From the IMG/VR virus record IMGVR_UViG_3300033068_001745, positions 17,988-81,987 of that record: DNA of 64,000 bases; one strand, written 5' to 3'. The notes beneath the pieces were generated by a model, which made no database searches, was not told where the DNA came from, and saw only the letters and a program-made list of their open reading frames with translations. A program made the translations under genes and the position numbers. Below, in pieces: positions 1 through 64,000 of this stretch (positions within the stretch are counted from its first letter, which is position 1; every line of letters starts with the position of its first letter). The stretch comes from a virus. Taxonomy: Duplodnaviria; Caudoviricetes.

Positions 1-1
1 T

Positions 2-124
2 AAGAAAGATAAAAAATTTTATTTAGAAAATGAACATTTTAGATATAAGAAACCTTTGAAAGTAATTGAAAAAGATAAAGAATTTGTAGTTATGTTAAAT
101 AACTTAGAACTAAAAATAAAATGA
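2..124 (+). CDS. 3' end of a hypothetical protein (truncated by window edge)
   Basis: Open frame KKDKKFYLENEHF...LELKIK* whose TGA overlaps the next ATG (ATGA at 121-124). Confidence 0.45.
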   Translation, partial: KKDKKFYLENEHFRYKKPLKVIEKDKEFVVMLNNLELKIK

Positions 125-765
125 GTTTAGTAAATATCATAAATAAAGTATTGAAATCCGATAAATATTATAACATAAGTGAATTAGGCGATAATGGAGT
201 AGAATTTTCAGCACCAGGTTTTTTTATGGGAAAGTTTGTTTTATATGATTGCGAAAAGAATTTTATATTTTTACAAGGCAGTAGAGCTGAATTTAAGGAA
301 GATGTCACAGGTTTAACTTGGGAAGAAATAGCTGAAAAGATTATTTTTAAATTAGATTGGAGAAAGAGACTTGGGGCTATTATTTATCAACCAGAAGACG
401 AAAAGAAAGAACTGTTTTGTGAAAAAGTAAAATATGAAGGTAAAGCTGATAAAACCTTAGAAGAAAAACTTGGTTCAGAAGAATATAAAAAATTTATAGA
501 ACATTGTGAAGAATTTTGTAATAGACCTTTATTACCTTCTGATATTTTTAATTTTGAAGGAAATAACCCTTCATTCAAGAATTTAAAACAAAAGGTCGTT
601 ACATTTACTGAAACTTATGTAAACAGTAAAGGGGATATGTTACAATTTACTTTTGTGGCAGAACCAATGTTAGAAGATAAGTATTATCAAAGGACTGAAT
701 ATAAGCCAAGAAAAGAATTACAAGATGGATTAGGTAATTATTTCACTACAACTACTACACAATGA
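121..765 (+). CDS. Hypothetical phage protein, 214 aa
   Basis: Long ORF coupled by ATGA overlaps at both ends; no recognisable motif. Confidence 0.7.
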   Translation: MSLVNIINKVLKSDKYYNISELGDNGVEFSAPGFFMGKFVLYDCEKNFIFLQGSRAEFKEDVTGLTWEEIAEKIIFKLDWRKRLGAIIYQPEDEKKELFCEKVKYEGKADKTLEEKLGSEEYKKFIEHCEEFCNRPLLPSDIFNFEGNNPSFKNLKQKVVTFTETYVNSKGDMLQFTFVAEPMLEDKYYQRTEYKPRKELQDGLGNYFTTTTTQ

Positions 766-1103
766 ATTTAAAGGAGCAAATAAACCAACTGAATGACATA
801 CAAGATGGTTTTAAGAATCTATTCTTGAGCAAGATAGGATTGTTAGAAGATTCTAAAATTGAGGAGGGATTAAGACGTGCTGCAATATGCAGTAAGTGTC
901 CATTACTGTCTAACGAGACGTGTAATCCCAATATGGAAGGTATTGTTGTAAGGAGTTTTACCTACTATGGTGAAAAGTTTCAAAAGGGAGATGTTAATAA
1001 AGGGTGTGGATGTGCAATGAAATCTAAATGGTTAAGTTCAGCAGCAAAATGTCCTCTAAATGCTTGGAGCAAAGAACAGAGTGTGGATGAAGAACTATCT
1101 TAA
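762..1103 (+). CDS. Small Cys-rich, putative metal-binding protein, 113 aa
   Basis: CSKCP..CNP..GCGC..KCPLNAW cysteine cluster. Confidence 0.6.
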   Translation: MNLKEQINQLNDIQDGFKNLFLSKIGLLEDSKIEEGLRRAAICSKCPLLSNETCNPNMEGIVVRSFTYYGEKFQKGDVNKGCGCAMKSKWLSSAAKCPLNAWSKEQSVDEELS

Positions 1104-1104
1104 T

Positions 1105-1350
1105 ATGTTTTGGAGAAATTGGACTAAATGGTATCATGTAGCTTTTGTAGAAACATTTAATTCAGGTTGCAGTACTTATGAGCTATTTAAAAGAGATATT
1201 GGATTGAGTCAATATAAAAAAGTATTTGTTGGAAAACATGTACATGGATTGGTTAACAAGATGAATCTGCTTGATTCTCAATTGTTTAAGAGAGCTTTCA
1301 TTAGCTCTTTTTTTGTTTACATTTTAAAAATCGTTAATGAAAAGAAATGA
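1105..1350 (+). CDS. Hypothetical protein (ORF track starts at TTG 1060; ATG 1105 just after the previous stop is more likely)
   Basis: ORF fills the gap between coupled genes. Confidence 0.5.
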   Translation: MFWRNWTKWYHVAFVETFNSGCSTYELFKRDIGLSQYKKVFVGKHVHGLVNKMNLLDSQLFKRAFISSFFVYILKIVNEKK

Positions 1351-1366
1351 ATTACACTACTAAATA

Positions 1367-2191
1367 ATGGAAGTAAGACAAGAAGAATATTACATTTATA
1401 TTACTACTAATTTAATCAATAAAAAATTTTATGTAGGGCAACATATTGTTGATAATTCAACGAAAGATACTTATTTGGGAAGTGGAAGATTATTTACTAA
1501 ATCTTTAAATAAATATGGAAGAGAAAATTTCAATAAAGAAATTTTGTATTATGCTTATAGTAAAGAAGAAGCTAACGAAATGGAAATTTGGTACATAAAT
1601 AAATTAGATGCTAAAAATAAAAATATTGCTTATAATTTAGCCGAAGGAGGAGGTAAAGTAGGAGATTGTTTAGGTAAAGAAATAATGTGTATTGAAACAG
1701 GAGTTATTTATAAATCAATAAGATTTGCAGGAAGAGAGTTAGGAATTTCTGGAACAAATATTGTATCGCATCTTAAAGGTAAAACTCTATCTGTTAAAGG
1801 ATTACATTTTAAATATGTCAATGAAGAATCTCCTAATAGAATCCCTATTTATAGAAAAGAAAAGATATATTGTTTAGAAACAAATAAAGTTTATGACAAT
1901 GTAAAGCATATTTGTGAGGAGTTAAAATTAAATGAATCATGTGTAAGTATGACATGTAATAGAAAGATTTCAACAACAGGTGGTTATCATTTAAGATATG
2001 AAAATGATTCTAATGAATCTATAAAGACTGACACATTAAGAAAATCAGTTACTTGTATAACTGATGGTAAAACTTTTAAATCAGTTAAAGAAGCTACTCT
2101 ATATTATAAATTAGGAAAAGATACAATAAAAAGAAGTTTAAATGGTAAAAAATTACCAAAAATAGGCTTAGAATTTAAACTAACAAACTAA
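1367..2191 (+). CDS. Free-standing GIY-YIG homing endonuclease with three NUMOD1-like repeats
   Basis: YYIYITTNLINKKFYVGQH, YLGSG, E..EI..I and YNL motifs; repeats KEIMCIETGVIYKSI / EKIYCLETNKVYDNV / KSVTCITDGKTFKSV. Confidence 0.9.
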   Translation: MEVRQEEYYIYITTNLINKKFYVGQHIVDNSTKDTYLGSGRLFTKSLNKYGRENFNKEILYYAYSKEEANEMEIWYINKLDAKNKNIAYNLAEGGGKVGDCLGKEIMCIETGVIYKSIRFAGRELGISGTNIVSHLKGKTLSVKGLHFKYVNEESPNRIPIYRKEKIYCLETNKVYDNVKHICEELKLNESCVSMTCNRKISTTGGYHLRYENDSNESIKTDTLRKSVTCITDGKTFKSVKEATLYYKLGKDTIKRSLNGKKLPKIGLEFKLTN

Positions 2192-2824
2192 ATGGATAGT
2201 AATCAATTTGTAGATATAAAAGCTTGTGAAGTCTTTGAAAGCAATCCATTCATTAATAACAATCACTTGAAGTATATTGAACCTTATTCTCAATTGTACG
2301 AAAGAGATAAGTCGAAAGATAAAAAAAGAGCAAGTAATGAATTTTATGCTATATGGGTTTTAAACTCTCCTGATGAACAGGAGAACAAGTATCTTCGACT
2401 TTCAAAAGATAAAATAAAAAAATTGGTAGAAGAAAGATTTAAAATAGATTGGGAAGATAAACTTTTTAAACAATGTTTAGAAGATTATCCATCTAAAATA
2501 ATGACAATCCCCGAAAGAGCTTTATCAGCTATTCAGCAAAAAGTTCTTGAAAGAGAACATATTTTAAGAACAGAAAAATATCCTGATGATATTTATAAGA
2601 AAGATGAACAGGGTAAATATATTAAAGCAGGAAATACTTTTATGAAAGTTACTTACACCCATGATGTTTTAGATGGGATGCTTAAAACATCATCTCTTAT
2701 AATGAAGGACTATAAAGAGTGTGCTAAAATGTTTGCAATAGAAAAAGATAATATATCAATCAGAGGACAAAGAAGAGCTACTGATTTTGAAGACGGTTCA
2801 CTATTTTCTGATTATGACTTCTGA
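2192..2824 (+). CDS. Putative terminase small subunit
   Basis: Helical 210-aa ORF directly upstream of and overlapping terL; assignment by position only. Confidence 0.4.
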   Translation: MDSNQFVDIKACEVFESNPFINNNHLKYIEPYSQLYERDKSKDKKRASNEFYAIWVLNSPDEQENKYLRLSKDKIKKLVEERFKIDWEDKLFKQCLEDYPSKIMTIPERALSAIQQKVLEREHILRTEKYPDDIYKKDEQGKYIKAGNTFMKVTYTHDVLDGMLKTSSLIMKDYKECAKMFAIEKDNISIRGQRRATDFEDGSLFSDYDF

Positions 2825-5800
2825 AGAAATATATGAAAATTTACGATTTATAGAAGACATACCCTTATTACAAATAACAGATAGAAGTGCCTTTTTAGTA
2901 AAACACCCTCATTATCACCCTTCTACCAAGCAATATAAACAATTTAAAATAAAGGAATATGAACATTGCATTTATGGAAAGTGGGGGAAACAAAAGGATA
3001 AGTGGAGATGGATTCCTCCTATGACATATCTCTATTGCAATTATATAAAAATTGAAATGGAGAATGATAAAAAGGAAACTGTAATAAGATTAGCCTCCTT
3101 AGATGATGTAGAATGGATTATAGGATATGCTTTTGCAGCTTGCTATGGTTTTTCAGGTTTTGAAAAAGAAGAAGAATTTTCTTGTGATAAAGCTCTCATA
3201 GACCAATATGAAATGATTTTAGCTAAAAGACATAAAGAAAGATATGATAGTTTACTAAAACCAAATGGAGAGTTCAAAACATATATTACTGTTGAAGATT
3301 ATTTATATAAAGAGCATGACCAAGATAAAGGTAAACCTCTTTGGTATAATGAAGCAGAGGACTTAATGATTTTTGGTTCAAGAAGCTCAGGTAAAATGCT
3401 ACAACTTGATGAAATAGTCCGTACATATAAAGGATGGACAGCTATGAAAGACTTAAAGATTGGTGATTTAGTATATGGTTCTGATGGCAAATTATCACCT
3501 ATAACATTTGTATCAGAAGAGCAAACTGGAGAATATTATGAATTAACTTTAAGAGATGGTAGAAAAATAGAGGCTTGTGCTGACCATTTATGGAAAGTTT
3601 GGGATAAGAATAAGAATAAAGACCCTAAAAAAGAAAACTATTCTGTTATTTCTACGAAAAACTTATTTAAAGATTATTGTTGGGACAGGAAGGACTCACG
3701 TAAAAAAGGTGAAATGACTAAGGAATACAGATATGCTTTACCTACAAATGAAGCTATTAGTGAAGAATCAGAGTTACCGCTTGACCCATACTTATTAGGA
3801 TTATTATTAGGAGATGGTTGTATAACAGGAGGTACTGCTCCAAGTATTGTTTCTGATGACAATGAAATTATTGAATATTGCATAAAGCAATGCGAATTAA
3901 ATAATTGGAGTTATAGAATAAATAATGATAAGAACCCTACTATATTCTTTACGAATAAAAACAAAGAGGTTTCCTTATCTCATATACTTGAAGAACTGAA
4001 TTTATTAGGTACTAAATCCAATAGTAAATTTATTCCAGAGCAATATTTGTATTCTTCTGAAAAGAATAAAATGCAATTACTTAGAGGTTTAATGGACACA
4101 GATGGTACAGTTGATAAAAGTCATATAGAATACTACACCGTATCTAAACAATTATGCGAAGATATTATGAATTTATGTAGAAGTTTGGGTATAAACTGTA
4201 ATTCAAGGATTAAAAAAACTCATTATAAAAAAAATGGAGTTAAAATAGAATGTCAAGATTGTTATAGAATTTCTATTTTTACAGACAAACACATCTTTAA
4301 CTTGAAAAGAAAACAGGATAAAATAATTAAGGGTAGTAACAGGAGTTATTCAAGAATAAATAAAACTTTTATAATAGATATAAAACCTGTTGGTAAAAGA
4401 GTAGGGAAGTGTATATCAGTGGATAATTATGATAATACATACATCACCAGAGACTATATAGTTACGCATAATACATTTAGTATTATTGGTTTATGTTGCT
4501 ACTTGCTTCTTATGGATGGTACAAAATCTATAAGCAAAGATTGGATAAATTTAGATATATCAGCTAATATAATTGCAGGAGCAGCAGGAGATTTACCTTT
4601 ACAAGAAATTAACAGACGTATAGAAGTTGCATTAAACTGCCTTCTTACAGATGAAGATTTAGGTGTATATAAAGCTCCTGGTATAGAACCAATTCCTCTT
4701 ATAGGAAGACACTTCTTAGGTCAGACAAATAATTATCTTAGATATAGATATATAGTTGGAGGGAGGGAATCAGGTGGTACAGGAAGTTCATATAGACCAG
4801 TTTCTTATGCAGCAAATAAAAAAGGGGCTACAACAAGTGCTGCTTCAACAAGGGTAGCTTTAAGTGTGGTAGATGAATGTGGTAGAATGCCAGTATCTAT
4901 TAAGTCAATACACGGTTCAAACTCAGCTCTTTGTAGAAGAAATACAAAATTTGGTGTACAACTCATGGCTGGTACAAGCTCAAGTGATTTAGATTTAGTT
5001 CAAGAGGCAAAAGAAATGTTTACAAACCCCAAAAGTTTTAACATGCACTCTTTTAGAAACCCTTACACTAAAGAAGCTGTTTCTGAAACAGGTCTTTATT
5101 TACCTGCCATATTAGTACAAAGGGCTTTCAAAGATGAAAATGGAAATACTCTAGTTAGGGATGTATTAAAATATTTTGCAAACAGAAGAGCTAAATGTGA
5201 GACTCCTGATGCTTTAAGAGAAGAACAACTTAACTATCCTATTCTTGTAGAAGAAATGTGGTATTCAAGAAAAGGTTCTATCTTTAATAAAGAGCAAGCT
5301 AAAAAAAGATACCAACAACTGTTACTTCTAAAGAATCAAGGTAAAGAAGAAACCTTTAGAAGATTTGCTAACTTGTTGTGGAATAATGGAAAAGTGGAAG
5401 TGCAGTTTATAAATCCTAAAGAGGCTATTAAAATGGATAATTTCCATGAGTCTCAAGGTAGTAATGCTGCTAAAAATAAAAAGGGTGACACTGACACTGA
5501 TATTATTATTTATGAAGAACCTGAATATGGTAAAGATGATATGTATTGGTTTTCTTGTGATACTTATGTAGCAGAAGAAAAAACAGAAGGAGAATCATTA
5601 GGGAGTATATTTGTTTTTAAAAACCCTAAGTATATTATTGAAGGGAAAACAGGAAATATAGTAGTGGCAGAATATACAGGAAAACCTGACAATAGAGATA
5701 GGTTTTATGAAAAGTTAGAGTTATTGATGGCTTATTATGGAAACCCTAAGAGGTCATTAATGTTTGAAGCAAACAGGGGTTATGATAAGTTAGTAGAGTT

Positions 5801-6236
5801 TTTCACTAAAAAGAAAAAAGAATGGTTACTTGCATTTGCTCCAACCAACTATGATGGAAAAGCAAAAGTTACATTTTCGTTAAAGTATGGATATATTATA
5901 GGACAAAATAAACCTGAGCTTCTAACACAATTTTCTGAATGGTTACAAGAACTAACAACTTTACACTTAGATGGAGAGAAATTAAATGTTGAAAGGATAA
6001 ATTCTCTTGGTTTATTAAGTGAGATAATTCATTATGATTTTGAAGATGATAAAAGTAAGAAATCAAATTATGACAGGATAATGAGTATGTTAGGTTGTAT
6101 GATTGCAAAAAGAAATGTTTACAATCAATATGAAGAAAAAATTCTAAAAGAAGATGACAATATTTATTCAGCTTTTAAAAATCGTAAAATGAAAACTCGG
6201 TATAAAACTAAAAGTAAAACATGGATTACTTCTTAG
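2814..6236 (+). CDS. terL: Terminase large subunit (intein-containing precursor; ORF track start is TTG 2787)
   Basis: Walker A GSRSSGK|T restored after intein removal, Walker B VVDECG, nuclease motifs FSCDTY, FEANRG, NYDRIMS; lies before portal. Confidence 0.92.
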   Translation: MTSEEIYENLRFIEDIPLLQITDRSAFLVKHPHYHPSTKQYKQFKIKEYEHCIYGKWGKQKDKWRWIPPMTYLYCNYIKIEMENDKKETVIRLASLDDVEWIIGYAFAACYGFSGFEKEEEFSCDKALIDQYEMILAKRHKERYDSLLKPNGEFKTYITVEDYLYKEHDQDKGKPLWYNEAEDLMIFGSRSSGKMLQLDEIVRTYKGWTAMKDLKIGDLVYGSDGKLSPITFVSEEQTGEYYELTLRDGRKIEACADHLWKVWDKNKNKDPKKENYSVISTKNLFKDYCWDRKDSRKKGEMTKEYRYALPTNEAISEESELPLDPYLLGLLLGDGCITGGTAPSIVSDDNEIIEYCIKQCELNNWSYRINNDKNPTIFFTNKNKEVSLSHILEELNLLGTKSNSKFIPEQYLYSSEKNKMQLLRGLMDTDGTVDKSHIEYYTVSKQLCEDIMNLCRSLGINCNSRIKKTHYKKNGVKIECQDCYRISIFTDKHIFNLKRKQDKIIKGSNRSYSRINKTFIIDIKPVGKRVGKCISVDNYDNTYITRDYIVTHNTFSIIGLCCYLLLMDGTKSISKDWINLDISANIIAGAAGDLPLQEINRRIEVALNCLLTDEDLGVYKAPGIEPIPLIGRHFLGQTNNYLRYRYIVGGRESGGTGSSYRPVSYAANKKGATTSAASTRVALSVVDECGRMPVSIKSIHGSNSALCRRNTKFGVQLMAGTSSSDLDLVQEAKEMFTNPKSFNMHSFRNPYTKEAVSETGLYLPAILVQRAFKDENGNTLVRDVLKYFANRRAKCETPDALREEQLNYPILVEEMWYSRKGSIFNKEQAKKRYQQLLLLKNQGKEETFRRFANLLWNNGKVEVQFINPKEAIKMDNFHESQGSNAAKNKKGDTDTDIIIYEEPEYGKDDMYWFSCDTYVAEEKTEGESLGSIFVFKNPKYIIEGKTGNIVVAEYTGKPDNRDRFYEKLELLMAYYGNPKRSLMFEANRGYDKLVEFFTKKKKEWLLAFAPTNYDGKAKVTFSLKYGYIIGQNKPELLTQFSEWLQELTTLHLDGEKLNVERINSLGLLSEIIHYDFEDDKSKKSNYDRIMSMLGCMIAKRNVYNQYEEKILKEDDNIYSAFKNRKMKTRYKTKSKTWITS
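3396..4472 (+). mobile_element. Class-3 intein (359 aa) with LAGLIDADG endonuclease, inserted in terminase Walker A
   Basis: Begins MLQLDEIVRTYKGWTAMKDLKIGD, block B CADHLW, LLGLLLGDG and LRGLMDTDG motifs, block F GKCISVD, ends VTHN followed by Thr+1. Confidence 0.92.
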
Positions 6237-8848
6237 GAGTACCTGAACTCAGGTTAGCAGAAGAAGAAAAATATGCTGATGATTGTAGGTGGTTTAAAAA
6301 AAATATGGAGTATCACTTGCCGAGTGGTGGAATGACAAACTACTTAACAGCAGCACAGGAAAAAATGGTAAATAATTACCGTTATTTAAATAATGAATTT
6401 GACTTTGGTGACTGGGAGGAAGTTTGTAATGAACTTGGTATTGATGAAACTAATTTTGATACCACTCTATTCAAAGTAAACATTATTCCTGTAATTGTAA
6501 ATTATTTGAAAACAGTTGAATTACGGAGAAATGATACTTACACTCCAATATTACTCACCCAACAAGCAATGGTTGAAAAGGATGAGCAGCTTAAAAATAA
6601 TATTGCTGAATATGTTGAAGGACAACTTTCTGCTGTATTACAAGCTAATCAACAATATCAACAACTATTAATGCAAGCAGCAGATGAAAATGGTCAGGTA
6701 ACTCCAGAACAACAAGCTGAAATTGAGAAACAGGTACAAGCTATTGAACAAGAATTAAGAGCACAATATCCAGTGCCTGTTATTGAAGGGTTTATGAGTG
6801 AAATAGAAATATTAGCTAATAAAATCATACAATACGCAACTTTCAATAATTCAGTAAAATACAAGAAAGTGAAGAATGATTGTTTTGAAGATGTCATTAT
6901 AAATGATGGTGAAATTGTTCGCATTGTAAACACTTATGATGGAGTGGAGTTTGAAAGGGTAAACCTACCTTATTTTTTATGTCATAAATCTCCTGATACA
7001 GAGTATGTGCAAAACAGTATGTGGGTGGCATATACAAAAATGTTTACCTTGTTTCAATTAAAATTAGAGTTTCCTGAATTGGAAGATGATGATTATGCAA
7101 AGTATGGATTGTACACACAAAACATACAAAGCCCTACAATGGATATTAGGACTCACCACCACGATAAATACCCTGAATGGGATACACAGGCACTCATAAC
7201 TAAAGGATTGCCCTACTACGATGAAAAGCAGGGATATGGGTATGGTGAACTTCCTTACATCCATAGGGAGAGGCTTGTGCCAGTAACACACTTTGAATTT
7301 ATTGCTTTTAAGAAAATTGGCTTTCTAAAAACCTATGATGATTTTGGAAAAGAGTTAATGGATTTTGTAGATGAAACATTTATCATTCCTAAAGAAGCTG
7401 TAAAGCAAAAAAGACAAAATCAGTGGGGATTTGAAAGTGAAATTTGGATTTGGGAAAATGCTTCAGTTGAGTTTTTGTGGCTACCAAGAAAATACGAAAT
7501 GTATAGAATTGGTTTAAACTTTTACACAAGAATAAGAGAAGTTCCTTTGCAAGTAATAAACATTGACAATCCTTTTAAATATGAGCTTTCCTATTATGGA
7601 AAATTCCTATCCAATTATAATGCTGAAAGAATCTCTGTGTTTGAAAGGTTAAAACCATACAATGTATTTTTTGTAATTATCTTCAACAAACTTGCTCAAT
7701 TAGCTGAACGTTGGGATGGGTATTTAATTCCACTTGACCCTTCTGCAATTCCAACAGAACTTGGAAATACAGCACAAGAAAGAATGGAAGTATTTTTTAG
7801 AAATAGGAAAGATGGATATTTAATACAAAATAGTTTTGTAGAAGATAAACCTGGGCTTACAAGACCTGCACCTGCTGTTATTCCTGTTGAAATAGGGCAA
7901 ACTTTTCAAGTGCTTATAAATATGCTTAATTGGATTAAAACTGAAATGGGACTAATTGTAGGGGTATCTCCACAAGCTCTTTCCCAAATGATAAGTCAAA
8001 ATGTAGGAGATAATCAAGCTGCCTTACAACAAACTTCTTATATGATAGACCCAACTTTCCAACAGCATAATTGGATATGGCAAGAAGTGATGACAGGGTA
8101 CATCAATACGTTCTTTGAATGGGCTAAAGCTAAATTAGAATCTGGCGGTGAACATAGGCTCACTTATATTTTTGGTGAAAATCAAAGAGAAATGATAAGA
8201 CTTAAACCTGAAAACTTAGAGTTTGCTTATTTAGGTTGTGTAATTAACAATAGTAATCCAAAAGAATGGTTTGACATTATGTTAAGAGAGTCTCAAGCTA
8301 TGATTCAAAATCAAATGCTTACAACGGCAGATTTTGGTAGAATGTTACTTGGTATTCAAAGTGGAGAATCTCCTTATGAAATACAAAAATATTTTATCAA
8401 AGCTCAGAAGGAAAGAGAAGCAAGAGATGCTCAAATACAAGAACAACAAATGAAAGTTGAAGAAATGAAACAAGCAAGTCAAAAAGAAATGATTCAGATT
8501 CAGAAAGATTTAATTAATCTTCAAGAACAATGGAAACAACAACACATTGCAGCAAAAGGAGATATAGACAAAGAAATTGCAGCTATCAAAGTTTATCAAA
8601 ACCAAATGACACTTGATGCTAATGCAGATGGAGTTCCTGACCCTTTAGCAGCAGCGGAATTACAAAGGAAAATACGTGAAGGGGAGACTAAGCTAAACAT
8701 TGAAAAACAGAAAGCTATTACAGAAGCAAGGTCTCAAAGTTTTGAAGAAGTGAAGGAAAGAAATAAACAAATTGAGAATGAGAAAGATAGAAAATTGGAT
8801 TTACAAAAAGAACGTATAAAGGCTAATAACAAAACTAACAAAAAATAA
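6221..8848 (+). CDS. Portal protein (crAss-like), 875 aa
   Basis: Follows terL; size, C-terminal Q/E/K coiled coil and DANADGVPD motif typical of crAss-like portals. Confidence 0.8.
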   Translation: MDYFLGVPELRLAEEEKYADDCRWFKKNMEYHLPSGGMTNYLTAAQEKMVNNYRYLNNEFDFGDWEEVCNELGIDETNFDTTLFKVNIIPVIVNYLKTVELRRNDTYTPILLTQQAMVEKDEQLKNNIAEYVEGQLSAVLQANQQYQQLLMQAADENGQVTPEQQAEIEKQVQAIEQELRAQYPVPVIEGFMSEIEILANKIIQYATFNNSVKYKKVKNDCFEDVIINDGEIVRIVNTYDGVEFERVNLPYFLCHKSPDTEYVQNSMWVAYTKMFTLFQLKLEFPELEDDDYAKYGLYTQNIQSPTMDIRTHHHDKYPEWDTQALITKGLPYYDEKQGYGYGELPYIHRERLVPVTHFEFIAFKKIGFLKTYDDFGKELMDFVDETFIIPKEAVKQKRQNQWGFESEIWIWENASVEFLWLPRKYEMYRIGLNFYTRIREVPLQVINIDNPFKYELSYYGKFLSNYNAERISVFERLKPYNVFFVIIFNKLAQLAERWDGYLIPLDPSAIPTELGNTAQERMEVFFRNRKDGYLIQNSFVEDKPGLTRPAPAVIPVEIGQTFQVLINMLNWIKTEMGLIVGVSPQALSQMISQNVGDNQAALQQTSYMIDPTFQQHNWIWQEVMTGYINTFFEWAKAKLESGGEHRLTYIFGENQREMIRLKPENLEFAYLGCVINNSNPKEWFDIMLRESQAMIQNQMLTTADFGRMLLGIQSGESPYEIQKYFIKAQKEREARDAQIQEQQMKVEEMKQASQKEMIQIQKDLINLQEQWKQQHIAAKGDIDKEIAAIKVYQNQMTLDANADGVPDPLAAAELQRKIREGETKLNIEKQKAITEARSQSFEEVKERNKQIENEKDRKLDLQKERIKANNKTNKK

Positions 8849-9828
8849 TGGGTGCAAATATGCTCGATAATGAGATAATTTATGATGACAATGATTTCAA
8901 TGACGAACCTTACATTGCTGAGGAAGAAATTGAGAATTCAGAAGAGTATGAAAATTTAGAAGAATATGTTGAAGAAGATAAGTCAAAGTGGTTATCTTAT
9001 GCTCAAAAGTTTGATTACAATGAAGAGTTTCTTGCAGATGTAGAATCTGAAGATGAACTTTTTGAAAAAATCAAGTTCTTCAACAATGAAAGGAGATTAG
9101 AGGAAGCTATTCAGGATGAAGAAATTCTTGAAGCTGTCAGATTGAAACAAGAAGGTAAGATTGCAAGTATGAAGGATTATGCAGGTTATGTTTACACTGA
9201 ACCTGCTGAAATTACAGAAATTACTTCAGATGAAGCAGCTAAAGAATATTTGAAAACTCAAATGAAAGCTCAAGGTTTGAAAGATAAACACATTGAAACT
9301 ATGCTTAATGCAATGGAAGTAAATGATGAACTTCAATCTGAAGCTAATGAAAGACTTAAAGTTGAAATAGAAAATAAGCAATCTACACTTGAAAAGAGAA
9401 AACAAGAATATCTTCAGGAACAAGAAAAAAAGAAATTAGCTTTTAGGACAGAATTTGATAATAAAATTACAAGAATGAAGCAAACTATTTTAGATGAAAC
9501 TTGGAATCCTGAACTTAAATCTTATGTAAATCAAGAAGTAATTAACACAATGTATGAAATTCATACTGGAGCACAAAGTTCTGACATATTGAAAAGACTT
9601 GGCGAGGCTCTTGTTGATGACAGGAAAGCACCAAAAATCATTGCTTATTTACATATGATGTTGGGAAAAGATGATGTTACTATTGAACCTTTTCTTAAAC
9701 AACAAAAGTCAACAATAGTCAAAGAGGTTAATAAAAATTGGAAACAACAAATACAAAGTAAAAAAATCACAAGTGGTGGAGGAGGCAATGGTAAAAATGC
9801 TGATGACATTGATTGGGATAACTTATAA
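8848..9828 (+). CDS. Putative scaffolding/head assembly protein
   Basis: Very acidic N-terminus, coiled coil, located between portal and capsid; ends DDIDWDNL. Confidence 0.55.
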   Translation: MGANMLDNEIIYDDNDFNDEPYIAEEEIENSEEYENLEEYVEEDKSKWLSYAQKFDYNEEFLADVESEDELFEKIKFFNNERRLEEAIQDEEILEAVRLKQEGKIASMKDYAGYVYTEPAEITEITSDEAAKEYLKTQMKAQGLKDKHIETMLNAMEVNDELQSEANERLKVEIENKQSTLEKRKQEYLQEQEKKKLAFRTEFDNKITRMKQTILDETWNPELKSYVNQEVINTMYEIHTGAQSSDILKRLGEALVDDRKAPKIIAYLHMMLGKDDVTIEPFLKQQKSTIVKEVNKNWKQQIQSKKITSGGGGNGKNADDIDWDNL

Positions 9829-9843
9829 AACTAAATAAATTAG

Positions 9844-11544
9844 ATGACAGTGCAAATGGCAAATCGCCAAGCCTATATTCAAATAGGAAACTTAGCTCAA
9901 ATGAAGCTAGGAAAAAACATTACAGGAGATAAGTTAAACCGTTATGTTTTTAATGAAGATACTCCTCACAACTTTGGTGTTAAAGTAAATAAAATCTTTA
10001 CATCCACTTCGAGGTTTTATCCAAAAATGTTCACAAATGCTACCATTGGTAGTGCAGACAAAAACTATTACACCATTGATACAAATTTCTATCAGTGGGA
10101 TTTAGTTGGAGACACTGACTTATTTATTCGTGTTACAAAAGATGTAGATGATATATCTGAAAACACAGCTTTCATTTCTAATGGATTGATTGGTCAAGGT
10201 CAGAAAGAATTCTTTATTGATTTAGATGCTGATTTCTTGTCAGAAAATGAAGTGATTATGTTGGACAACAATGAATACATGTTGGTACTTACCTCTGATG
10301 GTATGGCTAATGGATTGTCCACTCGTTATTCTTGTAAGGTGCAAGGTAGTATGGAAGCACTTGGTGTTCCCGTTGACTTGCTTAAACAAGATAGTACTGT
10401 AAATAGTGTATCTTCTGAACTTCCTGCTTATGGAAACCCTGCTAAACCTGGTCTTGGACAATTTGGTACTATTATTAGATTGAGAAATAGAGTAGGTAAA
10501 TACGGTCGTGAATTCTCTGTTGATGAAGCAACAATCCGTAATGCTATGAAAGCAAATAAAGGAGATGGTAAACTTCCTTCTACAAATGGAATGGGTAGTG
10601 CTACAAAATACCAAATTTCTCCTTCTGATTATGTAAATGGAGCAGTTTTTGCTTTTGGTGCTTGGGACAAATCTTTGAAAGATGGAAAGATGACACCTAT
10701 GAAGAGTGATGGTTTGATGTCATTCTTTGAAATGAAAATTGAGGACATGATTCTCATGGACAGGGAAGTAATGTGTATGTTTGGTAGAGCTTCTACTACT
10801 CAAACCACTACTAATGCAATTGGAGTAAATAGCACTGAAACTCAAAGAGTTGTTGCTCATGGTTTACGTCAATTACAAAAATTTGGTCATTATGCTACTC
10901 ACAATGGACAGTTAACTGTAGATGATTTGCAAAATTATCTGGATGGAGTATTTATGACCCGTGTTGATGAAAAAGACCGTTCTACAGTATTTAATACAGG
11001 AACACTTGGTAAAATCTTCTTGAATCAAATGGTGAACATTGCAGCTCAAGGTTATTTTAATTCTGCAAAAGGAGACCAATTTATTTCTGGAGCAATTAAC
11101 AGTACTCTTGCTAATCCTTTGAAATTTGGATACCAATTTACTCAATGGATTGGATTGAATGGTGTTGAAGTTACTTTCTCTTATGATATGATGAAAGATG
11201 ACAGATACTACTGCCGTACAATGTACACACCGAATAGTACCTATACAATTGACTCTGCACGTTTAGAAATTTTTGACTTTGGTAATACAAATGCAGGTGC
11301 TGAAAATGCTATTCACATGAGTAAAGAGCGTTATGGTGGAGGTTCTAACTGTTCTATGATTGTTGAAGATTGGGCTGAACGCAGACATTGGAGAATTGGT
11401 TGTTTACACCCTTATCAAGGATTCTTGAACACTTCTTCTACTGATGATACTACAGCTAAATATTCTCGTACACTTTCAGGTTCTCCTGTAATTTGGGATA
11501 CCACTCGTATTGGAGTAATAGTTTATGACCCAATGAGTATCTAA
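9844..11544 (+). CDS. Major capsid protein (crAss-like), 566 aa
   Basis: Position in the terL-portal-scaffold-MCP block; motifs YQWDL..D, EVMCMFG, GLRQLQ, VFNTGTLG, IWDTTR; strongly biased codons (cgt, ggt, act). Confidence 0.78.
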   Translation: MTVQMANRQAYIQIGNLAQMKLGKNITGDKLNRYVFNEDTPHNFGVKVNKIFTSTSRFYPKMFTNATIGSADKNYYTIDTNFYQWDLVGDTDLFIRVTKDVDDISENTAFISNGLIGQGQKEFFIDLDADFLSENEVIMLDNNEYMLVLTSDGMANGLSTRYSCKVQGSMEALGVPVDLLKQDSTVNSVSSELPAYGNPAKPGLGQFGTIIRLRNRVGKYGREFSVDEATIRNAMKANKGDGKLPSTNGMGSATKYQISPSDYVNGAVFAFGAWDKSLKDGKMTPMKSDGLMSFFEMKIEDMILMDREVMCMFGRASTTQTTTNAIGVNSTETQRVVAHGLRQLQKFGHYATHNGQLTVDDLQNYLDGVFMTRVDEKDRSTVFNTGTLGKIFLNQMVNIAAQGYFNSAKGDQFISGAINSTLANPLKFGYQFTQWIGLNGVEVTFSYDMMKDDRYYCRTMYTPNSTYTIDSARLEIFDFGNTNAGAENAIHMSKERYGGGSNCSMIVEDWAERRHWRIGCLHPYQGFLNTSSTDDTTAKYSRTLSGSPVIWDTTRIGVIVYDPMSI

Positions 11545-11547
11545 TTA

Positions 11548-11568
11548 TTTTTCAGCTTGTCTGAAAAA
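11548..11568. other. Inverted repeat TTTTTCAG-cttgt-CTGAAAAA directly after the capsid gene
   Basis: 8-bp perfect stem; followed by an A-run, not a U-run, so not a classical terminator on +. Confidence 0.4.
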
Positions 11569-11580
11569 AACTAACAAAAA

Positions 11581-12657
11581 ATGAAAATCTATTTAAAAAG
11601 AAATGAGGGTTCTCACCCTTTGGGATTAACTACCAAAAAAGCAGATAGTGTAGAATGGGAAGGTGGCAATATGCCCAGTGCAAAAGCCCATTCTGTAAAA
11701 ATAAAAGGTACGTCAGTGTGCGATACACTGACTTTACCAAAATCTTGGAGAACAAATGAATTTATTGTTTGGAAAAAAGAACCTGTTGATAATCCATATT
11801 ACAATGATGATAATGCTGTAATTGGAGAAAACTGGATTTCTAAGAAAGATTGGATTACACAAAATAAAAAACTTCCTGAACAAACAATTGCAGAAATAAA
11901 GTTTGACCAACCAAAAGGATTTTTCACTGAAAAGTCAAGCTGGGGAGATAATCCTAAAAAAACCATACAACCTACTTACTTTGAAACTCTTCAAAGGAAA
12001 TTCTATGACACTACAACTTTTGATGATGAGCATGGAAACTCTCCAATGGCAGATTATATTTGGATAAGAGCTATTTTAAGAACAGCAGAAGAATTTGTAG
12101 AAAGTGATTTTGCTAGGTCTAAAGCAGATATTGCCAATAAACCAAGGTCTAAGTATTTTGTTTATGATGAAGTTGTTGAAAATCAAGAAGGTTATGTAAA
12201 AGAAAAACCAAAATTGAAAGTTTATTCTTATGTATATGAAGTAACTGAAAAGTGGAATCAAGAACAATGTTATAAACTTGCCACAATGATTTCAAACAAA
12301 TATCCAAAAGCTACTAAAGTTGATAGAAAACTTCCTGAAGGAAAAATTAAAACATGGTTATCAAGTTTCATAAACAATGATGTTAATGACCAAAATCTAA
12401 GACGGCAGTTATTTGTTGAAGTGTATGAAAGGATGAATGATAAACTTGCTAAAAAAGCTTTTGAACATGAGTTTTTCATTGTAGAATGTATTAACTATAA
12501 AGTTCTAACAAAACAGTCAAGTTCTCCTGAATATTCTTATTATGTAGATGGAAATAAATATCCAATTGGAAGTATGGAAGCCTTATTGAAGTTGGAAGAC
12601 AAAGCCATATTAGCTACTTTAGAAACACAACTCAAAGCAAAACTAATTGAATCGTGA
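11581..12657 (+). CDS. Conserved crAss-like capsid-module protein, function unknown
   Basis: 358-aa ORF in the slot immediately after MCP. Confidence 0.55.
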   Translation: MKIYLKRNEGSHPLGLTTKKADSVEWEGGNMPSAKAHSVKIKGTSVCDTLTLPKSWRTNEFIVWKKEPVDNPYYNDDNAVIGENWISKKDWITQNKKLPEQTIAEIKFDQPKGFFTEKSSWGDNPKKTIQPTYFETLQRKFYDTTTFDDEHGNSPMADYIWIRAILRTAEEFVESDFARSKADIANKPRSKYFVYDEVVENQEGYVKEKPKLKVYSYVYEVTEKWNQEQCYKLATMISNKYPKATKVDRKLPEGKIKTWLSSFINNDVNDQNLRRQLFVEVYERMNDKLAKKAFEHEFFIVECINYKVLTKQSSSPEYSYYVDGNKYPIGSMEALLKLEDKAILATLETQLKAKLIES

Positions 12658-13331
12658 TTACAATATTAGAATCTCATTATAGATTTAACCTTGAAGTAAA
12701 CAAAATTAATTCAAGTTTTGGTAAGGCTTTTAATCCTTATGAGATTGATATTTTATTGAATCAAGCACAAATGGCTTTTCTATCTGAAAAGTTAAACAAT
12801 AAACAAGGAAATGGTGTAGAGTTTGATAATGTAGTAATGAATCAGCTCTCCTCCATTTTAATATCTAAGGAAAGTGTTGTACCAACAGCAAATGTAATAT
12901 CAACTTTGAGTGAACCTGTTTATAAATTCATATCTTATGAAATAGATGGGTTGAAAGATGGTTGTACAAAAAGATTTGTTGAATGTAGATTTGTTAGACA
13001 TCAAGATATATTATACACTACTCAACAGTCATCTTGGAAATGGGGAATATGTAATGCTTATATAGCAGGAGACAATCTTTCTAAATCTATTATTTTACAA
13101 CCTACAGATTTCACTATACCAACAGCTTATGTCAGTTATTATAGATTTCCTACACCTGTTACAGTGGGAGGATACACTGATGTAAACGGAGATGCTTTAA
13201 CAACTGTTGAATGGGATTTTACAGACGACAACACTGTTATAGAAATAATTAAAAAGGCTGCTCTCCTTGCAATGGAAAGTATTCAGCCAACTATTGAAAC
13301 TAAAAATTTAGCTGGAGGATTATTTAAATAA
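12654..13331 (+). CDS. Head-tail ring/adaptor protein (crAss core structural gene)
   Basis: N-terminal HYRFNLEVNK..S..F.PYEID.LLNQAQ and C-terminal Y.R.P..V...EII..AA pattern of crAss ring proteins; GTG start overlapping previous stop. Confidence 0.6.
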   Translation: MITILESHYRFNLEVNKINSSFGKAFNPYEIDILLNQAQMAFLSEKLNNKQGNGVEFDNVVMNQLSSILISKESVVPTANVISTLSEPVYKFISYEIDGLKDGCTKRFVECRFVRHQDILYTTQQSSWKWGICNAYIAGDNLSKSIILQPTDFTIPTAYVSYYRFPTPVTVGGYTDVNGDALTTVEWDFTDDNTVIEIIKKAALLAMESIQPTIETKNLAGGLFK

Positions 13332-13351
13332 CCCAGCCGAACTAATATCAA

Positions 13352-14836
13352 ATGGCAAATAGAAGTCAAGTAATTGAAAGAATTATCGTAGCTCGTAATA
13401 ACCAAGCTCTTAAAAATGTAGCTGGTGGAGCTACAGGTGATAATATTTATGATTTAGCTACAGGTGCTTATACTTTAGCTGATGGACAAATTGGAATTGT
13501 GTATATGGATAATGAAAATCCTACTACCAAAGATGAACTTATTAATGTTGTTGCAAATATTGATGCTTTGAAAACAAAAAAAATTCAAATTGTACAAGGT
13601 ACAGCTTATTCTGGAACAGGAGCAACTTATCAAAATGCACTCGGTGTAAATAATACTCAAGAGCCAAGAGTTTTGCGTAGTGGTATAATTGATTGTTCTA
13701 AACCTGTTAGAACTTTAGGTACAGGAGTACTTTCTATGTGGGAAAGACTTTCTGCAAGTAAAATGAGTGGATTGGTGGCTGTTGATAGTGTAGATTATAC
13801 TTATCATCTGAAAGTGGAAGGAATTGCTTTGAATAAAGTAAATGGAGCACAGAACATTGATAATATGACATTTCGTATTACAAGTCCTGACTTTACAGCT
13901 TTAGGTACTGCAAGTCCAACAAGTTATCTTTATACTCATTTAGGTTTAAAAGCTGCTCAAAGTTCTGCAATTTATACAAATCCTTACAATGGTACAGGTG
14001 GTAATTCTCCTTACATGGTGTTTGGTGTTTGTGCAAATGCTCAAACTACTAATGCTGCTATTACTCCTTTAGGTTATACAATGCCTTTAGTATCAGCTCT
14101 TATTTCAGGTGCAGCTACAAGTATTAATCATGCTACAGTAGTAAATCCTTCTACAGGTTCTTACATTCCTTTGATGTACACTGTAGATGAATCTTTTAGA
14201 CAAATGCTTTTAGAAGCAGTGGCTAATGGACAACTTTTAACCACTGATAGAATTGGTGTATTGGAAGCTACTACAGCAGGTGCAAGTACAACTGTTGGAG
14301 CATTGAAAGGTCTTTTGTTTGTAGGGATGAAAACTGCTACAGCAGCAGTTCAAGATGAAGAAGGTGATGCTAAAATTACTTCTGTAACTTTGAGTGCTGA
14401 TAGAACAAATGAACTTAACTCTCCTTCTGCTACTTTAGCAATTGCAAGTAGAAAAAGACAAAGTGAAGGTAAAGCATCTATTTATCAGATTCGTTATAAT
14501 CAAGATGCAGCTAATGATGTTTATTCTCGTCAGAATTGGGGAAGTAATTTTGATTTAATCCCTAAATACACTCCAATTGCAGCAGGAGAATGGTACACAG
14601 CTTATATTTTTGAATCTGAACTTTTAGAACAAGAATATAATGGTCAAAGGTATTCTGTTGGTGAAGTAATTATAGTGAGAACAATATTACTTGTTGAAAG
14701 TGCTGCTCCAGTAGCAACTGCTCAAACAGGTGGTGTAACTACAGCTACAACTCAAGCAAATTTAACCACTTATTTGAAACCTATACTTGATAGTATAAAA
14801 GTAAAATTAGGTTATACTGCCTATACTTTTAATTAA
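13352..14836 (+). CDS. Abundant virion structural protein (auxiliary capsid / crAss core gene)
   Basis: A/T/G/V-rich 494 aa with highly expressed codon bias, followed by a terminator. Confidence 0.5.
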   Translation: MANRSQVIERIIVARNNQALKNVAGGATGDNIYDLATGAYTLADGQIGIVYMDNENPTTKDELINVVANIDALKTKKIQIVQGTAYSGTGATYQNALGVNNTQEPRVLRSGIIDCSKPVRTLGTGVLSMWERLSASKMSGLVAVDSVDYTYHLKVEGIALNKVNGAQNIDNMTFRITSPDFTALGTASPTSYLYTHLGLKAAQSSAIYTNPYNGTGGNSPYMVFGVCANAQTTNAAITPLGYTMPLVSALISGAATSINHATVVNPSTGSYIPLMYTVDESFRQMLLEAVANGQLLTTDRIGVLEATTAGASTTVGALKGLLFVGMKTATAAVQDEEGDAKITSVTLSADRTNELNSPSATLAIASRKRQSEGKASIYQIRYNQDAANDVYSRQNWGSNFDLIPKYTPIAAGEWYTAYIFESELLEQEYNGQRYSVGEVIIVRTILLVESAAPVATAQTGGVTTATTQANLTTYLKPILDSIKVKLGYTAYTFN

Positions 14837-14837
14837 C

Positions 14838-14865
14838 AAAAGGGGGCGTTAGCTCCCTTTTTATT
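14838..14865 (+). terminator. Intrinsic terminator
   Basis: AAAAGGGGGC-GTTA-GCTCCCTTTT hairpin followed by TTTTTATT. Confidence 0.8.
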
Positions 14866-14877
14866 AACTATAAAAAT

Positions 14878-15333
14878 ATGATATATAGCTTTAGTTTAAA
14901 CCCAGCTATAAACACTGTTACTTTTGATAGGTTAATAAATCCTCCTAAAAGACATGCAAGAGTATATGATGACTTATGTTATAGTACTCTTACTCTTGGA
15001 GAAGTTACAGCAGGAACTTATTATGTGTCAGTGAATGAAGGGATTATATCAAGTGCTACTCAAGAAGAAGTGTATTTTACTCCTCCTTTTTGTGAGTTTA
15101 AAAGCATGGTTTTAAATATTGTTTCAAACACTTCTCAATCAGATGTTGTAGTTACTTTGCATGGTGGCGGTAAAACAATAGCAACAAGTACTATTAATGC
15201 AGAATCCTCTGGAGAATTTATTACAAGTGGTAGTAATCAGTATGTAGGTAATTTGTATATAAAAATAGTAGTGGTTGATGGCACTGTAGATTTTGGGGAA
15301 ATTGTTACTACTTATGGGACAGACCCTAACTAA
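14878..15333 (+). CDS. Hypothetical beta-rich virion protein, 151 aa
   Basis: ORF in tail module; alternating hydrophobic strands. Confidence 0.5.
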   Translation: MIYSFSLNPAINTVTFDRLINPPKRHARVYDDLCYSTLTLGEVTAGTYYVSVNEGIISSATQEEVYFTPPFCEFKSMVLNIVSNTSQSDVVVTLHGGGKTIATSTINAESSGEFITSGSNQYVGNLYIKIVVVDGTVDFGEIVTTYGTDPN

Positions 15334-15341
15334 ATATAAAA

Positions 15342-15842
15342 ATGTTAAGATATATTCAGGCAGGTATTATAAAATGGGTAACTCCACAAACAATAGCTCA
15401 ACAAGGAAGTTATTCAGGTAAATTTAAAAGTGGGCTTACAGACTTAGTTGCTATTATACAAAGCTATTTTACAGCAGGTTTAATCTCTGTAAATGCTGCT
15501 ACAAATACTACTTCTGGAGTAGTAGAATTTGCCACACTTGCAGAAACTGTTGCAGGAACAGATACTGAGAGAGCTGTAACACCTTCATCTTTAGCACCTT
15601 ACACTGTAGCAATAGCAGTAGCAGGGTGGACAGATGCTGGAGGTGGGATAAGTGAGAAATCTATTGATGGTACAACTCATTTAAGAGGATTGTTCCCTAA
15701 AGCTTATGTATATAGTACAGATGATACAAACTATACTTCTATAGTTTCAACCAGTGTAATTAGAATATCAAACGGTGACATAACTGTAAAAATAGCAACA
15801 ACAGATATACCTGCAAATGGTATTATTGTAATAACTCAATAA
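15342..15842 (+). CDS. Tail fibre/hub-associated protein
   Basis: AATNTTSGVVEFATLAETVAGTDTERAVTPSSL matches the common phage fibre repeat A.....G....AT..E.......AVTP..L. Confidence 0.6.
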   Translation: MLRYIQAGIIKWVTPQTIAQQGSYSGKFKSGLTDLVAIIQSYFTAGLISVNAATNTTSGVVEFATLAETVAGTDTERAVTPSSLAPYTVAIAVAGWTDAGGGISEKSIDGTTHLRGLFPKAYVYSTDDTNYTSIVSTSVIRISNGDITVKIATTDIPANGIIVITQ

Positions 15843-15845
15843 AAT

Positions 15846-16694
15846 ATGTATTACGATTGTGACAAAAAAGCAATAATTATAACACCCTTGGGTATTAAAA
15901 ATAACACAGGTTTACTTTACATTTCTAAGAAATGTTGTGAAAAACCAACGGGATATTTATATTGTAATGAAGAAGCTCAAACTAATATTTTGGGTGTATC
16001 TATCACTGTTGACAATTTACAACAAAATAAAGAAGAACCTCGATTTGATTGCTATTTTGAAGCAAGTTGGGATGAATTTATTGCTGTAAATTTAACAGAT
16101 GTAGCAAGTTTTACAGGCACTAAAACAAATTATTTAAATGGTGTAGTTGATTCTATAGATACTTTAGACCTTTCTTATTTCAACACTACTCATGAAATTT
16201 GGACAAGTATTGCAAATGGAGATAGAAAATATATATTTGACCTTACATTTGTATTGAATAATGGTTTGACTATACATTATGAAATAATTTATATAGTTAA
16301 TGTTCTTTTAGAAAATAGTGATAATTGTAAAATTAAAGATTTCACTAAATCTGTAAGTCATGACTTCACTTGCACAAATACTTTTGGGTGGGAAAATAAT
16401 ATTGGTACTTTTCCTATAGATTTAGAAGATGGGTTTTATACAGTGAGTTACGGTGATATAAATGGATGTTTTGTAGTAGATTGTGAAGAAACCCTCCAAA
16501 AAGCTATTGATGATTTTGTTGAAAAAACATTAGATAAAAATTGCTATTGTTGTAATACAAAGGAAAACTTAGAAGCTAATTTCAACTTGGAAATGTACAT
16601 GTCTGCTTTTACTTCTGATTGTTTAGATTGTTGTCAAAAATGTAATGTTTATTATAAAATGTTAAAAATAACTAAAGGGTGTAAAGACTGCTAA
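15846..16694 (+). CDS. Cys-rich tail-region protein A (paralogue of next gene)
   Basis: 18 Cys in 282 aa; shares YYDC.K..I.ITPL, LEDGFYT and C.DCC.K..Y..L..C..C with 16694-17506. Confidence 0.65.
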   Translation: MYYDCDKKAIIITPLGIKNNTGLLYISKKCCEKPTGYLYCNEEAQTNILGVSITVDNLQQNKEEPRFDCYFEASWDEFIAVNLTDVASFTGTKTNYLNGVVDSIDTLDLSYFNTTHEIWTSIANGDRKYIFDLTFVLNNGLTIHYEIIYIVNVLLENSDNCKIKDFTKSVSHDFTCTNTFGWENNIGTFPIDLEDGFYTVSYGDINGCFVVDCEETLQKAIDDFVEKTLDKNCYCCNTKENLEANFNLEMYMSAFTSDCLDCCQKCNVYYKMLKITKGCKDC

Positions 16695-17506
16695 TGGAAG
16701 TATATTATGATTGTACAAAAGATAGAATTGTTATTACACCTCTTATAGAAAGTATAATTGAGATTGGTGTAAAGAAAGGTTGTGGTGAAGAAATTACAAC
16801 TACAACCTATTGTAATGGTGAAAATGTGAATTTCATAAATGCTGAAGGATTTGTATCAAATTACGAAATTTATTATGACCCTGGATGTCCTGACCCTCCT
16901 GGTTCAGGATGTAATACTTGTCCACAATATTCTCAGTTTAATTATGGAGTGAATATAAACATTGGAAATATTGTGTCAGTGAGTGGTACAGTTACAACCA
17001 TTATAGATGGATTTACTACTGTAACAAACATTACAAACATGTCTTATTTCAATGCTGCACATTCTGCTCAATCTTATACAGAATTTCAAATAGAATATGA
17101 TTTAAACTTTGTTTGCACAAATGGAATAGTTTTTCATTTCAACAGTTTAATTTATTCAGATGGGCAATTTTGTGAAATGGATGATTATCGCATAGATGAT
17201 TCATTTGACTATGAATGTTCTAAAGAGTATATGAACGATGGTGAAAATTCATATGTTAAAATTGTACTTGAAGATGGGTTTTATACAGCACTTGTAAATG
17301 GAGAATATTTTTGCTTTTTAGCGGAGTGTTCCTCTTTAGAATGTAGAGTGTACAAAACTTTAGATTTTTGTTGTGATGATTGTACAGATAAAAACTCAGA
17401 AGCATTTTTCTTGTATCAAATGTTTTTAACTTGTAAAGATTGTTGTACAAAAAACACTCTTTATAGAAAACTAAATGCTTTATTAAACAAGTGTAGTACT
17501 TGTTAA
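16694..17506 (+). CDS. Cys-rich tail-region protein B
   Basis: 20 Cys in 270 aa; TAATG overlap with A; same shared blocks. Confidence 0.65.
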   Translation: MEVYYDCTKDRIVITPLIESIIEIGVKKGCGEEITTTTYCNGENVNFINAEGFVSNYEIYYDPGCPDPPGSGCNTCPQYSQFNYGVNINIGNIVSVSGTVTTIIDGFTTVTNITNMSYFNAAHSAQSYTEFQIEYDLNFVCTNGIVFHFNSLIYSDGQFCEMDDYRIDDSFDYECSKEYMNDGENSYVKIVLEDGFYTALVNGEYFCFLAECSSLECRVYKTLDFCCDDCTDKNSEAFFLYQMFLTCKDCCTKNTLYRKLNALLNKCSTC

Positions 17507-17518
17507 ACTAAATTTAAT

Positions 17519-17602
17519 ATGTGTGAAGACATACAAAAATATTTAGCAGGACAATGTGCAGATAAGTATTACATGTATTGGTTATTAATCACCGTAAACT
17601 AG
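17519..17602 (+). CDS. Possible 27-aa micro-ORF MCEDIQKYLAGQCADKYYMYWLLITVN
   Basis: Fills the intergenic gap; preceded by AACTAA like other genes; below ORF-track cutoff. Confidence 0.35.
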   Translation: MCEDIQKYLAGQCADKYYMYWLLITVN

Positions 17603-17609
17603 ATTTGTT

Positions 17610-18020
17610 ATGAAAGAACTTTTGTTGAATGAACAATTTCTAACAGCAGTTATAGGAGTAATCATAGCATTTTTCTTTGGGCAAACAGGCATATTAAAAA
17701 CATGGTTTGATAAAATATTTATATCTAAAGAAAAGCGAGAGCTTGCTATATTAGAAGAAAAGAAAAGAGCTCAAGATTTGGCAATTCAAGCTGAAGAAAA
17801 GGAAGCTGCTAGATTTACTGCTTTAGAAAAGGAAAAGGAAGACCTTAGAGCACAAATAAAGACTCTTCAAGAGTCAATTGCTAAACTTGATAAAGATTTA
17901 GTAAAAACAACAATATATGTTAATACACTATTAGCTTTTCTTGAAAATGCCATACCTGAAGGAAATAATGCCTTCATTGTACAAATGGCTTCTGAAATAA
18001 GAAAGGAGAATAATAAATGA
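17610..18020 (+). CDS. Single-TM, coiled-coil membrane protein (holin-like)
   Basis: N-terminal TM FLTAVIGVIIAFFFGQTGIL followed by a long K/E/A/L heptad coil. Confidence 0.5.
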   Translation: MKELLLNEQFLTAVIGVIIAFFFGQTGILKTWFDKIFISKEKRELAILEEKKRAQDLAIQAEEKEAARFTALEKEKEDLRAQIKTLQESIAKLDKDLVKTTIYVNTLLAFLENAIPEGNNAFIVQMASEIRKENNK

Positions 18021-18460
18021 TAGACACGAAAATCCACCAAAATGTTATTTTAAAATTAGGTGCAATTTTACTCATGAAACAAAGTGCAAATGTCATAGAA
18101 ATTGGAGAACATCTTCAAAAAACAGGTATAGATGATGCTTCAACAGGAGGCTTTTGGTTATATGGGTATAACGTACATGATTGTTATTTATCTGACAAAT
18201 TCATTAGCTCTTTGGGGTATTCTCGTGAAGAAGTTCCGCACAGTGTGGATTTCTTTTACAAAACTGCTGAAAATACAAGTCTTAATAAAAGTTTTGAAAT
18301 GATAGATGAACTTGTTACTGAGCAGTCAGAAAAATGTTTTATTAACTATTTAGATTATAAGACAAAGGATGGAGAAACAATTAAGGTGGAATGTACTGGC
18401 ACTGTCATTTATTCTTTTGGAAAACCTCTCATAGTAATAGGAACACATGATATAGTTTAA
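18017..18460 (+). CDS. Stand-alone PAS (PAS_3-like) domain protein
   Basis: ASTGGFWLY..YLSDKFISSLGYSREE..DYKTKDGETIKVECTG..GKPLIVIGTHDI follows the PAS_3 pattern GIW.W..S..F..LGY..EE..YR..KDG...G.P..MIG.H.DI. Confidence 0.8.
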   Translation: MIDTKIHQNVILKLGAILLMKQSANVIEIGEHLQKTGIDDASTGGFWLYGYNVHDCYLSDKFISSLGYSREEVPHSVDFFYKTAENTSLNKSFEMIDELVTEQSEKCFINYLDYKTKDGETIKVECTGTVIYSFGKPLIVIGTHDIV

Positions 18461-18477
18461 GAAATAAAAAAATCGTT

Positions 18478-18504
18478 AAAGGAAAGGTAACTTTCCTTTT
18501 TTTT
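18478..18504 (+). terminator. Intrinsic terminator
   Basis: AAAGGAAAG-GTAA-CTTTCCTTT hairpin (GNRA loop) plus an 8-T run. Confidence 0.8.
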
Positions 18505-18523
18505 ATATTTAACTAATTTTGAA

Positions 18524-19168
18524 TTGACAATAGGCGAAATAACTTCGACTTATAGAACTATGATAAGAGAAAGACAACAAACCTGTTCTCTTAATACTTT
18601 GGAGCTATATCTACTGATAAATAGCTGTGCTAATAAAATAAAACAGGAAGTTTTAGATAAAAAGCATAAACTTGGTTTTAAAAATTATAAAACCATTACA
18701 GTAGATTTAGATGAAGTAATTTTTAAAGATTCTTGCCAACCATCTTGGCTTGGCTGTAAAGTATTGAAATCTACCTATCCTATACCAAATGTTTTGACAA
18801 ATTCTGACAGGTTTGAGATGTATGTATATAGTGGGCAAAAATTGATAAGTCCATTTAATTTTATTCATGGTAAGAGGCTCTCCTCACATCCTATGATGAA
18901 TAGTTTTTATGACATCATCGATAACTATCTATATATTTTTAAAAACCTTGAATTAGAGTGTATTACAATACAAGGTGCTTGGGAAGATGTAACTCAACTA
19001 CAAGACATTATAGGAAGCAATAACAATCCTTGCTACAATCCTCTTACAGATGACTATCCTTTAGATAGTCAATATATTCCTATATTATATAGTATGTTAG
19101 ACAGAGAGCTAAATTACTATGTAAAAACTAAAGAAGATGATAATAGCAATGAAAGAAATAAAGAATAA
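18524..19168 (+). CDS. Tail ring/adaptor protein (crAss-like)
   Basis: TTG start; M.IGEI.S..R N-terminus and C.....DDYPLD...I..L C-terminus typical of crAss ring proteins. Confidence 0.55.
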   Translation: MTIGEITSTYRTMIRERQQTCSLNTLELYLLINSCANKIKQEVLDKKHKLGFKNYKTITVDLDEVIFKDSCQPSWLGCKVLKSTYPIPNVLTNSDRFEMYVYSGQKLISPFNFIHGKRLSSHPMMNSFYDIIDNYLYIFKNLELECITIQGAWEDVTQLQDIIGSNNNPCYNPLTDDYPLDSQYIPILYSMLDRELNYYVKTKEDDNSNERNKE

Positions 19169-19631
19169 AAGACAACCTCATATTTCAAGTAAAGCTAATT
19201 ATAGACTTGTTGATATTTTCAGACATTATGAATATAAAGATGTTGACCCAACAAAAGTTCAAGGCAGAAATTGGGTTGCTAAAAGTGAAATTGTAAGTGG
19301 GCACAAATATTCTGTAACTTTAGCTGAATGGAAGGAGATTATCACAGCATATTTTGATGTCATTTTAGAGCATTTAATTCAAGGTGAAGAAGTATCACTA
19401 CCTTATGCTTGGGGAACTCTTTACATGGTAAGATGGAAACCAACTTATTTAAAATGGTGGGAAGATTACTCGTGGACAGATGGGTATAAAACATGTATAA
19501 GATGGAAAAAGAAAAATCTCACTGTCATGGGAGGTTTACTAAGGTTTTATTGGAGTGAGAAATGTTTACAAACAATAAAAAATGCTTTAGATAAAGATAG
19601 ATTCTTAATTAACAACTATTTAAAACTATGA
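19137..19631 (+). CDS. IHF/HU-like DNA-binding protein
   Basis: EIITAYFDVILEHLIQGEEVSLPYAWGTLYMVRWKP fits the HU/IHF helix-G.EV.L..GT pattern; IHF-tubular-stabilisation gene order is typical of crAss phages. Confidence 0.65.
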   Translation: MIIAMKEIKNKRQPHISSKANYRLVDIFRHYEYKDVDPTKVQGRNWVAKSEIVSGHKYSVTLAEWKEIITAYFDVILEHLIQGEEVSLPYAWGTLYMVRWKPTYLKWWEDYSWTDGYKTCIRWKKKNLTVMGGLLRFYWSEKCLQTIKNALDKDRFLINNYLKL

Positions 19632-20437
19632 AACCTATTAGCTACGTTTATAGCTATATAAATATACCACAGAACGAGTGGAATGATTTAAATGTTGATA
19701 TATGGCTTTATAATGCAATGAAGTCTTTGAAAATATGTCTAAAGCAACAAAATACAAAACTTGTAACCATTGAAAATCATAAAGCATGTTTTTGTGATGA
19801 ATATGAAACAATACAAGCTGTTGTACTAAGAGAAGATGTCAAAAGTGTGGAAGAACTAAAAGACTTTCCTGTTGTTGATGGGAGTTATATAGTTCCTGCT
19901 GCTGATTACCCGATTGTACAGCAAACCTTAAATGACCAAATCTATGCCATATATCCACTATTACCTTACTACTTTCCTAATAATGACCAGAGGGTAAATG
20001 ACATTTGGTATTGGGCAAAACCTCGTAAAGTAATTTTTGAAAAGCAATGTGAACATTGTCCTACCTATTGTAATGATTGTGAATATGTTTATGACCTTAG
20101 TTTAGATGGTTGTCTATATTTTCCACAAGTAGAAAAAGGGGTTACTTGTATAAATTATCTTACCTATCCAAAACTTGAAGAGTACATGATAGATGATAAT
20201 AATCAAGCACTTATAGATGCTTTAGCTTCTTATGTGATGAAAAACTATTATGAAATTAAATTACAAATGGATTTTACTCAAGCCAATAAATATTTGTATG
20301 AAACTTATAATGAAAAATGGATTGTATTTAAAAAACATGCTCAAGTATCAGACATGTTGTTAAGTTTAGACATTAACAAAATAGCAAATATAATGAATAA
20401 CAAAATGAGTAAAATGCTACGAACTATTAAAAGATGA
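19628..20437 (+). CDS. Tail tubular protein (P22 gp4-like)
   Basis: Position between IHF-like gene and stabilisation protein; C-terminal DALASYVMK..W...K. Confidence 0.55.
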   Translation: MKPISYVYSYINIPQNEWNDLNVDIWLYNAMKSLKICLKQQNTKLVTIENHKACFCDEYETIQAVVLREDVKSVEELKDFPVVDGSYIVPAADYPIVQQTLNDQIYAIYPLLPYYFPNNDQRVNDIWYWAKPRKVIFEKQCEHCPTYCNDCEYVYDLSLDGCLYFPQVEKGVTCINYLTYPKLEEYMIDDNNQALIDALASYVMKNYYEIKLQMDFTQANKYLYETYNEKWIVFKKHAQVSDMLLSLDINKIANIMNNKMSKMLRTIKR

Positions 20438-23400
20438 GATTATATAACCAAAAGAAAATAAGTCCTGATAACACTTATCTTTATGCTTTAAATATGGTTA
20501 ATAAAAGTGAAGGAGCTGAGGATGAATTACAAGATGAAGCAGGTAATGTGGAATGTATAGACATACCAAATGGTTATAAAGTGTTGGGAACAGTTGAAAC
20601 TCCCAAAAAGAAAACTTTTCTGTTCTTGCAAGGGAGTACCTTTAAAATTTGGCAAGTTGTTCAATGTAAGCATGTAGAAATATTAGATACAACTGATTTT
20701 ACTTATTCTTTACCTATAAAAGGAGAATATAGAATAATTAATGAAAATCAAGAACTTTTGTATTTCTATGATGGGAGTTCTCCTGACAGATATTTTAATA
20801 TTTCTCACCCTGAATATCATACTTATGCTGATAGCTTTTTATTAAAACCTAATTTTCAAACCCCTACAATCAGACTTGTAGATTTGGTTGAATCTGGAGG
20901 TAATTTACCTTCTTCTGCATATTCAATAAAAGCTCGTTATGTTGACAACATAGGTAATGTAACAGATTGGTTTTCAGAAACTCTCCCATATCCTATATCA
21001 TCTTTAGGGAGTTTCAATAGTCCTATTACTGTAGAAGGAGTGGATTTAAACACACCTACAACAAAAGCTCTTGTATATAAAATGTGGAACTTGGATACAA
21101 ATTATCCATTTGTAGAAATAGCTGTAAATAAATATACAGATGAAAACACTGTACAAAGTTTTTCTTACGGGAAATTTAAAACAGCAGATGACTTTCAAGT
21201 AAGCATAACTTCCATTAACAATTTATCTCTTATTCCTTATGAAACTACCACTGTAAGCACCACTAAATATGAAAGTAGTGGTGTAATGTTGCAAAGTGAT
21301 AATAGACTTCTTAGAGGAAATTTAAAAGAGAAAAACATAGATTGGGGTAAGTTTCAACAAAAAGCCAATGACATTGAGGTAAATTATGTAATAGGAGAGC
21401 CTATTTATGATATGGCTTCTTACTTTGAAACAGACCCTGTTATGACAAATGGCACTGTAAATTATAATGGAGGAAATAAAAGTGGGTATGCTTATACAAA
21501 TAAATCTTTAATGAGAGATGAAGTTTATGCTGTTGGTATTGTGTGGATATTTTCAGATGGTTCTGAAAGTCCTGTTTTTCATATTCCAGGTAGGAAGAAA
21601 AATAAATATGCTAATGGTTCAGATGCTCCTATTATAGAACCAAATACTCACAATAGAATAGCCCCAACTTCTGATTGGGACACTTCAGTATATACATGTT
21701 CAAGTTATTCAGATGCAGATGTTTATGCAAATTCTACTACAACAGCAACTAATTTTGAAAGGTGGCAAGTATATAACACTGCTTGGTATGATGACCCTGG
21801 AGTTACAGATAGAGAACTTGCTTATTATGAATGTAGAGATTCAAGCAATGACCCTATCAATTATCCCGATGATTTAGATTGTGATGGAAATAGAATATAT
21901 CCTGAAGGAGCTATAAGACATTGTAAAACTCCTGACACTACTTTAGAGAAACATTACGGATTCAACGGATTTGTCTATTACACCAATCCTTTATACTTTA
22001 GTTTTAATAATATCATTGCTCCTATAGGTTATGATGTAATAGCTTATAAAATTGTTATTGGGGATAGAACAAATGACAAAACAGTTGTGGATAAAGGTAT
22101 TTTATCCACTATTTTGCAACAGCAATATCAACAAAATTTGGTTAATGCAGTGACTCCTGGTAATAAAGATATAAAAGACCAATTTTTTCAAAGTATGCAA
22201 TTTAGTCACGATAATCAAACCCCTAAAAGTTATAGTTTACAAACTACTAAAAGATGGAATGCAACTGGTGGAGACCAAGCATTCATAGCAATGCCAGCTT
22301 GTAGTGATGTAGTAGCTTATCAGCAAGAAAATTGTGAAGAATTATCTAATTTTCCTACAAGAACAGCTTTACCTTTAGTTGGGTATCATTCTCCTCTTAC
22401 AAAACTTAAAGGTAGTGAAGTAAATGGTAGTCATGTAAAGTGGGAAAGAGAAATTTATACTTCACTTACAGAAGGGGTAGCACCTTATAACACTGTTTGT
22501 AATGAACATTTTTATGTATTGAATAACCGCAAGAAATATAAAAACAGAGAAACTAAAAATGTTCTTACTACAAATGTGTATTATCGGTTTGAAAATACAT
22601 ATATTCCTTTTAATACTTTAACAAATAGAATTATAACAAATGCTACTTACATAGATGCTGATAGTACTTACAATGGGGAAACTCAAATTGAGACAGCTAA
22701 TGTTCCTGCATTTGATGCAAGTTTCAATAATAAAACTCAACAAGAAGTTACTGTTTTACAAGTAGAAGGTAGTAAGGATTCCCCAATAAGTCTTTATAGA
22801 GCTGACGAAGATGGTTTATTTACCATATTTTCTGATGGTACAGATAAAGCTCAATGGACTACGCCTGGAACATATACTCATGCTATAAGATTTACTACTT
22901 TACCTGGTATTCCTGATATATGGACTAATGGAGGATGGATGAGTCATAATTATGTAGCTATAAAAAGATATAAATCAGATTGTTACAGAGACCTTACAAA
23001 AATAAAATATGTGGATTATAGCAACATTGTTTGGCAAAATGATGAAGATGTATTAACCCCTGCATGTTTAGTGGCAGCAGGAGATATATTTATATGTAGG
23101 TTTGCCTTCAGACAAACATTTTATGGGTATGTTCCTCATGCAGGAAACTATAGTGGTATAAACTTGTTTAGACAAGATGGTGGTTCCACTGGAGGAAAAG
23201 ATTTATATTCACAAACATGTGATGCTGTGAATACTGAAGTAAATGCAATATTTGAATCTAAAATCATTGACACCTACTATGAAAGTGAAGTAAACATAGA
23301 ATGGAGAGAACATAATGATGATATTTGGAATAACACTTATTTCAAAGATGATGATGCTGCTAAAAAGAGTGAACAATATGATGCTCCCAATGCAGTAGTG

Positions 23401-25011
23401 AGACCTAATTTATTCTTTCCAAAATATTACGGAAATAAAGGAAGAAGTTATTTAACTTTAGAGCTTGATAGTAATGCTATTAGCAGATTAACAGACCAAG
23501 GGGTTTGGAAATTTTACGAGCTTTTTAAAAACTACTATAAACTGAATGATGTTTATAGTGTTAAGTTTCCTAATTACAGGCTTTATCCTCTTGAAGAATT
23601 TAGGTGTGATGTGAATTTATTTCCAAATAGATTAATTTGGTCTGAAAAAGCCAACAATGAAGAAAAAAAAGATACCTACAGAAAATTCTTAGCAAACAAT
23701 TATAAAGATATTGAGGGTAACACTTCTAACATCACTGATGTTTTTGAAAAGAAAGGAGCTATTTATGTTCACACTAATGAGAGTCTTTATAGTTTACCAA
23801 GAACAAGTGAACAAATACAAACAAGTGGGTTGTCCGCTACAATAGGAACAGGAGAATATTTATCTTTACCTCCAATGCAACTTGTAAACAGCACTTATAA
23901 TTATGCAGGTCAGCAAGGTAGATTTAATAGAATAAATACAGAATATGGAGTTTTCTTTTGTAATCAGGAACAAGGAGTTATTTATAATTTTGGAGAAACT
24001 CTTCAAACTATTAGTGATGATTTACAACTATGGTTTTACAACAATTTACCAAGTGAATTGAATGAATTGTTTAGAAAGAATTTTGATGTAAATTATCCTT
24101 TGTTGGACAACATCATTGATGGTGTAGGAATCCAAAGTACAATAGACTATAACTTAGATAGATGGATACTACATAAAAGAGATTATTTACCTATTAAACC
24201 TTTGGAAATTTATGACCCTCTTGGTGTATCTGACCCTCAAGTACTCTATTTTGCTTATGAAATTACTATAGATGGTAAAGACTACACTAATGTATTTGTT
24301 TCATATAATGATGAAGTATATACAATACATCCTTTTACTTCAGATATATTTGAAAATAAATCATGGACACTTTCTTATGATATGAGTAAGAAAAGTTGGA
24401 TTTCTTATCACACTTATCAGCCTAATTGGATGTATCAAGATGGTAGTACGTTTTACACTTTAGATGAAGATATTTGGAAACATGATGGTGGGTTACAAAG
24501 AACTTTTTACGGAAACACTTATGATGCGAGAATTGAATGGCAAATTAGTAAACAAAGAGAAATAATAGATAGTATTCAATATATAATGAACGTTGAGGTT
24601 TATGATAATGTCACTAAAAGATGGATAGAAGCCTACGGAGATTTCTCAAAAGGATTTATATACAATACTTATCAAAGTACACTGATGTTCGATATTCAAA
24701 GTGATATAAACTACACTTGGTCAGATTTAGTGAAAAATGTTAGCACAAGAGAAAGAGTTAGGAGAATAAATGGGTTTAGACAACTTAACACTACAAGCTC
24801 AGTACTTGATTCAAGTTGGACTGCTTTAAATGCTGATTATCAAGGATATGAACCCTACACTGCTTATAATGAAACCTATGTACAAAACTATTCAACTATG
24901 TACCCTTTAAGAGATATTTATACAAATGCCAGAATGTATTTTCAAAAGGATAATATCTACAGAATGAGATGGCAAACATCTAATACTCAGACAACTAAAT
25001 CAGATATATGA
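20434..25011 (+). CDS. Tail stabilisation/muzzle protein (P22 gp10-like), 1525 aa
   Basis: Motifs SLMRDEVYAVGI.WIF.DG.ESPVFHIPGR, R.I.S....E.KD..R.FLANNY.D, WTLSYD..K.W.SYH typical of crAss stabilisation proteins. Confidence 0.75.
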   Translation: MRLYNQKKISPDNTYLYALNMVNKSEGAEDELQDEAGNVECIDIPNGYKVLGTVETPKKKTFLFLQGSTFKIWQVVQCKHVEILDTTDFTYSLPIKGEYRIINENQELLYFYDGSSPDRYFNISHPEYHTYADSFLLKPNFQTPTIRLVDLVESGGNLPSSAYSIKARYVDNIGNVTDWFSETLPYPISSLGSFNSPITVEGVDLNTPTTKALVYKMWNLDTNYPFVEIAVNKYTDENTVQSFSYGKFKTADDFQVSITSINNLSLIPYETTTVSTTKYESSGVMLQSDNRLLRGNLKEKNIDWGKFQQKANDIEVNYVIGEPIYDMASYFETDPVMTNGTVNYNGGNKSGYAYTNKSLMRDEVYAVGIVWIFSDGSESPVFHIPGRKKNKYANGSDAPIIEPNTHNRIAPTSDWDTSVYTCSSYSDADVYANSTTTATNFERWQVYNTAWYDDPGVTDRELAYYECRDSSNDPINYPDDLDCDGNRIYPEGAIRHCKTPDTTLEKHYGFNGFVYYTNPLYFSFNNIIAPIGYDVIAYKIVIGDRTNDKTVVDKGILSTILQQQYQQNLVNAVTPGNKDIKDQFFQSMQFSHDNQTPKSYSLQTTKRWNATGGDQAFIAMPACSDVVAYQQENCEELSNFPTRTALPLVGYHSPLTKLKGSEVNGSHVKWEREIYTSLTEGVAPYNTVCNEHFYVLNNRKKYKNRETKNVLTTNVYYRFENTYIPFNTLTNRIITNATYIDADSTYNGETQIETANVPAFDASFNNKTQQEVTVLQVEGSKDSPISLYRADEDGLFTIFSDGTDKAQWTTPGTYTHAIRFTTLPGIPDIWTNGGWMSHNYVAIKRYKSDCYRDLTKIKYVDYSNIVWQNDEDVLTPACLVAAGDIFICRFAFRQTFYGYVPHAGNYSGINLFRQDGGSTGGKDLYSQTCDAVNTEVNAIFESKIIDTYYESEVNIEWREHNDDIWNNTYFKDDDAAKKSEQYDAPNAVVRPNLFFPKYYGNKGRSYLTLELDSNAISRLTDQGVWKFYELFKNYYKLNDVYSVKFPNYRLYPLEEFRCDVNLFPNRLIWSEKANNEEKKDTYRKFLANNYKDIEGNTSNITDVFEKKGAIYVHTNESLYSLPRTSEQIQTSGLSATIGTGEYLSLPPMQLVNSTYNYAGQQGRFNRINTEYGVFFCNQEQGVIYNFGETLQTISDDLQLWFYNNLPSELNELFRKNFDVNYPLLDNIIDGVGIQSTIDYNLDRWILHKRDYLPIKPLEIYDPLGVSDPQVLYFAYEITIDGKDYTNVFVSYNDEVYTIHPFTSDIFENKSWTLSYDMSKKSWISYHTYQPNWMYQDGSTFYTLDEDIWKHDGGLQRTFYGNTYDARIEWQISKQREIIDSIQYIMNVEVYDNVTKRWIEAYGDFSKGFIYNTYQSTLMFDIQSDINYTWSDLVKNVSTRERVRRINGFRQLNTTSSVLDSSWTALNADYQGYEPYTAYNETYVQNYSTMYPLRDIYTNARMYFQKDNIYRMRWQTSNTQTTKSDI

Positions 25012-27878
25012 ACTTAGGGCAGATATTAAAAAAATATCAACTTGGAGGTAATTTACCAGATACTTCAAGAGGAAGCATGGTTATTTCCCCAGAGCAAGCT
25101 ATAGCTCTTGCCAAACAAAGAGGGTTTGGACAACTCTCTCAAAAAGACCAAATTAGAATAGGTAATAATATTTATGCTAATGAACTTGCTAAAAAACAAA
25201 GAGATGAATCTCAACAAAGAGATATTGTCGAACTTACTCCAAAAGATAAACCTAAATTTGATTATGGAAATGTACAAACTGATGATTATGGAGATAAAAA
25301 TGAGGTAAACCCTTTTGATTATCCTTCTAAGAAAACAGAGTCTAAAAGAGTTTACAAAGATGTAATTTTAGATGGGCAAAGAGTTAAAAAATGGGTAGGA
25401 GAAGATGGGAAATTATATGATTCAGAAAATGGTGTTGTATTACCAAAACCTATTGAAATACAGGGAGATAAGTATGAAAGACCTTTAAAATATAAATATA
25501 AAGGTATTGAGTATCAGAAAATAGATAACCAGTGGATGTGGAAATCTAATAAAACAGGAGCTTTACATATTGCTAAAAATTTCAATGACGATTTTATAGC
25601 AAGGAATAAGCTATCTCCATTAGGACAGGATAATGTAAGTAATTCTAACAATGCCGATGAATTATATTATAGAGTAATTAATAATCCAGAAGACATGAAA
25701 GCTTTTTCTTATGCTACTAAACATAGCCCCAATGATGAAACTATCAAACAAGTTTCTGAAATGTTAAAAACTCAAGGAATAGAAATACCAAAGATTAAAT
25801 CTCAAAAGCAACCTAAGCAAAGTTCTCCTAAAAAAACATACTCCCAACCTAACATTTCTGTTAGTGGAAATAATACTATATGGGATGATGGTAAAGTAAT
25901 TAGTGCTCCAAGATTAGAAAGACTTTCTGGTACATTAACGGAGGAAGAAAACCCTGATTTGAATGACTACACTGTAAAAATAATCAACAAATATATGGTT
26001 AGTCCAAATGATAGTGAAAGAGAAGCTGCTAATTTCATTCTTGGAAATCTTAATAGACATTATGATTTAAATGCAGCTACTAATTGGAAGGGTATAATCA
26101 CAGACCATAATCTTCAAAAAGCTATTAATCAAATACACACAGAAGTTTTAAATGAAAGAAGTAAAACTGAGCCGTATAGAACAAGGTCTAAAAATAATCA
26201 AAATTGGTCAGAATCCGCTGCAAGCATACTAAAAAACTATAGCTTCGGAGGAGACCTTGGTAAATTTGCTTTGAACAACTTAGAGCAAAGTGCTTTAGGT
26301 ATGCTGGGTTTAGATTTTTATAAACCTAAATTTGAATATGATACAATGGGTAAAATAAATGAGGTAACTCAAGGAGTTGGTAAAGCTGTAAATAGTTTAG
26401 CTCCTGCTGCTTTAAATATGGTTCTTCCAGGTTCAGGAGCAGTTCTTGGTGCAGTCCAAGGAGTAGGAAAACAAATTTCTAAATTTCAACAAGGTGGTAT
26501 TATGCCTCAAAATCCAAGTGACTTAGAAGATGTTACAGAGAATACAGTGGAGTACAATGGAAATCCTCATACTAAAGGAGGTATTCCTTTAGGTAATGGG
26601 AAAGAACTTGAAAAAGATGAAACTGTTATTAAACAAGGTGCTATTGGAAATAAAGACCCTTATGCTATTTCTCCTAACTTAGTACTTGACAGGAAAACAG
26701 CTAAAATGGTAGGCTTATCAGCTAAATATGTAGGAATGAAACTTTCTGACATATCAAGAAAAATTGAAGATATGAAACCACAAAAAGAAAATGACCCAAT
26801 GAGTGTAAAGACAAATAGTATGAATAAGAAATTTGCTTTAAATAGACTTATTAAGGCTAATGAACTTCTTTCTGCTCAACATAGACAAGAAAATCCAATA
26901 CCTCAAGAGATGAGTGATTTACGTATGGAAGAAATGCAAAAAGGTGGTTCTTTAGGTCAAGGTTTTATGGAATGGGCTGCCAGTAAAGGTTTAGAGCCAG
27001 ATGAACAAAATTGGTATGAGTATAGTAAATTTGTTAATAACCCTATATTTGAAATAAAATCTATATCTCCTTCATTAAAGTTACCTATGAATACAAGTTT
27101 ACCTACTCAAACAGCTTTACCTGAACAATATATAAACCCTGGAAAATCAAGAAACTTTAACATAAATGACAATCTTGATAAAATAGGTATGGGGCTTAAG
27201 GGAGCTTCATTACTTGCTAATTTTGCTACCATTGGAAAAAAACCTGGGCAAATTCCTGCACAATTCAATCCTTATGCAACTGAAATATTAGACAATTATC
27301 GTAATAGCATTGATAATCAAGCTATTAAGAATGATATTACTTCTACTTTGAATACAGGGCTTAACTCAAATCCTTCCAGAAGTTGGAATATACAAAGGGC
27401 TACTAATGCTGAATTGACAGGAAAAGCTATGGAAGCTATGAGTAAAGCTAATTTACAAAATCAAGAATTAAATAATCGTTATAGAACAGAATTAGGCGAT
27501 GTCCAAAATCAATTAGGTTCTCAAAATGTACAAGCTAAGAATATGGCAGAAATTTTAAATGCTCAAACAGAAGCAAATTGGAGGAAAAATCTTAGAAATG
27601 CTATTGGGAGTGTAGGGAATGATGTTGCTGATATGGCTTTAAAGAAAGATTATTTGAACAAGTACACTGCGGAACACATGAAAATCTTAAATGAAAAAGG
27701 CAAAGATTATGGAATCTCCTTTACAACCACTGAGGATTATCTAAAAATAATTACTAATCCAGAAGCAGCATTGATACTTGGAAAAATTCAGAATAAAACT
27801 GCTACTCCAGAAGAAATTCAAAAATTGAAAGATATTCAAGCAGGAAAAGCAGTTGACTACACCACTAAAAAACAATGA
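25008..27878 (+). CDS. Ejection/cargo protein 1, 956 aa
   Basis: Low-complexity Q/N/K-rich; YNGNPHTKGGIPLG..ELEKDE motif and four xxGG motifs; first gene of the cargo block. Confidence 0.6.
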   Translation: MNLGQILKKYQLGGNLPDTSRGSMVISPEQAIALAKQRGFGQLSQKDQIRIGNNIYANELAKKQRDESQQRDIVELTPKDKPKFDYGNVQTDDYGDKNEVNPFDYPSKKTESKRVYKDVILDGQRVKKWVGEDGKLYDSENGVVLPKPIEIQGDKYERPLKYKYKGIEYQKIDNQWMWKSNKTGALHIAKNFNDDFIARNKLSPLGQDNVSNSNNADELYYRVINNPEDMKAFSYATKHSPNDETIKQVSEMLKTQGIEIPKIKSQKQPKQSSPKKTYSQPNISVSGNNTIWDDGKVISAPRLERLSGTLTEEENPDLNDYTVKIINKYMVSPNDSEREAANFILGNLNRHYDLNAATNWKGIITDHNLQKAINQIHTEVLNERSKTEPYRTRSKNNQNWSESAASILKNYSFGGDLGKFALNNLEQSALGMLGLDFYKPKFEYDTMGKINEVTQGVGKAVNSLAPAALNMVLPGSGAVLGAVQGVGKQISKFQQGGIMPQNPSDLEDVTENTVEYNGNPHTKGGIPLGNGKELEKDETVIKQGAIGNKDPYAISPNLVLDRKTAKMVGLSAKYVGMKLSDISRKIEDMKPQKENDPMSVKTNSMNKKFALNRLIKANELLSAQHRQENPIPQEMSDLRMEEMQKGGSLGQGFMEWAASKGLEPDEQNWYEYSKFVNNPIFEIKSISPSLKLPMNTSLPTQTALPEQYINPGKSRNFNINDNLDKIGMGLKGASLLANFATIGKKPGQIPAQFNPYATEILDNYRNSIDNQAIKNDITSTLNTGLNSNPSRSWNIQRATNAELTGKAMEAMSKANLQNQELNNRYRTELGDVQNQLGSQNVQAKNMAEILNAQTEANWRKNLRNAIGSVGNDVADMALKKDYLNKYTAEHMKILNEKGKDYGISFTTTEDYLKIITNPEAALILGKIQNKTATPEEIQKLKDIQAGKAVDYTTKKQ

Positions 27879-30352
27879 ATAGATTTGATACATACGTACC
27901 TATAAAGTTTGATGTACCTATGTTTACTCCTGATTTTGCTGCATTGGAGGCTCTTCAAACACAAAAGCAAAAAACTCTTGATGATTTTAGAAATCAAGCA
28001 GATTTAATTGCAAGTAGTATTAAAGATGACCCTTATGACCCAACAGTTAAGGAGAAGAAAATAAAAGATATTATGGCAAGTAAAGATGCTATTGTTAATG
28101 AAATGTTAAGGAATCCCTCAAAAGGGAATTCCTTACTTTCGCAATATCAAAACACCTTAAAAAATGACATACTATTCGGAGACATAAGTAAAGTAAATGC
28201 AAGAGCTTTGGATTATGAACAAAAAATAGCTGATTTGAAAACTCAACCCTTATGGAATGACCCTGTTTGGAGAAAAGGAGCTTTAGAAGAAATTAAAAAT
28301 TCTTATGGAGATTTTCAAACAGAACAAGGATTTGGTAAAACAAAAGGAGATGATTTTGCTCATAGTTATTTAACTCAAGAAGAAATTGATAAAAGATTAA
28401 ACTCCACCATTAATAATGTAATGGCTGAAAAATATGCCACCCAATTAGAGTTAGACCCAACTCTTTCCACAAGAGAAAGTTATACGGTTTGGTTGAAAAG
28501 AGAACTTGGAGAAAAGAAAACTTATGATAAACTTATGGAGGCAGCTTTACCTCAAGTATTATCTGACCCTCAGTTAAGAGATTATTTTGAAACTACAGGT
28601 AAATTTCAAGGACTTGAGGGACAAGGTACAATTAAACTTACAAGAGATGAAAATGGAAATATTATAATTGACCCTTCAACATTAATAGGTCAAAAATTAC
28701 ATGGTGTACTAAACGAAAATGTTTATGACAATCATTTACCAGAATATCATCAAAATAAAAATGATAAATTAGCTGCTGAAGATGCTTTCAAAAGACAGCA
28801 AACTCTACAAAAAGAAGAGATAGCTGCTCGTGCTGCTGAAGCTGCAAGAAATAGAGCTTTTGAAGAAAGAAAACTTAAATATACTTTGGCAATGAAATTA
28901 TATGAAGATGAGCAAAAGCAAGGTACAATTCCTACATTTTCAACAATGCCTTTAACTCAAGGTAAAACAACTATTGATATGAAAGTACTTAAAGACCAAC
29001 TTGAAAAAGTAAACTCAGAATTGGCTTCAAAAGTAATAGACCCTCAGAGAAGACAATATCTTGAAGGAATTAGAGATAGTAAAGAAAAGGAACTTAATGA
29101 ATTTTTAGGACAAAGTACAAATGCCAAAAAGGTATTAGAAGACCCTGTGTTTCAAAATGCTGACTGGAAAGGTACTACTATGGTAAGTTCAATTTGGGAG
29201 GATAACGTTAATCATTGGAAAAGTGTTAAAGAGGAGTTCGATAAAGGTAATAATTGGACAGGGGTTGGAAAATCAGCTCTTGGTGTCTTAAGAGCAACTG
29301 GTTCAATACCATTATCAGTGGTTGGTGCAATTGTAGATTATACTACAACGTTGGTAAATATAAATGATTATTCAGTTGAGGATATTGAAAAAGGGAGAAT
29401 ATTAGCTGACCCGATTCCTAATTATGGAGAAAATGTAGTTGTTTCTGCTATTGCAGGAAAATCTTGGCAAGAATTTTTAGAAACTCCTACTGGAAAAGAG
29501 CTTAAAAGACAAAGTAAAAGTGAATATTTTGGTATATTAAATTCTGCTGAAAAACAATATGAAGCAGCTCAACAAATGGTAAATAGTGGGTTAATGCAAA
29601 TGGAAATAGCCAATATACCTGTTGAAGCAATGACAATTCCAGACACTAAAACAAAAGGGGATTTTGGAGATAGATTTCAAACAGCAAGTAAAAATGCTTT
29701 ATCTTTTGGAGAATATAGAGAAAATGGAATTCCGTTAGTTAAAAGAATAGCAATTGATACAGGTTGGGATGAAAAAGAAGTAGATATTGATTACTCTACA
29801 TTAACAGCAGGTCTCATACCAAATGACCCAAGTCACCAAGGTATTACTTTTAAATATAGTAAAAAGGGGGATAAAAACTCACCTCCTTTAACTTATACAG
29901 GAAAGGTAGAAGTAGTAAATGCACAAGGTAATTCTACTTTTAGCGAAGGTCAGTCTTGGCTTATGCAAAGTGCTAAGATGAACAACCCTATTATTTTAGA
30001 TGCAATGGCAGATGTTTCAGTTGCTCAAAATATGTCAGGAGAAGTTTTAAAACTTGAAAATATGCCAGATGGGAGTTCTGATAGTAAAGGTTTTATCCCT
30101 TTAAATATGCAAGACCCTACTTTTTATGTAGAATCAGGTTTTAATATTAAGAAAGCTAATGGAGAATATTTAATATTTAATGATAATGAATTTACAGGTC
30201 AAAAAGGAACTAACCCTTCTGATGTTTTAAATATGTTAGAACAAATTAGACTTACAAAAAGAAATGGGTTCTCCACTGAAACTTTAACCCCTCAACAAAG
30301 ATGGGATGAAATGTTAAAAAAAGCAGAAAAATTTTATGCAAAAACTAAGTAA
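27875..30352 (+). CDS. Ejection/cargo protein 2, 825 aa
   Basis: MNRFDTY...FTPDF N-terminus and helical composition; directly upstream of the vRNAP. Confidence 0.55.
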   Translation: MNRFDTYVPIKFDVPMFTPDFAALEALQTQKQKTLDDFRNQADLIASSIKDDPYDPTVKEKKIKDIMASKDAIVNEMLRNPSKGNSLLSQYQNTLKNDILFGDISKVNARALDYEQKIADLKTQPLWNDPVWRKGALEEIKNSYGDFQTEQGFGKTKGDDFAHSYLTQEEIDKRLNSTINNVMAEKYATQLELDPTLSTRESYTVWLKRELGEKKTYDKLMEAALPQVLSDPQLRDYFETTGKFQGLEGQGTIKLTRDENGNIIIDPSTLIGQKLHGVLNENVYDNHLPEYHQNKNDKLAAEDAFKRQQTLQKEEIAARAAEAARNRAFEERKLKYTLAMKLYEDEQKQGTIPTFSTMPLTQGKTTIDMKVLKDQLEKVNSELASKVIDPQRRQYLEGIRDSKEKELNEFLGQSTNAKKVLEDPVFQNADWKGTTMVSSIWEDNVNHWKSVKEEFDKGNNWTGVGKSALGVLRATGSIPLSVVGAIVDYTTTLVNINDYSVEDIEKGRILADPIPNYGENVVVSAIAGKSWQEFLETPTGKELKRQSKSEYFGILNSAEKQYEAAQQMVNSGLMQMEIANIPVEAMTIPDTKTKGDFGDRFQTASKNALSFGEYRENGIPLVKRIAIDTGWDEKEVDIDYSTLTAGLIPNDPSHQGITFKYSKKGDKNSPPLTYTGKVEVVNAQGNSTFSEGQSWLMQSAKMNNPIILDAMADVSVAQNMSGEVLKLENMPDGSSDSKGFIPLNMQDPTFYVESGFNIKKANGEYLIFNDNEFTGQKGTNPSDVLNMLEQIRLTKRNGFSTETLTPQQRWDEMLKKAEKFYAKTK

Positions 30353-30354
30353 TA

Positions 30355-33300
30355 ATGCCTGATATAAACGAATTACTAAAATATGTTAAGGATAAAAATA
30401 TTACTCCTTTACCTGTTGATAATAATATACATAGTAGATTTTCTGACATTCCTTTAGATATAAACGATGTTCATATAGCTCAAGATAGAAATGTAGATTT
30501 ATCTCAAATACAAGCTCCTTATGAAGTAGGAGAGGCTATAGCCAATTCCCAATCTACTTCTGAAAAATGGTTAAATGACTTAGGTAGATTAGGTACAGGT
30601 GCTGTTTCTGCAACAGTTGGTGGATTTGCTATGATTCCTGCTTTCTTTGATGCAGCAAGTTCAATGGAATTATCCGCCATGTATGAAAATGGTGCTGTAA
30701 AATGGGCTGAAGGACTTGATGAATGGGGACAAGAAAAATTTAAAAATTATTATACTCAAAGACAAGAAGAGGCTTATAAAGAAGCAAGTATTTTTAAAAA
30801 AATGACTTATGGTGAGAAGTTTTGGGGAAACAGTTTACTTGCCAATGCAGGATTTATGATAGGTGCAGCAGTTGATGAAGCTATATTTTCAGCACTTACT
30901 GCTGTTACAAGTGGTGGAGCAGCCCCCTTACAAGCGGTAGAGACAGGTTGGTTAGCTGCAAGGTTAGCAAGAAGGCTTGCTGAAGCTGGTACAGAAGTAA
31001 TGGGTAGTGGGACAAACCTCATTAAAAATGTTTATAGAGGATTTACAGCAGAAGGTGAAATAGCTAAACAAGCTATGATGTCTGGATTAAAAAATAGCAG
31101 ACAACTTCTCACTTCAGCAGGATATGAAAGTTCTGTTGAGGCTTTACAGTTTCAAAAAGAAGCTTATAATCAAGTGCTTGAAAAGAAAGCAAATGAACTT
31201 GGTATTTCAAAAGAAGAACTTGAAAACAACCCTTTGCATGAAGAAACATTGGGAAGATTAAAAAGTGGAGTAAATTCTGTAGCAAATGGACTTTGGTTAA
31301 TGAATTTAGCTACAGTTGGGTTAAGTAATGCTATTGGGGCAACTGCTTTATTTCAACTTGAGAAACCTATTCTCAACATGTTGGAAAGAGTTAACCCTTT
31401 GAGAGCATTTATGTCAGCAGGAGTTGAAGATTTAGCTAAAACAGCAGGAAAAGAAATTGGTAAAGATGGAGTTCAATTTGCTGCAAAAAATCTAAGTATG
31501 GCTCAAAAAGCTTTCAATATTGTTAAATCTCCATTATCAGAAGGTACTGAAGAATTTTCACAAGGTTTATATCAGGATGTAGGGAAGAGATATTTAGAAG
31601 ATAAATACAACCCAAATGCAATAGATATGATTTTGAATGGAATACCTCTTATGGCTGATGAAATAGGTAAAAGACTTGGTGATAGTTCTCACTCAGGGTG
31701 GGAAGAGTTTGCAAGTGGTTTTATGAGTAGTTTATTAGGACTTCCTAATGTTGGTAGATTTGTTGGGAAAAAAGAAAATGGGAATTATGGTTTTAAAAAC
31801 GATAAAGAACAACCTGCTTGGGTAGGTGGTATATTCCAGGGTATTGCTGAAAATAGACAAATTCAAAATGAAAGAAATGAAAATGCAGCTCTTAATAATT
31901 TTCTTAGCGATAAAAACTTAGCTGAAATGTTAGATGGTAAATTATCAACAGATAATATTACAACAGCTTCTGTTAAAGCATTTCCTATGATAATGGCTGC
32001 ACAAAAAAGACTTGCTGATGGAATAAAAAGTGGAGATAAATTTGAACAAAATCAAGCTAAACATGATTTACTTGCTTATGCTGCTATTGCAAGAGATAAA
32101 ATTGGTCAAGTAGAAAACTTTAAGAAAGATGTTCTTGCTCAATATGACCAACATACAGCAATATTACAAAAAGGAGTTACGGCTGAAAGTACTCAAGAAG
32201 AAATACAATCTGTTGCAAATCTTGAAAGTATATATCAAGGAAATACAACTCAAGAGAAAATTGCAGAAGTAAACAGAAAAAAGAAAAATACAGAAATCAA
32301 ACTTAAAGATATTGAAGCAGGAATATCTCGTGCTAAATCTTTTAATTTAAGTCCTGACTTACAAGATAGAATGGCTGTTGCTTTGAGCAATGGTAATAAC
32401 AGAGTGTCAGAAGCTAATAGTCTTTTAAAGGCATTACAAACCTCTCTAAAGCTTCCAAATATTCAGGTAAGCAATCTATCATCTAATGAGCTTTATGAGC
32501 TTCTGGATAAGCATAAAGTGGCTACAAGCAAGCATAAGAAAATATCTGATTCTTTACAAAAAGATAAAGCTGAATTTGACTCATTACCAGATGAAATTGT
32601 TGCTTTTGAAGGAGAATCTCCAAGAGCTAATGAAAAAAAGAAAGCTGTAAAAGAAAGAGTTGATAATTGGACAAAAGAATTGGATGCTGAAACAGCAAGA
32701 CTTGAAAAAGAGCTTAATAAAAAAGTTTCTGAAGTTGATTTTACTGTTGAATCTCCTCTTACTCAATATAGAGAAGCTATTGATAAACTTCAAGGAGATG
32801 AGAAAGTACAAGCTGAAAGTTTATTTAATGATGTTCAAAGAGCTATAAATCAACATAAAGAAGCTGTAAAGGAATATAATTTAATTATGAATAATCCTGA
32901 AAAAGCTCAAAAACAAGAAGATGAAGCTAAAGAAAAAATACAGAGACAAATTGACAATAAACCAGAACTTCCTGAAAACATTGAAGAAACAGAGGAAGAA
33001 AAATCGGCAAAAGAGAAACAATTAGCTGAACAAGAATCTATTAAACAAAAAGAACAAGAAGAGATTGCTAAATTAGAAGGTGAGAAAAGAGCTAAAAAAG
33101 AAAAAGAAATTGCTGATAGACTTGAATCCGAAAAGAAAGCTCAAGAAGAAAGTGATAAAAAAGCAGAAGAATTAAAAAAACAAAACAGAGCTGAATATCA
33201 AAAAAACATTGATATTCTTGATGAAATTATTAATAAAGGAAAATATTATGATATTGAAGTAGTTGAAAATATGAATACTGATAAGTTTAAGAATTGGGGA

Positions 33301-36300
33301 AAATGGTTTGACCAAATTGAAAAACTTAAATTCATGGCACTTGCTAAACTTTCTAACCAAAGAAATAGTCCTTATTATTCAGTTCAAAGTATTACTACAA
33401 TTGATAGAGCTGATAATAATAATTTAAGATTGAATAATATTAACAATAGTAATAAAACTCAATATGAACTTGATTTAGATACTCCTGTTAATGAAGATGA
33501 ATTTGAAATTGTAACTGCTCCATTTAATACAGGAGAAAATACTAAAAAAGTAGATAAAAATGGAGACCCTGTTGTAGGTAAAAATCCAAGACTTGAAAAT
33601 ATTCCTAATCAAAAAGGAACTACAATTGCTGTTGTAAGAAAAGGTACAAATAAGATTATTGGTTTTATTAATGATAGAATTTTTCAATACAAAGATAAAA
33701 ATGGTAAAATGATTCCGTTTTTAAAACCAAACACAAGAGAATTAAATCCAGAATTTAATCTTGCTTGGATTGGCATGGAAGGAAAACAAGCTGAAATTCA
33801 AGACCAATTAAATCTCTTATCAACTTTAACAAGCGGAAGTTTAGTTAAAACAATAGAAGGAAGACTTAGATTCCCAAAAGAAAATGCTGCAATAAACCTT
33901 ACAGAAATTGAACAATTATTTTCAAATCCTCAAGTTGCTTCTGTTTCAGTGTTTCAAAGAATTTATCAAAATGAGAATATTCTATATCAAGAATGGAAAT
34001 ATAATAGAGAAAGAAAAATATGGGAAGCAGGTGAAATATCTGACCAAGATAGAGTAGATGCCAACACTTTAGCTATTACCTACAATGATGGGCACATCTC
34101 AAACATATCTGTAAATGTTTCAAAAGAGAATGAGTTAAAATGGTTTAAATCAGCTTTAAATAATTTAGCAAATAAAGGTACAACTTCTACTTCAAAAGTT
34201 GGAGGTTCTGTATTTTTCACAATTAATTCTGATGAAATTAGTCAAACTGTTGTAATTGAGGAGAATAAAGATGGTACAAGAGTAGCAATTAAAGTGTTAA
34301 AAGGAGTTAAAGGAGAAAAAGAAACTCAAGTGTTTGAATGGACAAATATCCAAGAATACTTAGATTTAATAAAGACTTTTCAAGGTATGAAACCTGAAGA
34401 ATCTCTTGAAGCATTTAAACAGTTTTTCAATGAAAAGTTAAAAATTGCTTCTGATAAAGGTAAACTCCCACTTGTTTACAAACTTTATACAGTTTCTTTT
34501 AATGATGAAAGTTTTGATAAAGAAATTGCAGAAGGTAAATATATCATTCCTAAAATGGAAGGTAAATTAAGTGTTGTAAATGTAGAAAAAGCTGATATTG
34601 CTGCTAATGAAGGACAAGTTTCTTTAATTGGAGAAGTTAAAGAACTAATTGGAAAACAAGTTGGTACATCTAATTATAGTGTTGAAAATGGTCTTATATT
34701 CTATAATAACTTAGATGGCACAGTAAGACCTGTTCTAAATCCTAACAGAAAATCTATAATTGAAGCTGTTGAAGATGATATAAAAAGAAGAAGAAAAGAA
34801 AACCCAAGTGTTGAAAGAGGTGTGTTAATTAATTATGAAAGCGGAAAAACAAAAGAGCAATTAATTGACATTGTAAGCAAATTAAAAGAAGGTAAAATAA
34901 CTTTTGATGAAATATATGAAGAGTTTTCCAACTTACCAACAAGCACGCTTTTAGAAGTAAAAAAAGCGTTTAATGAAGGCACTCTTGCAGATAAAATACA
35001 ATTTGGATTAGACATAAATGAGCTTTCAGAAGTGCAGTCTAAAACAAGAAGTAAAGAAGAAGTAATAAAATCAAGACAAGAAGCATTATTTGAAAAACAA
35101 AAGGCTGAAACAGCGTTAAAAGATTCAGAATATAAAATAGTTAAGAAAAAAGAGCTAATTACTGGTAAAGTTACAGAAACAAAAGTTAAAAGAACGGTAG
35201 AAGAAAAAGCCAAATACGAAGATTTTTATAGAAAAACAATAGAGGACATAAATAAACAAATTGAAGAATACGATGCTGAATTACAATCAACAGAAACCAA
35301 TTTACAACCCGAACAAACAACAGTTGAAGGAGAACAAAATATTCCTACTGACGTAGGAACGAATAATGTTTCACCAAGTAATATAGAACAACAAAAAGCT
35401 GATATTGAAAGAAGAAGACCAGAAATTGTAACTAGATATACAGACTCTGATGTAAAAGCCAATCCTGATAAAATATTTGTATTTGGAGATAATACACAAA
35501 GAACGGGTACTGGTGGTCAAGCTCAAATAAGAAATAATCCAAATGCTTTTGGAATAGCAACCAAGTTAAAACCTACCAATAATGCTGATGCTTTTATGTC
35601 TGATAATAATTTAGAAGCTAATAAAAACATTATTGATTCTGATATACAAAAAATACTATCTCAAAATAAACCTTTAGTATTCCCTAAAGATGGTTTTGGA
35701 ACAGGTTTAGCAAAACTCAAAGAAAAAGCTCCTAAAACTTATGAATATTTAAAGCAAAGATTAGCTGATGAATTTTACTTCGATAATGATAAAGGAGAAA
35801 TCAATGCTAAATATGATAAGGAATTAAAAGCATTAGAAGAAAACACTCCTCTCGCACCAAAAATGCCTATAAATAAAAGAACTTTTGAAACAGGACAATA
35901 TGTAAAATACAATGACGAAGTTTATATTATTACAAAGCAAAATAGTAATGGAACTTGGCAAATATATAATCCAAATTTAGAAGGAGTAAATGCTAAAAAA
36001 TCTGTATCAGAAGATAAACTTGAATTAGTTAATGGTAAAGCTAAGATAATAACTTATAGAGATGCTGATTATATTGTAACTCCTAAAAATACTATTATTT
36101 CACTTACTTCAAATAAAAAAGTATTTGAAGATGAAAAGAATGGTAACAGAATTAATATTCTAAATTTGGCTCATAACGATTCTTTATTTACTGATGATTT
36201 TCAAGATAGATTTGATATTAAAGATGAAGAAAAAACTTATACTCAACAAGAGATAAAAGATTATGTAAAAGCTAATAAAGAAAATAAAACAGATGAAGTA

Positions 36301-39300
36301 AGAACTGAGCTTGAAAAAATGAAAAATTGGGCTGAAAAGAATGATGGTAAATTATTTACAGCTTTAAATAATTTATTAAATACTTTTCCTAAAACTCAAC
36401 TTTCTAATAAACCAAGTGAAATTACTCATCAAAAAGCTGTTGAAATATTTAAAGAATACTTTCCAAATTCTGCTTTATCATTAGAAGATGTAAGTCAAGT
36501 TCTTGGTAAATTATCCTTCCTTCCTAGCTCTGTTGTATATGGTGTTTATAATGGCTTGGTTAGACTTAGACAAGGTGGAACACTTAAAGATACACCGTTT
36601 TTTGAAGGCTTTAGATTGGTATTTAATGCTCTTATAACAGATAAGGAAAAATCTCAAATATTAGAAGAAGCAAGATTAAAATATTTTTTAGGTTTATCTA
36701 AAGATAAAAAAGAAACTATTTTAAAAGAGTTTCAAAAGACTTATTCTCCAAAACTTAATGGTGAGTATGTTTGGCAAGGAAAAGAACTTGAAAATTATTA
36801 TTTAGAGACAATGCTTGCAAGAGAATTTGCAAATAAGGCTACTACAAATAAACCAAAATCTTTTATTCAGAGATTATTTGATAAAATAAGAAGTTGGTTA
36901 GGGATAAACAAAATTGATAGTTTGTTCAATAGAATACTTGCTAAAGAATTTAGAGATTTTCCTTACAGCCCAAAAGATAATCAAGGTACAATTAAAACAA
37001 TGCTTGATGTTTATTCATCTGAAAGTGAGTCAGGTAAGGACTTAATGACAAGTGAAAATGCTTATAGAATTGCTAATAGAATATTTTCTAAAATGGCAAG
37101 AGATAAAATGTCTTTTGAAACTGCTTTAGCTGCAACAAGAAAATATTATGATGATTTAGCTGCAATTCCAGGAATATTAAATGAAACAAAAACTTCTTTA
37201 GAAATATTATCAAGCTCTATAAATGAAATTGATGAGTTTGATGAACGTAATGAAATTGGACTTCAAAATATTGAAAATCTTAGAAAAGAAGTAGAAGATA
37301 GAAAAGCAATACTTTCATTTGACCCTGATACTGTTAGTGAAGAAGGCAATGAAAATGAGGATATTGCAATTAGAGATGGAGAAAACTTTTCACAATCTTT
37401 GCGTGAATTAGGTGGAGAAATGTCAGCTTCTAAAAAGTTTAAAGAATACTTATCAACAATAATGTATGTTGATGATGAATTTGATTTATTTGGAAATGCT
37501 TTTTCAGAAGAATTTAAAAATATGTCTGAAACAGAGCAAAAGAAATTTTATATTCCTGTAGATTTCATTTTAGTTTACAACACAATGCTTAAACTTACAG
37601 CAGGTAAACCCAAATCTGAAATACTTGGATTAAATGGAACAGGTCTTTTGAATCTTATGAAAGACACTGATAAACAATTACTTGCAGTAGTTAATCAAAT
37701 GAATGTTGATATTGCTAACCCACAAGAATTTGATACAACTTTAGATATGATTCTTTCTAATCTTGAAAAACAAAAAGTTCAAGGGAAAATAATCTTACAT
37801 GATAATGAAACAGGTAAATTTGATATGAGTGATGAAAATGCTCAAGGTATTGAAAATAGTCAAATCAATAAATGGGCAAGTGAATATGAAATGAGACATG
37901 TTGGGAATATTGCAGAAACAGAAGAGTTATTAAAGGAGTTGAAATTTCCAACAAGTGCTACAGCTTTATATAAGGCTCTTAACAAGTATGGTTTTAAAGT
38001 TTCAAGACTTTATTGCCAATGGTGTTATGGTTTGAAAACTGGGAAGTATGAAAATGATATAATCCCTAAAATTGCTACAGAATATGGATTAACCACAAAC
38101 AATAGTATTTTAGATAAAACGAACATTGAATATATTTTTGATAAGATTATTAATAGAGAGAATGAAAATGCTAAACTTATTGCTAAAGGTTTACCTGGAG
38201 TTGAAACCATATTTCCAAACGGAGATATTTATTTTGGTGAAAAGAAGAATGAAGGTAGTAGAAATAAATTAAAAGCAGTGGCTTTTGGTAATAGTATTTT
38301 TGATTCATCTGTTAAGAATTTAAGTTATAAAAATTCTGAAAATAAAACAGTTTATGAAATTATTGCACGTATGCAAGTTGGAGATTTTGTCAATATTATA
38401 AATAAGATTACAAAAGCTAATAAACAAGGTGAACCTACTTATGATGCTATAAGAAAAAAAATACTTGATTTGAAAAATGATAATGAAGAAATTGAAAAAC
38501 TTCTCAAAACAGAAGTTGGTGGAAAGTACCCTTATTTAAGCTTTATTAACAGTATTTACAATCTTGTACAAGAAGGTAAAGATATGGAAAATGGTGAAGA
38601 TATGGCTTTAAAAGATGTTCAAGATATTCTTATAGATTTAGGAAAATTCATTTTTCATAATAACCTGGAGAATTTTGTAGAAAAAGATGATAAAGGTAAT
38701 TATAGACAAATGGAAATCGGATTTTTAGGTGGCTATAGGGAAACTTCTGGTGAAATAATTGAAGACACTTATATTGAAGATGAAAAAAGTAAAAGTAAAG
38801 CAGGGACAACTTTTAGTTCTGCAAATGAGCAGGAAAAAACATTAGCTTTACTTGGTGTTTGGATGAAAGGGTGGTACAATCCTATTGTAGCAGCAGGTAA
38901 ATCTATGCAGTTTATTTTCAAAGGAAATAAAGTTAAAAGAATTACACCTCAAAAAATAGAAGATACAAAAAACATTTTGATGAATTGGTTTGACCAAGAA
39001 ATTCATAGAATTGACAGAGGAATAAAAGGACAAGTTAGTAAAGATATTGATAAATATGAACAAAAATCTCAAAAGTTTTTTGAAAATAAAGCATTTGTTG
39101 ATAGTCTTGCTAATACAGATTTGAAAGAAATTTATTCAGCTTTTATTGAAGTAGATTCAAAAGATGCCAATCTTGTTGCTGCAAAGTTACAAGAGAAAAA
39201 AGATTTTATTGAAAAGTATAAAACAGATAAACAATTTAGAGACAATATAAAAGAAGCATTATTTGATTTTCATAATAATTTATCTCTTAACTTTGCAAAC

Positions 39301-42300
39301 AAAACAATTGGAACAATAGGGATTAATTTACCTCAAGTTCTTATTGATAAGAAAGAAAAACTTGTGGAAAATGATTTAAATGAAGGTACTGAAAATCATA
39401 GACTTATGGTTAATGTTTTGCAAGAATTTTACTTTGATGATTTAATAAATAGTACAGCTTTCTACAATACTTTTATTGGAGATAAAGCTATGAGTTTAAA
39501 GGGTTATATTGATGTAAATAAAAGGGCAGGTAAACATATTGCAGGTGGAGTGAGTTCTGAAACAGCCAATAGAAATATTAGAGCTATTGGTGTGAAATCT
39601 ATTAAGCAAATGTTGGGAATTGATGAAGATTTTCAAATAGATAAAGATTGGTACTCTGAAAGAGAAAATTACCCTTTAAAAAACAAAGATAAATTTGAAC
39701 CTACTGACACTACAGATGCAGAAAGTTATCAAACTGTAAGGGCTAATATTGACTTCTACTTGAAAAGTAATGCTAAATATACAAAAGAGGTACATGAAAT
39801 TTATGAAATGATAAATTATGGTATTGAGCCTTCATTTGATTGGTGGGAAAAACTTGATAAAAATAATGCAGCTTTACAGAAAAGAAAAATGGTTTATGCT
39901 GATTTTCTTCAATATATTAAAACTTCTGTAAATACTTTAACTTGGCAAGAATGTTCATTTTGGAACAGTGAAGCATTGAAAGCTTTTGCAAATGAAGCTA
40001 TTAGATTAAATGTAGAAAAATTAACTCCTTTACAAGAATTGGCTGTAATTAAAACTCTTACTGAAAATAATTCTGCTAATGTTGCTAAATTTAGAACAGT
40101 TTTACCAAGTAGAAAGAAAATGTTTGGTTTATTGTCTTTTATGTTAAATAACAAGATTGATTATGTTTATCATGATTCAGCAAGTAAATCGTTGCAAAGA
40201 AGGATTAGAGCTAAAGATTTTGATAAATTAGAAGCTAAAAATGCTCACTACTTAAATCCTACTTATTGGAAAGAACAAGTAGCAACTGATGGTGTTAAAA
40301 TGGAAGTAGTTGATGGTACACAAAAAATACAACTTATCTTTTCAGAACAAAATGGCGAAATAAAAGTTGATATTGGTCAAAATACTTTTGATTTAGAAAA
40401 AGTTTCTGATACTTATAAACAATATTTGGCTAATAGGATAAGTATGATGTATGAAAAAGTTCTTGCTGAATTACAAAATGAAGATGGAACAATTAACATA
40501 GATGAATTAAAAGCAGGTTTTGTCAAGACTCTTGAAAAGAGTGGTTCAACACAACAAACAATTAAATTCTTCAAAGAGAGTAATATTAACTTACCGCACA
40601 TTGTTGAAAAAGCTGAAAGTATGTTTATGAGTAGAGTGAGCAAAGTTCTTTCCCACAAAAAACCAGGAAGTGCTTTGGCTCTTGCTTCCCCCAAATTATA
40701 TCCAATAATGAGAGCTACTACTAAAATTGAATTATCTAATGGTAGGACTATTTCAGAAAATGAAGTAATTTCAACAGAAACTTATAAAAAGTTTAGTAGT
40801 GAATTTACAGAAGGTAAAAACTTTGCAATAAGCAGATTAAGGCATGGAGTTAAAGAAGGTAAACATTATTATGCTGAAATTATACTTCCTGCAAATCATC
40901 CTGCATTAGCTTATATGAAAGATGGATTTATTCCTGCTGAATTTGCTGAAATGGTTGGTATTAGGATTCCTACACAAGATAAACATTCAATGTTGTCTAT
41001 GAAAGTTGTAGATGTCATTCCTGCTTACAAAGGTTCTACAGTTATAGTTCCTTTAGAAAGCATCTTGTTGTCAGGAGAAGACTTTGACATTGATAAAAAG
41101 TATATTTATTGGTATGCAGGTTATCAAACAGTAAATGGTTGGAAGAAATACGGAGATTATAAAACTTTTAAAGAACTTGATGAAGAAGTTAAACAGCTTG
41201 CTTCAGAAGAAAATATGTCAGCTAATGATTGGAAAACTCAAAATATTGAGCAATATGATAATATGGTTAAGAGAATGAATGAATCAGGTAAATTAGAAAA
41301 AACTCAAACAAATAAATATGAGCTTGATAATGATTTACTTGATTTAGAGAAAGTTATGGTTCATAATAACGGAAATAATGATATTGCTTATACACCTTCA
41401 AGTATGGACATTGTAAATCAGGCAGTTCAATCTCATATTCTATTAGTTGATAAAGAAAGATTAAGATGTGCTGAATTTTATGGAATGGAATTAGCAGCTT
41501 TTGATACTTTACCAAGTTCAGAAAAAGTAGAAAAAATACAGAAATTTGTAAAGGAAAAAGGTTATATTAATGTTTATGGAAATCATAGTCCATTAGATAA
41601 ACTTACAGCTTATTATAATAATGATGTTGGTAGTGAAAACATTGGAGTTTGGGCTTTATCAAATGTGGTAATGCAAACTTTAATAAAAGAATCTAAATAT
41701 ATTAAAGTTGAAAATGGAGCTTACATGCTACATGGAATAAGAATCAATGATATAATTTCATCTTTCTTATCAAGTGCTACTGACAATGATAAAGAACAAC
41801 ATGCTGCTATTTTACAACTTGACCAAGAAAAATGTGGTATAATGTTTGATTTAATGTGGAGACAAGGTTTACATCCGACAGTTGCTTTGGGAATTATTTA
41901 TGATGGAAATGGTGGAAATAATATGGATTTAGGAGCTTTAATGCAGTTAAATCCTAATTTATCAGAAACAGATGCAAAGTTTTTAAATGATTTAATGCAA
42001 GGTGATGAGCAAGCGATGGAAAAACAGAAGTATTTATTAAAATCTTCTACAAACGCTGCAAAATACACAATGGCTTTAACAACACTTATGAGTTTAAATA
42101 AAGGTTTTAAATCAACAATATCTGATAATCAAACAATCGTAGAAGCAATAAAAACATTGAAAAAAGGAGTTGTAGATAAAGAAACTGGATTAACTTTACC
42201 AAAACCTTATGATGGTTGGAACATTGTTCAATCTGATATTCATTTAAAAGAAGAAGTTGATAAATTTGAAAAAGTTTATGATGAGCTTACTCCAAAAGTT

Positions 42301-45300
42301 TTCTTGATAAGAAATGAAAAATTGAGAAATGCTTTGGAAAAAATGACAGCTTCATTAAAAGGAATGAATTATCCTACAAACAGAACAAAAGTTTATAGAG
42401 ATTTGATTTCCTATGTCATAGTAAATATTATTAAAAACAATGATAGTTTGGTTCAGAATTATGCAAAAATTGGCGGAGAAGAAATATTTACAACAGGTTT
42501 GATAAGTAAAGTTAAAACTATTTTGACACCAAAGGTTGATAATTCGTTAATGAAAGGATTAACTGCTGTAAAAAAAGTAATGAAGCAGGGAGAATTTACA
42601 GGAAAAACAATTGATTCAGTGGCAATGAATACTTGGTTAAAAGCTGTAAGATTTGTAGATGAAAAAATGCAAAATGATTATGAGAGATTTAACAGAAGAC
42701 CACATGCTTTGGAAGAAATAAAAATTGCAATGGAAAATGGCAAAACTGTTGATGAAGCTCTTGTAGAGATTGATACTAATAAACTTATGGGAACATTAGC
42801 AAAACTCATGTACATTCAATCAGTAGTTAAAGAAGGACTTCAATTCAAATCAGGAAGTGTTAATTCATTGATTTCTACACCTTTATTTGCACAAACAAAT
42901 GGGCTTATTGACAGATTAATGGATGAAAAGAACTTTGAAGAAATTACAGGAAAATCTGCCGACCAATTAATGATTGATTTTATTAGAAATTTTGTTGCAG
43001 ATGAATCAAATAAATCTTTCTTACCAAGTTTATACAAACAAGAATATTTCATGGAAGCTAATGAACAAGGAGATACTTTGGGAAATGCAAGAATTGAGCT
43101 TAAAAATGCAGGTTTCAATTTTGATGAAAAGAAAAAAGTAATTCCTGCTTTTGGAATAAATTATGGTAAAGTTAAACTTGTACTTAATGAAAATTCTATT
43201 AAATCAATGTTAAATGATGAAGAATTTACTCCAATTTATGAAAGTATAGTTACAAAAGGTGGAAAAGATGTTGTTGGTTATAGAAATGATGATATTAAAT
43301 CTGGAGAAAAGATTGGTAATAATATGTATTATACTGGTAAAAAAGATGCAGAATTTGAAGCTGATTTAATAAAACAATCTTTGAACGAAATTAAAAATCA
43401 AACATTAGCTGAAAAGATATATGCGAGTTTACCAAAGAAAACGGAAAGTGGAAATGTATTAATAAAATCAGTTTATCAACAAGCAGGAATTGATTATGCA
43501 AAGTCTGTTGGAGGTATTTTCAGTTTAAGAGTTAATAATTCTGACAAACATTTCGGAAATCCTTTTAGTTCTGTGCAATCAGAAATAGATAAAGGATTAA
43601 TTGCTACAAAAGATACAAAAGAAGGTGTTGAAAAATATATTGATTGGGTAATTAATTCACAAGATGAAAGAGCTAAATGGATTAGAGAACAACTTGATAA
43701 AGGAATATTGAAAGGTAAACCTATTATTTATTACACAGATAAACCTGCTAAAAATTCCATAAGTCCAAGTAATGAAACACAGCCTTCTCATGCGAATGCT
43801 TTGGATTATTTAATTAATAATTGGGAAAGTGTTATAAACCAATCTGTTGAAGCTAACAAAATGGTACAACCAACTTCCATGAGTGAAATAACAAATCATT
43901 CAGGTGGAGCTTTAGGTGCAGATAGCATGTGGGATAAGATTGGAAGATTATTTGGCGTAGTAAATCATAAACATTATTGGGCTAACCAAAAAACTCCAAT
44001 GGGAAATGTAGAACTCACAAAGCAACAATTAGAAGAAGGAATTGAACATGCAAAGTTAGCAGCCAGAGAACTCGGAAGACCTTTTGTAGATAAATATGCT
44101 AATTTATTAGGCAGAAATTGGTTTCAGATTAAAAATAGTACACAAGTAATTGCTATTGCTCCAATAGTTTATCCAAATGAAAAAAATTCACAAGGATATG
44201 TTGTAAAAGCAACAAGAGCTACTGTTGATGGTGGTACAGGATATGCTGTTGAAATGGCAATAGCTAATGGAAAAGAAGTTAATGTTTTTGATACTAAAAC
44301 AAATCAATGGTACAAATGGAATGGTTCAATTTTTGTAAAATCAGAAGTTCCAATATTACATAAAGACTTTGCAGGAATTGGCAGCAGACAAGATAATGGG
44401 AAAATGACTGATGAATCAATACAAGCTATTAGAGATGTTTATGAAAAGACAAGAAATTCTTTACAAGAACAAAATGATGTAAAAGTTTCAGCTATTAATT
44501 TCAATGATGAACAAAAATCAGCTATAAATCAAGCTATTGAGTTTATTAAAAATGGAAATCCTAAAGAATGGTTTGTAATTGAAGGTAAAGCAGGTGTCGG
44601 AAAGACAACTATTGCAGAACAAATTGTAAGAAACTTTCCGAATAAAAATACAAGTGTTGCTGCTTTATCTTACAAAGCTAAAAGTGTAATCAGAGATGAA
44701 TTTAGAGAAAATGGCATAAAAGCTAATTTTTATAGTTTAGCAGGTTTGTTAGGTCAAAAACTTAATATGGAAACTGGAGAATTTGAAAGAGATGAATTTT
44801 CAATGACAACTCCTCCAATTGAAATGTCTGATTTGATTCTTATAGATGAAGCTTCAATGATTAATGAGCAAGCTTTGGAATTAATAATGCAAACAAAGCC
44901 TACTAATGCAAAAGTAATATTTTTAGGAGATATAGGTCAATTACCACCTATAAGAACTGAAAAGAATAAGTATTACAAGGATAAAAAAGCATTATTTGGG
45001 AAGAAATCTCCTGTATTTGAAGGAAATAATAAAGCTAAACTTCTCACAAGAATTAGACAAGGAGAAGAAAGTCCAATCCTACCTTATGCTGATTTTTATT
45101 GGGAAAATTCACAAGTATCAAATCCTGTTGAATATCCTGCTACAAATAAAAAAAATGTAATTTCAAGTAAAGGTACTTTAAGATTTGTTGATAAATTTGC
45201 TGATATTAAAGATGAAGTTGTTAATGAATTTAAACAATCTGTTGAAACAAACAATCCTAATCATATTAAAGTAGTAACTTACAGAAATGCTACAAGAGAA

Positions 45301-46320
45301 AGTATTAATGAATATGTTCATAATTCTTTATTTGGAAACCAAAACGAGTTCAATAAAGGAGAACTTATAATATTTAATGATAGCTATGATAATATTGAAA
45401 ATTCAACAGAATCACAAATTTCAGATATTACAGAAGTTAAAACAGATGAAAATGGTTTGAAATATGTAGATTTAACAATAATCTATGAAGGTAAAATTAA
45501 ATCTTTTCCTGTTGTTTTAAAAGAAAGTAAAGAAGATTATAAAAAACTTATTTCTGCCAAATTTGCAAACGCAAAAGCTAAAACAGGTTTAGATAGAAAA
45601 TTAGCAATGAAAGAAGCTTGGGCTTTTAAAGGAAAGTATGCTAATATTGATTATGGATATGCAATTACAAGTCATAAATCTCAAGGTTCAACTTATGATA
45701 TTGTTGTAGTAGATGAAAAAGATATTATGTCTGTAAGTCCTATTTCAGCAAAAGAAAAATCAGAAAGTATTTATACAGCACTTACAAGAGCAAGAAATAA
45801 AGTAATCTCTATATCTGAAAAACAAAAATCACCAACAGAAATTGCTAATGAAATAAAAGTTAATCAAAAATCTGTTGCTCAAGTATTTGAAAATATGGAT
45901 AATATGAAAGAAGAGGAAATTGAAGAATTGTTAAATAAAATTAATGAAGATAGATTTATTAGAAGTTTACCTAACGAAATAGAAGGTTTTAATACTGATA
46001 AGTTAATTGAAATTAAGAAAGTATTTAGTAATCCTGAAGCTGATTATTCTGAAATAGAAGATTGGGAAGGTGTAACAATGGAAAAATTAGAAATAGAATA
46101 TTCAAATAAAAATAGTAGAATAATGTCTGATTTAATTCAAGTAATGCCTGAAGGACAAACTGTTAATGAATTTGTAGATAATTTATTAAAACAAAATATA
46201 ATTTTAAAAGACAAAAAACAGTTATCTATATTTGACCAAGAACAAACAGGTTTAACAGAAAAAGATTGGAATAGTCTTAGTGAAAAAGAAAAAGATAAAA
46301 TAAAAGAGTGTTACTTGTAA
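30355..46320 (+). CDS. Giant virion RNA polymerase polyprotein, 5321 aa (TM-like N-terminus, degenerate zincin, RNAP core, macro-like, DUF4326-like, SLOG and SF1 helicase domains)
   Basis: RNAP motifs YAEIILP, GIRIPTQDKHSM (~40960) and catalytic SGEDFDIDK (DFDID 41080-41094) as in crAss-like vRNAPs; helicase motifs GKAGVGKT, DEASM, GDIGQLPP, HKSQG, YTALTRA. Confidence 0.88.
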   Translation: MPDINELLKYVKDKNITPLPVDNNIHSRFSDIPLDINDVHIAQDRNVDLSQIQAPYEVGEAIANSQSTSEKWLNDLGRLGTGAVSATVGGFAMIPAFFDAASSMELSAMYENGAVKWAEGLDEWGQEKFKNYYTQRQEEAYKEASIFKKMTYGEKFWGNSLLANAGFMIGAAVDEAIFSALTAVTSGGAAPLQAVETGWLAARLARRLAEAGTEVMGSGTNLIKNVYRGFTAEGEIAKQAMMSGLKNSRQLLTSAGYESSVEALQFQKEAYNQVLEKKANELGISKEELENNPLHEETLGRLKSGVNSVANGLWLMNLATVGLSNAIGATALFQLEKPILNMLERVNPLRAFMSAGVEDLAKTAGKEIGKDGVQFAAKNLSMAQKAFNIVKSPLSEGTEEFSQGLYQDVGKRYLEDKYNPNAIDMILNGIPLMADEIGKRLGDSSHSGWEEFASGFMSSLLGLPNVGRFVGKKENGNYGFKNDKEQPAWVGGIFQGIAENRQIQNERNENAALNNFLSDKNLAEMLDGKLSTDNITTASVKAFPMIMAAQKRLADGIKSGDKFEQNQAKHDLLAYAAIARDKIGQVENFKKDVLAQYDQHTAILQKGVTAESTQEEIQSVANLESIYQGNTTQEKIAEVNRKKKNTEIKLKDIEAGISRAKSFNLSPDLQDRMAVALSNGNNRVSEANSLLKALQTSLKLPNIQVSNLSSNELYELLDKHKVATSKHKKISDSLQKDKAEFDSLPDEIVAFEGESPRANEKKKAVKERVDNWTKELDAETARLEKELNKKVSEVDFTVESPLTQYREAIDKLQGDEKVQAESLFNDVQRAINQHKEAVKEYNLIMNNPEKAQKQEDEAKEKIQRQIDNKPELPENIEETEEEKSAKEKQLAEQESIKQKEQEEIAKLEGEKRAKKEKEIADRLESEKKAQEESDKKAEELKKQNRAEYQKNIDILDEIINKGKYYDIEVVENMNTDKFKNWGKWFDQIEKLKFMALAKLSNQRNSPYYSVQSITTIDRADNNNLRLNNINNSNKTQYELDLDTPVNEDEFEIVTAPFNTGENTKKVDKNGDPVVGKNPRLENIPNQKGTTIAVVRKGTNKIIGFINDRIFQYKDKNGKMIPFLKPNTRELNPEFNLAWIGMEGKQAEIQDQLNLLSTLTSGSLVKTIEGRLRFPKENAAINLTEIEQLFSNPQVASVSVFQRIYQNENILYQEWKYNRERKIWEAGEISDQDRVDANTLAITYNDGHISNISVNVSKENELKWFKSALNNLANKGTTSTSKVGGSVFFTINSDEISQTVVIEENKDGTRVAIKVLKGVKGEKETQVFEWTNIQEYLDLIKTFQGMKPEESLEAFKQFFNEKLKIASDKGKLPLVYKLYTVSFNDESFDKEIAEGKYIIPKMEGKLSVVNVEKADIAANEGQVSLIGEVKELIGKQVGTSNYSVENGLIFYNNLDGTVRPVLNPNRKSIIEAVEDDIKRRRKENPSVERGVLINYESGKTKEQLIDIVSKLKEGKITFDEIYEEFSNLPTSTLLEVKKAFNEGTLADKIQFGLDINELSEVQSKTRSKEEVIKSRQEALFEKQKAETALKDSEYKIVKKKELITGKVTETKVKRTVEEKAKYEDFYRKTIEDINKQIEEYDAELQSTETNLQPEQTTVEGEQNIPTDVGTNNVSPSNIEQQKADIERRRPEIVTRYTDSDVKANPDKIFVFGDNTQRTGTGGQAQIRNNPNAFGIATKLKPTNNADAFMSDNNLEANKNIIDSDIQKILSQNKPLVFPKDGFGTGLAKLKEKAPKTYEYLKQRLADEFYFDNDKGEINAKYDKELKALEENTPLAPKMPINKRTFETGQYVKYNDEVYIITKQNSNGTWQIYNPNLEGVNAKKSVSEDKLELVNGKAKIITYRDADYIVTPKNTIISLTSNKKVFEDEKNGNRINILNLAHNDSLFTDDFQDRFDIKDEEKTYTQQEIKDYVKANKENKTDEVRTELEKMKNWAEKNDGKLFTALNNLLNTFPKTQLSNKPSEITHQKAVEIFKEYFPNSALSLEDVSQVLGKLSFLPSSVVYGVYNGLVRLRQGGTLKDTPFFEGFRLVFNALITDKEKSQILEEARLKYFLGLSKDKKETILKEFQKTYSPKLNGEYVWQGKELENYYLETMLAREFANKATTNKPKSFIQRLFDKIRSWLGINKIDSLFNRILAKEFRDFPYSPKDNQGTIKTMLDVYSSESESGKDLMTSENAYRIANRIFSKMARDKMSFETALAATRKYYDDLAAIPGILNETKTSLEILSSSINEIDEFDERNEIGLQNIENLRKEVEDRKAILSFDPDTVSEEGNENEDIAIRDGENFSQSLRELGGEMSASKKFKEYLSTIMYVDDEFDLFGNAFSEEFKNMSETEQKKFYIPVDFILVYNTMLKLTAGKPKSEILGLNGTGLLNLMKDTDKQLLAVVNQMNVDIANPQEFDTTLDMILSNLEKQKVQGKIILHDNETGKFDMSDENAQGIENSQINKWASEYEMRHVGNIAETEELLKELKFPTSATALYKALNKYGFKVSRLYCQWCYGLKTGKYENDIIPKIATEYGLTTNNSILDKTNIEYIFDKIINRENENAKLIAKGLPGVETIFPNGDIYFGEKKNEGSRNKLKAVAFGNSIFDSSVKNLSYKNSENKTVYEIIARMQVGDFVNIINKITKANKQGEPTYDAIRKKILDLKNDNEEIEKLLKTEVGGKYPYLSFINSIYNLVQEGKDMENGEDMALKDVQDILIDLGKFIFHNNLENFVEKDDKGNYRQMEIGFLGGYRETSGEIIEDTYIEDEKSKSKAGTTFSSANEQEKTLALLGVWMKGWYNPIVAAGKSMQFIFKGNKVKRITPQKIEDTKNILMNWFDQEIHRIDRGIKGQVSKDIDKYEQKSQKFFENKAFVDSLANTDLKEIYSAFIEVDSKDANLVAAKLQEKKDFIEKYKTDKQFRDNIKEALFDFHNNLSLNFANKTIGTIGINLPQVLIDKKEKLVENDLNEGTENHRLMVNVLQEFYFDDLINSTAFYNTFIGDKAMSLKGYIDVNKRAGKHIAGGVSSETANRNIRAIGVKSIKQMLGIDEDFQIDKDWYSERENYPLKNKDKFEPTDTTDAESYQTVRANIDFYLKSNAKYTKEVHEIYEMINYGIEPSFDWWEKLDKNNAALQKRKMVYADFLQYIKTSVNTLTWQECSFWNSEALKAFANEAIRLNVEKLTPLQELAVIKTLTENNSANVAKFRTVLPSRKKMFGLLSFMLNNKIDYVYHDSASKSLQRRIRAKDFDKLEAKNAHYLNPTYWKEQVATDGVKMEVVDGTQKIQLIFSEQNGEIKVDIGQNTFDLEKVSDTYKQYLANRISMMYEKVLAELQNEDGTINIDELKAGFVKTLEKSGSTQQTIKFFKESNINLPHIVEKAESMFMSRVSKVLSHKKPGSALALASPKLYPIMRATTKIELSNGRTISENEVISTETYKKFSSEFTEGKNFAISRLRHGVKEGKHYYAEIILPANHPALAYMKDGFIPAEFAEMVGIRIPTQDKHSMLSMKVVDVIPAYKGSTVIVPLESILLSGEDFDIDKKYIYWYAGYQTVNGWKKYGDYKTFKELDEEVKQLASEENMSANDWKTQNIEQYDNMVKRMNESGKLEKTQTNKYELDNDLLDLEKVMVHNNGNNDIAYTPSSMDIVNQAVQSHILLVDKERLRCAEFYGMELAAFDTLPSSEKVEKIQKFVKEKGYINVYGNHSPLDKLTAYYNNDVGSENIGVWALSNVVMQTLIKESKYIKVENGAYMLHGIRINDIISSFLSSATDNDKEQHAAILQLDQEKCGIMFDLMWRQGLHPTVALGIIYDGNGGNNMDLGALMQLNPNLSETDAKFLNDLMQGDEQAMEKQKYLLKSSTNAAKYTMALTTLMSLNKGFKSTISDNQTIVEAIKTLKKGVVDKETGLTLPKPYDGWNIVQSDIHLKEEVDKFEKVYDELTPKVFLIRNEKLRNALEKMTASLKGMNYPTNRTKVYRDLISYVIVNIIKNNDSLVQNYAKIGGEEIFTTGLISKVKTILTPKVDNSLMKGLTAVKKVMKQGEFTGKTIDSVAMNTWLKAVRFVDEKMQNDYERFNRRPHALEEIKIAMENGKTVDEALVEIDTNKLMGTLAKLMYIQSVVKEGLQFKSGSVNSLISTPLFAQTNGLIDRLMDEKNFEEITGKSADQLMIDFIRNFVADESNKSFLPSLYKQEYFMEANEQGDTLGNARIELKNAGFNFDEKKKVIPAFGINYGKVKLVLNENSIKSMLNDEEFTPIYESIVTKGGKDVVGYRNDDIKSGEKIGNNMYYTGKKDAEFEADLIKQSLNEIKNQTLAEKIYASLPKKTESGNVLIKSVYQQAGIDYAKSVGGIFSLRVNNSDKHFGNPFSSVQSEIDKGLIATKDTKEGVEKYIDWVINSQDERAKWIREQLDKGILKGKPIIYYTDKPAKNSISPSNETQPSHANALDYLINNWESVINQSVEANKMVQPTSMSEITNHSGGALGADSMWDKIGRLFGVVNHKHYWANQKTPMGNVELTKQQLEEGIEHAKLAARELGRPFVDKYANLLGRNWFQIKNSTQVIAIAPIVYPNEKNSQGYVVKATRATVDGGTGYAVEMAIANGKEVNVFDTKTNQWYKWNGSIFVKSEVPILHKDFAGIGSRQDNGKMTDESIQAIRDVYEKTRNSLQEQNDVKVSAINFNDEQKSAINQAIEFIKNGNPKEWFVIEGKAGVGKTTIAEQIVRNFPNKNTSVAALSYKAKSVIRDEFRENGIKANFYSLAGLLGQKLNMETGEFERDEFSMTTPPIEMSDLILIDEASMINEQALELIMQTKPTNAKVIFLGDIGQLPPIRTEKNKYYKDKKALFGKKSPVFEGNNKAKLLTRIRQGEESPILPYADFYWENSQVSNPVEYPATNKKNVISSKGTLRFVDKFADIKDEVVNEFKQSVETNNPNHIKVVTYRNATRESINEYVHNSLFGNQNEFNKGELIIFNDSYDNIENSTESQISDITEVKTDENGLKYVDLTIIYEGKIKSFPVVLKESKEDYKKLISAKFANAKAKTGLDRKLAMKEAWAFKGKYANIDYGYAITSHKSQGSTYDIVVVDEKDIMSVSPISAKEKSESIYTALTRARNKVISISEKQKSPTEIANEIKVNQKSVAQVFENMDNMKEEEIEELLNKINEDRFIRSLPNEIEGFNTDKLIEIKKVFSNPEADYSEIEDWEGVTMEKLEIEYSNKNSRIMSDLIQVMPEGQTVNEFVDNLLKQNIILKDKKQLSIFDQEQTGLTEKDWNSLSEKEKDKIKECYL

Positions 46321-46342
46321 CACTCTTCAACTAAAATAATTT

Positions 46343-46696
46343 ATGACAGTACAAGAATTTGTAGGAGCATTATTTGAAATTGAAACAACTGCTCACATAG
46401 CACATTTACAAACAACAAGCTATGCACAACACATGGCTTTGAATGAATTATATACAAGCATTGTTGACTGGAGAGATGATTTCTGTGAAAGCTATACTGG
46501 TAAATATGGAATTATAAAAGATATTCCTATTAAAAAAGAACCAGAAGGTCAAGATATGATTCTTTATATTAAAAGAAAAGCTCTTGCTTTTGAAGAATAT
46601 GAAAAGAGTTTAAAAGATGGATATTTACAACAAATCGTGCAATCTGTTATTGAATTGATTTACAGCACAATATATAAGTTGAAAAACTTGAAATAA
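46343..46696 (+). CDS. Ferritin/Dps-like four-helix protein (DUF5856-like), 117 aa
   Basis: AHIAHLQTTSYAQHMALNELY..I.D..D.F.E pattern of phage Dps-like proteins. Confidence 0.7.
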   Translation: MTVQEFVGALFEIETTAHIAHLQTTSYAQHMALNELYTSIVDWRDDFCESYTGKYGIIKDIPIKKEPEGQDMILYIKRKALAFEEYEKSLKDGYLQQIVQSVIELIYSTIYKLKNLK

Positions 46697-46706
46697 CTAA
46701 TTTATA

Positions 46707-49271
46707 ATGAACAAAAGGTGTATTAACCCAAATAGTATTCAAGTTAAAGAATTGAGTGATGAATTAGGATTAAAACCTATAATTGTAGCTGCTAAAATTG
46801 CTGTTTGGCAAGATAAAAATAATACTTATGATTTTCCTTCCGTTAATGATTTGGTGGAGGGAGATTTCAATATTTTCTATAAAATGGAAATGTTAAAGAA
46901 TTTATTACCTAAAGCAATTGCTTATGATAATTATTTTAGGGATTGGGGAACTGATTTTGTTAAAGAAAAAATGCTTGAAAAAGGTTTCACTCAAGAAGAA
47001 ATAGATTATCTTGAAGAACTTCATAATAAAAATCCAAAATTTACTAATAAAGATTTCACAAGACTTATTTCTGACGAGTATAGTGATATTCTTGAAAAAA
47101 ATATTTCATTAAATAGAATAAACCAATTAATGACTTCTCAGTTTGATGAAGAATTAGAAAGAAGGGTTTTGACTTATTTAGAACCTTTTGGTATTACCAT
47201 GAAAGAAGTAGATAACTTGAAAGATTCATTCGGTGATGTAAGGGGTATTGCTGATATTTATAATAAAGTTATTTTGGCTTCCAAAGATAGAAATATTTCA
47301 ACTTTACCTGAGATGGTAGGATATTTTTATGTTGAACTCATAGGAAGTAAGGAAGGAATAGGTAAAACTTTAATGACTTCTATTGAAAAATGGGGAAAAT
47401 ATGAAGAGCATTTTAATAAATATCAAAATATATATTTATTACCAAACGGAAAACCTGATGTATCTAAAATAAAAAAGAAAATCATTGCAGAGGCAATATC
47501 TGAAGCTGTTGTAAAAAATTATACAGCAGAAAAAAGCGATTTTTGGAAACAAATATTAGATTTTATTGAAAAAATTACATCTTTGTTTAAAAATAGTAAT
47601 AACATTCCGATAGAATCTTTGACAAATGAAGTGGCAAAAAAAATTCTCTCTAATAATAGAGAAGATATTATCAGTAGAATTAAAGAAAAAAAAGAATTAA
47701 AAACTTGGGAAGGAACTTTGAAACCTTATCCTCATATTAAAGAAGTGTTAAATAAATTTTCAAGCATTGGAGCAATATTAACAGGTAGTTTAGCTTTAAG
47801 AAAACAAGGAACTGTTTATAGAGATATTAATGAATCTGTACACGATTTAGATTTTGCTGTTAATTTTGACAGTTATAATGGAGATATTAAAGGTTATCTT
47901 GCTAAGATAAATAAATTAGTGGGAAACACTTATTATCCTCTTAATGATGGATTTACAGGTAATATTGGTGAAATAGTTGTCAATGGGATTATCACAAACT
48001 ATCCTGAACTTGCTGAAAAATTTAAAAATTTAAGAGGGGATTATCAAACAAGACTTGACCAAATGACAAGAAGTGAGCAAGATAAGATTCTTCTTATAGA
48101 TTTATTTTTTCATAGTAGTAACTCAAGTATAATAACTGATGGAGTAGCAGAAGCATCTATCATATTTGCAGCAAAAAGTTTTATGGGAATGAGAGCTAAA
48201 GATATGAATGATTTATTAAACTATACTCCTTATGAAAAATCTGATAAAGTTTCTAACTACAGTTATTCTCAAAAACTCAATTCCATTGACAAAGTAGGAG
48301 AAAATCAAACAGAAATAACCATTGGAAATAAAAAATATAAGCAGGGAATTTATAGCTTTAAAGAAATTTTTGAGAATATTGGAGATAAATCCTATGCAAA
48401 TAAATTACTTAAAATGCTCTATGGACTTTCTAATCAAAATATTGATGATATGAAAGTAGAAATTGTTGATAACATTACAGAAGCAGGACATTTTGATAAT
48501 GGAATAATCAGATTAAATATAAATTCTTTAAATCCTGAAACAGTTTTTACGCATGAAATCATACATGCTCTCACAGCCCTTAAATTAGCCTATTGGAAGA
48601 AGAACTCTCCAAAGGTATATAAAGACATGGAAAAAGTTTGGATTGATTCTAAGGCTGTTTTAGACCCAAATAACACACGTTACGAATTTAGTTCCATAGA
48701 TGAATTTTATGCAGCACTTTCCAAACAATCTTTTGTTGAAGAATTAGCTTCTATTAAAGATGATTCTTTTATTGGCAAATTAATTCAACTGTTTAAAGAT
48801 ATGTTGAGCAAACTTGGAATTAAAGTTGAAGGAACACTTGCTGAAAAAGCATTAAATAATCTTACAGAAATTGTAAAATCTGAAATTGGAAGTAATGATA
48901 TTCAGCTTGATTTATTGAAAAGTGAAGAAAAAATTTCTTCTAATAAACAAAAAGTTTATTATCAAAATAATTCAGGACAAAATAATGAAGATTTTATTGC
49001 TTCTGAAAAAACAATAAGAGATTTAGCTGCAAGATTAGCTAATAGAATTGGAATAGAAGTTAAATTTATATCTGATAGAAGTCAAAATTTTAAGGGGAAA
49101 TTGGAAGGAAAAGTTGCTACTGTGAATTTAGCTTATGCTACACTTGACACAATTTTTCACGAGGTGAGTGGTCATGCTATTATAGCTACTCTAAAACAAA
49201 AATCTGAAACTTCTATAAAGAATCATATTCAAGATTTAATTGAGAAAGGAGTAATCATAAAAGAATGTTAG
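46707..49271 (+). CDS. Polyvalent cargo protein, 854 aa: degenerate zincin, Pol-beta nucleotidyltransferase, HExxH zincin, N-half of a split zincin
   Basis: TLPEMVGYF; TGSLAL..HDLDFAV..LIDLF..K..RAKDMND; THEIIHALT..DEFYA; FHEVSGH near the C-terminus. Confidence 0.65.
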   Translation: MNKRCINPNSIQVKELSDELGLKPIIVAAKIAVWQDKNNTYDFPSVNDLVEGDFNIFYKMEMLKNLLPKAIAYDNYFRDWGTDFVKEKMLEKGFTQEEIDYLEELHNKNPKFTNKDFTRLISDEYSDILEKNISLNRINQLMTSQFDEELERRVLTYLEPFGITMKEVDNLKDSFGDVRGIADIYNKVILASKDRNISTLPEMVGYFYVELIGSKEGIGKTLMTSIEKWGKYEEHFNKYQNIYLLPNGKPDVSKIKKKIIAEAISEAVVKNYTAEKSDFWKQILDFIEKITSLFKNSNNIPIESLTNEVAKKILSNNREDIISRIKEKKELKTWEGTLKPYPHIKEVLNKFSSIGAILTGSLALRKQGTVYRDINESVHDLDFAVNFDSYNGDIKGYLAKINKLVGNTYYPLNDGFTGNIGEIVVNGIITNYPELAEKFKNLRGDYQTRLDQMTRSEQDKILLIDLFFHSSNSSIITDGVAEASIIFAAKSFMGMRAKDMNDLLNYTPYEKSDKVSNYSYSQKLNSIDKVGENQTEITIGNKKYKQGIYSFKEIFENIGDKSYANKLLKMLYGLSNQNIDDMKVEIVDNITEAGHFDNGIIRLNINSLNPETVFTHEIIHALTALKLAYWKKNSPKVYKDMEKVWIDSKAVLDPNNTRYEFSSIDEFYAALSKQSFVEELASIKDDSFIGKLIQLFKDMLSKLGIKVEGTLAEKALNNLTEIVKSEIGSNDIQLDLLKSEEKISSNKQKVYYQNNSGQNNEDFIASEKTIRDLAARLANRIGIEVKFISDRSQNFKGKLEGKVATVNLAYATLDTIFHEVSGHAIIATLKQKSETSIKNHIQDLIEKGVIIKEC

Positions 49272-49987
49272 TACTACATGACTATAATGATGCTAATAAA
49301 TATTTAGCAGGAGTATATTGTATAATAAATAGTATTGATGATAGGATTTATATTGGTTCTACAAAATGTTTTAAAAGAAGATTTACTGAACATTTAGTAA
49401 GTTTTGCAGAAAATAATCATGGTAATAGACATCTTTTAAACTTTGTGAATAAATATGGAGTTGATACTTTAACTTTTAAAATATTAGAAATATTAGAATT
49501 TGATATTCTTTTAATAAGAGAACAATGGTATTTAGATAATGTTATTGATTTCAAAAAAGATTTTAATATTTGCCGTATTGCAGGAACACCTCCTAATTAT
49601 AATAGAAGTTTTTCTGAAGAAGATATTATAAAAATTGCAAAATTATATAATGAAGGAATGTCTTGCTGTAAAATATCTGAATTATTATTTAATGATAGAA
49701 ATTTTAGATGTAAAATATCAAATATTACAAGAGGAGAATCTTATTCTGAATTTAAACATTTATTTAATTATAGAAAATATAACCAAACAGGTAGGAAATA
49801 TAAACAATCTACCAAAGATAAAATAGGTAAAGCTAATAAAGGAACAAAAGTTTTATCTGAATCTGATATAATATTTATAAGAGACAATTTGAATAAAGTT
49901 TCTATAAGAAAAATGGGAAAATTATTAAATAAAAATCATAGGTCAATATGCTATTATATCAACACTATTATGAAAGATGGCTTGTAA
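49265..49987 (+). CDS. Free-standing GIY-YIG homing endonuclease
   Basis: AGVYCIINSIDDRIYIGST..KRRF.EH..REQWYLD..FNI; overlaps both neighbours (7 and 11 nt). Confidence 0.9.
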   Translation: MLVLHDYNDANKYLAGVYCIINSIDDRIYIGSTKCFKRRFTEHLVSFAENNHGNRHLLNFVNKYGVDTLTFKILEILEFDILLIREQWYLDNVIDFKKDFNICRIAGTPPNYNRSFSEEDIIKIAKLYNEGMSCCKISELLFNDRNFRCKISNITRGESYSEFKHLFNYRKYNQTGRKYKQSTKDKIGKANKGTKVLSESDIIFIRDNLNKVSIRKMGKLLNKNHRSICYYINTIMKDGL

Positions 49988-52900
49988 ATATAAATATGAA
50001 AATAAATGGTATTCAGAGGAAGAGCTAATGAATAAAATTCAAAATGAAAATTCTAATTTCTCAACTTTATACCAAAATCTTCTCAAAGAACTTGAAAGTG
50101 GTAGAGGTAAGGAGGTACTTGATAGAATTAAACAAACTTATACTAATAAATATAATAATAAAGATGTACAAGATGCTCTATCTGTAATTAAAGAATTAGA
50201 AGGTTTAGAAGTATTTGGGTTTTCAAATGAAGACCAAGAAAGACTTGATAAAGCTAATCTTATTGTAGCAAATACAAATGAAAAATACACATTAGAAGAA
50301 CAACAAGAGGAAGCAATTGTAGAACTTCTTGGTCTTATGGCTGCTGAAAAACTTGATGCTGTAAAAGATGGTAAACTTATCTCTTTATTAAAAAGATTAC
50401 TTAAAGAAATGGCTACTTTCATGCGTAATTTACTTAGACAAAAAGAAATTGAGGTAGATAAATTGCCTGATAATATGACTTTAGATGATATTGCTAATGT
50501 TTTAGCTTACAGTAATTCTAAAATTATACTTCCAGGAAGTGAAGTTATTTATACAACTCCTGATAATCAAACTTTTAAAACTTATCAAGAGGCAAGTAAT
50601 CATATTAGTAAGTTAGCTAAGAATACGGGGGAAATTGATTTGAATAACATAAAAGGTAAAAATAAAGCTGTTACAATTAAAGATGTTCCCGATAATTTTC
50701 ATATTAACGTGGGAGACCAAAACTATCCTATTGATATTTATTTTTCAAAAGGTCAGGATGGTTTATGGTATGAATTTAATTATTCAAAAGACCCTAATGA
50801 TGAAGGAGAAGTAATTTCTGAAGATAATGTTATAATAATGTATAATAGAAGTGTTAATCAAATAGATACTTTTATTGAAAAAAACAAAGAATTTGAACAA
50901 TCAAAAGAAATAATTGAAGAATGGAAAAAAGTAAACGGTATAAAATATAATCCTGAAGAAATTTACAGCAGAGGTCAAGGTTTTTATTCAGTTGTAGGAG
51001 CTTACTCTACATTTGATGTAAAACTTATGTTCCAAAATTTACTTCATCATATTGAAGATAATAAGAAAGCAGGTGGACATTTTGCTATTTCAGCATTTAC
51101 AAAACCTATTGATAAAACTATTTCTCATCTTGAAGGAGGTGGCGGTAAAATTAAATTTGTAATTTATCCAAAATCTGAAGATATTTTATGGGCAACTAAT
51201 AGAGATGCTTACAGTGGAAGTGTTTGGGATGCAGCAGAAAAAGTAAATAAAGATAAAAAATCTGAATTACTTGGAGTGAGTTATACCAAATATCCTTCTT
51301 TGAATAATATCAATTATGTAAAGCCGAATTTAGCTGATATTGTTGATAACCTTGCTGACCATCATAATGAACTTGGAATTGTTTTAAATAATAATTTTAG
51401 GCTTGAAGTAGATGAGGATGTACCTTATGAAATTAAAAGATTGGCAGAAGTAATTAATTCTGTTTTGGATGATACTTATGGTAAAATTAAAAAACTTAAT
51501 ATTAATAGTAGTCAAAGTATTCAACCTACTATAACTGAAAAAGATTTGAAGGAAAGTATTGGAAGTGTTAAAGATAATATATTGAAAGATACTTATATTG
51601 AAGTGGAAGGTTGGGGAAATGTTCTAAATGATAAAAGTAATAATAAAAAAGAATATAGTGAACAAGCTCTTATCAACACAAAAATAGCTGCTTTAAAAGA
51701 AGTTGCTAAAAAATATCCACGTTCTTTAATCAGAAGTGAAGTAGTAACCAATAATAATTTCAATACTTATTATCAAAAATCAGTTGAAGGTGGTCAAGAA
51801 ATGCAAGGAAAACTTAGCAAAGATAATGTTCGAGTTGGAGACTTACTTGTTAATGAAAGCATTGCTTTGAGAGTTGTAGCTTTGAATGAAAATGATTTAA
51901 CAACAGAAGATGGACAAACAATTCCTTATGATGCTGATTTTAATGTATTTAGAATTGCCCCAGATGAGATTTCTGAAAGTGAATCTATTGAAGATGTATC
52001 TATTAATGAGTATGAAAGTGAATTAAGTGAAAATAAACCAGAAGATTTGGCGATGAAAGAAATTCCTGAAGAAAAACTTGATAATACAGTTTTAGAAGTT
52101 GAAGAAAAAGATTTAGATTGGTGGAGAAAAATATATTTAGCTTATGATGCAATGAAAAAAGAACTTGCAAATACAAGCCAAAATATAAGTGGTAAAATCT
52201 TATATAATGATGCCTCCTCTCATGCAAAAAGTGTTGAGAAGTTACATGAAGATAATCTTACTGATACACCTATGTTAAAAGCTATTAAACAAGCTGCTTC
52301 TATTGCATTGTATGTAAGTAACTTAAAGTATAATTTACTTACAAAAGGTGAAGTTAGTGTAGATGAATCTGCTCAAACCAATGTTTTAAATTCCCCACTT
52401 TTAGGACTTGCAAAGAAAATTAAAGAAGCTTATAAAGGAGATACTTCAAATTGGACAAATGAAGAGCATATAAAATATAATAAAATGGCTGAATACATTA
52501 ATACTTATGTGGAAAAACATTCTGCTGATTTAAAGAATTTGAAACTTATCATTAGACAAAGTAAAAATCAAACAAACGATATAAATGATTATTTGAGAAG
52601 TATAGGGCAAGCAGGTAAATTTGAAACAACTTTGGAAGAAATGCAAACTGTTATTGATGCAATGGAAGAAATTCAATTTGTGATGAAAAGTAGTTCTCAC
52701 TTTCCAAGTGTTCTTATGATTAACAATAGAGAAGAAATTGCTAAAAAAATAGTTTCTGATAATGAACAAATTACAAGAGCTAATAATAAAATTGAAACTC
52801 AAATTGCTCAAAAAGAAGCACGAAAAATTAAAAAACCAGAAGAAACAGAAAAACTTGATGAAGATATTGCTAAATTAAGAGAATCTATAAAACCTTTAAA

Positions 52901-55709
52901 GAGTTTAGACAACATTAATGAAATTCAAAACTCATTAATGAACGGAAATGATACTGGATTTTTAAAAGCTGTTACAGGCAGCATACATGATTTAGGAGAT
53001 ACTGCAATGAGTTTATTAGCTAATAGAGTTCAAGAATCTTGGCAAAAAATGCAAAATGACCTTGCTCCTATTGGTAAAGAAATGACAGATGCTTGGAATG
53101 ACTTTGCAGTAGATGAGGGAATGATATTTAGTGATGATGTAATGAAAAATTTTACAGAAATTATTGAATACACTGACATGCAAGGAATTGACAAAGTTGA
53201 AAAACGTTTTATTTCAGATAGAGACTTAGTAGCTTATTATGCAGATTACCATGAAACAGCTAATAAAATTAAAGCTCTGTTTGATGAAATTGCTGAAAAT
53301 AAAAAAGATGTTTCTACTAAACCTGTGGCTAATCAAGAAGAGCATGACCAACAAATAGCTATGAATGAAGCAATTTATGCTAAGAATAGAAAACTTTATA
53401 AAAAAATAAAAGAAATTCAAGAAAAATTTACTGAAAAACAAGTGTTTGATAGTAACATCATTAATGTTGATGAAGAAGGTAATACAATTCCAGAAGGAGA
53501 AAATGGTATAAAGAATTTCTTACAAAGGACTTATCAAGCATATATGAAAGCTGACCCTAATCAAGGGTTTAGATTATTTTCTCATTACTTAACAAGTAAT
53601 TTTGACATTGCTAATATGCAATATGAAAATAAATCTTGGAGAAATAACAGTGAAGAATCTTATATTAAACACTTGATTGATAAGAAGTTTCCCGATACAT
53701 TGGTTAAAAAGTACAACAGTAAACTTCTCAAACCAAAAAGTACAAGTTATCCTTCTGATAAAATATCAAAACTTACAGAAAAAGAAAGAAAATTATTTGA
53801 TGTTGTAACATCAATTTATTATGAATCTCAAAGAAATTTACCAAGCTATAGCAGACCTGGAACAAGAGTTCCTTCTGTAGCAAAGGAATGGATGCAGAAA
53901 AATATGAAAGATAAATTTGCAATTGGTAAAATATTAACAGAGGAATTTGGAGACCACTTTTCAGATGAGACAACTGATAATAATAGTAAAAGAATTCCAA
54001 TTTATTATTCAGGTAATAGTATGAAAGCTAATGAAATTTCAGATAATTATGTTTCAACGGTGTTAATGTTTGCAAAACAAGCTGCTGCTTATAGAACAAA
54101 AGCTGATAATCTTTATTTAGCTAAAGAAATGCACCACACCTTACAAAAATCTAAAAAGCAAGATAATAAAGGAAATGTCATGGTAAATAAAGTACTTGCA
54201 AAACTTGGTATTACAGAAGGTATTCCTGAAGATATGGATTGGAGAAATTGGTTTCTTGAAAAATGGATAGACCAAGTATTCTATGGTAAATCTAACCGAC
54301 CCATTAGTGTTAAAGGTGTTAGAGTTGATAAAATATTGGATAAACTTATGGGATTCTCAGCTTTTGGTACTTTAGGAGGTGTAAAGGTAGTAAACTTCTT
54401 TACGAACATTAGTATGGCTAATGTTAGTAATTTGATGAACACTTTAGGATATTTTGAAGGAAGTACTCTTGAAAAACTTTATAGTGCTTCACAATATGCC
54501 AAAGCTGTAGTAACAAGTGGAAGAGTAATGTTTGACATGCTTTTAGACCATTCAAAACAAACTGAATATAGTTCTTCTGTTTTTGCTGAACTTATGGATG
54601 AACTTGAACCTTTACAAGGTGAGTATTTTGACAAGTTTGGCAATCAGTTAAATAGGAATTTCTTAGGTAAAGCATTTAGTACAACTACTTGGTTTGCTCC
54701 TATGCACTTAGGTGAAGTTCAACCACAAATATCAGCAATGATAGCTATGCTTGAGAATATCCCTGTTACATTATTAGATGGAAAGAAAACAACTTTATGG
54801 GAAGCTCTCACCATGACAAATGATTTAAGTAAAAATTGGCAAAATATTGAAAATTGGAGAACAATAAAAGAAGATGTTTTAAGTAAGAAAAAACTTAAAC
54901 TTGAAGAAATTAACAGAAAACTTCATGGTAATTATAAGTCTATGGGAGGAATAAATAAACCAATTATGAGACAATTTGTTTTTGGTAGAATGTTAGAGAG
55001 TTACAGAAAATGGATTGTTCCAGGAGTATTATTTAGGTATAAAGAAGATGATTTTTCAATAAATAGGAGCGAAAGGAGTGAAGGTAAATATAGAACTTTA
55101 TTCAATTATATACTAACAGATGCTAAATGGATGTGGGAAGGTATTGAAGGTAAAAACATTACACCTTTAGAAGTGCTTTTTCCTAATGAAAATAATATTG
55201 ATAAACTTAGAGAATACTTTTCAGATGAGCAATTAGTGAATATTAGGCAAGCTGTAATGGAACAAGCTTTTATAACATTAACAAGTATTATTGCAGTTGC
55301 ACTCTATGCTTTAGGGAAAGGTGGGGATGATGACAATTATGCACTTATGACAGCAGCAGCTATTTCAATGAGATTGAGTCGTGATTTTAATTTCTTTCAA
55401 ATATTAAACGTAGATTCTCCATTTTCCGCAGAATTACTTTTAAATGAAAAACCAGATGATTTAGGTTTAAGAGTTCCTATTACAAGTGGTTTATCAGATG
55501 CTCTTAGGATTGCTAAAAATCCATTTCCTATGATGAGAACTCTTGACCAATTCAATGCTTTATTTGAAATTCTTACAGGAAATCCTTCAGCAACCTATGT
55601 TAAAGGAAAGAATAAAGATAGACTTAAACTAACTGTTGCTACTGAAAAATTATTAGGGTTTCATATCGGAACAGACGGTAAGATAATTCTCGACCCGATT
55701 ACAAAATAA
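49977..55709 (+). CDS. Large cargo/ejection protein, 1910 aa (C-half of the split zincin at its N-terminus)
   Basis: LYQNLLKELESGRGKEVLDRIK..EEAIVELLG; C-terminal HGNY..RQ..GR....YRKW..P..R...EG.YRT block typical of the last crAss cargo protein. Confidence 0.65.
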   Translation: MACKYKYENKWYSEEELMNKIQNENSNFSTLYQNLLKELESGRGKEVLDRIKQTYTNKYNNKDVQDALSVIKELEGLEVFGFSNEDQERLDKANLIVANTNEKYTLEEQQEEAIVELLGLMAAEKLDAVKDGKLISLLKRLLKEMATFMRNLLRQKEIEVDKLPDNMTLDDIANVLAYSNSKIILPGSEVIYTTPDNQTFKTYQEASNHISKLAKNTGEIDLNNIKGKNKAVTIKDVPDNFHINVGDQNYPIDIYFSKGQDGLWYEFNYSKDPNDEGEVISEDNVIIMYNRSVNQIDTFIEKNKEFEQSKEIIEEWKKVNGIKYNPEEIYSRGQGFYSVVGAYSTFDVKLMFQNLLHHIEDNKKAGGHFAISAFTKPIDKTISHLEGGGGKIKFVIYPKSEDILWATNRDAYSGSVWDAAEKVNKDKKSELLGVSYTKYPSLNNINYVKPNLADIVDNLADHHNELGIVLNNNFRLEVDEDVPYEIKRLAEVINSVLDDTYGKIKKLNINSSQSIQPTITEKDLKESIGSVKDNILKDTYIEVEGWGNVLNDKSNNKKEYSEQALINTKIAALKEVAKKYPRSLIRSEVVTNNNFNTYYQKSVEGGQEMQGKLSKDNVRVGDLLVNESIALRVVALNENDLTTEDGQTIPYDADFNVFRIAPDEISESESIEDVSINEYESELSENKPEDLAMKEIPEEKLDNTVLEVEEKDLDWWRKIYLAYDAMKKELANTSQNISGKILYNDASSHAKSVEKLHEDNLTDTPMLKAIKQAASIALYVSNLKYNLLTKGEVSVDESAQTNVLNSPLLGLAKKIKEAYKGDTSNWTNEEHIKYNKMAEYINTYVEKHSADLKNLKLIIRQSKNQTNDINDYLRSIGQAGKFETTLEEMQTVIDAMEEIQFVMKSSSHFPSVLMINNREEIAKKIVSDNEQITRANNKIETQIAQKEARKIKKPEETEKLDEDIAKLRESIKPLKSLDNINEIQNSLMNGNDTGFLKAVTGSIHDLGDTAMSLLANRVQESWQKMQNDLAPIGKEMTDAWNDFAVDEGMIFSDDVMKNFTEIIEYTDMQGIDKVEKRFISDRDLVAYYADYHETANKIKALFDEIAENKKDVSTKPVANQEEHDQQIAMNEAIYAKNRKLYKKIKEIQEKFTEKQVFDSNIINVDEEGNTIPEGENGIKNFLQRTYQAYMKADPNQGFRLFSHYLTSNFDIANMQYENKSWRNNSEESYIKHLIDKKFPDTLVKKYNSKLLKPKSTSYPSDKISKLTEKERKLFDVVTSIYYESQRNLPSYSRPGTRVPSVAKEWMQKNMKDKFAIGKILTEEFGDHFSDETTDNNSKRIPIYYSGNSMKANEISDNYVSTVLMFAKQAAAYRTKADNLYLAKEMHHTLQKSKKQDNKGNVMVNKVLAKLGITEGIPEDMDWRNWFLEKWIDQVFYGKSNRPISVKGVRVDKILDKLMGFSAFGTLGGVKVVNFFTNISMANVSNLMNTLGYFEGSTLEKLYSASQYAKAVVTSGRVMFDMLLDHSKQTEYSSSVFAELMDELEPLQGEYFDKFGNQLNRNFLGKAFSTTTWFAPMHLGEVQPQISAMIAMLENIPVTLLDGKKTTLWEALTMTNDLSKNWQNIENWRTIKEDVLSKKKLKLEEINRKLHGNYKSMGGINKPIMRQFVFGRMLESYRKWIVPGVLFRYKEDDFSINRSERSEGKYRTLFNYILTDAKWMWEGIEGKNITPLEVLFPNENNIDKLREYFSDEQLVNIRQAVMEQAFITLTSIIAVALYALGKGGDDDNYALMTAAAISMRLSRDFNFFQILNVDSPFSAELLLNEKPDDLGLRVPITSGLSDALRIAKNPFPMMRTLDQFNALFEILTGNPSATYVKGKNKDRLKLTVATEKLLGFHIGTDGKIILDPITK

Positions 55710-55751
55710 AAAGATAAGTAGGGAAAAAGAATGATTAGTAGGGAAAAAATT

Positions 55752-55782
55752 AAAGCCAAGGAGAACTCCTTGGCTTTTTTTT
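55752..55782. terminator. Bidirectional intrinsic terminator between convergent modules
   Basis: AAAGCCAAGGA-GAAC-TCCTTGGCTTT stem with T8 on + and an A-run upstream giving a T-run on -. Confidence 0.85.
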
Positions 55783-55907
55783 AATAATTACGTACAACCT
55801 CTTCATGAAGTATCATACTACTCCAATACTGTTTCACTAATTATAAATCCGTAATTTAGTGTTTGTTAATTTGATAATTTTCTTCTTTAAACTTTGGCAA
55901 CAAAGCC

Positions 55908-56855
55908 TTAAATTGTTCTTGTGTCATATTTTGTTAGTTTTTTTTGTGAAACAATATGTTTAATAATCTCATGTGTCCAACCATTTCCAATACATTTATA
56001 TCTTTGAGTATCAGAGATTTCTTTTACAACTCCATCAAAATTACCAAATTTAGTATAATTATCAGGAAGTGTTTGTAACCTTTCACATTCAATTGGAGTT
56101 AAATTTCTTGCACCTAACTTGTCATAATCAATTGAACTACTTGGAGTTAAAGATTTCCAATAGTCATAATCCATTACAATATTGGCTTTATTTCCTCCAA
56201 TTTTTAAACAGCCGCATTTACCAAGAATATCCTTGGGTTGTCTATCTCTAAAAGTAGATTTTAAATTGCCTAAAACACCTTCTTTTGATAAAAAATATTT
56301 TTTATCTACATTTTTTTCTAAAATTTTTTTAATATCAATATATTTATCTTTTGGTTGTTCTACAAAGAAATTAGTCCAATATAATCTTGGTCTATTTTGA
56401 GCTGAAACAAGTGCTGAATTTAGAGGGGTACAATAAATTTCTCTATTTGTAGCAAGTTTTAATTCTCTTGTAATAGTATTCTGCCATTCTTTTTTCATCA
56501 CTACATTTTCCATAAGAATATTTACTTCTGAGTTGTTATAGTAATTTATGTATTCTACAATTTTAACAGCTTCATAAAACAAACCACTTTTACCACTAAA
56601 ACCTTCTTGTTTTCCTGCCAAACTAAATGATTGACAAGGACTTCCAAATATTATCCAATCAATTTTAGGCATTTTAGATAATGTTTCTTCGTTTATTAAA
56701 GTAATATCTCCTAAATCAATTATGTTTGGAAAGTTATACTTTGCTATTGCTTTTGCATGTTTGTCAATTTCAGAGGAATAGTAATTAGTGATACCTAAAT
56801 CTTTAAAAGTTAAATATCCTGTTTCTATTCCTCCGAATAAACTTATTATGTTCAA
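55908..56855 (-). CDS. dcm: DNA (cytosine-5) methyltransferase
   Basis: SLFGGIETG, GSPCQSFS, ENV, QNRPRLYW, LTPIECERLQ, RYKCIGNGW. Confidence 0.92.
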   Translation of the reverse strand: MNIISLFGGIETGYLTFKDLGITNYYSSEIDKHAKAIAKYNFPNIIDLGDITLINEETLSKMPKIDWIIFGSPCQSFSLAGKQEGFSGKSGLFYEAVKIVEYINYYNNSEVNILMENVVMKKEWQNTITRELKLATNREIYCTPLNSALVSAQNRPRLYWTNFFVEQPKDKYIDIKKILEKNVDKKYFLSKEGVLGNLKSTFRDRQPKDILGKCGCLKIGGNKANIVMDYDYWKSLTPSSSIDYDKLGARNLTPIECERLQTLPDNYTKFGNFDGVVKEISDTQRYKCIGNGWTHEIIKHIVSQKKLTKYDTRTI

Positions 56856-56867
56856 AAATTTGTTAGT

Positions 56868-57125
56868 TTAGAACTTTGATGTTCTTCTAAATTCAAATTC
56901 ATACAAATCTTCATCTAATGCAGGGGAAAAACCTACATAACCTTCTACAAGACTTGGATAAACATTTCCTCCACTTCTATAACAAATACCTATTGGAGAT
57001 TGAGTAGATATTATTATCTTATCCGTGTTGACAATATGAATAATAGGTCTATTTTGTTCATCAACTATCTCCATATCATCGGGATAATTTGAAAGAAGTT
57101 CTATTAATTTTTGTTTTGTGAGCAT
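56868..57125 (-). CDS. Hypothetical protein, 85 aa
   Basis: ORF in tightly packed - strand block. Confidence 0.55.
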   Translation of the reverse strand: MLTKQKLIELLSNYPDDMEIVDEQNRPIIHIVNTDKIIISTQSPIGICYRSGGNVYPSLVEGYVGFSPALDEDLYEFEFRRTSKF

Positions 57126-57427
57126 TTTGTATATTTTCTTTTCTCAATCAAGTTAATCTCAATAACTCCAGATTTTCTTCTTATAGTGTAAGTATAAGTT
57201 TTTGTATTTGGATTAAATTCAGCAGAATAGATTTTCTGATAGATAGAATTATAAAATTCATCATGTTCTTCTTTCTTTAATTTAGGTAAAACAATAATAG
57301 TCTTTCCTTTTGATTCAGACTTTTTACCTTTTGCAGTAATAGCATTGAACGTTTGAATTTTTTGCATTAATGTCATAAATGATTGTCTATAAAGTTTTGT
57401 AGAATAAAACAAAAACTTTGTCTCCAA
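57104..57427 (-). CDS. Hypothetical basic protein, 107 aa
   Basis: ORF in packed block. Confidence 0.5.
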   Translation of the reverse strand: METKFLFYSTKLYRQSFMTLMQKIQTFNAITAKGKKSESKGKTIIVLPKLKKEEHDEFYNSIYQKIYSAEFNPNTKTYTYTIRRKSGVIEINLIEKRKYTKCSQNKN

Positions 57428-57448
57428 TATTAAATTTTGTTTCTATTG

Positions 57449-57670
57449 TCATATTTCTAATGTTGTGAAATTTAAACTTTGAGATACGTATTCACATGTT
57501 TCGTTTTCAGGAATAAACACATCTATTTCATCTTGAAGTCTTTTCAATTCATCAAAAACTTCATCATCTTCAACATTAAATCCTTCAAATTCATAATGAC
57601 CAGGTTCTAAAGTAGTTTTAATTTCTACTTCCATTTCATATTCTACGATAAATCTAACTGTTGCTTTCAT
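57449..57670 (-). CDS. Hypothetical acidic protein, 73 aa
   Basis: ORF coupled to upstream micro-gene by ATGA overlap. Confidence 0.55.
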   Translation of the reverse strand: MKATVRFIVEYEMEVEIKTTLEPGHYEFEGFNVEDDEVFDELKRLQDEIDVFIPENETCEYVSQSLNFTTLEI

Positions 57671-57816
57671 TTTGTTATATGAGGAAAAGGTTTGTTAATA
57701 TATTTATCTTTTGGTATGTCCACCGATTCATCCTTGATTGTGGTAGCATTTCTACTACCACATCTCGGACATTTTTTATTGTTGTGGGTTTTACCACAGT
57801 CATTACATGTTTTCAT
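57667..57816 (-). CDS. Small zinc-ribbon protein, 49 aa (MKTCNDCG...KCPRCGS)
   Basis: ATG at 57816, 2 nt after the RNR stop; CxxC..CxxC; the longer ORF-track start overlaps RNR. Confidence 0.55.
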   Translation of the reverse strand: MKTCNDCGKTHNNKKCPRCGSRNATTIKDESVDIPKDKYINKPFPHITK

Positions 57817-57817
57817 A

Positions 57818-60800
57818 CTATACGCCACAAGTACCACCTTTAGAAATATCACATACATCAAAAAATTCTTCTTTGAATTCTTGACCTTCCATGCTTTTAG
57901 CTTCATTATAATCTACTATTGTTAAAGGTTGTCCACCTCTACTACCATCTGGATAGCAAGTAAAACCTCTCAATCTAATAGCATATTTAGCTAAAACCAT
58001 AGCAAAATCTTTTACTCTACTTTCATTATTTAATGGTGTATTCCAAGAAGGTAAATTAATTGTTGAAGAAATGCTCATATCAACATAATCTTGAATATCA
58101 GCTTGAAATTTAATTCTTCTTTCATAATCGTTGGATAGAGAAAGGGCTGTTTCAATGTTGTCAGGATGTATTCCAGAATCAATGAGAAGTTTAGCTGTTC
58201 CGTCAATAACATATTGATAATGCCATTCTTTGTTACCTTTCAAATACCTTCTTTTGTAAGCCACTGCAAATAACGGTTCAATTCCTGTAGTTGTCATTTT
58301 GTTATCATTAGGCTCTTTATCCTAATTTCTTATAGTTTCCTATAAGTTCAGACTATATCTTCATCCTCATTGAGGAGATGGGATTTCGTGTCAGGTTTAT
58401 TATTTGACTTTTCACCTGTTAGTCGTTGCACCTTTTCAACTACTTTCATGTCATTCGTTGAACTTGGCTCAAGATTACCATGAGAACTGATTAAATTACA
58501 CCAATATAAAAGTTCTTCGACAGAATAATTATTTTTTAATCTATTTACTGTTTTATGAACCCACCATACATTATCTTCTGTATAACCTTTATTAGAGTCT
58601 ATTCTATCAAGAGAAGCTGTAATAAAATCCCAATTAGGGTTACTATTTTTTCTCTTTTTAGATAAAGTAATATCTAATCCTGTTAAAGCACATTTTCCTT
58701 CTTGTTTGACAAAAATAGAATGTAAAAATTCTTTAGATACAAATTCTAAATCTCTTTGAATAGCTCTTCTTTTTATATAAGAATAAAACGAACCTGTTAA
58801 ATCTCCAATTCCTTTGTATGTAGTAGGAAGAGGATGAGCTTTAGCAGTTCTTTTTGAAGAGCAAGATTTACAACTTTTACATCTTCCTGAAATTAAGTCT
58901 TTTGCTAGCTTAAATTCAATTTTATTGCAAGAACATTTAACCTCAAACATTATTCTTTTATCATTACTCAATTTTGTTTCTTCGGAAAATACAGTATAAT
59001 AATTATATGTAGTATTTATTATTGGTACATGTTTCAATTTTTTATTAGTTCTTTTAGGCTTCCCTTGAATTAACCCATTTTATTTTGATGAGATTACTCT
59101 CAAAAGCAAGCTACAACTTTTTAACCTGCCATGATTCCTATAGTACCTGTTGGTGCAATTGCTCTATAAGCAACAGGTTTTGAGATATTAAGTTGTTTAC
59201 ATAATTGGTTAGCCCCTAACTCACTTTGTTCTTTATATGATTTTAACCAATCATGTAATTCAGGAACAACTTCATATTTGTAACCTCTTTGAAGTAACCA
59301 CTCATGCACTCCCATCAAACCTAAACCTAATCTTCTGTTTTTCTCTCTTACTTCATATATCTTTTGATAAGGTAAAGTCGCTTTTAAAGTTCCGCAGACT
59401 AAGAATTTTGAAGCTAAGTAATTAACTCTAATAAATTCATCAATTGTTTTAATTCTTGACATATTTATAGAACCTAAATTACAAACATCACTATCATCAG
59501 CACTTGTAACTTCAGTACAATTAGATATTATAATACCTTCTGCTTGAAAAGAATGTTCATCAACACCTACATTACAGCAAAATACATCTGATATATTAGA
59601 TTCTTCTATAGAAACTACTTTAAAAATAATAGGATTACTTTTTTCAATATTAACTCTTTCAGTTTTTAAAAAATCAGTATCTCCTTTAATTATTAAGTTC
59701 CAAGAAGGAGTATTTTTAAAACCTCCATTAGAACCTTTATTTATACCGCAAGTTAATCCTAATGTTTCACATAATCTACCTACTCCTTTAAGAAACTCAA
59801 AATTAACTGAAGATAACCTAGCGTGACCAAGTGAAGTATTACCATCAGCATCTAATAAACCTTCTAAAAAAGATTTTCGTGAATTAAAATCCCAACTAAA
59901 AACATCTGAAGGAAATTCTTTTTTATTTCTATTTGAAAATAAATCATTATTACCATAATACATTCTATAAATCCCTCTAATATCCTCATTACAAGATAAT
60001 GGCTGAATAATAGAATCTAATATTCTATCTTTACATTTTATTTTGTCAGAACACAAAGGTATTTCTAATCTACTGTATTTCTTATGAAATGAACCATCTC
60101 CATAGGCAAAACCTAATAAATAAGCATCTTGGACTATTTTACCATGAGTATATACTCCTAAAGACACTTTTAATTGTTCTCCAATATCTAAATCTTTAGC
60201 TGCAATTCTTCTACCATCAGACGTGATAAATTCATGGTCAGGAGAACAGGTTATTTCTTTTCTTCCTGTCATAGTAACAGTTACAGTAGGACTATCTTTT
60301 CTTGTTTTAGTAAATATTGTTTTTGCCCATTGTAATCCAGTCCAAACTTCTACTTCTCTACCTACTATATCTAAAACCTGTTTATAACCTTCTTTAGTTA
60401 ATACCCAAGTTTCTCCTACAATAGGAGCATTTCTAAGAGTTTCAATCACTTTCTCAAAAAAGTTAAAACTAAACCCCGGTTCTCCTGTTTTAAGAGCTTG
60501 ACGACAATTTTCAATAAATACAATAGGTAGGGAAACAATTGGAAGATTAAAAATTCCCATACTCCCCTCTTTCTTATATATTTCTTTTAATTCATCAAAA
60601 GACTTTCCATAAACTTCTTCGAGAAAATCATTATCATAATTTAAAGAAACATTAGTCATATCAAGAGGAGCATGATAATTAAAATCAAGTTCTTTTAGTT
60701 TACCAATAGTAAGTTGATTACCATTTTCATCAAAAGCTCCTGAAACAGGCATGTTATACCAATCTTTAGCATGTAAGAATTCTTCAACATCACCATGTTT

Positions 60801-62501
60801 CCAATTTAGACTTGCATAAATCGCACTATTATGAGTTAATAACCCATTACAATAAAAATTATGGTCATTTTCTACTTCTATATCAAAAGTTTGTACATTC
60901 TTCACATTATACTCAATTGATTTTACTTCAACAGGTATGAAATCAATTTCTCCACCATAATCTTTAAAAGTTTGATAGTTTAAACCTTTACCTTTGAAAG
61001 AAGGAACTACTTTTTTTAAATCTTTAGGTTTAAATTGTTTTTTAACTATGCTCATTGGTACAGTAAAACCATAAGTCATTCTTGTATAATTAACTAATCC
61101 TTTCGAGGAATATTCTCCAATTTTTTCATTATATTCTTGTCTGAATCCTATAAAAGAAACTATATGTTTCTTTTGCCAGTTTAATTGCTTTGGAGTATGG
61201 GAAGATAGTCTTGTAGCTATTCCAATAGATGAGCAAAGATTCTGCAATTGTTCAGCAAAAGATTGATACACAGTAGTAACAAGATTTATTGGTCTATTTT
61301 TAATACAACCGTCAGAATCTACAATTCCTGCTAAATAAGCACCTCTTATATCTGAAGTATTTTCAAGAATAAAATTAGGTATTTGTATGATTTCTTTTGG
61401 TTGTTTAATATAATTTTCAAAATATTCTGCTAATCTTTGACCACTTGCTCTTACATTTACACAATTTTCATTTTTTCTAAATTCAATAGTAACATTTGTT
61501 CCAAACCTTTCAAAAACTTCTTTAGCTCTTATATAGCATTTTTCATCGTTACTATTAAAAGATATAGAAACATAAGATGAACCTCCTATATTTTGTTCAT
61601 ATCTAATATTTTTTCTATTATAAACATACCCGTCTCCATGTACTAAACCTATCAACCAAGCTAAATCTACATCTAAATTAGGTATAGATATAGGTTGGCA
61701 AGTTGAAGAATTTTTAGGTCTAATCTCTGTAAAATCATTAGGAAGCTGTAACTTTTTACCTTTAACTTCTTTATTAAAATGACATAAAACATCTCCTTGT
61801 TTTAATTCGTCAATTTGCTTCCATATTTTATCTCCATTTTCATTTAACACAGCCATTTTATGATTACTTGTTCCATAAAATACTCCTGAATTTGTAATAA
61901 TTTTATCAATATTCTGATAACCTTGTTCTATCTTATTGATTATTTTATTAATACCGTTTTCAGTATAGACATTTTCTCCTACAATAACATCTTTTATTTT
62001 AATCAAACCTCTTTCAGTATAAACTAATGAATCTTCAGGTAAACATCTTCTTGAACCACCTTGCATAACTCTTCTACCAATTTCATTAATCATTTCCATT
62101 TTTGAAACTGTTCCTGAAGCATGACCACCAGTCCTTTTGATTATAGAACCTTTAGGTCTATAGACAGAGTAATCAATTCCAATTCCTCCTCCTACCATAA
62201 GGCATGACTCAGATTTCCAAGATAAATCAGCCCAATCTTCTCTATTATCTACACAAGCTTTTAATAAGAAACAGTTGTTGAAAAATTTATTCAATCTTCC
62301 TGCATAATACAAGTATCTACCACCTGCAATAAATTTCATTTCAGAATGATATTTAACCAATTCATCAATTTCTTCTTGAGGTAACAATCCTCCACAAACA
62401 TCTTCAATTAAAGTTTTACTAAGTTGTTCCCAAGTTTCAGCTTTTTCATGCTTATACTTGTACTCAAAAATGTTTTTGCTAAACTCTGTTCTAAATGGCA
62501 T
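57818..62501 (-). CDS. nrdJ: Class II (B12-dependent) ribonucleotide reductase; exon 1 62501-59124, exon 2 58294-57818; two inteins
   Basis: After splicing: GGRYLY, NNCFL, GGSRR|SAIY, TLRNA|CTEV (thiyl-radical Cys), VCNLGS, NRRLGLGLMG, AIAPTGTIGIMAG|TTTGIEP, GFTCYPDGSR, C-terminal C....GGTC. Confidence 0.9.
58295..59123 (-). mobile_element. Group I intron (829 nt) in nrdJ
   Basis: 5' splice after exon GCAGGU pairing with IGS AGCUUGC (U-G wobble); P10 AGUUGU with 3' exon ACAACU; P7 GACUA (58420-58424) with AAGAUAUAGUC (58351-58361); P9 CUUAUAG-GAAA-CUAUAAG; terminal G at 58295; splicing restores the frame AG|TTTGIEP. Confidence 0.9.
58348..59037 (-). CDS. Intron-encoded HNH-type homing endonuclease, 229 aa
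   Basis: CSC..SCKSC, KCALTG, ASLDRIDSNKGYTEDNVWWVHKTVN; 3' end runs through the intron core. Confidence 0.85.
   Translation of the reverse strand: MKHVPIINTTYNYYTVFSEETKLSNDKRIMFEVKCSCNKIEFKLAKDLISGRCKSCKSCSSKRTAKAHPLPTTYKGIGDLTGSFYSYIKRRAIQRDLEFVSKEFLHSIFVKQEGKCALTGLDITLSKKRKNSNPNWDFITASLDRIDSNKGYTEDNVWWVHKTVNRLKNNYSVEELLYWCNLISSHGNLEPSSTNDMKVVEKVQRLTGEKSNNKPDTKSHLLNEDEDIV
59520..60425 (-). mobile_element. RNR intein 2 (302 aa), Pro1, LAGLIDADG, directly before the catalytic Cys
   Basis: PIVGETWVLTKEG..CSPDHEF..LLGFAYGDG..LEGLLDADG..DVFCCNV..IISN|C. Confidence 0.88.
60828..62045 (-). mobile_element. RNR intein 1 (406 aa), class 1, LAGLIDADG
   Basis: CLPEDSLVYTERG..GTSNHKM..LIGLVHGDG..LAGIVDSDG..TFDIEV..LTHN|S. 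Confidence 0.92.
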
Positions 62502-62822
62502 TAATCAATTAGTTCCATAATTCTTTTCTCTAATAACTCTTCTTCTTGTTTAACGAGTATTTTGAAAAGTTCATTTTCATTTAAAGATTTGATAGTTTTC
62601 TCTATTTCTTGTATTGAAACATGTTTATTATTTGTTTATTTTCTTCCATTCTCTTTTCAAATAGCTTTTTTTGAGCTTTGTTGGAAGGAGATTTTCAAAT
62701 CATCAATAATTCCTTGTGCTTTCAACCAAAAATCATCACAGAAGGTTTATTTTCAACATTAAAAACATTTCTATATTCATCAACTAATGAGAAAAAACTT
62801 TTATGTCAAATTTCACTTTCAT
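62501..62822 (-). pseudogene. Frameshift-fragmented hypothetical gene
   Basis: ATG overlaps the upstream stop and TAA overlaps the nrdJ ATG, but the protein-like stretches in between switch frame several times. Confidence 0.4.
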
Positions 62823-63136
62823 TAATCAATTACTTTCATGTATGTCTCATAATCTAATTTCATCACTAAATATCTTGCTCTATCGAATTTTGAAATTGCA
62901 TTTTTTTTAGTGAGCTTATCATGATACATTTGCAACTTCTCAGTATTTGATAACCAAGGTTCTATATCAAAAATAAATTTTATCAATCCTGCTAAATAAC
63001 CTGTACAACTAACTCTTGCTCCTGTTAGTGGGTTTTCAAATGTTTTTTCATCTCCTTGCTCATAAATATATTCTTCAAGGAATTTTATATCAGCTTTAGT
63101 AACTTGTTTATTCTTTTTTATTTCTTCAATTGTCAT
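62822..63136 (-). CDS. Hypothetical protein, 104 aa
   Basis: ORF track; coupled at both ends. Confidence 0.6.
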   Translation of the reverse strand: MTIEEIKKNKQVTKADIKFLEEYIYEQGDEKTFENPLTGARVSCTGYLAGLIKFIFDIEPWLSNTEKLQMYHDKLTKKNAISKFDRARYLVMKLDYETYMKVID

Positions 63137-63204
63137 ATGATTTTTTCTTTTGTTAAAATTTGTTTTACTTGTTCAATAAGCTCTTCTATAGTACCATTGT
63201 TATT
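63133..63204 (-). pseudogene. Orphan 3' remnant of a dNMP kinase gene (NNNGTIEELIEQVKQILTKEKII*)
   Basis: Parallels the kinase C-terminus at 63839-63900; its TGA overlaps the next ATG. Confidence 0.6.
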
Positions 63205-63808
63205 TTATTGAAAATGCTTTATCTATTGTCCAACCTAATTGTTTTATTCTTGCAAAGACTTTTTTATATTCTAAATTTAAATCTTCACACCATTCTTTTA
63301 AAGGTTTTTCTTCTCCTTTATAATTAATAATAAAATTACTTCTTCTATTCATAGATTGTGTTTTAGAAGAAGCCCAAATACAATTATCTTTATTATATCC
63401 TTTATCATTATTTACTCTTTCAATAGAAAAACCTTTTGGACAAATTCCCATATCTTCATAAAAATTTTCAAAAGATTTTAACCATTTATCACAAACAGTA
63501 ATGCCTCTTCCACCGTAATTATGATAAGAATTATTATTAGGATTAGTACATCTTGCTTTAATATTAGTCCAAGTAATATATTCTCTTGTACCTATTGCAT
63601 TATGTTTAACAGCGTTTGTTTTAGCTAAACACCCACAAGATTTTACATGACCGTTATTAAGTTTATTAGTAGATACTATTTTAGTGTTACCGCAATCACA
63701 CTTACAATGCCATTTACCATTACCTACATAACCTAATACTAATAATTGATTATACTTATTATTAGTTATATCAACCCAAACATTGCTTTTTCCTTTTAAA
63801 TATTCCAT
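63200..63808 (-). CDS. Free-standing HNH homing endonuclease, 202 aa
   Basis: WHCKCDCG..SCGC..W..IK.RC.N....Y.NYGGRGITVC..W..FENFY.DMG..SIERVNNDKGY..DNC.WA. Confidence 0.88.
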   Translation of the reverse strand: MEYLKGKSNVWVDITNNKYNQLLVLGYVGNGKWHCKCDCGNTKIVSTNKLNNGHVKSCGCLAKTNAVKHNAIGTREYITWTNIKARCTNPNNNSYHNYGGRGITVCDKWLKSFENFYEDMGICPKGFSIERVNNDKGYNKDNCIWASSKTQSMNRRSNFIINYKGEEKPLKEWCEDLNLEYKKVFARIKQLGWTIDKAFSIK

Positions 63809-63838
63809 GTTATTTTATTTTTATTTAAAACAAAGATA

Positions 63839-64000
63839 CTATAAAATATTTTCATTTATAAGAATAATTTTAATTTTTTCTATAAGTGATTGAATATCAG
63901 AATCATTGTCCACAACATAATCAAACTCTGCTTTGTCAAGACTAGTTTCTGATAAGTGCTCTCCTGATTTACTAACTGGACAACTCATTTTATGATAACC
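63839..64000 (-). CDS. 3' end of a deoxynucleoside monophosphate kinase (truncated by window edge)
   Basis: EHLSETSLDKAEFDYVVDNDSDIQSL matches the phage dNMP kinase C-terminal H.SE..LD...FDY.I.N motif. Confidence 0.7.
   Translation of the reverse strand, partial: GYHKMSCPVSKSGEHLSETSLDKAEFDYVVDNDSDIQSLIEKIKIILINENIL

Follow-up and report, generated by a model that had tools for sequence, protein, structure and literature searches.

A translationally coupled gene pair in a crAss-like phage from wastewater encodes a membrane-tethered coiled-coil protein (ORF A) and a stand-alone PAS protein (ORF B), and we put at about even the chances that the two constitute a lysis-timing module in which ORF B controls ORF A, with ORF A serving as a holin or as a holin/endolysin accessory. 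The pair lies in the window, i.e. the whole 64,000-nucleotide stretch of DNA that was analysed. Both genes are present exactly as an earlier note on this DNA had given them, sharing ATGA at 18017-18020. The features referred to below are:

15342-17506: fibre-like genes, 5' of the ORF A-ORF B pair
17507-17609, plus strand: intergenic spacer upstream of ORF A, 103 nt
17610-18020, plus strand: ORF A, 136 aa, membrane-tethered coiled coil, predicted N-out/C-in
17631-17696, plus strand: ORF A TM helix, residues 8-29, with the conserved motif FFFGxxG(I/L)
17889-17999, plus strand: ORF A conserved C-terminal block, residues 94-130, DKDL..TIY..TLLA.LE...PEG.N.FI..MA.EI
18017-18460, plus strand: ORF B, 147 aa, cytoplasmic stand-alone PAS protein
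18017-18145, plus strand: ORF B helical N-cap, residues 1-43, with conservation equal to that of the PAS core
18146-18457, plus strand: ORF B PAS core, residues 44-147, in which C126 is invariant and C56 and H144 nearly so
18478-18504, plus strand: intrinsic-terminator-like hairpin and T-run, 9-bp stem and 4-nt loop (hairpin plus T-run at 18478-18499)
18524-19168: crAss ring protein 2, 3' of the pair (PF25702, 46.6 bits)

The structural module around the pair is that of Crassvirales, with the portal (phrog_6547, E 9e-64), capsid (phrog_11589, E 3e-20), ring protein 2 (CrAss_Ring_2) and muzzle families all represented, the last by a match of PF25731 (crAss_MUZ) to the homologous gene of the relative L003. 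The nearest cultured relative of ring protein 2 is that of phi14:2 (Steigviridae). ORF A-ORF B has the fibre-like genes on one side and ring protein 2 on the other and precedes the muzzle protein gene, and its earlier placement inside the tail operon is therefore correct.

ORF B matches Pfam PAS_3 (PF08447) at 33.1 bits (gathering threshold 25.6, E 7e-8) and TIGR00229 at 23.4 bits (cut-off 22.9), and its homologues give the same PAS_3 match. Its AlphaFold2 model (pLDDT 92, pTM 0.85) has a 43-residue helical N-cap followed by the PAS core, where the elements Abeta, Bbeta, helices, Gbeta, Hbeta and Ibeta follow one another in a five-stranded PAS fold. Structure search of 18017-18460, the check proposed in the earlier note, showed that this fold is real: at E <= 0.001 the model matched over 375 PDB chains of PAS/LOV proteins (best 3mr0_A, 2.8e-7). 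The ORF B profile gave no match to PDB sequences at E <= 0.01. The protein has no membrane segment (maximum 19-mer hydropathy 1.25) and no signal peptide. Conserved positions in the N-cap are H7, N9, L12-G15, G30, T36 and D39; judging from how PAS N-caps generally behave, this segment may act in dimerisation or output.

Two more specific identities for ORF B were rejected. In LOV photoreceptors the cysteine that forms the adduct lies on the E-alpha helix, within a GXNCRFLQ motif; the corresponding stretch of ORF B reads SVDFFYKTAEN, without a Cys, and because the flavin-binding NCRFLQ motif is missing ORF B is not a LOV protein. Short stand-alone PAS/LOV proteins such as PpSB1-LOV and DsLOV, which are among its top structural matches, resemble it in having a single PAS core with helical extensions as the only output, but differ from it in this flavin-binding cysteine motif. 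The replacement of HPDD by TAEN agrees with what we take to be the PAS_3 consensus. ORF B is also not a VqmA-type PAS transcription factor, as residue 147, in the last PAS strand, is the end of the chain and no C-terminal helix-turn-helix follows. The statement that PAS domains are uncommon in phages stands only in part, since BFVD contains a dozen phage PAS-fold proteins and PAS proteins occur beside endolysins in cultured Bacteroidota phages.

ORF A has one N-terminal membrane helix followed by a long helix, in line with its description as a single-TM coiled-coil protein. The best 19-residue hydrophobic window covers residues 11-29 (Kyte-Doolittle mean 2.1), and the AlphaFold2 model (pLDDT 84) contains a helix at 8-23, a continuous helix at 28-114 and a last helix at 121-135. 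Conservation in the family alignment peaks in the C-terminal block, which spans the end of the long helix, the turn and the last helix, whereas the charged linker preceding it is variable in length; the block is likely to be an interaction surface and may form the interface with a partner. The membrane anchor is kept in every family member. The flanks of the TM helix are acidic on the N-side and K/R-rich on the C-side in nearly all 19 members, and the positive-inside rule thus favours the predicted N-out/C-in topology. With this charge distribution, and with neither a signal peptide nor a TM segment in ORF B, both soluble parts would be cytoplasmic.

Profile searches gave ORF A a full-length but sub-threshold match to DUF2730 (PF10805; 20.1 bits against a gathering threshold of 24.9, E 7e-4), in which residues 10-95 align to positions 2-91 of the 102-position profile. 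Four of eight ORF A members match DUF2730 at E <= 0.01 (best E 2.3e-4). ORF A also matches phrog_1397 (E 2e-4), and Foldseek of its model against the PDB gave zero matches. Holin families in Pfam and PHROG gave no match at a meaningful E-value (best phrog_1296, E 0.15). The term holin-like is therefore justified by architecture, i.e. a TMD and a charged hydrophilic C-terminus, but not by membership of a known holin family; position in a lysis cassette, also typical of holins, is seen in relatives and not in the window. Likening the pair to the sensor half of a histidine kinase found no support, as ORF A lacks an H-box, an ATPase domain and any conserved or invariant His, there is no HisKA/HATPase_c Pfam match, and its likeness to DHp hairpins is a generic long-helix resemblance.

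The combination of an N-terminal TM and a long coiled coil is also that of Rz, and ORF A matches phrog_739 (Rz-like spanin) weakly, at E 0.039. If it were an i-spanin-type protein, its N-terminus would be inside and its coiled coil would bridge the periplasm to the outer membrane. We regard this identity as extremely improbable and rejected it: the charge distribution predicts the opposite, C-in topology, there is no gene for an o-spanin lipoprotein within or after ORF A, the partner encoded downstream is a cytoplasmic PAS protein without a lipobox, and a u-spanin-like protein is already present in the cassettes of relatives.

In the mechanism that we propose, the N-terminal helix of ORF A would anchor the protein in the inner membrane with its short acidic N-terminus outside, and a coiled-coil stalk of roughly 13 nm would carry the conserved C-terminal helical knob in the cytoplasm. 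ORF B would be a cytoplasmic PAS sensor, kept at a fixed ratio to ORF A by translational coupling, and would bind ORF A, most likely through contact between its N-cap and the ORF A C-terminal block. A cytoplasmic cue (metabolite, redox or energy state) would then cause ORF B to toggle ORF A between inert and active forms. Active ORF A would set the lysis time at the membrane, either by acting itself as a one-TMD holin or by assisting or holding back the holin/endolysin system as an accessory, in the manner of an antiholin or of Mu gp25 releasin. Co-folding of ORF B with ORF A residues 30-136, using their own alignments, was neutral on binding (score 0.02, mark 0.32). A stronger version, in which the pair is a split 'sensor holin', i.e. 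the one-TMD protein itself forms holes or triggers the holin under the control of a ligand- or redox-binding PAS protein, is possible but rather doubtful.

Both families are tiny, with about 20 representatives in 1.84 billion proteins. ORF B has nine homologues in 5.8 billion proteins, all of 145-149 aa and all in a phage context, and no relatives in 185,579 GTDB reference genomes. GenBank phages gave no DNA match and no match to either protein at E <= 0.001 (noise only at E <= 10), and IMG/VR contains only one close relative. An ORF B homologue lies directly 3' of ORF A, overlapping or abutting it, in nine of ten decidable contexts, a count that covers only those ORF A contexts that could be read, with profile checks added. 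The nine comprise the crAss group (window, L001, L003-L006), L002/L008, L007, L009/L010, L011/L012, L014/L015, L017, L018 and the contig of P0020. The phages that carry the pair differ considerably in build: one is crAss-like and has ring and muzzle proteins, another is represented by a contig of 48.7 kb in which NinB/YqaJ genes occur, and a further contig encodes a tape measure of the CIS type. The pair of a TM-coiled-coil protein and a PAS protein is thus strongly co-conserved in other phages, the point that the earlier note had asked to be tested.

A fibre or tailspike gene always precedes ORF A, and in L013 an ORF A homologue without a PAS partner sits between two fibre-like genes. Together with weak coiled-coil matches to scaffold families, these observations would fit ORF A being a virion-assembly or tail-fibre-associated factor with a structural or chaperone role. 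We consider this highly improbable. A membrane anchor conserved in every member is unusual for fibre chaperones, the scaffold matches are sub-threshold and confined to the charged coiled coil, and an analogous protein of phi14:2, g078 (see below), is absent from the virion proteins detected by MS although its neighbours are detected.

Outside the crAss lineage the pair heads lysis cassettes, in which A and B are followed by a small multi-TM holin-like protein, a u-spanin-like protein and a GH19 or CHAP endolysin. In L012 A and B are followed by a 2-TM protein of 91 aa and then by a protein of 195 aa whose lipoprotein-like signal at the N-terminus and TM at the C-terminus give it the u-spanin architecture. 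Next come a GH19 endolysin (38.1 bits in Pfam; phrog_181 E 1e-67) and a 3-TM protein of 100 aa. In L014 A and B precede a 3-TM protein of 106 aa and three more membrane proteins, after which come a 213-aa protein that combines the lipobox LVSGC with a TM at the C-terminus, and an endolysin of the GH19 type (phrog_181 E 3e-42). The L009 cassette ends with a CHAP endolysin (27.4 bits). An endolysin is found within about five genes of the pair in L009, L012 and L014, but not in the window, and these three endolysins are not SAR-type because their N-termini are hydrophilic. In L017 a homologue of the L014 3-TM protein lies upstream rather than downstream of A-B, and the adjacency has therefore outlasted a change in gene order. 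The presence of lysis genes beside the pair in unrelated phages makes lysis timing the best available reading, and to that extent supports the earlier suggestion that the pair gates a membrane effector. The suggestion that this effector is ORF A acting as the holin fares less well, since better holin candidates are adjacent in relatives, so that ORF A need not be the holin, and since there is no endolysin near the pair in the window. Accessory genes frequently land between tail-fibre genes and the lysis cassette, so that adjacency to lysis genes alone is no proof.

No endolysin, holin or spanin was recognisable in the 64 kb window plus 18 kb upstream, i.e. the 82-kb record, whose estimated completeness is only 40%. 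When the relatives' holin-like, u-spanin-like and endolysin proteins were searched by tblastn against the window and the record, only A and B homologues matched. Pfam identified a cytosine methylase, an intein-laden ribonucleotide reductase, a GIY-YIG nuclease and DUF5856 among the window's other small genes, and no lysis enzyme.

In the window ORF A-ORF B is a self-contained unit, and as reported earlier it has its own terminator, whose 9-bp hairpin is retained in L003 through compensatory changes in both arms. There is an A-run on the other side of the hairpin, and the terminator could therefore act in both directions. The spacer upstream of ORF A is 97-99% identical in alignments to relatives L001 and L003. 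We looked for a promoter in it and rejected the candidates. The sequence TAGATTTG at 17600-17607, 2 nt before the ORF A ATG, fits the Bacteroidota -7 box TAnnTTTG, but this motif occurs in the AT-rich window at chance frequency (99 found against 114 expected), and TAGATTTG is therefore no evidence for a promoter. Sigma-70-like sites were at shuffle level, and the RNA fold of the spacer was no better than that of shuffles (z -0.04). Contigs from four metatranscriptome-labelled wastewater/sludge runs were scattered across 15.3-20.5 kb, including A, B and the spacer; they are of low depth and may be DNA carry-over, so that starts, ends and levels cannot be read from them.

The conserved spacer, the terminator and the lack of a nearby lysis gene in the window fit a 'moron' gene. 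The pair might accordingly be a mobile accessory membrane-sensor pair unrelated to lysis, with a role in superinfection exclusion, host takeover or defence/counter-defence. It would settle where insertion is tolerated, after the tail-fibre genes, and so often next to a lysis cassette. Movement between unrelated phage types would suit such a cassette, as would the behaviour of ORF B, the alleles of which diverge far more than those of ORF A between near-identical phages (ORF B dS 0.19-0.94 against 0.04-0.24 in the flanks). Allele replacement is usual for genes in host-phage conflict, and this divergence is unexpected under a simple fixed A-B interface. However, in phages outside the crAss lineage the pair lacks a spacer and terminator of its own and abuts or overlaps the upstream fibre gene and the downstream holin-like gene, its adjacency to the 3-TM holin-like protein is kept despite the altered gene order, and independent TM-coiled-coil-PAS proteins adjoin endolysins in cultured Bacteroidota phages. 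On balance we judge an accessory role of this kind unlikely, though the likeliest alternative to lysis timing.

The earlier note had also offered a decoy function, in which ORF B would pair with the PAS domains of host sensor kinases and blunt two-component signalling, with ORF A as a membrane tether. PAS domains commonly heterodimerise, ORF B has no output domain, and a language model places small PAS_3 proteins of bacteria nearest to it. If ORF B mimicked a host kinase domain it should resemble one, however, and no close cellular homologue was found, either in the reference genomes or among its uniformly short, phage-context relatives; a search for fused or longer forms (262-2000 aa) found none, which is weak evidence. 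The strict linkage to ORF A argues against a decoy, which would also leave the linkage to lysis genes unexplained. We found no support for this function and consider it very unlikely.

The lysis-timing reading gains a cultured point of comparison in Cellulophaga phage phi14:2 (NC_021806), in which g078, a 209-aa protein named 'PAS fold protein', unites a TM at its N-terminus with a coiled coil and a PAS domain in one chain. On one side of its gene are structural genes proven by MS, on the other the ring-2 homologue, and it overlaps the gene for g077, a GH19 endolysin. Its PAS domain belongs to the PAS_4 type (22.8 bits, threshold 23.1). A homologue, gp249 of Chryseobacterium phage MA9V-2, is encoded near a GH108 endolysin, a lipoprotein and a u-spanin-like protein. 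Like ORF A-ORF B, g078 belongs to a crAss-like phage of a Bacteroidota host, occupies the same genomic position, combines TM, coiled coil and PAS, and overlaps its downstream neighbour; in phi14:2, however, the three elements are fused and the endolysin is adjacent, whereas in the window they are split over two genes and the endolysin is absent. No homology of g078 to A or B was detectable with hhalign (probabilities 15% and 0.3%), and g078 is therefore an analogue rather than a proven relative.

One of the known systems closest to ORF A is Mu gp25 releasin (DUF2730), a membrane-tethered cytoplasmic lysis protein with N-out/C-in topology, for which the criteria are a gene within about five genes of the endolysin and, for the tested mechanism, a SAR endolysin partner (PMC9239132). 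Both proteins are small, with an N-terminal TMD, an N-out/C-in topology (predicted for ORF A) and a helical cytoplasmic domain, and gp25, though not a holin in the classical sense, regulates the lysis machinery at the step of release or activation. The tested function of gp25 is SAR endolysin release, whereas the endolysins beside ORF A relatives are soluble and lack SAR-type N-termini, so that the Mu mechanism is not directly transferable. In addition, DUF2730 is restricted to Mu-like phages of Proteobacteria, and releasins have no PAS partner.

In T4 lysis inhibition, sensors (the antiholins RI and RIII) act on a one-TMD holin, T, the gene for which, like ORF A-ORF B, follows tail-fibre genes and lies far from the endolysin gene. 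T differs in its topology, which is the opposite one, with a large domain in the periplasm, where RI detects superinfection, and the T4 system has no PAS domain and no sequence similarity to ORF A-ORF B. P1 LydA/LydB and lambda S105/S107 each combine a holin with a dedicated inhibitor on one transcript; LydB and S107 lack a sensor fold, in contrast to the PAS protein here, and neither is known to respond to a small-molecule or redox cue. Vibriophage VP882 encodes VqmA(Phage), a PAS-HTH transcription factor that controls a lysogeny-to-lysis switch (PMC8284805). VqmA(Phage), the counterpart of ORF B, is a phage PAS sensor that ties a chemical cue to host killing, but it has a DNA-binding domain. 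ORF B has none and is encoded with late membrane proteins, and any control that it exerts would therefore be post-translational and at the membrane. A literature search for PAS domains in holin or lysis-cassette contexts, or for crAss-like lysis genes, found no relevant paper.

Phage lysis timing is thought to be governed mainly by a holin accumulation clock, and to our knowledge none of the few known modifiers (antiholins, T4 lysis inhibition, Mu releasin) relies on a ligand-sensing fold of the classical kind. If the lysis-timing reading is true, the coupling of a PAS sensor to a membrane lysis protein would provide a direct post-translational route from host physiology to bursting. The crAss-like and other Bacteroidota phages are dominant in gut and wastewater viromes and persist unusually without lysogeny, and lysis in them is, as far as we know, almost unstudied. 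With phi14:2 there is a cultured relative that has an analogous fused protein by its endolysin, so the question is testable now, and the two halves of the split pair are small, fold well and can be used separately in screens for binding and ligands; if real, a ligand-gated lysis switch would also be of use as a tool. Should the pair be a sensor holin, the phage would read the metabolic or energy state of the cell and choose its moment of lysis post-translationally and, together with the fused TM-coiled-coil-PAS proteins beside endolysins, it would represent a widespread, undescribed class of signal-gated lysis clocks.

The 82-kb record that holds the window comes from an uncultured crAss-like phage and is only ~40% complete by the CheckV estimate, and the genome is therefore an unusually large one for a crAss-like phage. 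Thirteen studies have wastewater or activated-sludge runs in which near-identical DNA occurs. The two genes studied here, ORF A (a membrane-anchored coiled-coil protein) and ORF B (a stand-alone PAS protein), have these neighbours:

6221-8848, portal (phrog_6547, E 9e-64)
9844-11544, major capsid protein
15342-15842, tail-collar-fibre-like gene
15846-17506, two cysteine-rich paralogues between the tail-collar-fibre-like gene and ORF A
5' of ORF A, a spacer of 103 nt, 97-99% conserved
17610-18020 (+), ORF A
18017-18460 (+), ORF B
18478-18499, hairpin plus T-run 3' of ORF B
18524-19168, crAss ring protein 2 (PF25702, 46.6 bits)
then two small genes between ring protein 2 and the muzzle protein
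20434-25011, muzzle protein (PF25731 on the homologue in L003, a related crAss-group locus)
past the muzzle protein, giant cargo and RNA-polymerase-like genes

As the earlier note had claimed, ORF A and ORF B are joined by a shared ATGA overlap and followed by a terminator of their own, i.e. the hairpin at 18478-18499; in L003 base changes in the two arms compensate each other and preserve it. A Bacteroidota -7 promoter box (TAnnTTTG) occurs at 17600-17607 and 18514-18521, 2 nt before the start codons of ORF A and ring protein 2; these sites may mean nothing, because the motif is present in the window at chance frequency (99 observed versus 114 expected). The adjacent cysteine-rich paralogues (15846-16694, 282 aa; 16694-17506, 270 aa) both have a YYDC.K..I.ITPL start motif and C-terminal CC..C clusters, and neither matched a family in Pfam or PHROG. 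In L002, another locus with an ORF A relative, the gene pair is flanked on both sides by fibre-like genes with similarly Cys-containing N-termini. Further along the window, a single ORF of 5321 aa (30355-46320) occupies the cargo/virion RNA polymerase region, and a ribonucleotide reductase gene (57818-62501, minus strand) is broken by an intein and LAGLIDADG/homing-endonuclease domains, with a separate 158-aa C-terminal piece split off.

The PAS assignment of ORF B is sound. The protein scored 33.1 bits against PAS_3 (threshold 25.6) and was marginally over the cut-off for TIGR00229, and its AlphaFold2 model (pLDDT 92) matched more than 375 PAS/LOV chains, bearing out the fold proposed from sequence. 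The accompanying proposal that no output domain stands beside the PAS domain also held for ORF B, in which we found neither a membrane segment nor the LOV flavin-cysteine motif. The N-cap (residues 1-43) is helical and equals the core in conservation; across the family C126 is invariant, and C56 and H144 are nearly so. In contrast, the well-known phage PAS sensor VqmA of VP882 is a transcription factor and has a DNA-binding domain (PMC8284805); ORF B contains none.

We compared ORF B (window 18017-18460) with its counterparts in near-identical phages (L001 6001-6444 and L003 4141-4587); no other stretch has diverged as much between them. For ORF B, dS was 0.19 (L001) and 0.94 (L003), compared with 0.04-0.24 for ORF A and ring protein 2, and its dN/dS was 0.19-0.32. 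Together these values point to the replacement of whole alleles by recombination, with purifying selection afterwards. Such swapping suggests a sensor tuned to host or niche, but would also fit a conflict gene.

ORF A consists of a hydrophobic helix (residues 8-29), a single unbroken helix (28-114), a PEGxN turn and a final helix (121-135). In its family (n=19) a short acidic segment precedes the membrane helix and a Lys/Arg-rich one follows it; the positive-inside rule thus predicts a stalk in the cytoplasm, the compartment also required for ORF B. The charged middle of the stalk differs in length between members; the conserved parts are the membrane helix (FFFGxxG) and a C-terminal block (DKDL..TIY..TLLA.LE...PEG.N.FI..MA.EI). 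The only family signals for ORF A were sub-threshold, i.e. a near-full-length match to DUF2730 (20.1 bits versus 24.9, with four of eight members matching) and a match to phrog_1397, a family without known function.

Members of either family are very rare: when 1.84 billion proteins were searched exhaustively with a profile, the ORF A family came to ~20 cluster representatives, and a search of 5.8 billion proteins gave nine ORF B homologues of 145-149 aa. No match to either was found in GenBank phages, nor to ORF B in 185,579 reference genomes. The earlier note had asked whether the pair is co-conserved. When every ORF A context that could be fetched was considered, an ORF B homologue lay directly 3' of ORF A in nine of the ten decidable contexts, with an overlap of 1-11 nt in nearly all paired cases. 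The sole exception (L013) has an ORF A homologue without a PAS partner between two fibre-like genes; this stretch (L013 6001-6808) encodes the 128-aa homologue, which overlaps a 709-aa fibre gene at that gene's end; another fibre-like gene comes next.

Beyond the crAss lineage, the pair stands at the head of lysis cassettes with no spacer or terminator:

L012: ORF A, ORF B, 91-aa two-TM protein, 195-aa u-spanin-like protein, GH19 endolysin, 100-aa three-TM protein
L009: cassette ending in a CHAP endolysin
L014: ORF A, ORF B, 106-aa three-TM protein, three further membrane proteins, 213-aa lipobox protein, GH19-type endolysin

The L012 endolysin scored 38.1 bits for GH19 (phrog_181, E 1e-67). 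The 195-aa protein of L012 combines a lipoprotein-type signal with a C-terminal TM, i.e. the unimolecular-spanin architecture known from phage T1; in the 213-aa protein of L014 the lipobox is canonical (LVSGC) and the TM is likewise C-terminal. In a further locus, L017, a homologue of the L014 three-TM protein lies 5' of the pair; the adjacency is thus retained despite the changed order. Proteins of 195-213 aa at L012 4830-5417, L014 7859-8500 and L002 8428-9036 share an N-terminal signal of lipoprotein type, a central coiled coil and a C-terminal TM; none matched a family, and Bacteroidota-type phages may therefore have a u-spanin family that is as yet undescribed. The window contains no recognisable lysis enzyme. 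There the pair seems to stand as a unit of its own, and accessory genes are known to land at the fibre-lysis junction; an accessory function unrelated to lysis therefore keeps a modest share of the probability.

Among cultured phages, ring protein 2 of the window has its nearest relative in Cellulophaga phage phi14:2 (Crassvirales, Steigviridae), where g078-g077-g076 (L021 3933-5687) occupy the equivalent position, with structural genes confirmed by proteomics on one side and ring 2 on the other. The 209-aa g078, annotated 'PAS fold protein', unites in one chain what is divided between ORF A and ORF B (N-terminal TM helix, coiled coil, PAS domain). It overlaps g077, a GH19 endolysin; g076 has an N-terminal TM. 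The listed virion proteins do not include g078. No sequence homology to ORF A or ORF B was detectable (hhalign 15% and 0.3%), and g078 is therefore an analogue in architecture and position, not a proven fusion of the two. A g078 homologue occurs in Chryseobacterium phage MA9V-2 (L022 3519-4127), in the gene row GH108 endolysin, lipoprotein, TM-coiled-coil-PAS protein, TM-coiled-coil protein, u-spanin-like protein. Thus three separate Bacteroidota-type lineages have a membrane-tethered coiled coil and a PAS domain beside lysis genes.

The most economical reading, drawn throughout from gene neighbourhood, is that the pair is a lysis-control module. ORF B would be a cytoplasmic sensor and ORF A its membrane-bound effector or adaptor, and the signal read by ORF B would set the timing of the membrane step in lysis. 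Within the lysis-control reading, the evidence is divided as to whether ORF A is the holin itself or a lysis accessory. The phi14:2 endolysin adjoins no other obvious holin, and in T4, too, the one-TMD holin gene comes after the tail-fibre genes and a long way from that of the endolysin, as would suit a holin. Classical two- or three-TM holin candidates are already present in the L012 and L014 cassettes, which would suit an accessory, as would the nearest (sub-threshold) family of ORF A, that of Mu releasin. Releasin is cytoplasmic but tethered to the membrane, and it promotes the release of endolysin without forming holes (PMC9239132). The releasin mechanism is not transferable unchanged, because the endolysins next to ORF A relatives lack SAR domains. 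We found no paper in which PAS proteins are described as belonging to lysis cassettes. The observation of the pair is itself solid, its putative mechanism is plausible among phage lysis regulators, and phi14:2, with its g078 analogue, is a cultured system at hand for the question.

Follow-up and report, generated by a model that had tools for sequence, protein, structure and literature searches.

Cargo genes of the window and their cysteines

The window, the whole stretch of 64,000 nucleotides of viral DNA analysed here (IMGVR_UViG_3300033068_001745:17988-81987), carries three giant genes separated by two junctions, each of which holds a smaller gene (Table 1). BLASTP of the encoded proteins against crAss001 returned gp47 (1e-16), gp50 (4e-13) and gp49 (2e-10), and the window cargo is homologous to gp47-gp50-gp49, in the same order and after smaller cargo genes. 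The 5321-aa ORF encodes a catalytic DFDxD motif at residue 3576 and a Dda/RecD-like helicase near its C-terminal end. A search for giant proteins with DFDxD matched 112 phage records, which among the matches listed were crassviruses or unclassified gut phages. Virion packaging and injection are known for the homologues in crAss001 and phi14:2, and by analogy the giant proteins of the window are most likely packed in the virion and injected as well.

Table 1. Features of the cargo region of the window (positions counted from the first nucleotide of the stretch)
Feature	Position	Strand	Remarks
Virion RNA polymerase polyprotein (vRNAP), 5321 aa	30355..46320	+	gp47-like N-part fused to gp50-like RNAP
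Putative class-A C-hook of junction 1; the helical terminus bearing Cys5319	46240..46317	+	Cys codon 46309-46311; same type as crAss001 gp47 end
DUF5856 / phrog_858, Dps-ferritin-like passenger gene, 117 aa	46343..46696	+	inside junction 1
Middle piece, 854 aa	46707..49271	+	N-terminal part of gp49-like polyvalent cargo protein
Putative class-A N-hook of junction 1; three helices in about 50 aa	46707..46862	+	Cys5 codon 46719-46721
N-half of zincin-like domain (MPTase, HExxxH type)	48990..49202	+	motif 49158-49175; type per PMC5512222
Putative class-B C-hook of junction 2; 22 aa, with a helix and a short strand ending in Cys854	49203..49268	+	Cys codon 49266-49268; inserted
GIY-YIG endonuclease gene, 240 aa	49265..49987	+	between both hooks of junction 2
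Last piece, 1910 aa	49977..55709	+	gp49-like; opens with C-half of zincin-like domain
Putative class-B N-hook of junction 2; 28 aa comprising MAC, a hairpin-like YxY and a helix	49977..50060	+	Cys3 codon 49983-49985; inserted

A first-pass annotation of this DNA had described the three products as the last three ejection proteins. They do belong to this cargo, but they are not three standard members. In comparison with the cargo blocks of phi14:2 and crAss001, the counterparts of gp47 and gp50 are fused in the window, whereas the gp49-like protein is split into the 854-aa and 1910-aa pieces. Fusion of the cargo into one polyprotein in some phages was already known (phi14:2 paper, bioRxiv 10.1101/2020.03.07.982082). 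Neither the 854-aa and 1910-aa proteins nor the terminal modules described below matched a Pfam or PHROG family, and the class-B C-hook gave a sub-threshold HTH match only. Genetic codes 15 and 4 gave no better reading of the window than the standard translation. The window DNA is not an assembly error: one sequencing run, possibly of the source sample, gives contigs free of errors along almost its entire length, and a separate, independent run of 2018 gives a single contig across 48983-50141.

The 5321-aa ORF encodes six cysteines (residues 2554, 2557, 3200, 3705, 3827 and 5319, the last at position -3), the 854-aa ORF two (residues 5 and 854) and the 1910-aa ORF a single one at residue 3. 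The facing terminal cysteines previously pointed out were thus confirmed. Their placement had been called non-random, which also holds: at the local Cys frequency, finding Cys in all four facing 5-residue windows has a chance of about 1e-9 (a post hoc test), and the terminal cysteines are conserved among relatives. Without an N-terminal Cys, the 5321-aa protein would be the first link of a chain, and the 1910-aa protein, without a C-terminal Cys, its free end. The IKEC noted at both C-termini is seen in the window, but a common signal is not supported. It is not conserved, the junction 1 C-terminal sequence of close relatives differs from it, and the two ends fall into different clasp classes; the sharing is largely coincidence. 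The ejection proteins of N4-like phages are free of Cys, which has been ascribed to passage through the oxidising periplasm (PMC11445570). Such depletion accounts for the low-Cys background of injected giant proteins, but not for the retained terminal pairs.

Terminal cysteines across Crassvirales

About 190 Crassvirales loci were surveyed, scoring Cys in the last six residues of the C-termini and near the N-terminal start. Among vRNAP C-termini free of a gp49-like fusion, 94 of 95 have a Cys in the last six residues and the remaining one has it at -14, and a near-start Cys is found in 97 of 102 gp49-like N-termini. The internal Cys frequency in relatives is 0.033% (177/531,989 residues), and the expected frequency of Cys in the last six residues is 0.2%. 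Where the RNAP is fused to the gp49-like protein, the terminal Cys is gone (0/5) and no Cys pair is left at the join. The gp49-like C-termini, which end the chain, also lack Cys (0/101). The conservation in homologues, whose absence had been named as a refutation, is borne out, and relatives with fused genes lose the pair.

The cysteines follow a both-or-neither rule. ORFs between the RNAP and gp49-like genes have both in 16 cases, neither in 5 (passenger genes) and one only in a single case. At the junction upstream of the RNAP the counts are 6 with both, 11 with neither and one discordant, a record with Ns. The pair is retained even when gp47 is encoded on the other strand and at a great distance from the gene of its partner. 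The rule is obeyed in the cultured phages phi14:2, crAss001, crAss002 and DAC15, and in the reference genomes of Carjivirus and Suoliviridae. A few loci break it (L189, L132, L128, L192 RNAP end), some of which look like frameshifts. Two further apparent exceptions were discarded, L006 as a frameshift and IAS gp055/056 as a run of Ns. The homologous proteins gp67-gp66-gp65 of phi14:2 (bioRxiv 10.1101/2020.03.07.982082) and gp47-gp50-gp49 of crAss001 (PMC10172136) show the same terminal Cys pattern, and the two papers mention neither terminal Cys nor cargo disulfides.

Clasp classes and the two junctions

The terminal cysteines lie in short end modules, a C-hook upstream and an N-hook downstream of each break, which together we call a clasp. 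The clasps fall into several classes, each with halves that match; junction 1 belongs to class A and junction 2 to class B. Over 117 junctions, class A occurred with a plain helix in 42 of 45, class C with an acidic coil in 10 of 13 and class D with an LC-helix in 28 of 41, counts that are uncorrected for kinship. A class-A profile found 744 proteins, and among the best 150 of these, 147 have it N-terminally with a Cys; the other three look like mis-called starts. Direct sequence scans with the short hooks gave few matches. Hook pairing is not strictly orthogonal, because in L215 a single piece has class-B hooks at either terminus. An AlphaFold2 model of the in-frame read-through of a class-A junction, in which the halves are artificially joined and which gives no S-S distance, was confident overall (pLDDT 82.7, pTM 0.72) and lends the pairing weak support. 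Fold searches with this model gave no significant match (best Z 4.3, to UBA-like bundles), and no A4 chain was among the matches listed. Complex prediction for the class-B hook pair, from 26-row alignments, scored 0.20 against a mark of 0.32, which speaks neither for nor against pairing.

At junction 1, the DUF5856 passenger gene is absent at this place in the close relative L005. Ferritin-superfamily genes recur at junctions.

Junction 2 lies within a domain. The pattern defined for the polyvalent-protein zincin MPTase of HExxxH type (PMC5512222), a HExxxH helix, a variable insert and a Glu helix, is present across it, with the third-ligand Glu helix near 50307 in the 1910-aa piece. A single-sequence model of the unbroken domain was of low confidence (pLDDT 49.9), with selecase as the best Foldseek row (E 0.043); the other rows were weak minigluzincin matches only. 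In the close relatives L003-L005 the 854-aa and 1910-aa pieces form a single ORF that lacks Cys where they meet, and both hook sequences of junction 2 are missing from the fused relatives. Cassette-free alleles of the junction exist in L003 and L005. Junction 2 is thus an insertion, consisting of C-hook, GIY-YIG gene and N-hook, inside a zincin-like domain that close relatives encode whole, and the nuclease gene has split this domain in two, apparently without destroying it.

The ATG of the nuclease gene overlaps the Cys854 codon and its 3' end overlaps the start of the 1910-aa ORF. The 240-aa product matched PF01541 (GIY-YIG) with 32.4 bits against a cut-off of 22.6, with the catalytic Arg and Glu in the alignment, and is a candidate GIY-YIG homing endonuclease, which would be expected to cut the cassette-free allele near the insertion site. 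A class-B clasp with a GIY-YIG gene was mapped at at least four sites within cargo proteins, and for each an uninterrupted allele is found elsewhere. The Cys codon also serves as the nuclease start codon at three of the sites (s1, s2 and s5), a point against the reading proposed below. The cassette nucleases from different sites are 25-50% alike and form no single supported clade in a tree, so a single mobile element is not established. No splice joint across the cassette was seen in RNA runs, whose coverage was too low for a splicing test. A split intein (fractured gene) at junction 2 was rejected, there being no Hint halves, no Cys/Ser start and no Asn/Gln end.

It had been suggested that a disulfide chain would explain why unrelated genes sit at the junctions. 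This would apply to the GIY-YIG gene, which interrupts a domain and for that reason needs the clasp, but not to the ferritin-like gene, which lies between two separate genes and requires no disulfide as an explanation.

A proposed clasp chain and its alternatives

In the cyanopodophage A4 (Anabaena phage A-4L), cryo-EM showed gp27 Cys1715 (at -3) to be disulfide-bonded to gp26 Cys5 in the virion (PMC12002296, PNAS 2025). These are the only cysteines of gp27 (1717 residues) and gp26 (1114 residues), which are encoded by adjacent genes (PMC12002296). A4 and the window cargo are alike in having adjacent giant ejection proteins with a near-sole Cys at the C-terminal end of the upstream protein and at residue 3-5 of the downstream one, and in A4 the C-terminal helix of gp27 docks on the next protein. 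The A4 bond was observed, whereas the window is known by sequence. It is moreover one bond in one unrelated podophage, seen as structural stabilisation, with no multi-link chain, clasp classes or mobility reported; its wider validity was not recognised, and no sequence homology of the hooks to the A4 ends has been shown.

We propose that the RNA-polymerase cargo of crassviruses behaves as a single polyprotein, whose coding sequence may be whole or divided into several pieces. At each break a C-hook ending in Cys and a matched N-hook with Cys at residue 3-6 would bind one another, and the two cysteines would form a disulfide in the mature virion. In the window phage this chain would comprise the 5321-aa, 854-aa and 1910-aa proteins. 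Because the clasp would rejoin the pieces after translation, foreign genes could occupy the break, and a class-B clasp whose halves enclose a GIY-YIG gene would be a unit capable of insertion, splitting cargo domains with no need for splicing of RNA or protein. For this reading, in which portable, class-matched terminal clasps are locked by a disulfide and at the same time render the splitting of the polyprotein by homing endonucleases harmless, we estimate a probability of about 0.72. Its parts differ in strength: direct hook-to-hook pairing is highly probable, disulfide chemistry between the terminal cysteines is likely, spread of the cassette by homing is somewhat favoured, and it is tentative that the links serve an ordered ejection and are then reduced in the cytoplasm. 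Equally tentative is the broader proposition that the multi-protein cargo is one disulfide-linked thread of interchangeable, class-matched clasps, and that the clasp pair with its GIY-YIG gene is a distinct kind of homing element, a repeated invader of cargo domains that makes its insertion harmless through a redox-reversible covalent link and not through splicing of RNA or protein.

crAss001 virions contain other disulfides (PMC10172136), and cargo proteins of the gp47/gp50/gp49 type are unresolved in the crAss001 map; no crassvirus virion structure that shows these termini was found. A counterpoint to a disulfide is that assembly takes place in the reducing cytoplasm and that many hosts are anaerobes. 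No thioredoxin family match was found in the source record, but this is uninformative at a completeness of about 40%.

Splitting of a protein by a free-standing endonuclease gene has been described for nrdA of Aeromonas phage Aeh1, where mobE is the intruder and the element supplies tails at the C- and N-termini that give function back with no splicing (Crona et al., PMC3045599). Junction 2 likewise has added tails, of 22 and 28 aa, and no intron or intein. MobE is an HNH enzyme at a single site in a cytoplasmic enzyme, with no Cys link reported in the abstract of that paper; compared with what is described there, the tails in the window are Cys-tipped, their family is also found at nuclease-free junctions, and GIY-YIG genes occupy at least four sites of a virion protein. 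The layout also resembles fractured genes (Dassa et al., PMC2677866), with the N-part of the host protein and a tag, a nuclease gene, and a tag and the C-part, but intein domains are missing in the window and the tags are probably kept and cross-linked rather than spliced out.

The alternative that survives best, and which we consider quite possible, accepts clasps and disulfides but assigns them only to co-packaging, 1:1:1 stoichiometry, stability within the capsid or reassembly of split domains, with no need for single-chain threading. It differs from the proposed chain in function only and overlaps with it. The A4 paper gives the gp27-gp26 disulfide a stabilising role in the pre-ejectosome, the Aeh1 NrdA tails act as assembly domains, and the two halves of a split zincin have to be together once inside the cell, where a disulfide would be reduced. 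A continuous thread, on the other hand, fits the strict N-to-C colinearity and the fact that split pieces and true fusions are interchangeable, and Bayfield et al. propose an ordered, partly unfolded N-to-C ejection.

The first-pass annotation had offered head-to-tail linkage through the terminal cysteines or a shared metal site. Linkage as such is strongly supported by the conservation, the both-or-neither rule, the loss on fusion and A4. A metal ion or Fe-S cluster bridging the ends would also bring two cysteines together, could form in the reducing cytoplasm and would go with the recurrent ferritin-superfamily genes. It would, however, be expected to leave three or four conserved ligands, and Cys is the sole invariant residue of each end in all four hook alignments, with no conserved His, second Cys or acidic ligand; A4, furthermore, has a plain disulfide of the same geometry. 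The metal site is disfavoured and improbable.

It is more improbable still that the hooks act independently of one another, as packaging or modification signals for a third partner such as the portal or a chaperone. The class-A N-hook is a generic small three-helix shape and hook-to-hook binding is a prediction, but the hooks are gained and lost in pairs, are absent from both outer ends of the chain, and co-vary in class. Protein ligation, by trans-splicing or transpeptidation into a peptide-bonded polyprotein, is very unlikely despite a layout like that of fractured genes, in which a split intein flanks a free-standing nuclease (PMC2677866). The hooks are only 22-50 aa with no Hint match; the upstream Cys ends a chain and does not start an intein half, no terminal Asn/Gln is present, and the downstream Cys is at residue 3-6. 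In crAss001, gp47, gp49 and gp50 are listed separately, each with its own mass. Finally, GIY-YIG genes are often located in introns and the Cys854 codon overlaps the nuclease start, but that the cysteines are by-products of gene overlap (TGT within an ATG-overlapping stop) or junction 2 a group I intron is largely refuted and least likely of all: only 22 of 117 junctions have a Cys codon overlapping the ATG of the next hook, the N-terminal Cys and the pairs kept on opposite strands go unexplained, no Rfam intron matched the window stretch or 11 cassette loci, and the nuclease ORF overlaps both neighbours, leaving no non-coding room.

A search that was largely without subscription papers found no description of crassvirus cargo disulfides, of the terminal Cys rule or of a link between clasps and nucleases. 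How several MDa of crassvirus cargo are packaged and ejected in order is an open question (PMC10172136). The clasp chain makes precise predictions, testable now in phages already in culture: gp47 C2339 to gp50 C5 and gp50 C2404 to gp49 C5 in crAss001, and C1797-C3 and C2179-C3 in phi14:2. Non-reduced MS of crAss001 virions has already been run (PMC10172136). The clasp reading would explain why the cargo block tolerates fusion, splitting, inversion and interruption. It further suggests that homing endonucleases may live in essential genes without intron or intein, and it points to short, class-matched protein couplers that would be redox-reversible.

Terminal cysteines of the cargo proteins

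Re-reading the three ORFs reproduced exactly the cysteine positions of the first-pass annotation. The 5321-aa ORF has six Cys with the final one at -3, the 854-aa ORF has Cys5 and Cys854, and the 1910-aa ORF has Cys3. The probability that all four facing 5-residue windows hold Cys is ~1e-9 by a post hoc calculation. One run, possibly the source sample, supports the sequence with error-free contigs, and the 854-aa/1910-aa boundary (junction 2) is spanned by a contig of an independent 2018 run.

A match of the major head protein and RNAP (virion RNA polymerase) motif matches to crassviruses are the basis for assigning the window to a crAss-like phage. In the 5321-aa protein a crAss001 gp47-like N-part is fused to a gp50-like polymerase; the 1910-aa protein resembles gp49. 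The first-pass annotation had treated the trio as the last three ejection proteins, but in three close relatives a single ORF (2667, 1752 or 2111 aa) holds the 854-aa and 1910-aa sequences, its terminal Cys being at residue 4–5 only. Together with the gp47/gp50 fusion, this means that the trio is not the three standard cargo proteins; one usual junction is fused and one new junction opened. The 5321-aa vRNAP also carries a helicase fused near its C-end, DUF7831 and DprA/SLOG-like domains, and a CxxC pair in an otherwise Cys-poor protein. The 854-aa protein contains a swappable block absent from the three close relatives (Table).

Our survey drew on IMG/VR and on reference genomes and took in about 190 loci; these are related to one another, and the counts are not independent events. 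Cys was found within the last six residues in 94/95 distinct RNAP C-termini not fused to a gp49-like protein (the remaining one has Cys at -14), where 0.2% would be expected from a background frequency of 0.033%. RNAPs fused to the gp49-like protein had a C-terminal Cys in 0/5. Cys lay at most six residues from a start in 97/102 gp49-like N-termini, and in the last 25 residues of 0/101 gp49-like C-termini in this survey. Conservation of the terminal Cys in homologues, on which the first-pass annotation had staked its proposal, is borne out by these counts. Extra pieces between the RNAP and gp49-like genes had Cys at both ends in 16 cases, with one discordant, and five passenger genes there had Cys at neither end. 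On the upstream side of the RNAP, Cys occurred on both sides in six cases and on neither in 11; the single discordant record contains Ns.

The rule is obeyed by phi14:2, crAss001, crAss002, DAC15, a Carjivirus and two Suoliviridae. The pair survives in crAss001 and DAC15 even though gp47 is encoded on the opposite strand, separated from the gene of its partner; this points to a link between proteins rather than genes. Some loci stand apart. In L189 a 914-aa piece without C-terminal Cys is followed by a GIY-YIG gene, an unrelated 624-aa ORF and a class-B-like N-hook. In L192, a close relative of the window, the RNAP itself ends without Cys, and a separate 34-aa frame overlapping its stop by a one-base shift encodes the C-hook; this may be either an assembly error or a natural break.

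Clasp classes and the nature of the proposed link

The facing Cys-bearing end modules (C-hook and N-hook) of 117 distinct junctions sort into clasp classes with matching halves. With crude motif classes and related junctions counted without kinship correction, class A N-hooks faced a plain helical end in 42/45, class C an acidic coil in 10/13, and class D an LC-ended helix in 28/41. Junction 1 (5321-aa/854-aa) belongs to class A, a type that crAss001 uses elsewhere in its chain, for gp47–gp50; junction 2 belongs to class B. A class-A N-hook profile matched 744 proteins, lying at the very start with Cys in 147 of the best 150. AlphaFold2 modelling of a class-A junction read through the stop codon gave a model of good overall confidence (pLDDT 82.7, pTM 0.72), the join being artificial and no distance readable.

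A shared metal site, which the first-pass annotation had offered beside a disulfide, is disfavoured, since nothing but Cys is invariant across the four hook alignments. The IKEC ending common to both C-termini, to which it had also drawn attention, is for the most part coincidence, because relatives differ at junction 1.

Experimental grounding for such a link comes from the cyanopodophage A4 (Anabaena phage A-4L, L039), in which cryo-EM showed the gp27 C-terminal helix docked on gp26 with a Cys1715–Cys5 disulfide (PMC12002296). These are the only Cys of the two adjacent giant ejection proteins, and their positions (-3 and 5) repeat the geometry of the window cargo proteins. This likeness outside Crassvirales suggests that the clasp principle may be wider than the order. 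Cys depletion in ejected proteins is already known from N4-like phages, and crAss001 virions contain other disulfides. We infer that hooks would pair non-covalently during assembly, be locked by oxidation once lysis has occurred or within the periplasm, and be reducible in the host cytoplasm. Such a link may order ejection, or may secure co-packaging and domain reassembly only.

Nuclease genes within class-B junctions

The first-pass annotation had placed unrelated genes at both junctions. The DUF5856/Dps-like and GIY-YIG nuclease genes were confirmed, but the GIY-YIG junction is an insertion inside a domain rather than a plain gene boundary. Compared with loci L003 and L005, the insert takes the place of a variable loop in a zincin-like domain, between its HExxxH helix and its Glu-bearing helix (domain type as in PMC5512222). 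This arrangement recurs at the identical site in L192, L208, L211 and L217.

Scanning DNA for the class-B N-hook pattern yielded 13 and 17 matches, and the upstream cargo gene ended in Cys wherever readable. Class-B hooks with GIY-YIG between them occupy three mapped sites besides that of the window. Uninterrupted alleles exist for every site, two of the sites lie within conserved stretches with no loop, and no intron or intein was detectable at these junctions. About a dozen loci have nuclease-free class-B pairs, 0–63 nt apart. The nucleases keep the catalytic motif and are only 25–50% alike between sites, which makes several captures or replacements as likely as one mobile nuclease lineage.

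A 324-aa middle piece in L215 has a class-B hook at each end and could therefore be skipped, or its own two ends could pair. L022 has a GIY-YIG gene in the class-C junction that forms its ordinary RNAP/gp49-like boundary, which may be how a cassette begins to form. Clasp junctions of unrelated crAss-like phages repeatedly contain ferritin-superfamily genes, which belong to two families (DUF5856 and classical ferritin, PF00210); a redox role for them is speculation.

Table. Positions of features in the window and in comparison loci (L-numbers)
Feature	Position	Content
CxxC pair, 5321-aa vRNAP	window 38014-38025	Cys2554/Cys2557; pair also in L005
Helicase	window 44500-45810	Dda/RecD-like SF1B (phrog_325, E 4e-72)
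Ferritin-superfamily genes in junctions	window 46343-46696; L019:13445-13933; L029:7808-8305; L208	
Swappable block, 854-aa protein	window 46863-48300	~480 aa, nucleotidyltransferase-like motif
Junction 2 insert	window 49203-50060	22-aa C-hook, GIY-YIG gene, 28-aa N-hook
Class-B/GIY-YIG site ~470 residues downstream	L183, L199, L210, L222	zincin intact
Two class-B/GIY-YIG sites ~30 residues apart	L193, L206, L215, L216; L204, L218	in another domain
Break of the terminal-Cys rule	L189:9581-15678	
Separate class-A C-hook frame	L192:3465-3569	
GIY-YIG gene in class-C junction	L022:13108-13686	

Precedents and significance

Parts of the clasp system each have a precedent: the single terminal disulfide of A4, the tails rescuing the nuclease-split enzyme of Aeromonas phage Aeh1, and fractured genes with split inteins. 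Within the limits of our literature search, no paper was found on an order-wide terminal-Cys rule, on clasp classes or on Cys-tipped clasp-plus-nuclease cassettes. The terminal-Cys clasp pattern is real and conserved, and it is directly testable on cultured phages.
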